Of a stretch of 45,896 bases of DNA, positions 1-45,896 are shown piece by piece. Every line of letters starts with the position of its first letter. Position 1 is the stretch's first letter. This DNA is from Leucoraja ocellata. Taxonomy: Eukaryota. Position numbers and translations under genes: made by a program. The notes beneath the pieces are model-generated. The model made no database searches. It was not told the origin of the DNA and saw only the letters and a list, made by a program, of their open reading frames with translations. Location of the stretch: the NCBI GenBank assembly GCA_036785375.1, contig JAWMAR010004588.1, positions 1 to 45,896 of the forward strand, written 5' to 3'.

Positions 1-1270
1 GTCCTTTTATAATTTTATATGTTTCTATAAGAATCCCCCTCATCCTTCTAAACTCCAGTGAATACAAGCCTAGTCTTTTCAATCTTTCCTCATATGACAG
101 TCCCGCCATCCCAGGGATCAATCTCGTGAACCTACGCTGCACTGCCTCAATCACAAGAATGTCCTTCCTCAAATTAGGAGACCAAAACTGTACACAATAC
201 TCCAGATGTGGTCTCACCAGAGCCCTGTACAACTGCAGAAGAACCTCTTTACTACTATACTGAAATCCTCGTGTTATGAAGAGCAACATTCCATTAGCTT
301 TCTTCACTGCCTGCTGTACCTGTAAGCCAACTTTCAGTGACCGGTGTACAAGGACACCCAGGTCTCGCTGCACCTCCCCCTTATCTAACCTAACCCCATT
401 GAGATAATAATCTGCCCCCTTGTTTTTGCCGCCAAAGTGGATAACCTCACATTTATCTATATTATACCGCATCTGCCACGCATCTGCCCACTTACTCAAC
501 CTGTCCTGGTCACCCTGCAACCTCCTAACATCCACTTCACAGTTCACACTGTCACCCAGCTTTGTGTCATCCGCAAACTTGCTAGCGTTGCTCCTAATTC
601 CCTCTTCCAAATCATGAATATATATATGGTAAACAGTTGCGGCCCCAACACCGAGCCTTTCGGCACTCCACTCACCACTGCCTGCCATTCTGAAAAGGAC
701 CCGTTCACTTCTACTATTTGCTTCTGGTCTGCCAACCAATTTATATCCATGTCAACACCCTACCCCCAATACCATGTGTTCTAATTTTGGTCACCAGTCT
801 CCCGTGCGGGACCTTATCAAAGGCTTTCTGAAAGTCTAGATACACTACATCCACTGGCACCCCTTCATCCATTTTACTTGTCACATCCTCAAAAGATTCC
901 AGAAGATTAGTCAAGCATGATTTCCCTTTCATAAATCCATGTTGACTTGGACTAATCCTTTTACTGCTATCCAAATGCCCCATTATCACCTCTTTAATAA
1001 TTGACTCCAGCATCTTTCCCATCATCGAAGTCAGGCTAACTGGCCTGTAATTCCCCGTTTTCTCTCTCGCTCCTTTCTTGAAAAGTGGGATAACATTTGC
1101 GCTGCGCTACCTCATAACGCTGCACTCTCTGAATAGCAAGAATGTCCTTCCTCAAATTAGGGGACCAAAACGGTACACAATACTCCAGGTGTGGTCTGAC
1201 TAGGGCCCTGTACAACTGCAGAAGGACCTCTTTGTTCCTATACTCAAATCTTCTTGGGAGAAAGGCCATG
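1..1270 (-). mobile_element. Degenerate CR1 LINE RT fragments
   Basis: Minus-strand peptides [45 protein letters not shown]; internal deletion and a second fragment near 1110-1270. Confidence 0.88.
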
Positions 1271-1409
1271 CAAACCTCTTCTCTTGAGCTTGGCAGTCTG
1301 AATCTAGTGCCATAACTATTCATAAGTGTGTTCATACTGAATCAGATTTTGACGGTGTGAGACGCGTATTGGCTTTTGATGGTATGATACGGGAATTTGC
1401 TAGGATAAA

Positions 1410-2145
1410 CTGAATTCAGGAAGGTCAGAGGGGGCAGACATACCCCCATCCATATAAACGGGACTGAGGTGGAGCGCGTCTCCAACAACAGGTTCCTCGG
1501 GGTACACATCTCGGAGGATCTGTCCTGGTCCCTCAACACCTCCAAGCTGATCAAAAAGGCACAACAGCGCCTTTTTTACTTCCTGAGGAGGCTCAAGAAA
1601 GCCCACCTGTCCCCCCAGATCCTGACCAACTTTTACCGCTGTACCATCGAAAGCATCCTGACCACCTGCTTCACGGTATGGTACAGCAGCTGCACCGTAG
1701 CGGACAGGAAGGCACTACAACGGGTGGTGAAAACCGCGCAGTACATCATCGGTGACCCGCTCCCTGCCATGGATGCCCTCCATCGAAAACGGTGTCTGAG
1801 ACGGGCCGGGAAGATCATCAAAGACCCCTCCCACCCCAACCATGGACTGTTTGCCCTCCTCCCATCAGGGAGGCGGTACAGGAGCCTCAGGTCACGTACT
1901 AGTACGATGAGGAACAACTTCTACAATAATACCATCACATTGCTGAACTCGGAGTCACGCCGATAGATTTCTCCAGTCTCTCCGTCCACACCGTTCGATT
2001 TCGATTATTGTTTGATTATTCTGTATTTTTATTTTTATTTCTATATTGCACTATACTATGGACTGACGCTAAACTGCATTTCGTTGTACCCATACTCGTA
2101 TTTGTGCAATGACATTAAAGTTGAATTGAATTGAATTGAATTGAA
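1410..2145 (+). mobile_element. 5'-truncated Rex1/Babar- or L2-like LINE (DUF1891-type C-terminus) with (TTGAA)n tail
   Basis: RFLGVHISEDLSW...KKAQQRLFYFLRRLKK...FYRCTIESIL...LLPSGRRYRS; ATTAAA then GAATT repeats at 2121-2145. Confidence 0.85.
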
Positions 2146-2229
2146 ATGATACTTAAAGGCTTGACGATAGATATGCAACGGCAAACATTTAAAGATCCTA
2201 TGGATGAATTGCACCAATTGTTCACCCGT

Positions 2230-3450
2230 CAGGTGTAAAAATAAAACAGGGAAGGTGGCTCAACCGTGGCAAATAATGGAAATTAGGGAATATTAAATCC
2301 AGGCATATAAATTGGCCAGATAAAGCAACAAACTGGGAGAAATTTAAATTTAATATTTAACACAGGAGGACAAATGGATGAATTCAGTGGGGGTAAATAG
2401 AGCATGAACGGAAACTTGCGGGGGAAATATTAGTGAAGACAAATATAGGCCCCTTACAGTCAGAAACAGGTTAATTTATACTGGGAAACAAGAAATTGGC
2501 AGACCAGTTACACAAATACTTTGGTTCTGTCTTCACTAAGGAAGACACAAACAATCTTCCAGAAATACAAGGGGACCGAGGATCTAGTGGGAGGGAGGAA
2601 GTGAAGGGAATCCACATGATTCAGGAAATGTTGTTAGGTAAACTGTTGGGACAGAAGACATGTAAATCCCCAGGGCCTGATGGTCTGCATCCGAAACAAC
2701 ACAGGAGGTGGCCCTCGAAATCGTGCATGTATTGGTAATCATTTTCCAATGTTCTATAGACATTTGGTTAGTTCCAGTGAACTGGAGGGTACCTAATGTA
2801 ACCCCACCTTTTAAGAAAGAGGGGAAAGAGAAAACAGGGAATTATAGACCAGTTAGACTGACATTGGTAGTGGGTTGTACAGGGCTCTGGTGAGAACACA
2901 CCTGAGCATCTGGTGCAATTTTGGTCTCCTAATTTGCCGAAGGACATTCGTGTCAATGAATGAGCACAGCGTAGGTTCACAGGGTTAATTCCCGGGATGT
3001 CTGGACAGACATATGATGAAAGAATGGATCGACTGGGCTTAAATGAAGGGATTAAGATGGATGAGAGGAGATCTTATAGAAAGATATATAATTCTTAAGG
3101 GTTTGAACAGGCTGGATGCAGGAAAAATGTTCCTGATATTGGGGGTTCAGACCTATGGGTCACGGTTTAAGAATAAGGATTAGGCCATTTACTACTGAGA
3201 TGAGGAAAACCTTTTTTTTAGCAAGAGAGTTGTGAATTTGTGGAATTCTCTGCCTCAGAAGGCAGTGGAGGCCAATTCACTGGATGATTTCAAGAGAGAG
3301 CTAGATATAGTGCTTGGGGCTAATGGAATCAAAGGATATGGGGAGAAAGCAAGAACGGGGTAATGATTTTGGACGATCACATTGAATGACGGTTTGTGCT
3401 CGATAGGCCAAACGACCTCCGCCTGCACCTATTTTCTATGTTTTTATATT
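2230..3450 (+). mobile_element. Degenerate CR1 LINE with internal deletion
   Basis: YFGSVFTKED, KSPGPDGLHP, NYRPV, then jumps to the RT C-terminus and CR1 3' UTR (CCTGCACCTATTTTCTATG). Confidence 0.82.
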
Positions 3451-5297
3451 TAACTAATGTGTTCTAAGTAACCTGCGAACCCTGGTATACCTGCTTTCTG
3501 CACTGTGGGATCAATTAACCTGTTCCTTTCTATATAACTTGCTAGCCTCTGGGCCACTATGCTAAAGAAAATCTTGCCATCTACATTTAGGAGACAAACA
3601 GCCTAAACTGATTTAACTCTGGAGACTCTTTCTTCTAGGGAATGAACATTCCCCCTGCTCTATGCCAAACCCTTGGTATGACCTGCTTCTACCAAACTAT
3701 TGGACAGAGCCTCTGCGAGAATCTAAGCACATCATGTGCACTTTTATGTACCCGGTAAGGGACTCCATTTGGTCCCGGTGCAGAAGAAGCATTTCCACGC
3801 CATATTACTGCTTCCACTTCCTTCCACTTTTGTGGCAAAACATCTAACTATAACATCTGTCTCCTAAGGTGGTAACTCTGGAGGGAGACACGGGCCCGAT
3901 ACTGGGGCCCATGACGACTGAGGATTGGCGGGTAGCAAAAATAACCCCACTTTTTAAGAAGGGAGGGAGAGAGAAAACGGGGAATTACAGACCAGTTAGT
4001 CTAACATCGGTAGTGGGGAAACTGCTAGTCAGTTATTAAAGATAGGATAGCAGCACATTTGGAAAGTGGTGAAATCATTGGACAAAGTCAGCATGGATTT
4101 ACGAAAGGTAAATCATGTCTGACGAATCTTATAGAATTTTTCGAGGATGTAACTAGTAGCGTGGATAGGGGAGAACCAGTGCATGTGGTGTATCTGGACT
4201 TCCAGAACGCTTTCGACAAGGTCCCACATAAGAGATTAGTATACAAACTTAAAGTACACGGCATTGGGGGTTCAGTATTGATGTGGATAGAGAACTGGCT
4301 GGCAAACAGGAAGCAAAGAGTAGGAGTAAACGGGCCCTTTTCACAATGGCAGGCAGTGACTAGTGGGGTACCGCAAGGCTCAGTGCTGGGACCCCAGCTA
4401 TTTACAATATATATTAATGATCTGGATGAGAGAATTGAAGGCAATATCTCCAAGTTTGCGGATGACACTAAGCTGGGGGGCAGTGTTAGCTGTGAGGCGG
4501 ATGCTAGGAGACTGCAAGGTGACTTGGATAGGCTGGGTGAGTGGGCAAATGTTTGGCAGATGCAGTATAATGTGGATAAATGTGAGGTTATCCATTTTGG
4601 TGGCAAAAACAGGAAAGCAGACTATTATCTAAATGGTGGCCGACTAGGAAAAGGGGAGATGCAGCGAGACCTGGGTGTCATGGTACACCAATCATTGAAA
4701 ATAGGCATGCAGGTGCAGCAGTCAGTGAAGAAAGCGAATGGTATGTTAGCTTTCCTAGCAAAAGGATTTGAGTATAGGAGCAGGGAGGTTCTACTGCAGT
4801 TGTACAGGATCTTGGTGAGACCACACCTGGAGTATTGCGTACAGTTTTGGTCTCCAAATCTGAGGAAGGACATTATTGCCATAGAGGGAGTGCAGAGAAG
4901 GTTCACCAGACTGATTCCTGGGATGTCAGGACTGTCTTATGAAGAAAGACTGGATAGACTTGGTTTATACTCTCTAGAATTTAGGAGATTGAGAGGGGAT
5001 CTTATAGAAACTTACAAAATTCTTAAGGGGTTGGACAGGCTAGATGCAGGAAGATTGCTCCCAATGTTGGGGAAATCCAGGACAAGGGGCCACAGCTTAA
5101 GGATAAGGGGGAAATCCTTTAAAACCGAGATGAGAAGAACTTTTTTCACACAGAGTGTGGTGAGTCTCTGGAACTCTCTGCCGCGGAGGGTAGTCGAGGC
5201 CAGTTCATTGGCTATATTTAAGAGGGAGTTAGATGTGGCCCTTGTGGCTAAGGGGATCAGAGGGTATGGAGAGAAATCAGGTACAGGATACTGAGTT

Positions 5298-6428
5298 TAA
5301 GAGGGAACTGCAGATGCTGGAGAATCGAAGGTTACACAAAAAAGCTGGAGAAACTCAGCGGGTGCAGCAGCATCTATGGAGCGAAGGAAATAGGCAACGT
5401 TTCGCGCCGAAACCCTTCTTCAGACTGATCGGGGGCGGGGACAAGAAAGGGAAAAGGAGGAGTAGCCAGAAGGCTGGGGGATGGGAGGAGACAGCAGGGG
5501 GGCTGAGGAAGGGGAGGAGACAGCAAGGACTAACAAAATTGGGAGAATTCGATGTTCATGCCCCCGGGGTGCAGACTCCCCAAACGGAATATGAGGTGCT
5601 GTTCCTCCAATTTCCGGTGCTGCTCACTGTGGCCATGGAGGAGACCCAGGACAGAGAGGTCGGAGGCGGAGTGGGAGGGGGAGACCTCCAACGTGACCCC
5701 ACTACTCGCCACATCTTCCCATCTCCCCCCATATCTGCCTTCCGCAAAGACCGCTCCCTCCATAACTCCCTTGTCAATTCTTCCCTTCCCTCTCGGTCCA
5801 CCCCCTCCCCGGGCACTTTCCCTTGCAACCGCAAGAGATGCAACACTTGTCCCTTTACCTCCCCCCTCGACTCCGTTCAAGGACCCAAGCAATCGTTCCA
5901 GGTACGACAGAGGTTTACCTGCATCTCTTCCAACCTCATCTATTGCGTCCGCTGCTCTAGATGTCAGCAGATCTATATCGGTGAAACCAAGCGGAGGTTG
6001 GGCGATCGTTTCGCCGAACACCTCCGCTCGTTCCGCAATAACCAAGCTGACCTCCTGGTGGCTCAGCACTTCAACTCCCCCTCCCACTCCGTCTCCGACC
6101 TCTCTGTCCTGGGTCTCCTCCATGGCCACAGCGAGCAGCATCGGAAATTGGAGGAACAGCACCTCATATTCCGTTTGGGGAGTCTGCACCCCGGGGGCAT
6201 GAACATCGAATTCTCCCAATTTTGTTAGTCCTTGCTGTCTCCTCCCCTTCCTCAGCCCCCCTGCTGTCTCCTCCCATCCCCCAGCCTTCTGGCTACTCCT
6301 CCTTTTCCCTTTCTTGTCCCCGCCCCCGATCAGTCTGAAGAAGGGTTTCGGCCCGAAACGTTGCCTATTTCCTTCGCTCCATAGATGCTGCTGCACCTGC
6401 TGAGTTTCTCCAGCTTTTTTGTGTAACC
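5298..6428 (+). mobile_element. Truncated Penelope-like element (GIY-YIG endonuclease 3' end) with inverted pseudo-LTR
   Basis: CNRKRCNTC, NLIYCVRCSRCQQIYIGETKRRLGDRFAEH, GMNIEF; 354-bp inverted repeat 5330-5683 / 6075-6428; 15-bp TSD ACAGGATACTGAGTT at 5283-5297 and 6429-6443. Confidence 0.93.
6333..6365 (+). ncRNA. Minimal hammerhead-ribozyme motif in the Penelope pLTR
   Basis: GT-CTGAAGA-A-GGG-TTTCGG-CCC-GAAAC-GTT-GC matches the CUGAnGA...stem II...GAAA...GUH core with palindromic helix III; Penelope pLTRs are known to carry such motifs. Confidence 0.65.
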
Positions 6429-6656
6429 ACAGGATACTGAGTTGGATGATCAGCTATGATCATATTGAATGGCGGTGCAGGCTCGAAGGGCCGAATGGCC
6501 TACTCCTGCACCTAATTTCTATGTTTCTATGACAGGCCCACTCAGTATTCAAACAACGTAAGGTCCGAAAACACAAGGCCCATTCAGTGTTGGTGTTGCA
6601 TGATGCCACAGAAAGTAGGCCCAATCTCTATTCAATGTACTCTGGACCCAATCACT

Positions 6657-6690
6657 TTAGATTAGATTAGATTAGATTAGACTTTATTAA
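6657..6690 (-). repeat. (TTAGA)n microsatellite next to TTTATT, probable tail of a minus-strand LINE
   Basis: TTAGATTAGATTAGATTAGATTAGACTTTATT. Confidence 0.55.
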
Positions 6691-7563
6691 TCCCCTTATT
6701 CAGGGGCAATTCAGATGTCCTTGCAGCACTAATAAAAATACAACATAGCATTCAAGAAGAAATTCAACACCAAAACACAAAAACATGTTTAGCACAAAGT
6801 CCAGTCCCCATCCTCTTGTCCACCCAAAGTCGGGCCTATTGAGGCCTCCACAGTCGCCGCCACGGTTAGTCGCGGTTACCCTGATAGTGCGCTGAATGGG
6901 CCAAATGCAATCAGCCGAGAGTAGTCCAGGATACCCAACTAGTGGGATGAGTGGCTTTGTGGCTCCATGTGGCCTATTCTTATTTTGGGGGCCGATACTA
7001 ACTCACTCACCCGCCATCAAAGGCCCAATCAATGTCTAAGTGAAAGCGCACCCAAGATGGGTACCAGGCAAATCGATCTGAACTAATTTACAATCCTTTG
7101 GAGTCATGCGATCCCAGCTAATTCCAGAAATGGTGGAACACGAGGTAAAACGAGAGCACATTTAGAGCAAGGTGCTGGTTCCTTCGATAAACAAATATAG
7201 CAAACTAGGTTAGGCTTTTGTAGTTCTGCTTTTATTTGTGATTTAACAGAAACATATTACAGAGATGTTTTTAAAAGCATAACACGAAGTGGTCAAAACA
7301 ACTGAATTCCACACTGAGACCAGGTACATTGAACATGTAGCTTGAGAGTCAAAGGTTAGCTCTGAATTAAGGACAATTGAGCAAAATAGGAGTAAATAGA
7401 TATTTGCTCATATGCAGAATGTGTGCATGTGTTGTTGGGTATGTATTTACACATGCATTGACATTACATTTATTTACAGGCCTTCGGTTAGGCCGCACTT
7501 GCAGTATAGTGTGGAGGTTCAGGTCGTCCCTTCGAGGGAATAATGTGGAGGCTTTGGAGAAGA

Positions 7564-7715
7564 ACTTAAATCGGGCGCGGGGCTTTATTTCACAGAGGCC
7601 CAGGACCGTTGGAGAGTGTGGAGGAGGGTCAGGGCGGGGAGTACTTAAATCGGGCGCGGGGCTTTATTTCACAGAGGCCCGGGACCGTTGGAGAGCAGTG
7701 GAGGAGGGTCAGGGC
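7564..7715 (+). repeat. Two ~72-79 bp tandem monomers at the CR1 5' end
   Basis: ACTTAAATCGGGCGCGGGGCTTTATTTCACAGAGGCCC...GGAGGGTCAGGGC at 7564-7635 and 7643-7715. Confidence 0.85.
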
Positions 7716-7844
7716 TTTTACCAAAATCCGTAACGTTCCATACTCCATAGGGAGGGTTCTGGTGGAAGCCGCTGATTGGTGGAAGCAGACTAGAGGAAGC
7801 AGCTGATTGGGTGCAACCTCAGGTTAGCATTTGTGCTTTCTGGT

Positions 7845-8160
7845 TAAAGGTGCAGTGCTTTAGTAAAGGTACAGTGGGCTAAGGGTACAGTGGGCTAAGG
7901 GTACAGTGCTTTAGTAAAGGTACAGTGGGCTAAAGGTACAGTGGGCTAAAGGTACAGTGGGTTAAAGGGTACAGTGGGCTAAGGGTACAGTGGGCTAAAG
8001 GTACAGTGGGCTAAAGGTACAGTGGGCTAAAGGTACAGTGGGCTAAAGGTACAGTGCTTTAGTAAAGGTACAGTGAGCTAAGGGTACAGTGGGTTAAAGG
8101 TACAGTGAGCTAAGGGTACAGTGAGCCAAGGGTACAGTGAGCTAAAGGTACAGTGCTTTT
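7845..8160 (+). repeat. Minisatellite (AAAGGTACAGTGGGCT)n, 16-17 bp unit, roughly 19 copies, in the CR1 5' UTR
   Basis: Directly visible tandem array with variants GGGCT/GAGCT/GCTTTAGT. Confidence 0.9.
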
Positions 8161-8288
8161 TGTTTATATAATAAAGGTGCAGTTTAAAGGGCACGAGGGA
8201 GCAGCTGTTGTGAGTCGGATACCTGCTGATTTCTCCCAGCAGTTTCTATTGTATTATACTGGTATCAGATCCAGGGTAAGGCGGGAGA

Positions 8289-9207
8289 ATGACAGTCAGA
8301 GCAGTGTACTGTTCTGGATGTCAGATGTGGGAGGTCATGGTGTCGGATGGCCCTCCAGACGTCCACATCTGCACCAGGTGCAGCGAGATGGGGCTCCTAA
8401 GGGACTGTTTTAGGATCCTGGAGCAGCAGCTCGATGACCTCTGTCTGATCAGGGAGAGTGAGGAGGTCATAGAGGGGAGTTATAGGGAGGTGGTCACTCC
8501 AAAACCACGGGAGAGAGACATGTGGGTCACGCTAAGGAAGGGCAAGGGGCAGAGGCAGGGACGAGTGAGTACTCCAATGTCGGTCCACCTCGCAAATAAA
8601 TACTCCTGTTTGAGTACGGATGGGGGATGACAGCCTACCCGGGGGTAGTGACAGCGGACGGGCCTCCAGCACAGAGACCAGCCCTGTTGCTCCGAAAGGT
8701 AGGGGAAAAAAGAAGAGGGCAATAGTAATTGGGGACTCTATTGTTAGTGGGTCGGATAGGCGATTCTGTGGACGCAGTCGGGAGACCAGGATGGTGGTCT
8801 GCCTCCCTGGTGCCAAGGTCTCGGACGTGTCTCAACGCATCCAAGATATCCTGAAATCAGAGGGAGAGGAGCCTGTGGTAGTGGTACATATAGGTACCAA
8901 TGACATAAGTAAAAAAAGGGAAGAGGTCCTGAAGGGAGGATTTAGTGAGTTGGGAGGAGAGTTAAGGAAAAGGATCAAAAAGGTAACAATCTCAGGATTA
9001 CTGCCTGTGCCACGCGACAGTGAGAGTAGGAATGGAGCGAGGTGGAGGATAAATGCGTGGATGACAGATTGGTGCAGAGGGCAGGGATTCAAGTTCCTGG
9101 ATCATTGGGACTTCTTTTGGGGAAGGATGGATTGCACTTGAACCCGAGGGGGGACCAATATCCTGGCGGGGAAATTTGCAAAGGCTACTGGGGAGACTTT
9201 AAACTAG
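8289..9207 (+). pseudogene. CR1 ORF1 (zinc finger/leucine zipper plus SGNH esterase), frameshifted
   Basis: CSGCQMW...HICTRC, LEQQLDDL; IVIGDSIV, VCLPGA, VHIGTND esterase blocks; frameshifts near 8625 and 9130. Confidence 0.85.
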
Positions 9208-9339
9208 AATGGTTGGGGTGAGGGACTCAAATAGAGAAAGCTAGTAGACAGAATGGGAGGCAGGAAGCAGAAAAGGGAAGCACTCGGACACAAGAGAAGA
9301 AAGAAAAAAAAGGAAATAAACAGAGAGTAAGAGGCGGGG

Positions 9340-12139
9340 GGTTTCTTAAATGTGTATATTTTAATGCGAGGAGCATTGTAAGAAAGGTGGATGAGCTTAG
9401 ATTGACACCTGGAAGTATGATGTTGTGGCGATCAGTGAAACATGGTTGCAGGAGGGCTGTGATTGGAAACTAAATATTCCAGGATTCCGTTGCTTCAGGT
9501 GTGATAGAATTGGAGGGGCAAGAGGTGGAGGTGTTGCATTGCTAGTCAGGGAAGATATTACAGCAGTGCTTTGGCAGGATAGATTAGAGGGCTCGTCTAG
9601 GGAGGCTATTTGGGTGGAATTGAGAAGTGGGAAAGGTGTAGCAACACTTATAGGGGTGTATTATAGACTGCCAAATAGGGAACGAGAATTGGAAGAGCAA
9701 ATATGTAAGGAGATAGCAGATATTAGTAGTAAGCACAAGGTAGTGATTGTGGGAGATTTCAACTTTCCACACATAGACTGGGAAACACATTCTGTAAATG
9801 GGCTGGATGGGTTGGAGTTTGTAAAATGTGTGCAGGATAGTTTTTTTCAGCAATACATAGAGGTACCTACTAGAGGAGTGGCAGTGCTGGACCTCCTGTT
9901 AGGAAATGAGATGGGACAGGTGGCGGAGGTATGCGTTGGGGAGCACTTCGGGTCCAGTGATCACAATACCATTAGTTTCAATATAATTATGGAGAGGGTC
10001 AGAACTGGACCTAGGGTTGAGATTTTTGATTGGAGAAAGGCTAACTTTGATGAGATGCGAGATGATTTAAAAGGAGTGAACTGGGACATTTTGTTTTATG
10101 GGAAAGATGTAGAAGAGAAATGGAGGACATTTAAAGAGGAAATCTTAAGAGTACAGAATCTTTATGTTCCTGTTCGGTTGAAAGGAAACAGTAAAAATTG
10201 GAAAGAGCCCTGGTTTTCAAGGGAAATTGGACATCTTGTTCAGAAAAAGAGGGAGATCTACAATAATTATAGGCAGCATGAAGTAAATGAGGTGCTTGAG
10301 GAGTATAAGGAATGTAAAAAGAATCTTAAGAAAGAAATTAGAAAAGCTAAAAGATATGAGGTTGCTTTGGCAAGTAAGGTGAAAGTAAATCCAAAGGGTT
10401 TCTACATCTATATTAATAGCAAAAGGATAACGAGGGATAAAATTGGTCCATTGGAGAGACGGAGTGGACAGCTATCTGCAGAGCCAAAAGAGATGGGGGA
10501 GATATTGAACAATTTTTTTTCTTCGGTATTCACCAAGGAGTAGGATATTGAATTATGTGAGGTAAGGGAAACTAGTAGAGTAGCTATGGATACTATGAGG
10601 TTCAAAGTAAAAGAAGTACTGACACTTTTGAAAAATATAAAAGTGGATAAGTCTCCAGGTCCTGACAGGATATTCCCTAGGACATTGAGGGAAGTTAGTG
10701 TAGAAATAGCCGGGGCTATGACAGAAATATTTCAAATGTCATTAGAAACGGGAATAGTCCCTGAGGATTGGCGTACTGCGCATGTTGTTCCATTGTTTAA
10801 AAAGGGTTCTAAGAGTAAACCCGGCAATTATAGACCTGTTAGTTTGACTTCAGTGGTGGGCAAATTAATGGAAAAGATACTTAGAGATAATATATATAAG
10901 CATCTGGATAAACAGGGTCTGATTAGGAACAGTCAACATGGATTTGTGCCTGGAACATCATGTTTGACTGATCTTGAATTTTTTGAAGAGGTTATTAGGG
11001 AAATTGACGAGGGTAAAGCAGTGGATGTTGTCTATATGGACTTTAGTAAGGCCTTTGACAAGGTTCCTCATGGAAGGTTGGTTAAGAAGGTTCAACTGTT
11101 GGGTATAAATGCAGGAATAGCAAGATGGATTCAACAGTGGCTGAATGGGAGAAGCCAGAGGGTAATGGTGGATGGCTGTTTATCGGGTTGGAGGCAGGTG
11201 ACTAGTGGGGTGCCTCAGGGATCTGTGTTGGGTCCTTTGTTGTTTGTCATGTACATCAATGATCTGGATGAAGATGTGGTAAATTGGATTAGTAAGTATG
11301 CAGATGATACCAAGATAGGGGGTGTTGTGGATAATGAAGAGGATTTCCAAAGTCTACAGAGTGATTTAGGCCATTTGGAAAAATGGGCTGAAAGATGGCA
11401 GATGGAGTTTAATGCTGATAAATGTGAGGTGCTACACCTTGGCAGGACAAATCAAAATAGGACGTACATGGTAAATGGTAGGGAATTGAAGAATACAGTT
11501 GAACAGAGGGATCTGGGGATAACCGTGCATAGTTCCTTGAAGGTGGAATCTCATATAGATAGGGTGGTAAAGAAAGCTTTTGGTATGCTAGCCTTTATAA
11601 ATCAGAGCATTGAGTATAGAAGCTGGGATGTAATGTTAAAATTGTACAAGGCATTGGTGAGGCCAATTCTGGAGTATGGTGTACAATTTTGGTCGCCCAA
11701 TTATAGGAAGGATGTCAACAAAATAGAGAGAGTACAGAGGAGATTTACTAGAATGTTGCCTGGGTTTCAACAACTAAGTTACAGAGATAGGTTGAATAAG
11801 TTAGGTCTTTATTCTCTGGAGCGCAGAAGGTTAAGGGGGGACTTGATAGAGGTCTTTAAAATGATGAGAGGGATAGACAGAGTTGATGTGGACAAGCTTT
11901 TCCCTTTGAGAATAGGGAAGATTCAAACAAGAGGACATGACTTCAGAATTAAGGGACAGAAGTTTAGGGGTAACATGAGGGGGAACTTCTTTACTCAGAG
12001 AGTGGTAGCGGTGTGGAATGAGCTTCCAGTGGAAGTGGTGGAGGCAGGTTTGTTGGTACCATTTAAAAATAAATTGGATAGGTATATGGATGAGAAGGGA
12101 ATGGAGGGTTATGGTATGAGTGCAGGCAGGTGGGACTAA
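9340..12139 (+). pseudogene. CR1 ORF2 (APE endonuclease plus reverse transcriptase), frameshift near 9400 and TAG at 10541-10543
   Basis: YFNARSI, AISETWL, GGGVAL, VGDFN, SDHN endonuclease motifs; [36 protein letters not shown]; 9425-10543 and 10586-12139 share a frame. Confidence 0.92.
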
Positions 12140-12742
12140 GGGAAAAAAAGTTGTTCGGCACGGACTTGTAGGGCCGAGATGGCCTGTTTCCGTGCTGTAA
12201 TTGTTATATGGTTATATGTTATATTATATTAAGATGCAGAAGAGGTTTACTAGAATGCTGCAGGGGGTAGAATTATTAGCTAGAAGATGTTGGCAAACAT
12301 GGGTTGTTTTCTTTGACGCGTCGGAGGTTGAAGGGAGACCCGGTAGAAGTTTTTAGAATAATGACAGACATAGATAGTGTGTCTGAATTTAACATGAAGT
12401 TTACGATCTCACACAAACAGCGTTCCTGACTTTCTATACAACGGCATTCAACACTGGAACGACACACATATGGCCCATGCTAAAGAAAAAGAGAATGTAT
12501 AGAAATAAAGATAAAAAGAAAAAAAGAAATGTCTACCGAGATCACATGATATTCAAATTACGATTAAAATAGTTTGATACATTAACGCTATACTAAAGGC
12601 AACTAGGCAATATCAAACAAGTCAGATAGACAGAATGAAATATTGCTTATGATATTGACGGCTTCAGATTTTTACATTTTCCTTGGTTACAACGACATCC
12701 ATAGACTGGTCAGATAAATACGCGGTTTTCAACATTCAATCG

Positions 12743-12751
12743 TCACTTGAC
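12743..12751 (-). CDS. IGHM: IgM transmembrane exon TM2 (VK-stop)
   Basis: Pyrimidine tract TCTCTCCCTCTCTTTACAG| GTC AAG TGA completes the KVK cytoplasmic tail. Confidence 0.92.
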   Translation of the reverse strand, partial: VK

Positions 12752-12885
12752 CTGTAAAGAGAGGGAGAGAATATGTAAGTGTATTAACAGTCTGTGACTA
12801 AGATGCCAGGACATCCAAACAGTAGGACAATCTATATGTTGCCGTACTCTTCAAACAGGTGGAAAAGAAAGTGGAATGAACTCAC

Positions 12886-13013
12886 CTTCACCAGAGTTAC
12901 AGCAGCACCGTATGAAATGCTCAGGAAGAACAGGATAATGAATGTGGAAGCGGTTGTCCAGATGTTGTCCCTGTCCTCCTCATAGTCCTCAAGAGGAACG
13001 TTGTCGGCGTAAT
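12886..13013 (-). CDS. IGHM: IgM transmembrane exon TM1
   Basis: TTTGCGTAG| acceptor; DYADNVPLEDYEEDRDNIWTTASTFIILFFLSISYGAAVTLVK; donor |GTGAGT; acidic spacer plus CART-type TM helix; phase fits the CH4 internal donor. Confidence 0.95.
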
Positions 13014-13703
13014 CTACGCAAAGCAGAACGTGAAGACGTTTACAATATATTCTAATATAGAACATTGTATTTTATTTATTATTTACCAAAATAATACGAA
13101 TATTAATATTAATTTCCTATGAGCTGTTTTTACGTTGAGGTGATCATCCATCCTCAACAATTGTATCCAAAATCATGGCCACGTAGACACAGCTGCTAAC
13201 AAACTACCGTTTATGAATAGTTTTGGAGAAACCAATATGTATATATATATCTGGGAACCATTATTCATTCTATAAACGTCCGCTTCCCATTAATATAATT
13301 TACTAACCGGGATGGTATAAAACTTGAAGCTGGTTATTGTTTACAATGTTATCAGATACCCCTTTATTTGGAGATGGTGACCGGAGCTCCGAGAAGGAAC
13401 TCACTGAATGCAAACATTGGCTCCCAATAATTTGCCATCATTTCCACATTAGAACCCTGTTGGCTGATGTATCCTGTTTCCGGTTAGGGGATGGAGGAAG
13501 GCTTGTGTACAAAATTATAACTTTGAACCATTTGATAGGCATTATATTTCTAGTGTGAAATATGGAGCATGAATGATCTACGGTTACACTTAGTTTTTAG
13601 GAACGCGTTGAAAACTACCGGTTAAATGATCTGAATGGCCTTTCCGTTTGCCTGTAACTAGCTAGATGTGTATCATTAAGTCTAAGTTTGCCGAAATCCT
13701 AAC

Positions 13704-14059
13704 NNNNNNNNNNNNNNNNNNNNNNNNNNNNNNNNNNNNNNNNNNNNNNNNNNNNNNNNNNNNNNNNNNNNNNNNNNNNNNNNNNNNNNNNNNNNNNNNN
13801 NNNNNNNNNNNNNNNNNNNNNNNNNNNNNNNNNNNNNNNNNNNNNNNNNNNNNNNNNNNNNNNNNNNNNNNNNNNNNNNNNNNNNNNNNNNNNNNNNNNN
13901 NNNNNNNNNNNNNNNNNNNNNNNNNNNNNNNNNNNNNNNNNNNNNNNNNNNNNNNNNNNNNNNNNNNNNNNNNNNNNNNNNNNNNNNNNNNNNNNNNNNN
14001 NNNNNNNNNNNNNNNNNNNNNNNNNNNNNNNNNNNNNNNNNNNNNNNNNNNNNNNNNNN
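13704..14059. other. Assembly gap (others at 19657-20052, 33789-33980, 38452-38937)
   Basis: Runs of N. Confidence 0.99.
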
Positions 14060-14778
14060 GTGCGTTGTGGAAAATCTATTTCAATCAGCATTTATGAAGA
14101 AGAAAAATATAATATGAGCCAATATAGCTACTAACGTGTATTGTCACAGGAAATTTGCTTTGTAAAGTCCATTGGTATTAAAGTGAGGGACTAAATGCAT
14201 TTGTGTTGTATTAATGTGGGTTTTTTTGTGCAAATGTGCGCTAGCTAACCGTTCCTATTATTTTGCATTTCAAAGAATGTTTGATTGCTGGCCTGTTTGG
14301 GTAGTTGTCCATGCGCTATGGGGTAAACATGTCGTTAATTGCGTTTTATGTATGTTTCTATGCGACCCCATAAATGATTTTATGTCCGTGTGCTTGCTGA
14401 TGTTTTATGGTGAATGTGCTTTGTGTACATCTGGGGGAGACCTGGACATGGATGTGGCCTTGTCTAATGCTCGGGCCGGCGTGCTAGTCAATGTCTCGCC
14501 GCATCTGATATTTGCCTCTAAATTTGTGTTCTCACGAGCCACTCATAGCGGTTATCCCATCAATCACCTGCACATATTGTGATGACCGTTTAATAATTTT
14601 ACTTCGGAGTCACGTGAGTGACTACGTGAAGAACCCACCCAGCGCGCAGGCGCGGCATTACGTCAGCAGCGCAACAGCGGCAGCAGCTGGAGCCAGGCTC
14701 TCCAGCGGCAGGATAAAAGACAAGACCTCAGGTAAGTGAGTCTTTTGTGTTACAGAGTCGCTAACGGACGAAAAAGCT

Positions 14779-16005
14779 ATGGCTACCCGAAAGCGACCAA
14801 CAAGGAGGACTGCCTGCCCAACTCCACCCGAGGAGGGATCAATATCTGGGCGGCAGCCACCAGCGGCGGAGGAGCTGTTTGGACGCTCCCGCACACCCGA
14901 CGCCGAGCCGCTCCCTGTGCCGCCGATTACGACGCCCCGCACAGGGAGAAAAGCAACCCGGAAAACAGACCGGCCGGTGGCCTCCGACTCGTCGGCGGAA
15001 GGGGAACACTCTCCACCGGCGAAACGGGGAGACGGCCGCTTAAGCTGCATGAGGCAGCTGCTCGAGCAGATGCTTGAGGAGGAGATGCAGGCAAGGCATC
15101 TCCAAGGAGGACGGGCTATGGCCTCCTCCAAACCATCGCCACACCCTTCTGTTTCCTCCTTGTTTGAGGTCAGTAAGGGAGGCCAGGACTGGGCTGGCCT
15201 ATCACAAGGGCAGGCGGACGACACTGCAAGCATGCCAGGCGAGCTGGAGGAAGAAGAGCTACTGGGTGTAGTCAGCAGGTATGCGGCGCCCCCGAGGACC
15301 GGAATGATGCTACCACCAAGAATGGCGGCCAGTATAAACAGGCTCTCCAATAAGCCATTGCAGGAGAAAGTCATTCAAGAGGCCCTCGACACTTACACAG
15401 CGCCGGAAAACTGCGAGGCGCTGCGGGTAAAGACCGTAAACGGCCAAATATGGAACCAGCTGGGGCAGCATATCAGGACACAAGAGCTGAAGATGCAGCG
15501 TATCCTGAAGCTCCACACCGCAGCCATTACCGCCTTTGCTCGGTCCACCGGGAACGCAGAGCTCTCTACACCTCAGCAGGATGTGCTGGCCCTAATGTGT
15601 AACACACAGTATGAGCTCAACAGCCTAAGACGTGAAAACATCAGGCCTGCCCTCAACCCCAAATATGCGGGCCTCTGCAAAGCTCCGGCGCCAGAAAAGG
15701 AGGCGCTACTATTCGGGGCCGACTTGGCAAAAAGGCTCAAGGAACTGGAAGAGGCGGCCAAACCTGTAGGCCTCATGAGGGCAGCGCCAGGACCGAGCAG
15801 GGTGAAGACACCCAGTTGGCAGCACGCCTCGGCATCCACCAGCAGGTACCGAGCTGGTGAAAGCCTGGTGACCGCCTCCCACTACCCCCAGAGCTCTTTT
15901 TTAGAGCGGGGCCCAGGGCGGAGCCGTGGGAAGATACGCCGCCCCACCACAGCACCAACAAGGACACCCTCGGGCCAAACCCATCGCAAACGCTCCCAGA
16001 AATAA
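14779..16005 (+). CDS. DIRS1 ORF1, gag-like protein (408 aa)
   Basis: Intact first ORF of the element; low-complexity N- and C-termini flank a core (PENCEALRVKTVN...RRENIRPALNPKY...LLFGADL) resembling DIRS ORF1 proteins. Confidence 0.8.
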   Translation: MATRKRPTRRTACPTPPEEGSISGRQPPAAEELFGRSRTPDAEPLPVPPITTPRTGRKATRKTDRPVASDSSAEGEHSPPAKRGDGRLSCMRQLLEQMLEEEMQARHLQGGRAMASSKPSPHPSVSSLFEVSKGGQDWAGLSQGQADDTASMPGELEEEELLGVVSRYAAPPRTGMMLPPRMAASINRLSNKPLQEKVIQEALDTYTAPENCEALRVKTVNGQIWNQLGQHIRTQELKMQRILKLHTAAITAFARSTGNAELSTPQQDVLALMCNTQYELNSLRRENIRPALNPKYAGLCKAPAPEKEALLFGADLAKRLKELEEAAKPVGLMRAAPGPSRVKTPSWQHASASTSRYRAGESLVTASHYPQSSFLERGPGRSRGKIRRPTTAPTRTPSGQTHRKRSQK

Positions 16006-16007
16006 AC

Positions 16008-17942
16008 ATGGAGGTAGGTGGGTCTGGTTCCTGTCGGCATACGCAGACAAAGGGTGTTGTATTAACAGGAGGGCGTTTAAGGTTCTTCAAACATGTTTGG
16101 TGCTCCTTTACTAGCAACAAGTTTATACTCAACAGTATCAGTGGATACAAATTTGAATTTAAACCAGGCATAGAACCGCCAGTTCAGCACATACCCCAAA
16201 GGGTATTCCTTCCCACAGAATCAGAAAAGGTAGAAGGACAAGCTGAACTAGATAGGCTCGTGTCCAAGGGCATCATAGAGAGGGCCAGACACGAGCCATT
16301 GTAATTTGTATCGAATATATTTATCAAAACTAAAAAAGATGGTGGATGTCGTATTATCATTGATTTGACATCACTAAATCAGTCTGTTGAGTATCAACAT
16401 TTCAAAATGGAGACATTTGTTACTGCCAGACAGCTGATCTCCAAGGGATACTTCATGGCAAGCATAGATATTAAGGATGCTTACTATTTAGTACCCATTC
16501 ATAAGGATCATTTCAGATATCTGAAATTTATCTGGATGGGGCAACTATGGCAGTATAGAGCATTACCCAATGGTTTAACGACAGCTCCCAGATTATTTAC
16601 TAAAATTCTCAAAGTGGCCATGAAAAAATTAAGAGAACAGAAACATTTAGTCATGGCCTATCTGGACGATGTTCTCATATTGGGAAGAACAAGGGAACTA
16701 GCTGTCGCAGGAGTTTTAGCTACTAAACAACTCCTTGAAACATTGGGATTTGTTCTACACCCAGATAAATCAATATTGAAGCCAACAACTAACATGGATT
16801 ACCTAGGCTTCACTATTGACACTATCCGTATGAATGTCACTCTGCCAAGAGACAAAAAGGCTACATTAACAGAAGCCTGTAACAACTTAATCGCAAAAAC
16901 GCAACCAAGGATCCGGCATGTAGCCAGAGTCATTGGTAGTATAGTAGCAGCATTCCCAGCTGCACAATATGGGCCCTTGCATTATCAAAATTTACAAAGA
17001 GCAAGGACACATGCACTACGTCTAAGTAGGGGGCATTATGACCGACCCATGGATTTACCCGCTGAAGCCAAATCAGAACTTCAGTGGTGGGTGGATAACA
17101 TTTGGCACAGTTACAGTCCTATCGCCGTCACCAATCCTAACATAGCCATTACAACGGATGCCAGTGCTTTAGGCTGGGGAGCTACTAACTCTATATCCAG
17201 CACAGGTGGCAGATGGACTAATTCAGAGGCATCGCTACTACAATCGCTTGGCATAAATTATTTGGAGATGCTGGCCGCATTTTATGGGCTAAAAGCATAT
17301 GCATCCGATATGCGGCATGTGCATGTCAGGTTAATGATTGATAACACGACGGCGGTGTCTTACATCCAGCACATGGGTGGCATAAAATCAGTATCATGCG
17401 ACAAATTGACTACTATAATCTGGCAATGGTGTGTCGAGAGACATATTTGGCTATCAGCTGCCTATTTACCAGGCAAGCTAAACACAGTGGCAGACACCAG
17501 GTCACGAAAATTCAATGACAACATCGAATGGATGTTAGACCCAAAAATATTTGCTAGAATTGTTAAGCAATACGGTACGCCAGATATAGATTTGTTTGCG
17601 TCTAGATTAAATCACCAGCTACCCATGTATGTGGCTTGGGAACCAGACCCAGAGGCAGCAGCGGTAGATGCCTTCACGCTGGATTGGGGAAATTTCTTTT
17701 TCTATGCTTTCCCTCCCTTCTGCCTCATCAGCCGGGTACTCCAGAAAATACAAGCAGACTCAGCTTCAGGTATTCTGGTCGTACCCGACTGGCCTACCCA
17801 ACCATGGTTCCCAGTCTTCCACGACATGGTGGTAGAGTCACCTATGGGTTTTCACAGCCACCCACAACTATTGACTCACCCGGTATCCGGCATAAGCCAT
17901 CCATGCCATCAAAAATTGAAACTCCTGGCTTCTAGGTTCTGA
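16008..17942 (+). pseudogene. DIRS1 ORF2: reverse transcriptase, RNase H and DNA adenine methyltransferase-like domain, one in-frame TAA at 16302-16304
   Basis: ORFs 16008-16304 and 16365-17942 share a frame and read through as FVSNIFIKTKKDGGCRIIIDL; RT IDIKDAY, LPNGLTTAP, YLDD; RNase H TTDASALGWG, INYLE, DNTTA, NTVAD; MT-like DLFAS...YAFPPF. Confidence 0.92.
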
Positions 17943-17989
17943 CCAGGCCTTACCAGGGATTGGGGTTATCAGAACGAACAATCACCACC

Positions 17990-18912
17990 ATGTCGGCGTC
18001 CCTGCGAGTCTCTACCAAGAAGCAGTACTTGACCTACATCAGGAAATGGGAGCAGTACTGCTTGGATGCAGGGACATCATACAAGACGGCCTCGATCACG
18101 GACGTGCTGGAATTCCTGGGCCACTTGCACCATGACCAAAAGATGAGCTACAGTGCCATCAATGCAGCACGGAGCGCCCTGTCCGCTTACCTTATGCCTA
18201 CAGGACATCACAGCATTGGATCCCACCCTCTGGTTATAAAACTCCTCAAAGGGATTTATAATACTAAACCCCCTACACCCAGATACACCCATGTATGGGA
18301 TGTAAGTGTAGTTTTGTCACACCTTAGAGGTTGGCCTCCGGTGGGATCCTTGAGTCTGGAGCAGTCCACTATCAAGACCCTCATGCTCATGGCGCTCGTC
18401 TCTGCACAAAGGGTTCAGTCGCTGCATCAACTAAGACTGGACAACATGATAACCACCCAGATTCCATTACATTTACCATGCCGGGGTTGGTTAAACAAAG
18501 CAGGCCAGGTATATCCAACTCTCCGTTAATCTTCCGGGCCTACCCTCCAGAACCTAGGCTGTGTGTAGTGACCCATCTATACGACTACGTAGACACAACC
18601 CAAACACTTAGAGGGAGTGAAAAAGCCTTATGGGTCAGCCACAAAAAGCCTTTTGGACGGGTTACCAGCCAGACAATATTTAGGTGGTTGAAACAGGTCC
18701 TAAAAACCGCGGGGATTAACACGGATGTTTTTAAATCCCATTCAACCAGGGCAGCGTCCACGTCAGCGGCGGAACGGATGCAGGTTCCCATAGACCACAT
18801 CCTTAGTACAGCGGGATGGTCAAGGGAATCAACGTTCCAAAAATTCTACCACAAACCGCTGATGGAGAAGGACGTGTTTGCGGAGAAAATTTTAGAATCT
18901 GCAAACTTATAA
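17990..18912 (+). pseudogene. DIRS1 ORF3 tyrosine recombinase, frameshifted near 18455
   Basis: N-half (RVSTKKQY...NAARSALS...LVSAQR) in one frame; C-half (LVKQSRPG...HSTR...TAGW...FQKFY) in another; full R-K-HxxR-W-Y catalytic set present. Confidence 0.92.
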
Positions 18913-19074
18913 TTTAAAGCCCAGGGGAGCTATTTTTTGTTATTGTTAAATAAACAATTTTGTTTCAAAAAACTAACAAATTCGTTGGTCTTTAGATACC
19001 ACTTCCTCCCTCGATGAACTTTCGGCAGTGAGTGATATAGCTGTTACACGGTTTGAAATCACAGACCTTTGAAG

Positions 19075-19187
19075 TCTTCACGTAGTCACTCACGTGACTC
19101 CGAAGTAAAATAGTGAGATTAAACGAGTACTTACCAGTACGAAGTTTGATCTGTATTTTATGAGGAGTTACGATGAGGGATTACGTG
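19075..19187. repeat. DIRS internal complementary region (ICR)
   Basis: 19075-19111 is the reverse complement of 14596-14632; 19111-19187 is the reverse complement of 19333-19409 (77 nt, no mismatch seen). Confidence 0.95.
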
Positions 19188-20638
19188 CCCTCCGCTCCCA
19201 CCCTCGTTGTATAGATCAAACTCGAGCTGATGTCTCATTAATCTTTACTATCTTTACTTCAATATTGTGTCTACCTGTGATTCCACACCGCTGCTTGGAA
19301 GTATGCCGCGCCTGCGCACTGGGTGGGTTCTTCACGTAATCCCTCATCGTAACTCCTCATAAAATACAGATCAAACTTCGTACTGGTAAGTACTCGTTTA
19401 ATCTCACTACTAAACGCCACAGCATTCTGGACCCAGAGTTAAATGGCCCACTTCTTCATGGGGACAATCTATAATTGTGACACTTTATTCTTGTTCTGTA
19501 GGTTCCACTTAGTTGTGCTTAGAATTAGGTTGATTTAATTGAATTGATGATATAGGCTGTTTCTGCTCTACTCTCCTGAACACATTCAGCATCATGTGCA
19601 TCAAAGGAGCCATTACGTTCTCATATCATTAATATATAGATGTTCCTCTCTCATTCNNNNNNNNNNNNNNNNNNNNNNNNNNNNNNNNNNNNNNNNNNNN
19701 NNNNNNNNNNNNNNNNNNNNNNNNNNNNNNNNNNNNNNNNNNNNNNNNNNNNNNNNNNNNNNNNNNNNNNNNNNNNNNNNNNNNNNNNNNNNNNNNNNNN
19801 NNNNNNNNNNNNNNNNNNNNNNNNNNNNNNNNNNNNNNNNNNNNNNNNNNNNNNNNNNNNNNNNNNNNNNNNNNNNNNNNNNNNNNNNNNNNNNNNNNNN
19901 NNNNNNNNNNNNNNNNNNNNNNNNNNNNNNNNNNNNNNNNNNNNNNNNNNNNNNNNNNNNNNNNNNNNNNNNNNNNNNNNNNNNNNNNNNNNNNNNNNNN
20001 NNNNNNNNNNNNNNNNNNNNNNNNNNNNNNNNNNNNNNNNNNNNNNNNNNNNGTGGGTGAGAGTGGGTGTGTGTTTGCTTTGTTAAATCCTCGTGCAATA
20101 GTGTCCATATATATTGAGTACATGGCACAATGTAAATGTTTCGTGTGATTTTACAGATGGGCGTTCATATAAAACAGTGAATGTGCATTTCAATCTGTCT
20201 GTGGAATTAGAAATGTGCGCAGAAATATGCGTGACAGACGCACGGCAAAATGCACGTCTCCTCGTGCGGGCGGAGGAAGGTGAGTAGCTACCTATATCTC
20301 GGAGCGGCAGGCTCTACAAAGCGCAACGTCTGAGATCCTGCCTCAGGTTTGAATGGATTGGAAACAAGAGAAGGAGGGAAACGGAGATCCAAAGACATGG
20401 ACCCATATCTGGCCAGCAAGAGCAATAATGTTGAGGTGTGGCCGCGATGTGTGCAGGGGTGCAGCTGTGACTTATCTCCTAAACCCCGATGTTACTGTGC
20501 AGTCTGAATCCGGTTTCCATCAATTATCGCCAAGATTTTCAAGTATCAACGTTACTATATAGTCATCGTTTTGACAGAATGTTTTATATAATTAATTGGG
20601 TGGTCATGTGATCAGCTCAAGATTGGAGGTTAAAGATA

Positions 20639-20654
20639 TTTATTAGTATTTATT
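20639..20654 (-). terminator. Tandem AATAAA poly(A) signals of secreted mu mRNA
   Basis: Plus strand TTTATT at 20639-20644 and 20649-20654, about 30-40 nt past the tailpiece stop. Confidence 0.8.
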
Positions 20655-20681
20655 GCAGAGACATTTGAAACTAATTAATTC

Positions 20682-21073
20682 TCATTGACAGGAATTGACA
20701 GTGTCCATCAATACAAGGGAAACATTGACAAAACTGGGTTTACCGCTGGACTTATTGACCGTTCTGACGATGGTCTTCATGGGGAGTGCTTCGTGCCCCA
20801 CTAGACAGGAGAAGGAGGCTCCGCTAGCCCACTCCTCTGCCCCAATGGATAACAGGCTGTAGGTGAAGAAGGTATCATTGCCGTTCTCCGCCACCACCTC
20901 TGTGTTCTTGTACTTGCTCTCATCCACCCGCTTGTCATCAAGTGTCCACGTGACAAAGACCCTGCGAGGGGAGAATCCTCTCACAAAGCAGGTGAGGGTG
21001 ATAGTCTTGTGCGCGGAGATTTCTTCTGTCGGCGGCAGAAGGACTGAGACGGACGGTGGCAGCAGATGTTGAC
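20682..21073 (-). CDS. IGHM: IgM heavy chain CH4 exon plus secretory tailpiece
   Basis: CCGTAG| acceptor; [18 protein letters not shown]...[18 protein letters not shown]...[11 protein letters not shown]...[24 protein letters not shown]-stop; tailpiece has the N-x-S sequon and penultimate Cys; internal donor AGCG|GTAAAC at 20744/20743 for the membrane form. Confidence 0.97.
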
Positions 21074-21585
21074 CTACGGAACAATTCAAATGGCGTTTAT
21101 TATACAAGACGGTTAAAGCGATTAAAAGCTAAATTATCCGTACGTCAGTAAACTGCCAACAGACAGTATTAACGGCATTGCATTCCCCTTTAGTGCCTTG
21201 TCTCTTTGTTCAGACATAAACACCTGAATGTGCGTCTCTCCTGTGCACGGCAGAGGATTTGTATAAATCACTTCACACACTCACAACACGAGATCAAGCC
21301 ATTCGCCCTCTCTGATCCGTGTTATTTCTGATGACCATGGTCGTCTCCTGCACCTTTTGTCATTTATTACTAATTTATTTCTACCTTGGTTCATCTGTCT
21401 CATTTAATTCCCAAGAGCAACTGAATGCGACTTTATTAAACCATGGCAGGAGTAGTCAGTGGATGCCAGCGGAGAATGTTGAGCATACAAAGTGATGCTT
21501 TTTGAAGTGCGTTTTCAAAATTGATGCAAATGATGGAATTCTAAAATGAATTCAGGGATCGCAGGAAACAATGAGCACGTTATAC

Positions 21586-22112
21586 GAGCCCAATTATAGG
21601 AAGGATGTCAACAAAATAGAGAGAGTACAGAGGGGATTTACTAGAATGTTGCCTGGGTTTCAGCAACTAAGTTACAGAGAAAGGTTGAACAAGTTAGGTC
21701 TTTATTCTTTGGTGCGCAGAAGGTTAAGGGGGGACTTGATAGAGGTCTTTAAAATGATGAGAGGGATAGACAGAGTTGACGTGAATAAGCTTTTCCCATT
21801 GAGAGTAGGGACGATTCAAACAAGGGGACATGACTTGAGAATTAAGGGACAACATTTTAGGGGTAACATAAGGGGGAACTTCTTTACTCAGAGAGTGGTA
21901 GCGGTGTGGAATGAGCTTCCGGTGGAAGTGGTGGAGGCAGGTTTGATTTTATCATTTAAAAATAAATTGGATAGGTATGTGGATGGGAAAGGAATGGAGG
22001 GTTATGGTCTGAGTACAGGTAGATGGGACTAGGGGAGAATAAGTCTTCGGCACGGACTTGTAGGGCTGAGATGGCCTGTTTCCGTATTGTGATTGTTATA
22101 TGGTTATATGGT
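21586..22112 (+). mobile_element. CR1 3' fragment in the CH3-CH4 intron
   Basis: PNYRKDVNKIERVQR...MEGYG; same family as the 7564-12230 element; TATATGGT tail. Confidence 0.9.
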
Positions 22113-22872
22113 GTGTACGCAAAAAGACAGTAAGATGCTTTTGTATGATGTGGGATATTACAGAGATTATGTTGGAGGGAGTTGAGAGGGGAAAGGGAAT
22201 TTTGAAATGGGCATTTTGACCTGGACACTACAAGCAAAATGGAAAACAAAACATTCCTAGGCTCTTTGACTGCGGCCTTCCTCGGCGTTATATCTAATCC
22301 CTCCGAATGTCTGTGTAGATGCAGACCATTGGAATCAATATTAAATGATCTACATTAAGGTGACATCTTTCCGATATACGGCATTTGAAGGTTATTTTGT
22401 TTTAAATTTCGAGTAATTCATTTCATGTGCCTAGCTCCGTAACGGACATTTCTGCTGCAAGTGAGAGTATCTGCGATTTACTCCCGCCATCACCACATGG
22501 TAATTTGGTAGACAAACCCATATTCCTGCAAGTAACAACACTGTGCGCTATTTAACAAACGCTGCAATGCTCTGAATACCCATATTGGACCATAGACCAG
22601 AGTCAACGTGGCCGCACGCTGACTCTCGCTGCAAATTATCATCGATGTTTCCAGTAACCTGTCCGCACCTCATATTCATGCAAAGTGATCTCGTATTCTC
22701 TCTTTCCCAGCTCTGACAAAGGACTCAGTGAAGTCTCAGCACGATTTCATTGTGTATAGATATTGTTTCGCCGATGGAGTGATCTCAATCATTAATTTCA
22801 GCTTTATCTCAGAAGAAATGTGGACCAGTCACCTCTGGCCCACAGAACCTCTCTGCAGCTACACCGGCTCAC

Positions 22873-23172
22873 CTTTCTTCCAGTTGATTCGTCCAGTTTT
22901 TGGAGTCGGCATATCATAATGGCTCACCACGCATTCGAAATAATCCCCACTCAGCCAGTCACGAGTTGAAATGTTGACTTTGCTCTCTACGATATCTGCA
23001 TGTCCTGTGGGCTGGATCTCTGAATCCAAATGTTCCTTTTTGTGGTTCCAAGATACTGTGATATCATAAGGTGCATCGGATACCTGGCAGGTTAATGTTA
23101 CGGTCATCTCCATTAACTCTTGTTCAACAGGTGGAGGAAGGATTGTAATCTTCAGTTCGCAGGAACTATCAA
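22873..23172 (-). CDS. IGHM: IgM heavy chain CH3 exon
   Basis: CCACAG| acceptor; VDSSCELKITILPPPVEQELMEMTVTLTCQVSDAPYDITVSW...DWLSGDYFECVVSHYDMPTP...NWKK; donor G|GTGAGC; 300 nt. Confidence 0.96.
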
Positions 23173-23429
23173 CTGTGGCACAACAATTAATGTGAACATA
23201 AGCATTTGCAGGAGTAACCAGGATCGAAGGTTTACACCAATCATCTGCCCCCAAAACTTGAATGTGTACAAGACCCCTTCTGAGTAGTGATTCTATGACC
23301 ATGGGTCCTAAATCGTCATGAGCTGACTTTTGTCTCTGTGCAGAGAACGACACAATAAATGAAATGGGAGATGGCATCATGGGCTATACCATGATATGCA
23401 CTCAATGCTGGAGTACTGTAACTCACACC

Positions 23430-24455
23430 ACTTCATCCAAGGAACCCAACAGTCCTTTCAGATGAGGCAGAGGTTCACTTGCACCTCCACCAACCACTGT
23501 ATCCGCTGTTGTAGATGTGGGTTCCTGTACATCGGTGAATCAAAGCGCAGACTGTGGCGGTCGTATCGTTGAACACCTTCGCTCTGCCCGCCTTGCCCTA
23601 GGCCAGTGATTCCCATCCTGGGGCCAAATGGCATGGCAAATTTCAGGGGGGCCACAGAAAAATGTTGGCATTTAGGGGGCCACAGGTTCAATGAAGGGGG
23701 CCACAGAGCTACCACCCTTTTGCCTCCTAAATTTCAGTTCTAATAAATTTAAATCTATGTAGTTGAAATATTTTTGATGTTTGAGGAATAGAATAAAAGA
23801 GAATATATGTGCAATTAATAGACACTGATATTTTTATGGAAGGTATTATAATATTGAAGTACTTTTTTTCCGCTAATAATGTCAGGGGCCACAGAAAAAT
23901 TAAAAGATCCCAAGGGGGCCATGAGCTAAAAAAGGGTGGGAACCACTGCCCTAGGCGATCACCAGCTTGCCAAACACATTAAAACCCCGCTCCATTCCCA
24001 CACTGTTCTTTCTGTCCTGGGCTTACTCCACTGTGAGAGTGGGAAACGCAAATTGGAGGAACAACACTCATATTTCGCTTCGGCAACCTAAACCTCAGAG
24101 GTATCAATATTGACTTTTCTAATTTCAAGTAACCTTTGCATTCCATCTCTCTCCAGCCGCCTCCCACCCTCGTCATCAGACTAGTTTCACTCCGGTCCTG
24201 TTTCGTTTCACTCTGTATCTACTCGTTATCACCATTTCTAGAGCAACAACGGACCAATGTGGCCTCGACCTTTCCTTGTTCATCTTTGCTGGCTTTGATT
24301 TGTTCTTTTCATACCTTTCATTCATGTGTTTGTACATTCTCATACCTCTAGTTTCCCTCTCCTCTCATTCCAAGTCGGAAGAAGAGCCTCGACCTGAATC
24401 GTCACCTATTTCTTTTCTCTGCAGATGCCTAACCTGCTGTTACTCCGGAATTATG
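23430..24455 (+). mobile_element. Degenerate Penelope-like fragment (GIY-YIG plus pLTR), split by a MITE
   Basis: QQSFQMRQRFTCTS...CIRCCRCGFLYIGESKRRL resembles 5880-6010; pLTR with decayed hammerhead motif near 24374-24405. Confidence 0.75.
23604..23948. mobile_element. hAT (Charlie-like) MITE, 345 bp
   Basis: TIRs CAGTGATTCCCATCCT / AGGGTGGGAACCACTG; exact 8-bp TSD CCCTAGGC at 23596-23603 and 23949-23956. Confidence 0.9.
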
Positions 24456-24457
24456 TT

Positions 24458-25072
24458 TGAGTATAGAAGCTGGGATGTAATGTTAAAATTGTACAAGGCA
24501 TTTGTGAGACCAAATCTGGAGTATGGTGTACAATTTTGGTCACCCAATAATAGGAAGGATGTCAACAAAATAGAGAGAGTACAGAGGAGATTTACTAGAA
24601 TGTTGCCTGGGTTTCAACAACTAAGTTACAGAGAAAGGTTGAATAAGTTAGGTCTTTATTCTCTGGAGCGCAGAAAGTTAAGGGGGGACTTGATAGAGGT
24701 CTTTAAAATGATGAGAGGGATAGACAGAGTTGATGTGGACAAGCTTTTCCCTTTGAGAATAGGGAAGATTCAAACAAGAGGACATGACTTCAGAATTAAG
24801 GGACAGAAGTTTAGGGGTAACATGAGGGGGAACTTCTTTACTCAGAGAGTGGTAGCGGTGTGGAATGAGCTTCCAGTGGAAGTGGTGGAGGCAGGTTCGT
24901 TGGTATCATTTATAAATAAATTGGATAGGCATATGGATGAGAAGGGAATGGAGGGTTATGGTATGAGTGCAGGCAGGTGGGACTAAGGGGAAAAAAAGTT
25001 GTTCGGCACGGACTTGTAGGGCCGAGATGGCCTGTTTCCGTGCTGTAATTGTTATATGGTTATATGTTATAT
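24458..25072 (+). mobile_element. CR1 3' fragment in the CH2-CH3 intron
   Basis: Near-identical by eye to 11611-12220; tail TTATATGGTTATATGTT. Confidence 0.92.
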
Positions 25073-25209
25073 GTTTCTACTTGCGGTGTAAACCAGCATC
25101 TGTACTTCCTTCCTACACATAGACTTTCACAATGTCAGTCAAGTACTGCCACCGTGAGCACTAATGTTTACACTAATACCCCGAGACATACCACGGATGT
25201 ATTTCTTAC

Positions 25210-25527
25210 CTCGAGGTATACTGATGTTTTGGCTTTGCAAATTGTTTTCATGCCTGACTTGGCAGGTATAGACGGAACCTTTGAACCACTCTGCAGCTGG
25301 GAATGTCAACTGGCTGGTCGCCGAGAAGTTATCGTTACCGTTCACCTGGAAGGCGGGAGAGGTGACGATGCCAGAATCCAATGACTCGCCATTCTTCAGC
25401 CAGGTCACAGTAAATTTTGCTGGAGTGAAATCGTTGACCAAACACACGGCGATCGCTATTCTGCTGAGCTTGATTTCATCAAGGGCACTTATGGTAATGG
25501 AGACGTTAGGATGATGTACCACGCGGT
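25210..25527 (-). CDS. IGHM: IgM heavy chain CH2 exon
   Basis: TTTCAG| acceptor; DRVVHHPNVSITI...AVCLVNDFTPAKFTVTWLKNG...EWFKGSVYTCQVRH...SIPR; donor G|GTAAGA; 318 nt. Confidence 0.96.
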
Positions 25528-25659
25528 CTGAAAGAAAATAAACTTCATTGGAATTGCTCATAAACTATCGTTGATTAATAATGACACCCAATATTTTGAC
25601 CAAAAAAAACAAACAAAAAAAACAAAATTTCACTTTTTCTGATTAAAAGTAGCCTGGAC

Positions 25660-26015
25660 TTGGACTTTGCAGGAAGATTGTTCCCGATGTTGGGGAAGTC
25701 CAGGACAAGGGGTCACAGCTTAAGGATAAGGGGGAAATCCTTTAAAACCGAGATGAGAAGAACTTTTTTCACACCGAGAGTGGTGAATCTCTGGAACTCT
25801 CAGCCACAGAGGGTAGTTGAGGCCAGTTCATTGGCTATATTTAAGAGGGAGTTAGATGTGGCCCTTGTGGCTAAGGGGATCAGGGGGTATGGAGAGAAGG
25901 CAGGTACGGGATACTGAGTTGGATGATCAGCCATGATCATATTGAATGGCGGTGCAGGCTCGAAGGGCCGAATGGCCTACTCCTGCACCTAATTTCTATG
26001 TTTCTATGTTTCTAT
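25660..26015 (+). mobile_element. CR1 3' fragment in the CH1-CH2 intron
   Basis: AGRLFPMLGKSRTRGH...GIRGYG; (TTTCTATG)n tail; TGGACTT at both flanks. Confidence 0.88.
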
Positions 26016-26809
26016 GGACTTCCCGAGATGCTGCTAAATTATTTGTTCATCGCGGTACATCGAGTGCTCGTAAATGTGGACATTATAGCTCGGTAAGTTG
26101 TTGTCACGTGGATGTGCTGGGGCCGACTTCTGCTTTTGTTCTCTGTGACTGTGTCTGTGCTTTTAATACTCTTGATAATGTTCTCAACATGATGCACTCA
26201 GCCGCTTCGATTGTTCGCGAGGTAAAATGTAACCTATCTATGGATAGACCAGTTCCTCACGAATTACATGGATGTGCAGGTGATGATAATACATTAATCA
26301 GTTCTTTTCAAGCTCTCTACAAGTACATTTTTGTTTTTTTATGATTTTGTAGATGGTGAATTGTCTCGATATTTGAAGCACCGCCTTTCGTTCCGTCACA
26401 AGAACGAACGACAGTGCTTCAGTATTACGAATATCGCTCTCGCCCCTCGGTGCCAGGATATAAAACTCACCGTTTTATCGAAACAACACAGCAGATGTTG
26501 TTTGATTAAAAAAATAAGCAAAGGGCTGGAATAATTTGGCGGATAAGGCATGTGTCACTTTCTATTGAGACTTTAAGCCTTTGGTAGTTAAGTTGAGAAT
26601 GGAGTTTTATCAGTGTTCCAGATGTTACATGGCATCTGTGGATGCAGCCACACTTTCACATCACTGTATCGACATGAATTGTCTGTCTTTGACTTGTTGG
26701 ATCGTGGAGCTCAGATGAGCGTTCGACAGTCAGTATGACATGAAGAATAAAACCGAACAGGGCACATTAAGTCAAGTACTTATCTCCAATTGTCAAATCC
26801 TGTGAATTA

Positions 26810-27255
26810 TATGGATTGCATCATGGCCTGTTTCGGGAACATCCAGGAGCGGAAAAGGCTGCAAAATGTTGTAACCACTGGCCAATCCATAACCGGCTCG
26901 GACCCCCCCATCATCAAAGGGATGTATCGGAGTCGCTGCCTCCAAAAGGCAGCCAACATCATCAGAGACCCACACCATCCTGCCCACACACTCATCTCAC
27001 CACTGCCATCGGGAAGAAGGTACAGGAGCCCGAGAACTGTAACGTCCAGGCTCAGGAACAGCTTCTTCCCCACAGCCATCAGGCTATTAAAGACTACAAC
27101 CTCATATGCTCTGAACTACAATAGATTATTATTATTATTATCATTATTACACTGTTATTGTTTGTTTTGAGTATGTGTGCATGTATACATGTAAACATTT
27201 CATTGTTCTATCTGGGACATATGACAATAAAACATTCTTGACTCTCGACTCTCAA
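26810..27255 (+). mobile_element. Rex1/L2-like LINE 3' fragment ending about 40 bp from the CH1 donor
   Basis: ERKRLQNVV...IIRDPHHPAH...LPSGRRYRS...RNSFFPTAIRLL; AATAAA plus CTCTTGA-type tail. Confidence 0.82.
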
Positions 27256-27292
27256 CTCCACCCTCGGCCTCGCACTGCACCCCAACACAAAC

Positions 27293-27589
27293 CTGGTACT
27301 TTCTCTACATAGTCTTTTTGGTTGTGCTGAACCACGCAGAAGATGTCGCCTGTCCCTGCCTCCGCCTCGGTGATGGTTAACTCGCTGCTCCGGATGTAAG
27401 TTCCCAACTTATTGAACACTGCCGGGTAGTCCTTCACTCCGGTGGTCAGTTCTTTATCATCTTTCTTCCAAGACACACTGGCGCCCGCAGGGGAATAGCC
27501 CAACGCCAAACAACCGTAGGTGAACGAACCACTGGAGCCGTGATCCTCACAGGTGAAGAGAATGAAGAGGCTGGGCGGGGATTGAGCCG
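27293..27589 (-). CDS. IGHM: IgM heavy chain CH1 exon
   Basis: TTGCAG| acceptor; AAQSPPSLFILFTCEDHGSSGSFTYGCLALGYSPAGASVSWKK...DIFCVVQHNQKDYVEKVP; donor G|GTTTGT; 297 nt; C1-set Cys/Trp/Cys plus an extra Cys expected to bond the light chain. Confidence 0.95.
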
Positions 27590-27879
27590 CTGCAAGGCAA
27601 AGGCCACATGAATGTTAAACTCGTTAACCAGTTTTCTATTTCATGCAACTTCACCTGAGTATCATCAACTATTAGCTAATCATTCCGCCTTGATCCCACC
27701 TTGGAAAACATTGGCTGAAAACTTCTTGAGGTGCCAATATCTGCCAGTTACTGTCCATATTAGAGTTGGAAATATATCGATAGGCCTCCAGTATTAACTA
27801 CTGTCAAATTCCCAGGGTTTCTCAGGAATGCTCAATACTCAGTGGCTATAACTAACGTTGGCCTATGGGTTACAATCTC

Positions 27880-28350
27880 ACCAAACTCCTTGTTGCAACT
27901 GGGGATGATGGAGTAAGGGCAGAACTACAGGATACAGTGTAGACACGTGTGAGAGCCTCGTCTATGGGAAAATTGGGGAATACCCGCTCCCTAAAGAATG
28001 AGGACCTCGGATATCCTGGTATGGAACAACTCGTCTTGGGAACAGTTGCGCGGAGACGGATGAATTTGGGAGTAGGACATAGAGCCTTTGCAGGAGGCAA
28101 GGTTGGAAGAGGTGAAGTCCCGATAGCTGTGGGAGTCCGTAGATTTGCAATTTATGTCAGTCGATAGTCTAACTCCTGCGATGGAGACTGTGAGATCAAC
28201 AAAGAGGAGGTATGTGTTGGGGATGGACCCGGTGAATTTGATCGTATGGTCAAAGTTTGTAGACAATGAAGTCAATGAGTTCTGTCTGGGTACAGGATGA
28301 AGAGTTCGGGGATAGGGGCCAGTCTGTGTCAGGGGTTGTTCCATGTACCC
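27880..28350 (-). mobile_element. Degenerate Penelope-like RT C-terminal fragment
   Basis: IKFT...LFVDLTVSI...LSTDINCKSTDSHSYRDFTSSNLASCKGSMSYSQ resembles the Penelope RT thumb region. Confidence 0.7.
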
Positions 28351-28361
28351 AACTAAATGGA

Positions 28362-29863
28362 GATTGGTGAAATGATGCGCAATGTTGGAAACAACATTTT
28401 CTTTGCTATTTGAATTATAGAACAGATGGTCCACTAATCCGTGAACAGTGGGAATTGGAATCAATGGTTCAAAGGAGGGTTTGACTGACGTTCAAAATTA
28501 CATTTGCATTTATTTAATTAAAATTAAATAATTTAGGTAGGTTTCGCTTGGGCCACTGTGCATGCCCATGGCGAAATTTTTGATTTGGAGGGAGAGGGAA
28601 GAGTTATTGTTTTATAAATGTGTTCAGAGATCATCTGACAAAATCACAGAAAATGGAGGGTAACAGGTTTTCCATGTCGGGCTCCCGAACATAATTTGGG
28701 AGAAGACAAAAATAAACAATCACAATCTTGTTCGTGAAATTTGGCCTTAAATGTGTCCATCGGACGAAACCAACTAAGGGGGTGGATGGGATTGAAATGG
28801 TAGCTCTGTTATTTAACAACAAACAACACGCTTAAAATGTCACTTTTTTCTGTATTTTGTTGGCCCATCACTCACGAGAATATAACGATCATTTGTATGC
28901 CGACAGTAATTGCAAGTAAATTCCGAAACGCAAACCGGCCGACAAGAACATTACATTCACACCAGATTAAACACATGTATGAGATTGCATTATAAGGATT
29001 AAAAATAACTCTCTCAATATAATATCTGAATTAATAGAGGTTATGTACCACGACTTCTGGAAACTAAATGTAGCATATACATTGTAAGAACATGCAGGTA
29101 TATGGGACTAGGGGAGATTATGTGTTCGGCACGGACTAGAAGGGTCGAGATGGCCTGTTTCCGTGCTGTAATTGTTATATGGTTATATGGTTATATGTAA
29201 ATACTTCATAATTAAATAAATTGGTACAGGTTTCAATGTTTGTCTGTGTGCACCATTGCCTTAATGAATGCAATAATAATCCATTGAAATGAATGTTTAT
29301 ACAATGACGCTCAGTTCCGTTTCCAGCATCTTTAAACGAGTTTACGTTCCCAATGTCATCGGCACTGAAGAACGAATGATTAACATTGTATCTCTGTCCG
29401 ATAGGAAACGAATAAAAAATATACCAATTATAAATTACAACCTGCAATCTATTAAAACAATATCTGAGTTTGCTTCGTGACTTTAACAGGAAAAGGTTTT
29501 AAGTCATATAGTAGTCTACGTTTAATAGTGAAAATGCACAATGTTGCTAAATCAATGTTTTAATTAAATAAATGCAAATGTAAATTTGAACGTCACTCAA
29601 ACCCTCCCCTAAGCCACCGATTTCAATTCCCACTCTGTTCAAGGATTAGTGAGATACCCTGTTTTATAATTAAAATTAAGATAGCAAAGTCAGGGGATAT
29701 GGGGAGAAGGCGGGAACGGGGTACTGATTGGGGATGATCAGCCATGATCACATTGAATAGCGGTGCTGACTCAAAGACCGAATGGCCTACTCCTGCACCT
29801 ATTGTCTATTGTCTAAAATAGCAGAGAAAATTTAGTTTCCAACATTACATTTTATTTCCCAAT
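28362..29863. repeat. Inverted ~160-bp duplication in the JH-CH1 intron, each arm with a perfect octamer
   Basis: 28362-28523 is approximately the reverse complement of 29558-29863 (right arm interrupted by a CR1 3' UTR piece near 29690-29815); ATTTGCAT at 28502-28509 and ATGCAAAT at 29572-29579. Confidence 0.85.
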
Positions 29864-30189
29864 TTTTCTTTTTTTTTTACCGTAACTATTCGTAAAACTG
29901 ATATTTTTCATTAGCAATTTACTAATTAGAGAAACATTTTATGTTTAAATGACATTGGGAGCCACAGACAAACATGGATTCAAAATCTCTTTCTAATAAA
30001 TCCATGGATTAAACGTTATTCCAAAACTACAACTGTTCCGAAATCTCCCCATTATACATTCAACGCATTTTCCAAATGGGAAAAATCGTGTTCTTTGACA
30101 TAAAACAGGTTAGGCAGCAACTGTGGAATGAGAAAACCAAGCATTTTCCATGTCGACTATCATTGGGGGACTAAACCATGGCGAATTCA

Positions 30190-30440
30190 GTAGAGGTATA
30201 GCATAGAAATAGACCCTTCTGCCAACAAAATCCAGGGCCACTCACAAGTTCCACGTTATCACACTATCGCATTCACCCCCGACCCACCCGGGTCAATCAC
30301 CCAGGTCATTTAACCTGCAAACCTGCACTCTTTTGGGTTGTGGGAGGAAAGCTGAGCACCAGTAAGAAACCACAGGGAGAACGCACAGTTCTCACCGTCT
30401 GCACCTGATTTCGGGAACGAAGTCTGGTCTCTGGCGCTAC
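30190..30440 (-). mobile_element. Degenerate V-SINE (HE1-like)
   Basis: TTGGGTTGTGGGAGGAAAGCTGAGCACC...ACAGGGAGAACG matches the V-domain of the copy at 43170-43498. Confidence 0.65.
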
Positions 30441-31692
30441 AACTTGTCATTCGGCTCCCCTCTATGGGATTTGTCTTTCGCCACAGGCTGCGTGACCCTC
30501 TAGGCGTTTGCAACATTTACTGTTCCTATTTATGATTTCTAGTAATATATTCTTATTTTTATTTTTAAACATATATCTTCTTTGCGTTCATTGAAATAAC
30601 ATAATCGGACAACAGAAATACCCGGTCGCTGCCACTCGAATTGAACGTACAAACACGTCAAACTGCGCAACAATATCGTCTCCCACAGTGACCGGCTGAA
30701 TCATACCGCCGATGGGATGAATCACATAACACAAATTTGCTGAACCTCCACAAACATCCAAATATCTCTGTCTAAACACCACCGAAATTCATTGTTCCAA
30801 TGACCACAGAGCCAATCATTGTTGAAATAAAGATGAATAACACAGTACACGTGGATTAACATTTCCATACAATGTGAATTTCCTTCAGTTCCTCTGTACC
30901 CCAGTACACCCGGTACATTGTCATTCTATAGATCGCGTTTCACGGATTTTGCTTTCTTAGCTTTGCTGTAACATTGGTTCACATGGCCAACTCATTGTAC
31001 TTCAAGATAGACAAAACAAGTTGGAGTAACTCAGCGGGAGAGGCAGAGTTACTCCAGCTTTGTGTCAATCGGCAGCGTAAATCAGCATCCACTATTCCTT
31101 CCTATTCATTGTACTTCAAGATATATAACTGCGCAATTAACCCTGACCCTTGCACTTCTGTGTTTTGCTGCAAGATATTTTTACTTCTTCCATGCAAGTT
31201 TTGTTAGCGATTGGATTAAAGGTGGCAAGGCGATTTCACCAATTAATACATACACTTTAAAAACTTGAACATTTTACACCCAGGATTTATCCGTTACTAT
31301 GTTTGTTTCATATGTGCTGAGAAGAAACAAACTGAAACCAAGTACCTGCTGTTGATTAGAAAATACAGTTCGATGCATCGCAGATCAAGGACCACAAACA
31401 ATCTCAAACAATTAGAAAGCATAGTGAAAGCAAATCGATGCAACATTTTCCACTAATTTGGAACTAAACCGCATCCACTTCATAGTCAAAGGATCGAAAG
31501 TCATAGCACATAAGGCGTTTAAATCGGCAATCTCACTGCAGCAAAATCACATAACGTTCTAAAGCAACATCGATCCAACATTGCAATGAATGGGTAATTA
31601 ATGTAGAAGAACAATTTAATATAATTATTGGAAATATAGGTTAAAATTACAACTGGATACATCTAGAGACTGAATAGGATGAAGTTTCTTAC

Positions 31693-31740
31693 CGCTGGTT
31701 ACCGTCACCATGGTGCCTCCTCCCCAGTAGTCAAGATAGG
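31693..31740 (-). CDS. IGHJ: IgH joining (JH) segment
   Basis: Encodes YLDYWGGGTMVTVTS (WGxG motif) followed by phase-1 donor G|GTAAG. Confidence 0.96.
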
Positions 31741-31779
31741 CACGGTGTTACATTCTATGGGGTTCTTCACACAATAACA
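31741..31779 (-). other. JH 23-RSS
   Basis: Plus strand CACGGTG (31741-31747), 23-nt spacer, ACAATAACA (31771-31779). Confidence 0.88.
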
Positions 31780-32109
31780 TGATCTGCACAAGGCAGGCAA
31801 AAAAAAGAACAAAAATCCTGTAATTATTCGTATTTCACATCTAAAGCAAATGCCTTATTGCTCTTTGAAAACAATGAATGCATTAAAAAAAATCATTTCC
31901 AACAATAATCACATATCACGGCCCCGTGTATTAAACATGGCAGTGAAATGTGATAAGAATCATCTACATATAAAATATAAATTAACTCAAGTTACCTCTA
32001 CAATAAAATGTGCGGAAATATTCCTGGACATGTTTATGCTCCTGTTGTATGAAATATTAAATTGAAAATATCATATACTGGCCCAGATCACAGTATTATG
32101 GGTTGTGGA

Positions 32110-32177
32110 TGTTTTTGTATTGGTAGGAACCGCTGTGCCATCCAGTATACACAGTGAAACATGTCATGTCAAATACT
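32110..32177 (-). other. IgH D2 segment (coding TATACTGGATGG, 32149-32138) with 12-RSS on both sides
   Basis: Plus strand TGTTTTTGT-12nt-CGCTGTG-[12 nt]-CACAGTG-12nt-TCAAATACT; the 12/12 arrangement is typical of chondrichthyan D2. Confidence 0.93.
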
Positions 32178-32429
32178 TCGCTCTTCAAGAACTGATGCAT
32201 GTACAGCTAACAGAGGATGGATGTCCCAGGGGACTCTTCGCTGTCACTTGTAAAGCTAAACGCTGTTCTTCTAAAGCTCATATAAAATAACGTTAATAGT
32301 TCGGAAGACAGTTGGACATTTCTCAAAACAATCCATGTAACTTTAAGTGGTGAAAATTCATTAGAATTTGCTTCACACGGCCTATCCTCCGGTGCTTGTA
32401 GGTTGGAGCAGGATAAAACTAGGTGTCCA

Positions 32430-32506
32430 GGTTTTTGTACGAGGAAGTCGCTGTTTGCAGCACTGTGACCCCACTGTACACAGTGAGACAGACCCGCACA
32501 AAAACC
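32430..32506 (-). other. IgH D1 segment (coding TACAGTGGGGT, 32478-32468) with V-side 12-RSS and J-side 22-RSS
   Basis: Plus strand GGTTTTTGT-22nt-CACTGTG-[11 nt]-CACAGTG-12nt-ACAAAAACC; the 12/22 arrangement is typical of chondrichthyan D1. Confidence 0.95.
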
Positions 32507-32841
32507 TCACATACAGTTCACACGCAGGTTTCATTTGAAACACGATTTTAAATGGTCCAGCAGTTCACAGAGAACACAGTAAATATACATAACACCAACA
32601 ATCTCCCTTCGTCTCACTTGCGTTATGGAATGAGTATATTTTCGTGGTCTATGATTTTACACAACGCTATCGGTATGCGTGAAGCGAATAAAAAAACCTC
32701 ATACATTTGGTCACATTTTTGAATATCGTGTTGGATTTGCGAATGGTAGTTTGCCTCCATTTCCCGACTGTTATTATAGCTGTTGAAATAATTGCTCACC
32801 TCTAGTCTTTGATGGTAAAAGCTGGACTTCCCAACCGTTGC

Positions 32842-32880
32842 CGTTGTTGTACGGGTCTGACACTGAATGCTCACACTGTG
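32842..32880 (-). other. VH 23-RSS
   Basis: Minus strand CACAGTG (32880-32874), 23-nt spacer, ACAACAACG nonamer (2 mismatches to ACAAAAACC). Confidence 0.93.
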
Positions 32881-33184
32881 TCTCTCGCACAGTAATAGAC
32901 AGCGGTGTCTTCGATCTTCAGGTTCCTGGCGATCACGGTGAACATATTATTCGAATTGTCTGTGGACGGAGTAAATCGGCTCTCTATCCCTGGAGCGAAG
33001 TACTTGTTAGACGGCGAGTTGTAGGCAAGCAGCCACTCCAGCCCCTGTCCGGGGACCTGACGGACCAAAGACATATGGTAGCTGCTAAGTGTGAACCCGC
33101 TGGTTTTACAGGTCAGTGTGATGGAGCCTCCAGGAACCGCGGTCCCTGTCTTGGGCTGAGTCAGAACGACATCGGAATGGACAC
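32881..33184 (-). CDS. IGHV: IgH variable (VH) gene segment exon, unrearranged
   Basis: Acceptor TTGCAG|, then (R)[100 protein letters not shown]; both canonical Cys and DTAVYYCAR present; followed directly by an RSS. Confidence 0.97.
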
Positions 33185-33357
33185 CTGCAAGTTAAAAAAA
33201 GGCATGAATGGCGAGGATAAAATATTGACCATTAATCCCCCACTCTAATTATCAATAGGAAATAAATTGGGAGGGTTCTAGAGTGGGTAGAAGGGGAATG
33301 GTGTAGGGGATATAGCACTGAGAAACTCGTGAGGAATTTGTCCAACTCATTACTCAC

Positions 33358-33403
33358 GGACTATTAACGCCAGGAACAGACTGAGTGAAACCGCAGACAT
33401 CAT
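33358..33403 (-). CDS. IGHV: IgH V leader (signal peptide) exon
   Basis: Minus strand ATG ATG TCT GCG GTT TCA CTC AGT CTG TTC CTG GCG TTA ATA GTC C|GTGAGTA gives MMSAVSLSLFLALIV, hydrophobic, phase-1 donor; 173-nt intron to the V exon. Confidence 0.93.
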
Positions 33404-33495
33404 CCCGCTGGGAAGTGTGACCCGGTTGTTTCTGTACAGAACCTCGCAACAAACCCACTGCAAGGAAGTTGGACTTCGGCCCCTCTTAGAGAGAA

Positions 33496-33502
33496 TTAAA
33501 TA
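33496..33502 (-). promoter_or_regulatory. TATA-like box of the VH promoter
   Basis: TATTTAA on the minus strand about 95 nt upstream of the leader ATG, with a GC-rich stretch upstream; no ATGCAAAT seen between here and the gap at 33789. Confidence 0.55.
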
Positions 33503-33980
33503 CCCGGCAAAAGTGGGCGCGGCTGTGGGTGGGACCAGTGGTGCAGCGGGCGGAGCTGAGACACGGCTCCAAACTCAACAGCGAGATGGACTCACGATAT
33601 CACATCTATTAACTGATACACATGCACACGAGGTTAATAAAACAGCATGCTATTCCGCCCCTTACACAATATAAACTCACGGTATAGTTGTAAATAAGAT
33701 GGTTGAAAGATTGGGCTCATCGTGCAGTTTTTCGTAAAATAAGTTCGGAATTCCTCAAATTTATATTAAAATGCTTCGTGGTGTGCGTNNNNNNNNNNNN
33801 NNNNNNNNNNNNNNNNNNNNNNNNNNNNNNNNNNNNNNNNNNNNNNNNNNNNNNNNNNNNNNNNNNNNNNNNNNNNNNNNNNNNNNNNNNNNNNNNNNNN
33901 NNNNNNNNNNNNNNNNNNNNNNNNNNNNNNNNNNNNNNNNNNNNNNNNNNNNNNNNNNNNNNNNNNNNNNNNNNNNNNNN

Positions 33981-34160
33981 GACATAAAATGCTGGAGAAA
34001 CTCAGCGGGACAAGCAGCATCTCTGGAGAGAAGGAATGTGTGACGTTTTGGGTCGAGAGCCTTCCCCAAACCTCCAGAGACGCTGCCTGTCCCGCTGAGT
34101 TACTCCAGCATTTTGTGTCTAGGTTCATTTAAAGCAGCATCTGCAGTTCTTTCCTACACA
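33981..34160. mobile_element. Penelope pLTR-derived hairpin remnant
   Basis: 33981-34028 inverted against about 34071-34119 (GCTGGAGAAACTCAGCGGGAC / GTCCCGCTGAGTTACTCCAGC); same sequence family as 5340-5380. Confidence 0.7.
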
Positions 34161-34509
34161 TTCGTTGTTATCAATATGAGCCGTTCGAACAATATTGGGA
34201 CTGTCCATTCCAATATCAAGATCCATTTATTTATCACATGTCCCAGTTGCTACAGTGAAATGTGTTGTCACCGTACAGCCATACAGATAAAATGTCAATA
34301 TCGAGATTGGTTACAAAAAAGGCAGTAGAGGAAATTGATAACAAAGCAAACACAAAATTCTATTAAAATGTCATGAAGAGGCCGGAAGGAAATGAATGGA
34401 TGGCATAGTGCAGGAGGGGAATTGTAGATCTGTGGAGCGATTGGAGAAATGATCGGCATTAGGGATGATTCATGTGGTGTTGATTTTCAGATGCTGCTTC
34501 CAATGAACA

Positions 34510-35105
34510 AAGAAAGATAGAAACAGAAAATAGGTGCAGGAGTAGGCCATTCGGCCCTTCGAGCCTGTACCGCCATTCAATATGATCATGGCTGATCATC
34601 CAATTCAGTATCCCGTACCTGCCTTCTCTCCATATCCCCTGATCCCTTTAGCCACAAGGGCCACATCTAACTCCCTCGTAAATATAGCCAATGAACTGTG
34701 GCCTCAACTACCCTCTGTGGCAGAGAATTCCACAGATTCACCACTCTCTGTGTGAAAAATGTTTTTTCTCATCTCGGTCCTAAAAGATTTCCCCTTTATC
34801 CTAAAAGATTTCCCCTTTACCACTTGTCCTGGACTTCCCCAACATCGGGAATAATCTTCCTGCATCTAGCCTGTCCAACCCCTTAAGAATTTTGTAAGTT
34901 TCTATAAGATCCCCCCACAATCTTCTAAATTTTAGCGAGTACAAGCCGAGTCTATCCAGTCTTTCTTCATATGATAGTCCTGACATGCCAGGAATCAGTC
35001 TGGTGAACCTTCTCTGCACACCCTCTATGGCAAGAATGTCTTTCCTCAGATTTGGAGACCAAAACTGTACGCAATACTCCAGGTGTGGTCTCACCAAGAC
35101 CCTGT
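34510..35105 (-). mobile_element. CR1 3' fragment
   Basis: [20 protein letters not shown]...; CR1 3' UTR reverse-complemented at 34515-34620. Confidence 0.88.
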
Positions 35106-35239
35106 TGAATGAAGGCACATTCTAACCAATCAATCAATGAGCATATTAGTTGGATAGTGTTTCAATGGACTGGTAGGGCGGATGGTGTAGAAAACTCTAA
35201 TAGAGATATCTGAAGAAATATCACTGTACTCACTCTATA

Positions 35240-36525
35240 CTAACCTGGCCCTCAACACCAGCAAAACTAAGGAATTGGTTGTGGACTTTAGAAGTAGTAG
35301 GATGGGACCCACAGCCCCGTTTATATCAACGGGTCAATGGTTGAAAGGGTCAAGAGCTTCAAATTCCTGGGCATGCACATCTCTGAAGATCTTTCCTGGG
35401 CCGAGAACACTGATGCAATTATTAAGAAAGCACATCAGCGCCTCTACTTCCTGAGAAGATTACGGAGAGTCGGTTTGTCAAGGAGGGCTCTCTCTAACTT
35501 TTACAGGTGCACAGTAGAGAGCATGCTGACTGATTGCATCGTGGCTTGGTTCGACAACTTGAGCACCCTGGAGAGGAAAAGACTACAAAAAGTAGTAAAC
35601 GCTGCCCAGTCCATCATCGGCTCTGACCTTCCTTCCATCGAGGGGATTTATCGCAGTCGCTGCCTCAAAAAGGCTGGCAGTATCATTAAAGACCCACACC
35701 ATCCTGGCCACACACTCATCTCCCTGCTACCTTCAGGTAGAAGGTACAGGAGCCTGAAGACGGATCATCAATCAGGCAAGCAAAATAAGTGGCAAAACTC
35801 AAAATCAATGATCAGTACTCCACACCCAGGCAGTTAAAAGGAAAGCCAATCTCATTACACAGGATCCCACCCACCCTCTGCACAAGTCTTTACAACTTCT
35901 GCCATCAGGCCGCTGATATAAAGTCCCCCTATCCAAGAAAAACATCCACAAAAACTCATTCATACCCATTGCCATAAACAGCTTAAATAAACAATGAACA
36001 ATGGACAAATTAACCCTGACGCATTGTCACTTTACACGTATCCACAACTTTCATCTTGTCTATTTTTACAGTTTTTAATCTTTATATTTGCTTTTAAGAT
36101 CGATACACACTGTGTGTGCTCGCAGAAATCTGTGTTGTATGACTGCTTATCAGTACATTGTCCTGTCTGTATGTTGAGCCACGTCAAAGAAGATTTTCTG
36201 TTACGACAGACAATAAAGTTTTCTGAATCTGAATCTGAATCTGAATCTGAACAACCAGGTTCAGGAATAGCTACTTCCCCACAGCCATCAGGCTATTAAA
36301 CCTGGCTCGGACAAAACTCTGAACAATAATAGCCCATTATCTGTTATTTGCACTTCATCAGTTTATTTATTCATGTGTGTATATATTTATATTACGGTAT
36401 ATGGACACACTGATCTGTTCTGTATTCATGCCTACTATGTTCTGTTGTACTGAAGCAAAGCAAGAATTTCATTGTCCTATCAGGGACACATGACAATAAA
36501 CTCTCTTGAATCTGGAATCTTGAGT
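35240..36525 (+). mobile_element. Rex1/L2-like LINE fragment with a second LINE 3' end (35762-36250, (TCTGAA)n tail) nested inside
   Basis: Outer frame ...LPSGRRYRSLKT breaks at 35761 and resumes TTRFRNSYFPTAIRLL after 36250; the inner piece encodes DPTHPLHKSLQLLPSGR. Confidence 0.8.
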
Positions 36526-36644
36526 TATCTGAGGAGATAGATAGAAACAGTAGTTACCCGATTTGTGAGGAAAACACAAGGAGTATTGAAAATTGTAATG
36601 TGCATATGGGCAATTATAGTTTCCTGTACTCCAACATAGCATTC

Positions 36645-37702
36645 TTCTTAAACTTAAAGCACACGGTATTGGGGGATCAGCATTGATGTGGATAGACACT
36701 GGCTGGCAGACAGGAAGCAAAGAGTAGGAGTAAACGGATCCTTTTCACAATGGTAGGCAGTGACTAGTGGGGTACCGCAAGGCTCAGTGCTGGGACCTCA
36801 GCTATTTACAATATATATTAAAGATTTGGACGAGGGAATTGAATGCAATCTCCAAGTTTGCGGATGACACGAAGCTGGGGGGCAGCGTGAGCCGCGCAGC
36901 TTCCACAGTTTAAGGATAAGGGGGAAATTGTTATTTAAATGGTGGCCGATTAGGAAAAGGGGAGATGCAACGAGACCTGGGTGTCATGGTACACCAGTCA
37001 TTGAAAGTGGGCATGCAGGTGCAGCAGGCAGTGAAGAAAGCGAATGGTATGTTAGCATTCATAACAAAAGGATTTGAGTATAGGGGCAGGGAGGTTCTAC
37101 TGCAGTTGTACAGGGTCTTGGTGAGACCACACCTGGAGTATTGTGTTCAGTTTTTGTCTCCTAATCTGAGGAAAGACATTCTTGCCATAGAGGGAGTACA
37201 GAGAAGGTTCATCAGACTGATTCCTGGGATGTCAGGACTTTCATATGAAGAAAGACTGGATAGACTCGGCTTGTACTCGCTAGAATTTAGAAGATTGAAG
37301 AGGGATCTTATAGAAACTTACAAAATTCTTAAGGGGTTGGACAGGCTAGATGCAGGTAGATTGTTCCCGATGTTGGGGAAGTCCAGAACAAGGGGTCACA
37401 GTTTAAGGATAAGGGGGAAATCTTTTAGGACCGAGATGAGGAAAACATTTTTCACACAGAGAGTGGTGAATCTCTGGAACTCTGCCACAGAAGGTAGCTG
37501 AGGCCAGTTCATTGGCTATATTTGAGAGGGAGTTAGATGTGGCCCTTGTGGCTAAAGGGATCAGGGGGTATGGAGAGAAGGCAGGTACAGGATACTGAGT
37601 TGGATGATCAGCCATGATCATATTGAATGGCGGTGCAGGCTCGAAGGGCCGAATGGCCTACTCCTGCACCTATTTTCTATGTTCTATGTTTCTATGTTTC
37701 TA
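36645..37702 (+). mobile_element. CR1 RT fragment with internal deletion
   Basis: [21 protein letters not shown]...; (TTTCTATG)n tail. Confidence 0.88.
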
Positions 37703-38974
37703 TGACTTGAATTTTAATTTATCATTGTATTTTCTATGCATCTGTGAATTTGTCACCTGTGGCATTCAAATGTATGCATTGATCCCAGCCATTGTTGGTA
37801 AATAAAAGGATATGATACACGTTCTCAGTTAACCTCGGTTTGTAGAAAATATTATTGACTAACATCATCCATATGCACTTCAACTTTATTTTTACAGGAG
37901 AGAATGTTGACAATTTAAAATAAATGTTTCTGATGTCATCTGTTCAGAGATTTGCATTTCTTTCTCACTTTATCTGTTTCTCGCCTCTGGGGAAACATTG
38001 ATTCTGTTTCTGTCCTTCAGTAAACAAACCTGGGTTGGGGCTGTTGAAATCAGCGTATATTTAAATCTGCTCATCTCTGTTTCCAGCCATTTTTAGACCA
38101 ACACAAACAAGGCAATGAAGGTATCATTCTCGATGGCAATTATATGTTTTAATGAAGGTACACAAAATTGTTGGAGAAACTCAGCGGGTGCAGCAGCATC
38201 TATGGAGTGAGGAAAATAGGCGACGTTTCGGGCCGAAACCCTTAATGATATTGGCAGTTGGCGCAAATCAACTGAATTCTCACAGGGAGTCTATTTTATC
38301 ATATCTTGTTCAAATAAAATGATGTGATTTTATATTACGGATTCACTCCAGAATATTAGTTTGCTGTTCACTTGAATCTCCACTTGAAGAAATATCTAAG
38401 CACGCGAGGTCAATGGAGGAATCGAGTTCTTTCCACATCTCCACTGTAGGTNNNNNNNNNNNNNNNNNNNNNNNNNNNNNNNNNNNNNNNNNNNNNNNNN
38501 NNNNNNNNNNNNNNNNNNNNNNNNNNNNNNNNNNNNNNNNNNNNNNNNNNNNNNNNNNNNNNNNNNNNNNNNNNNNNNNNNNNNNNNNNNNNNNNNNNNN
38601 NNNNNNNNNNNNNNNNNNNNNNNNNNNNNNNNNNNNNNNNNNNNNNNNNNNNNNNNNNNNNNNNNNNNNNNNNNNNNNNNNNNNNNNNNNNNNNNNNNNN
38701 NNNNNNNNNNNNNNNNNNNNNNNNNNNNNNNNNNNNNNNNNNNNNNNNNNNNNNNNNNNNNNNNNNNNNNNNNNNNNNNNNNNNNNNNNNNNNNNNNNNN
38801 NNNNNNNNNNNNNNNNNNNNNNNNNNNNNNNNNNNNNNNNNNNNNNNNNNNNNNNNNNNNNNNNNNNNNNNNNNNNNNNNNNNNNNNNNNNNNNNNNNNN
38901 NNNNNNNNNNNNNNNNNNNNNNNNNNNNNNNNNNNNNCGCCATGTACTTCCAGGCCCAAGTAAGAATTTAATTG

Positions 38975-40000
38975 TCATTTGTCACTGCCTGGCATTCTGA
39001 AAAGGACCAGTTATGCCTACTCTTTGCTTCCTGTCTGACAACCAGTTCTCTATCCATGTCAATACCCTTCCCCCATTACCATGTGATCTAATTATGCACA
39101 CTAGTCTCTTGTGTGGGACCTTGTCAAAGGTTTTTTGAAAGTCCAGATACACCACATCTACTGGCTCTCCCTTATCCATTCTACTTGTTGCTTCCTCAAA
39201 AAATTCCAGAAGATTAGTCAAGCATGATTTCCCTTCATAAAGCCATGCAGACTTTGACCAATCCTGTCACTGTTTTCCAAATGCGCTGCTATAACATCTT
39301 TAATAATTGACTCCAGCATCTTCCCCACGACCGATGTAAGGCTAACTGGTCTATAATTCCCCGTTTTCTCTCTCCCTCCTTTCTTAAAAAGTGGAGTTAC
39401 AACGGCTGCACTTCAGTCTACAGGAACGGATCCAGTCGGGAGAATATTGGAAAATGATCACCATTGCATTCACAATTTCTAGAGCCACCTGCTTGAGTAC
39501 TCTGGGATGCAGACCAACAGGCCCTGGGGATTTATTTGTCTTCAGCCCCAACAGTTTGCATACACCATTTCCTGACTAATGTGGGTTCCCTTCAGTTCCT
39601 CCCTCCCACTAAATCCTCGGTCCCCTCGTATTTCTGGGAGATTGTTTGTGTCTTTCTTAGTAAATACTGAACCAACGTACTCATTTAACTGATCTGCCAT
39701 TTCCTTGCTTTCCATTAGAAATTCACCTGTCTCTGATTGTAAGTGACCTAAGTTTTCTTCACTGATCTTTTCCTTTTTACATATCTAAAGAAGCAATTGC
39801 AGTCAGTGTTAATATTCCCCGCAAGCGTTCTTTCATGTTCTCTTTTCCCGCTCTTAATTAACCCTTTTTTCCCTCCCATGTTGAGTTCTAAATTTCTCCC
39901 AGTCCTCTGGCCAATTTATATAACCTCTTCCCTGGATTTAACACTATCCTTGATTTCCCTCGTTAGTCACGTTGAGCCGCCTTCCCCATATTGTTTCTTT
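38975..40000 (-). mobile_element. Degenerate CR1 fragment
   Basis: TNLLEFFEEATSRMDKGEPVDVVYLDFQKTFDKVPHKRL on the minus strand. Confidence 0.85.
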
Positions 40001-40069
40001 CTCCAGCCGGGGATGAACACATTTTGGAATTCAGCCACCATTCAATGATCATCAATGATAGGCTGTTTT

Positions 40070-42185
40070 ATACAGTAAATTGCTAGATACTGAAGGACAT
40101 GGATGTGCTGAGGGATCTTGGAGTCCAAGTTCATAGCTCACTGCAGTTGGCAGCACATGTAGATGGTAAAGTGGATGTATGGTATACTTGCGTTCATTGC
40201 TAGAGGTGTTGAGCATAAGGGTCAGGAACATGATGCAGTTCTATATGACTTTGATGAGGCAGTAATTGGAGTATTGAGTACAGATCCGATCGCCCCATTA
40301 AAGGGAAGAAATTGAGGTTTTGGAGAGGGTACAAAACAGGTTAACCAGAATTATACTGCATCTGCCATGCATTTGCCCACTAACCCAGCCTATCCAAGTC
40401 ACCTTGCAGCCTCCTAGCATCCTCTTAACCAGGTTAACCAGAATGCTGCCTGGATCAGCCACAGGGAGAGATTGGATACCCGTGGATTGCTTTCTCTGGA
40501 ATGTCGGAGGTTCGTGGGGGACTTGATAGACGTATATACAATGATGAGAGTCATTGAAACGGTAGATATTTAGTATCATTTTCAAGGATGGAAATGTCCA
40601 ACATGAGAAGACGTAGCTATAAGGTGTGAGGGAGAACGTTGAATGCAGATGAGTGAGGCAAGTATTTTACATGGAAGGTACGGACCAGGAACACATGATG
40701 GTGGTGTGGGTGGATATGATAGCGGTGTTTAAGAGGCTCATTGTAGGTACAGGGAAGTGCAGAGAGTACAAGGATATGGATCAGGACAGGCAGGTCAGTG
40801 GGCTTAATGTTTGCTACAAACATTGCATTCTTAAGGTTCCTGAGGATTTGTACGAGGGAATTGAATGCAACATCTCCAAGTTTGCAGATGACACGAAACA
40901 GGGGGGCAGTGTTAGCTGTGAGGAGGATGCTAGGAGGCTGCAAGGTGACTTGGATAGGCTGGGTGAGTGAACAAATGCATGGCAGGTGCAGTATAATGTG
41001 GATAAACGTGAGGTTATCCACTTTGGTGGCAAAAACAGGAAAGTAGACTATTATCTGAATGGTGGTCGATTAGGAAAAGGGGAGATGCAACGAGACCTGG
41101 GTGTCATGGTACACCAGTCATTAAAAGTAGGCATGCAGGTGCAGCAGGCAGTGAAGAAAGCAAATGGCATGTTAGCATTCATAGCAAAAGGATTTGAGTA
41201 TGGAAGCAGGGAGGTTCTACTGCAGTTGTACAGGATTTTGGTGAGACCACACCTGGAGTATTGCGTAAAGTTTTGGTCTCCTAAACTGTGGAAAGACATT
41301 CTTGCCATAGAGGAAGTACAGAGAAGGTTCACCAGACTGATTCCTGGGATGTCGGGACTTTCATATGAAGAAAGACTGGATAGACTCGGCTTGTACTCGC
41401 TAGAATTTAGGAGATTGAGGGGAGATCTTATAGAAACTTACAAAATTCTTAAGGGGTTGGACAGGCTAGATGCAGGAAGATTGTTTCCGATGTTGGGGAA
41501 GTCCAGAACAAGGGGCCACACACAGTTCACCCCCTCTCCTCTTCCCCTCCGCTCCTCTGCCCACACTCTCTACACCACCCCCCCATCCCCCCACTTGGTC
41601 TAGTATTTCCTAAATGTTGTGTTTGTCCCTACCTCCAGCATCCTCCTTCCTCCTAATCTGAGGAAAGACATTCTTGCCATAGAGGGAGTACAGAGAAGGT
41701 TCACCAGACTGATTCCTGGGATGTAAGGACTTTCATATGAAGAAAGACTGGATAGACTCGGCTTGTAATCGCTAGAATTTAGAAGATTGAGGGGGGATCT
41801 TATAGAAACTTACAACATTCTTAAGGGGTTGGACAGGCTAGATGCAGGAAGATTGTTTCCGATGTTGGGGAAGTCCAGAACAAGGGGTCACAGTTCAAGG
41901 ATAAAGGGGGAAATCTTTTTGGACCGAGATGAGAAAAACATTTTTCACACAGAGAGTGGTGAATCTCTGGAATTCTTTGCCGCAGAAGGTAGTTGATGCC
42001 AGTTCATTGGCTATATTTAAGAGGGAGTTAGATGTGGCCCTTGTGGCTAAAGGGATCAGGGGGTATGGAGAGAAGGCAGGTACAGGGTACTGAGTTGGAT
42101 GATCAGCCATGATTATATTGAATGGCGGTGCTGGCTCGAAGGGCCGAATGGCCTACTCCTGCACCTATTTTCTATGTTTCTATGT
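40070..42185 (+). mobile_element. Cluster of CR1 fragments (old 40070-40810; young 40840-41520 and 41651-42185)
   Basis: Repeated RT C-terminal peptides; 41651-41890 re-covers 41280-41520; CR1 tail at 42170-42185. Confidence 0.85.
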
Positions 42186-43169
42186 TGCGTTACAGCCAAC
42201 ATTCAATAAATCTCTGCACCTGTGTATATATTTTTAGCCTATTTTCTGTATTCACCACAATCAGAGGCAACATGCATTTTACCTGTTTATATCATGTTGT
42301 TTATTTAATCTCACGATATCATCATCATATTCATACTTTATTAGCCAAGTATGTTTTGCAACACACGAGGAATTTGTTTTGCCGTACAGTCATACCAATA
42401 AAAAGCAATAGAACACACAAAATACATTAGAACATGAACATCCACCACAGTGACTCCTCCACATTCCTCACTGTGTTGGAAGGCAAAAATTGTTCAACCT
42501 CTTCCCTTCTTTGATCTCCCATGGTTCTGGGCCTCGAGCTTCCGTTGATCTAGAGTCCTGTAGCCGGCGGTGGTCCCTCCGCATCAGGGTGATCAAGCTC
42601 CTGTATCAGGGGATCTCAGCTCCCCATGCCAGGCGATCTGACCCCCAGGTTGGGGCTGGTTAAACCTTCTGTGTCGTTGGAGCTTACCGACTCGGTCTCT
42701 CCCGAGACTGTGAGCTCTTTGATGTTAAAGTCCGCAGGCTGTGGTTGGAGCGTCGATCCAAGGCAAGGGATCGGCTGCGATGTAAGTCCACGGCCCCGCG
42801 GTGGGGCACAAAGTCAGTCCCGAGCAAGGCCGCCAGCTCCATGATGTTAGGCCGCAGAGCGACCGGAGATATGATCCGGAAAACAATCGCATCTCCGGCA
42901 AGGTAAGAGATTGAAAAAAACTTTCCCCTGACCCCATCCCTCATCCCCCACATAAAACAAACCAGAGAACATTAGCACAAACCTTCAAAACACACAAAAA
43001 TAATAAAAACGACGATATATTGTCCAACTTGTTGTTTTATTTAACCTTGTCTTTGCCCCGCATAAACCATATTAGACCTACCCCCATATTCATTAAACTC
43101 ACTGTACATGAAAAGGTAATAATGATCCGCTCTTTTCACAATGTATCGTGTTTTCTTTTCTCATATTTA

Positions 43170-43498
43170 GTTTTGTTTAGTTTGGAGACACAGCGCGGAA
43201 ACAAGCCCTTCGGACCTCCGATTCCACGCCGACCAGTGGCCCCCATACACCAGCACTATCCAACGCACTAGGGACAATCTACATTCCTTTCCAAAGCCAA
43301 TTAACCAACAAAGCTACACGTCTTTGGAGTGTGGGAGGAAACCGGAACAGCCGGAGAAAACGCACGCGGTCACATGGAGAACGGACATACACCGTACAGA
43401 CAGCCTCCAGTCAGGATTGAATCTGGATCTCTGGTGCTGTAAGGCAGCAACTCTACCACTATGCCAGCCTGTCATCCCATATGCCACTGTGCCACCCC
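43170..43498 (-). mobile_element. tRNA-derived V-SINE (HE1-like)
   Basis: Minus strand A-box-like TGGCATAGTGG, B-box-like GATTCAATCC, V-domain GCGTTTTCTCCGGCTGTTCCGGTTTCCTCCCACACTCCAAAGAC, (TAAAC)-like tail. Confidence 0.8.
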
Positions 43499-44329
43499 CT
43501 ATATCTACTATAATAGACAATGTCATTATTTATGGGCTGTATTTATTTATATAACATTTGGAATCTCTAAACTAAAAACATAAATTAACTATAATACCAT
43601 GAAGCACAATTCCATGTCACATTAGGCCTTACGTCTCCATACCTTACACTGAAACACGCATTCATCTGCCAAGCCCAACATCTGTCTCAACCTTCTGTAT
43701 CTTACACTGAGCACACTCCCCAATAGTCTTGCAAAGACACTATATAGACCATAGAAATGTACAGCACAGTTTCATGTCTTTCGACTCACAATCTCTCTAC
43801 TAAATATAATGCCAAGATAAACTAATCTCACCTATGTGCAAATGATTCACATCCCGCCACTCTCTGCATATCCATATGCCTGTTTAAATCCTTCTGGTAC
43901 ATTACACAATGTGTTTCAAGCACCTATCCACTTCATATGCTGCACTAGGTCTACAATAATTACACCCCAAAATGCCGCCGGCTGTAAAGCACGAGGGCGC
44001 GTCTATATTTATTTCAGACTGTATTAATCCTACAGAGACTGTAGCAGTCTGGAATAAAGTTATCCGTGTTGGCAAGTTGGGTTAAGGCCACATATTTTCT
44101 CAGTTGCACTACCGGACCTGGGCTGCGCCACTTTTTATGCAACAAATATACAAAAATACAACAAGTATTTGAAAATTGTGAATAAACTTTATCAACAGAT
44201 ATAATCACTTTGGTTCTCGGTTAAAAGAAAGATGGAAACCTGCAATGATGGAAATACTGCACCTTGCATCTATTTTAATGTCACCGTAAATTATCTATCT
44301 TTATAGATGCAGAAAATCTCAAAGCACTT

Positions 44330-45000
44330 GACTTTGTGGCCAAGTTAGCAGATGATATGAACGTAGGTAGAGGGACAGGTAGTGTAGAGGATCAGGAGCC
44401 TGCAGATGAACTGGACATGTTGGTAGAATGGGCCAACAAGGATATGGAAAATGTTGAGCCATGTTTGGGCCCATATCTGTGGAGGGATAAGCTGGCCTTG
44501 GATAGGGTTCCAATGAGGCTGAGAATAATGATCTGTGGGTGATTGGGGTAACCTATGATGAGCGTATGACGACGCTAGGCCTATGTACGCTGGACTTTAA
44601 AACGATGTGGTGAGACCTTATTGCGACTGATTGAAGATTGAAAGGCCTGAGGAGGGTTGATGTGGAGAGGGTGTTTCCACTCATTGCAAAGTCTAGGATA
44701 TGAGAGCACAGCCTCAGTGTAAAAGTACATAGACTTAGAAAGGAAATGAGGAATTTCTTTGGTCAGCGGTGAATCTGTGGAATTCATTGCCACAGGCAGC
44801 CGTGGAGGCCAAGTTATATGGTTATGTTTTCAAGCAGAGATTGGCAGATTTGTGTTTAGTTAGGAAGTCAAGGGCTTTGGCAGAAAGGCAGCAGAATGGG
44901 TACGAGAGAGAAAGATAAACCATTGAATGGCGGAGTAGACTCGATGGGCCGAATGATATAATTATGCTGCTATGATTCATGAATATCTGAACTTATGAAT
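44330..45000 (+). mobile_element. Old degenerate CR1 fragment
   Basis: AKLADDMNV (FADD-like) and decayed RT C-terminus and 3' UTR. Confidence 0.7.
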
Positions 45001-45118
45001 GTACACTGAATCACCAGAGAAAATGTAGTAAAATAATGCACTAGACATCGACAAGTCACGTGGACCCAATGACCTGAATGTGAGCGTTAGAAATAAGTAG
45101 ATGTAGACAAAGAGAGAG

Positions 45119-45150
45119 TATAATAATAATAATAATAATAATCTTTATTT
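45119..45150. repeat. (TAA)n microsatellite plus TTTATT, probable tail of a minus-strand LINE
   Basis: TAATAATAATAATAATAATAATCTTTATTT. Confidence 0.6.
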
Positions 45151-45896
45151 ATATAGCACTTTTCAACAAAACCAGTATTTGAACCAAAGTGCTTTACAGA
45201 GATTGATTAAATTAATTGAACAGATCAAATGTCAATAAATCCATACAAAACAAAAAAGAGAAAAAAGAAAAAGACACAGAACAGTACACTATAGAAATCA
45301 ACATGAAACGTCCCCCCACAGCAGAATTCACTGTGAGGGAAGGCACTAAAAAATATCCAGTTCTCCCCCTCATAGTCCACCCGAGGTCGGGGTCATCGTG
45401 GCCTCCTCAGCCAACTTGATGTTCTCAGGCCCTCTGCCGCGAAGCTGGATCATCGGCGTTCGGTGAACATTCTTCAGCGGTCTGGACTGAAGCGGCCGCT
45501 TCCTCCCTGAAGACTGCAATGTCCAAAGTTCTCAGGCCGCGCTGGCCTGTATGGATTATAATATATTACAAAATGACGTAACATTGTGGGAAAACTCTAA
45601 TTGAGTTAAAACTACAAAAGTGACCACGATTAAGAAGGAGGAGAGTCAGAAATGAGCACGAACAATGTCAACTAGTCGAACATCGCTCAGAGGGGAGATA
45701 TTGAATGCCATGATTAAATAGATAATATCCGGGTGCTTAGGGTTTATAACCGCTTCTAACAGATTGTTCATCATTTTTTGAAAAAGCAACGATATTTGAC
45801 AAAGTTGTTGTTAGTCTTTGAAGATGGAATGTATGTCCTGGTTTGTTTTTGGATGAGATACTTGCATAGATCAGTGATGATATTGTTTACAATGCA

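Follow-up and report, generated by a model that had tools for sequence, protein, structure and literature searches.

The three genes of a DIRS1 retrotransposon from Leucoraja ocellata may be expressed by a combination of recoding and splicing. Unspliced RNA would be translated into Gag; a −1 ribosomal frameshift at positions 15897-15903 of the same RNA would yield a Gag-Pol fusion; and a splice from 16013/16014 (donor D2) to 17935/17936 (acceptor A2) would remove the RT-RNase H region in frame and leave an mRNA for the tyrosine recombinase (YR). We regard this scheme, taken as a whole, as close to evenly balanced. What is established directly is which motifs are present, in which phase and how well conserved; the frameshift, the D2-A2 splice and the recombinase start are inferred. 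That start may be ATG 16008, to which ribosomes would gain access by restarting after the gag stop, 2-20 nt upstream, or through a minor splice from the leader donor D1; alternatively, the same frameshift would give a Gag-linker-recombinase fusion.

The element and its copies

The window is a contig of 45,896 nt (JAWMAR010004588.1, assembly GCA_036785375.1), and all features lie on its forward strand. The element in it is a DIRS1 retrotransposon, a broken copy of a young family. Its left inverted terminal repeat (ITR; 14596-14658) pairs with part of the internal complementary region (ICR) at 19075-19111 (37 nt, 100%) and with the right ITR at 19303-19346 (93%). The ICR as a whole (19075-19187) is complementary to both element ends, and the right repeat with its extension (19303-19409) includes a donor-like CTG/GTAAGT at 19385/19386. 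The ends are of the NTT type and lack a target-site duplication; judged by eye, 26 independent insertions begin with ATT and have unrelated flanks. A 36-mer of the left ITR is matched 14,786 times in this genome; these ITR/ICR matches, when halved, correspond to about 7,400 DIRS1 copies in this genome alone. No related locus turned up in the viral contig and genome contig collections searched.

The order of genes is gag, RT-RNase H-MT (pol) and YR, with a short pol-YR overlap. The gag-like ORF1 (14779-16005, 408 aa) opens, as initially annotated, at ATG 14779; it has no Pfam match and is named by position. Pol (16008-17942) matches RVT_1 with an E value of 4.8e-16. Its RNase H and methyltransferase regions have no Pfam match at E 0.01 and are presumed from position and motifs. 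The YR frame (17936-18912) includes 18 codons upstream of ATG 17990; its Phage_integrase and SAM-like matches were obtained on a natural copy, L007. A Pfam search found no protease, integrase or env in the element. The broken state of this copy, whose pol is interrupted by a stop codon at 16302 and whose YR is one base short, had been overlooked in the initial annotation. The 30 nearest copies are 97-100% identical, and 89% of the columns are invariant in 26 independent ones, which makes them too weak a test of conservation. Splice-site ranks given below come from an approximate vertebrate weight matrix and serve for ranking only.

The junction of gag and pol

Gag-Pol is quite probably made by −1 frameshifting at U UUU UUA. 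The heptamer (T TTT TTA in the DNA, 15897-15903) lies in gag phase, as X XXY YYZ in the zero frame, and the pol frame, −1 relative to gag, is open from 15861 to 16008, across the gag/pol overlap and linker (15904-16007) into the second gene. The same site had initially been read as a strong splice acceptor (acceptor 1), and the ORFs as tandem rather than frameshift-linked. Its AG (15903-15904) is indeed present, 103 nt upstream of ATG 16008, but ranks merely 21 of 347 AG sites. The claim that no ATG intervenes between acceptor and pol ATG holds for this copy, whereas 12 of 15 representative copies carry an out-of-frame ATG there, in six of them in a strong context. Because of these ATGs, the ORFs of gag and pol are likely frameshift-linked, and a slippery heptamer accounts better for the site than does a splice from the leader to 15905.

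The family at large points the same way. The heptamer is present in 60 of the 73 copies that have the pol start, and 52 of these 60 keep its phase, over six lengths (103, 106, 109, 112, 124 and 130 nt); 50 of the 52 are free of a pol-frame stop. Gag stop and pol ATG are separated by 2, 8, 17 or 20 nt, each value being equal to 2 mod 3. Opportunities for a pol-frame stop are used in 1 of 85 cases within the overlap vs 47 of 283 upstream (12 related copies, which are not independent). The T run is the pure T6-AG in 53/58 sites, though C would preserve both protein and acceptor. In one family the heptamer is missing from all 10 copies that have the pol start, but an ORF of more than 200 codons is missing from all 14 of its members too. 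A −1 frameshift signal would be expected to have a stimulatory hairpin or pseudoknot 5-9 nt downstream; modelling of local hairpins gave no stable one after the heptamer in 15 copies of this genome (z −0.7 to +1.8). Two further candidates were discarded: the calicivirus-type restart motif, UGGGA, is confined to the subfamily of the window, most others reading TGGAA, and the signal for long-range pairing of the heptamer with D2 was not distinguished from G-richness.

Splicing might do the work alone, in the manner of foamy viruses. The leader donor joined to 15905 would let ATG 16008 start Pol, and an additional D2-A2 splice, leaving an internal exon of 109 nt, would let the same ATG start the recombinase. 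The size of such an exon (102-136 nt) is ordinary; no other donor is as strong or as conserved as D1, and the acceptor next to it (A0, see below) lies too near to pair with it; the AG that ends the T run is invariant even where the encoded amino acid changes; and ATG 16008 has its purine at −3 and its G at +4 in 15/15 representatives, the ATG itself being kept in 14. Yet this reading does not explain why the pol frame is open and phase-locked upstream of the ATG, and the foamy-type arrangement, with the pol AUG as the first AUG after the acceptor, is true of this copy and false in the 12 representatives just mentioned. The AG moreover sits in a small covarying stem, the RNA runs contain no supporting reads, and a distant relative (L186) has neither an acceptor matching acceptor 1 nor a pol-frame ATG at the pol start. 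We consider splicing alone unlikely; it can coexist with the frameshift.

Splice sites and the recombinase frame

The leader holds a functional-looking 5' splice site that is conserved far beyond chance. D1, CAG/GTAAGT at 14729-14737 with its junction at 14731/14732, had been noted initially and ranks first of 212 GT sites. The conservation check then proposed came out in its favour: D1 is kept in 15 of 16 diverged leader groups, and a comparable donor score is reached by 13 of 320 control windows. The absence of ATG from the leader is correct for 14596-14778 of this copy, but most other leader groups have an ATG before the donor. The best-ranked acceptor (1/347), a polypyrimidine-AG directly upstream of gag (A0, 14740-14755), had been overlooked. 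Its AG (14754-14755) lies 24 nt downstream of D1, and 19-63 nt downstream in other leader groups; exact loss of the D1-A0 interval is seen in L064 and in the L251/L253 lineage. D1 would most likely be a promoter-proximal U1 site or a regulated donor curbed by the too-close A0, which is the weakest step of our scheme.

The second donor, D2 (GAG/GTAGGT, phase 0, rank 3/212), had also gone unnoticed. It directly follows the ATG in its conserved Kozak context (16008-16019). Pol codons 2-6, GAG GTA GGT GGG TCT, are invariant in 12 lineages, vs merely 2 of 82 four-fold columns elsewhere. Between the ITR and the RT core, strictly invariant runs of at least 7 nt in these lineages are confined to D1 (AGGTAAG), the heptamer and D2. 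The invariance extends beyond the donor 9-mer, and the D2 region may therefore serve another RNA function.

At the other end of pol, A2 (17920-17935) ranks 4 of 347 AG sites. Its AG (17934-17935), part of a pol codon for Arg and with a score of only 4.9-5.9 in three of the groups, is present as initially described, 54 nt upstream of ATG 17990 (context ACCACCATG), and in this copy no ATG lies between them. That an acceptor-like AG precedes the recombinase gained support: the base that follows it is where the YR frame opens, and the length from there to the STKKQY motif is fixed. The pN/pS ratio is 0.59 in the YR frame vs 0.89 and 1.21 in the other frames. D2 would join A2 in frame, so that the RT-RNase H region would be excised whole. 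On these grounds we lean, if slightly, towards a recombinase made by splicing out pol from D2 to A2.

Things look different for the splice first proposed for YR, from the leader directly to 17936, with ATG 17990 as the start. Combined with frameshifting for Pol, it would express the recombinase like a retroviral env, from the first AUG downstream of A2. D1 needs a partner, A2 ranks high, and in this subfamily the context of ATG 17990 is good. But this codon is ATG in only 5 of 10 representatives; the first in-frame Met after A2 is codon 9, 12, 16, 18 or 19, depending on lineage, and some lineages have none within 25 codons. The 18 codons upstream of ATG 17990 look translated, as if selected as protein, and neither reads nor retrocopies of this kind were found. 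We hold direct splicing from D1 to A2 to be decidedly unlikely.

The RNA data at hand do not favour any splice. They comprise seven raw runs of a related species, of which 1-32% each was read, mostly at 85-95% identity, and they represent mostly passive transcripts, pooled from thousands of copies of which most are dead, in unspecified tissues. The junction test that the initial annotation had suggested found no predicted junction in any of them. Over the whole element, four runs (1-25% of each read) contain no joint at a predicted junction, and no loose ends at 15905 or 16013 are among those listed for 15860-16070 in four runs, at a depth of about 26-87 at D2. With such a source, the negative outcome lowers the splicing claim without refuting it. 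The lone skip joint listed, 14717>15175 (ends AG..GT, three reads), is a deletion and not an intron, and depth steps in the coverage were set aside, being explained by subfamily divergence. Genome searches, two of them without any match, gave no retrocopy spliced D2-A2, D1-A1 or D1-A2: there is none among the best 100 of 158 matches, and further searches gave 0/1, 0/28, 0/14 and 0/1. All 30 loci examined among the 158 are unspliced variants or have a small deletion. Pol-less or gag-less retrocopies were likewise not found in the genome; copies in which ITR and ICR stand about 3.3 kb apart resemble gag-less ones but have 5' or internal deletions with ends away from splice sites, and L151, L240 and L241 are ordinary deletions.

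Of course, productive splicing might not occur at all. The donor-like motifs would then bind U1 or act through RNA structure, in anti-polyadenylation, packaging or long-range pairing; a frameshift or stop-restart would give Pol, and other recoding or an internal start the recombinase. Every RNA test is negative, and downstream of D1 there often come the reverse complement of D1 and an acceptor that lies too close to be usable. In pairing with the segment after the heptamer, the D2 region is best or nearly so (rank 0-5 of 205 pol windows), with a z of only −0.2 to −2.5 vs shuffles. A review, as quoted in PMC13003380, proposes a frameshift for the YR of Ngaro. Here, however, no in-phase slippery heptamer lies between A2 and the pol stop, most lineages have a YR-frame stop at the AG of A2, and D2 and A2 join in frame in two different phases. 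A wholly unspliced mode thus appears quite unlikely.

The two phases come from comparison with L186, whose pol is 42% identical. It has the same −1 geometry, with A AAA AAC in gag phase and a downstream hairpin (z −2.8; −0.4 to −2.8 in five loci of its family), and a pol-frame Met is absent until 3621. Its top donor (1 of 243) falls on codons homologous to D2, and with the best of 13 AGs around the end of pol the ATG after gag would be in frame with YR, an outcome with a chance of about one in three. The D2-A2 coupling is in phase 2 in L186 vs phase 0 here (87 vs 84 nt). A broken relative of L186, L192, has no AG at the matching place, and L197 shows none. Tentatively, and with less assurance than for the present element, animal DIRS1 may share one plan: a Gag-Pol −1 frameshift and an RT-RNase H gene that acts as a retained intron, removal of which joins the post-gag AUG or a Gag-linker to YR. 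Donor and acceptor phases would co-evolve between distant hosts, and the leader micro-intron of 19-63 nt would act as a splicing brake.

Comparison with known systems

The element shares ITRs, ICR, gene order, the short pol-YR overlap and copies that begin with ATT with DIRS1-like retrotransposons such as DIRS-1 of Dictyostelium and the vertebrate families (PMC3266345 and PMC9210276, in part). The passages searched in these two papers neither state how pol or YR is expressed nor mention splicing; frameshifting is unmentioned in those of PMC9210276, and those of PMC3266345 use the term solely for broken copies. The passages searched in PMC7192593 mention splicing solely for its reporter intron. 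The literature searched contains no report of a frameshift/splice plan for DIRS1, nor a statement on how the second and third genes are translated, for which exact, testable coordinates are now given; earlier mention of frameshifting or spliced ESTs may exist in Goodwin and Poulter 2001/2004 and in Poulter and Goodwin 2005. If the plan is true, DIRS1 uses a retroviral scheme in which the recombinase replaces env, and pol and YR are truncated in annotations that let them begin at the first ATG.

Orthoretroviruses make Gag-Pol by −1 frameshifting at heptamers such as U UUU UUA (HIV-1) and A AAA AAC (MMTV), and also use a spliced subgenomic RNA. The same heptamers in the same phase occur in the window and in L186, a major donor lies upstream of gag, and the last gene is predicted to be expressed from spliced RNA. 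In contrast to orthoretroviruses, the element has no detected protease, integrase or env, its predicted splice begins at the start of pol and not in the leader, and local folding shows no clear 3' stimulator in this genome.

Foamy viruses use a spliced pol mRNA with an acceptor inside gag and a Pol AUG of its own (PMC6669543, in part), which is the model of the initial annotation; the DIRS1 family differs by out-of-frame AUGs after the would-be acceptor in 12 of 15 representatives and in that this acceptor doubles as a slippery site. Finally, the LAP2alpha exons of TMPO and ZNF451 derive from DIRS1 gag, and the authors infer, in the part of PMC4495291 consulted, that the gag which colonised the host had a splice acceptor. 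LAP2alpha is a case of host exonisation and not of element expression, but A0, directly before gag, is a candidate for such an acceptor and offers a route for exonisation of this kind.

The element, its copies and its surroundings

The window harbours one DIRS1-like element (14596-19409), an ordinary member of its family. It is bounded by a left inverted terminal repeat (ITR, 14596-14658) and a right repeat (19303-19409), contains an internal complementary region (ICR, 19075-19187), and encodes gag (14779-16005), pol (16008-17942) and a recombinase frame ending at 18912. Pfam matches confirm the reverse transcriptase (RT) and the tyrosine recombinase (YR); the same search yielded no match for gag, RNase H or methyltransferase. 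The copy is dead: pol is interrupted by a stop at 16302, and YR lacks one base. Loci L001-L005 share its flanks and thus represent one insertion in a duplicated region. A further 25 copies, nearly full-length and 97-99% identical, sit in unrelated flanking sequence, and the genome contains 14,786 occurrences of a 36-nt ITR word. Sixty stretches chosen by place and four family searches gave 94 element records, some of them the same copy twice, in 21 leader groups; pol identity to the window family falls as low as 57%. In L062, L065, L066 and L070, 5' deletions begin at or within about 20 nt of the left ITR end (14657-14658 in L062 and L070), which suggests a template jump during reverse transcription.

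The element lies antisense to and downstream of minus-strand exons (20685-21128, 22859-23420, 25139-25600) with a secretory tail, which we take from their motifs to be immunoglobulin heavy-chain-like constant exons. The insertion recurs on five contigs; the cluster was therefore duplicated after it. Judged by their motifs, numerous LINE-like RT fragments and a single GIY-YIG-like one lie at 4281-6228, 8289-12139, 21571-22032, 24324-24986, 35337-37501 and 41085-41603.

The leader donor

The expression signals of the element are real and conserved. All coordinates of the initial annotation proved correct on re-check. Splice sites were scored with an approximate weight matrix that serves for ranking only; by it the leader donor D1 (14731/14732) is first of 212. 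The nearest copies say little about its conservation, 89% of their columns being invariant, but D1 is strikingly well kept in diverged leader groups: 15 have a donor scoring at least 11 (14 at nt 126-172, the L064 family being the fifteenth), and one with a partly deleted leader reaches 9.1, a count that leaves out four groups lacking the leader and one mis-oriented record. A score of 10 is attained by just 13 of 320 control windows. Between ITR and RT core, the sole strictly invariant runs of at least 7 nt in a 12-lineage alignment are D1, a T run (15898-15904) and 16009-16020.

Wherever a group has D1, a pyrimidine-AG (A0, 14740-14755) follows 19-63 nt further on, immediately ahead of gag, and the donor's reverse complement often lies between the two. 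This spacing is shorter than vertebrate introns usually allow. The exact GT-AG segment from D1 to A0 was lost in two independent lineages, L064 (24 nt, 1 of 12 aligned) and L251/L253 (37 nt; substitutions shared, flanks different). Since 4-5 nt of microhomology accompany both losses, slippage accounts for them no less well than splicing. D1 may be a U1 site or a regulated donor restrained by A0.

The second-ranked donor, CTG/GTAAGT, sits at the right terminus (19383-19391) and could pair with A0 on circles or tandem copies. Its complement in the ICR (19129-19137) resembles the U1 5' end, and a similar word is present at 6534 in the distant metagenome element L186. Another distant locus, L191, has a strong acceptor (900-925) right at the gag ATG.

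The gag-pol boundary

The initial annotation had D1 spliced to 15905 for pol, via a strong acceptor (15903-15904) with no ATG before the pol start. This acceptor ranks only 21st, and an out-of-frame ATG follows it in 12 of 15 representatives, six times in strong context. Nor did the D1-acceptor 1 joint appear among the matches listed from RNA or genomic patterns. As the main route to pol, this splice is unlikely. The acceptor is better read as a putative slippery site, and a Gag-Pol protein is probably made by frameshift: 15897-15903 reads T TTT TTA in gag phase, which we take to be the form of the HIV-1 heptamer, and the pol frame, -1 relative to gag, is open from 15861.

The heptamer keeps its phase in 52 of the 60 copies that have it, across six linker lengths, and 50 of these 52 lack a pol-frame stop. 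The gag stop lies 2, 8, 17 or 20 nt from the pol ATG, and gag imposes no constraint there. A third-position T creating a pol-frame stop is used at 1 of 85 places in the overlap versus 47 of 283 upstream, where p = 3e-5 is overstated because the 12 copies are related. Several lineages share a pol-frame peptide ending LP-x-V/I-T/N before the ATG. The run consists of T alone at 53 of 58 sites; C would preserve protein and acceptor alike, and gag uses TTA about as often as CTA, and TCC more than TCT. Counting against a slippery site, no stable hairpin was found 3' of the heptamer in this genome. Covariation was found in one structure only, a 5-bp stem that surrounds the T run (pair 4-16: GC 8, CG 3, AU 2, UG 1, unpaired 1), with a shuffle control that related sequences can beat even without structure.

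The site is absent from 13 of 73 copies with a pol start, three by deletion and 10 in one family without any ORF above 200 codons. This family (L061, L078, L079, L098, L172-L184) keeps D1, A0 and the sites D2 and A2 at the pol start and end; it has probably spread in trans. At 15856-15866, CTGGTGAAAGC encodes Gly-Glu-Ser and contains a pol-frame stop ahead of the heptamer; by eye, its letters are the same in most lineages.

Of 24 metagenome loci found, 12 were inspected. L186, a complete element with 42% pol identity, agrees with the slippery-site reading: its pol frame, again -1, opens at 3456 with the first Met at 3621, and at 3471 A AAA AAC stands in gag phase with a hairpin (z -2.8) behind it. 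A heptamer also persists in four relatives (z -0.4 to -2.3). T TTT TTC occurs close to the boundary in three broken loci from other families, where the phase is unreliable (z -5.8, -2.3, -0.7); the boundary of L191 has no heptamer.

A predicted recombinase message

The first pol codons, ATG GAG/GTAGGT (16008-16019), contain the third-ranked donor, D2 (16013/16014). Across 12 lineages, codons 2-6 do not vary; of the 82 four-fold columns, only 2 others are likewise invariant. The acceptor A2 (17934-17935) ranks 4th of 347. The YR frame opens one base past it, in most lineages just behind a stop formed by the AG, and the STKKQY motif follows at a fixed 75 nt. A start at ATG 17990, as first proposed, fits poorly: the recombinase likely begins upstream and would need an upstream exon, because pN/pS ahead of this ATG is 0.59 in the YR frame versus 0.89 and 1.21 in the others, position 2 there uses four different Leu codons, and the first YR-frame Met ranges from codon 9 to none. 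D2 and A2 are both in phase 0; excision of 16014-17935 therefore joins them in frame. The predicted YR mRNA would thus carry the post-gag ATG exon fused to the YR frame. We consider this splice somewhat favoured, and its combination with a frameshifted Gag-Pol a nearly even matter, leaning slightly against.

In L186 the top donor (1 of 243) coincides with the homologous Glu-Val codons; 17 nt upstream of it, in another frame, lies an ATG just past the gag stop. The best-scoring of 13 AGs near its pol end restores the YR frame (anchor 87 nt versus 84 in the window), a single independent case, with roughly a 1/3 probability of arising by chance. Such an AG was not seen in its broken relatives L192 and L197. 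The distant loci L202 (2257) and L203 (2690) have their top-scoring donor at the gag/pol boundary.

Raw RNA reads of a related species were searched in seven runs (1-32% of each read), four over the whole element and four over 15860-16070. Neither the D1-A1 and D1-A2 junctions of the initial annotation nor D2-A2 joints, nor loose ends at 15905 or 16013, were among the matches listed, the smallest of which had 7, 7, 11 and 3 reads. The reads come from both strands and many subfamilies and are therefore probably mostly passive transcripts of dead copies. Pattern searches, one comprising 100 listed of 158 matches, revealed no genomic copies spliced D1-A1, D1-A2 or D2-A2, although, according to a passage of PMC7192593, the RT of DIRS-1 is able to work in trans.

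We found no description of DIRS1 splicing or gag-pol frameshifting in the full-text literature, specifically in passages of PMC7192593, PMC4495291, PMC13003380, PMC9210276, PMC3266345, PMC6681497, PMC3783388, PMC6669543, PMC5633606, PMC4157794 and PMC9940879; older papers by Goodwin and Poulter, and Poulter and Butler 2015, may hold more. The latter, as quoted in PMC13003380, proposed that Ngaro YR is made by frameshift. The predicted expression scheme suggested here for DIRS1 is specific, testable and apparently undescribed; its parts are the known retroviral ones.
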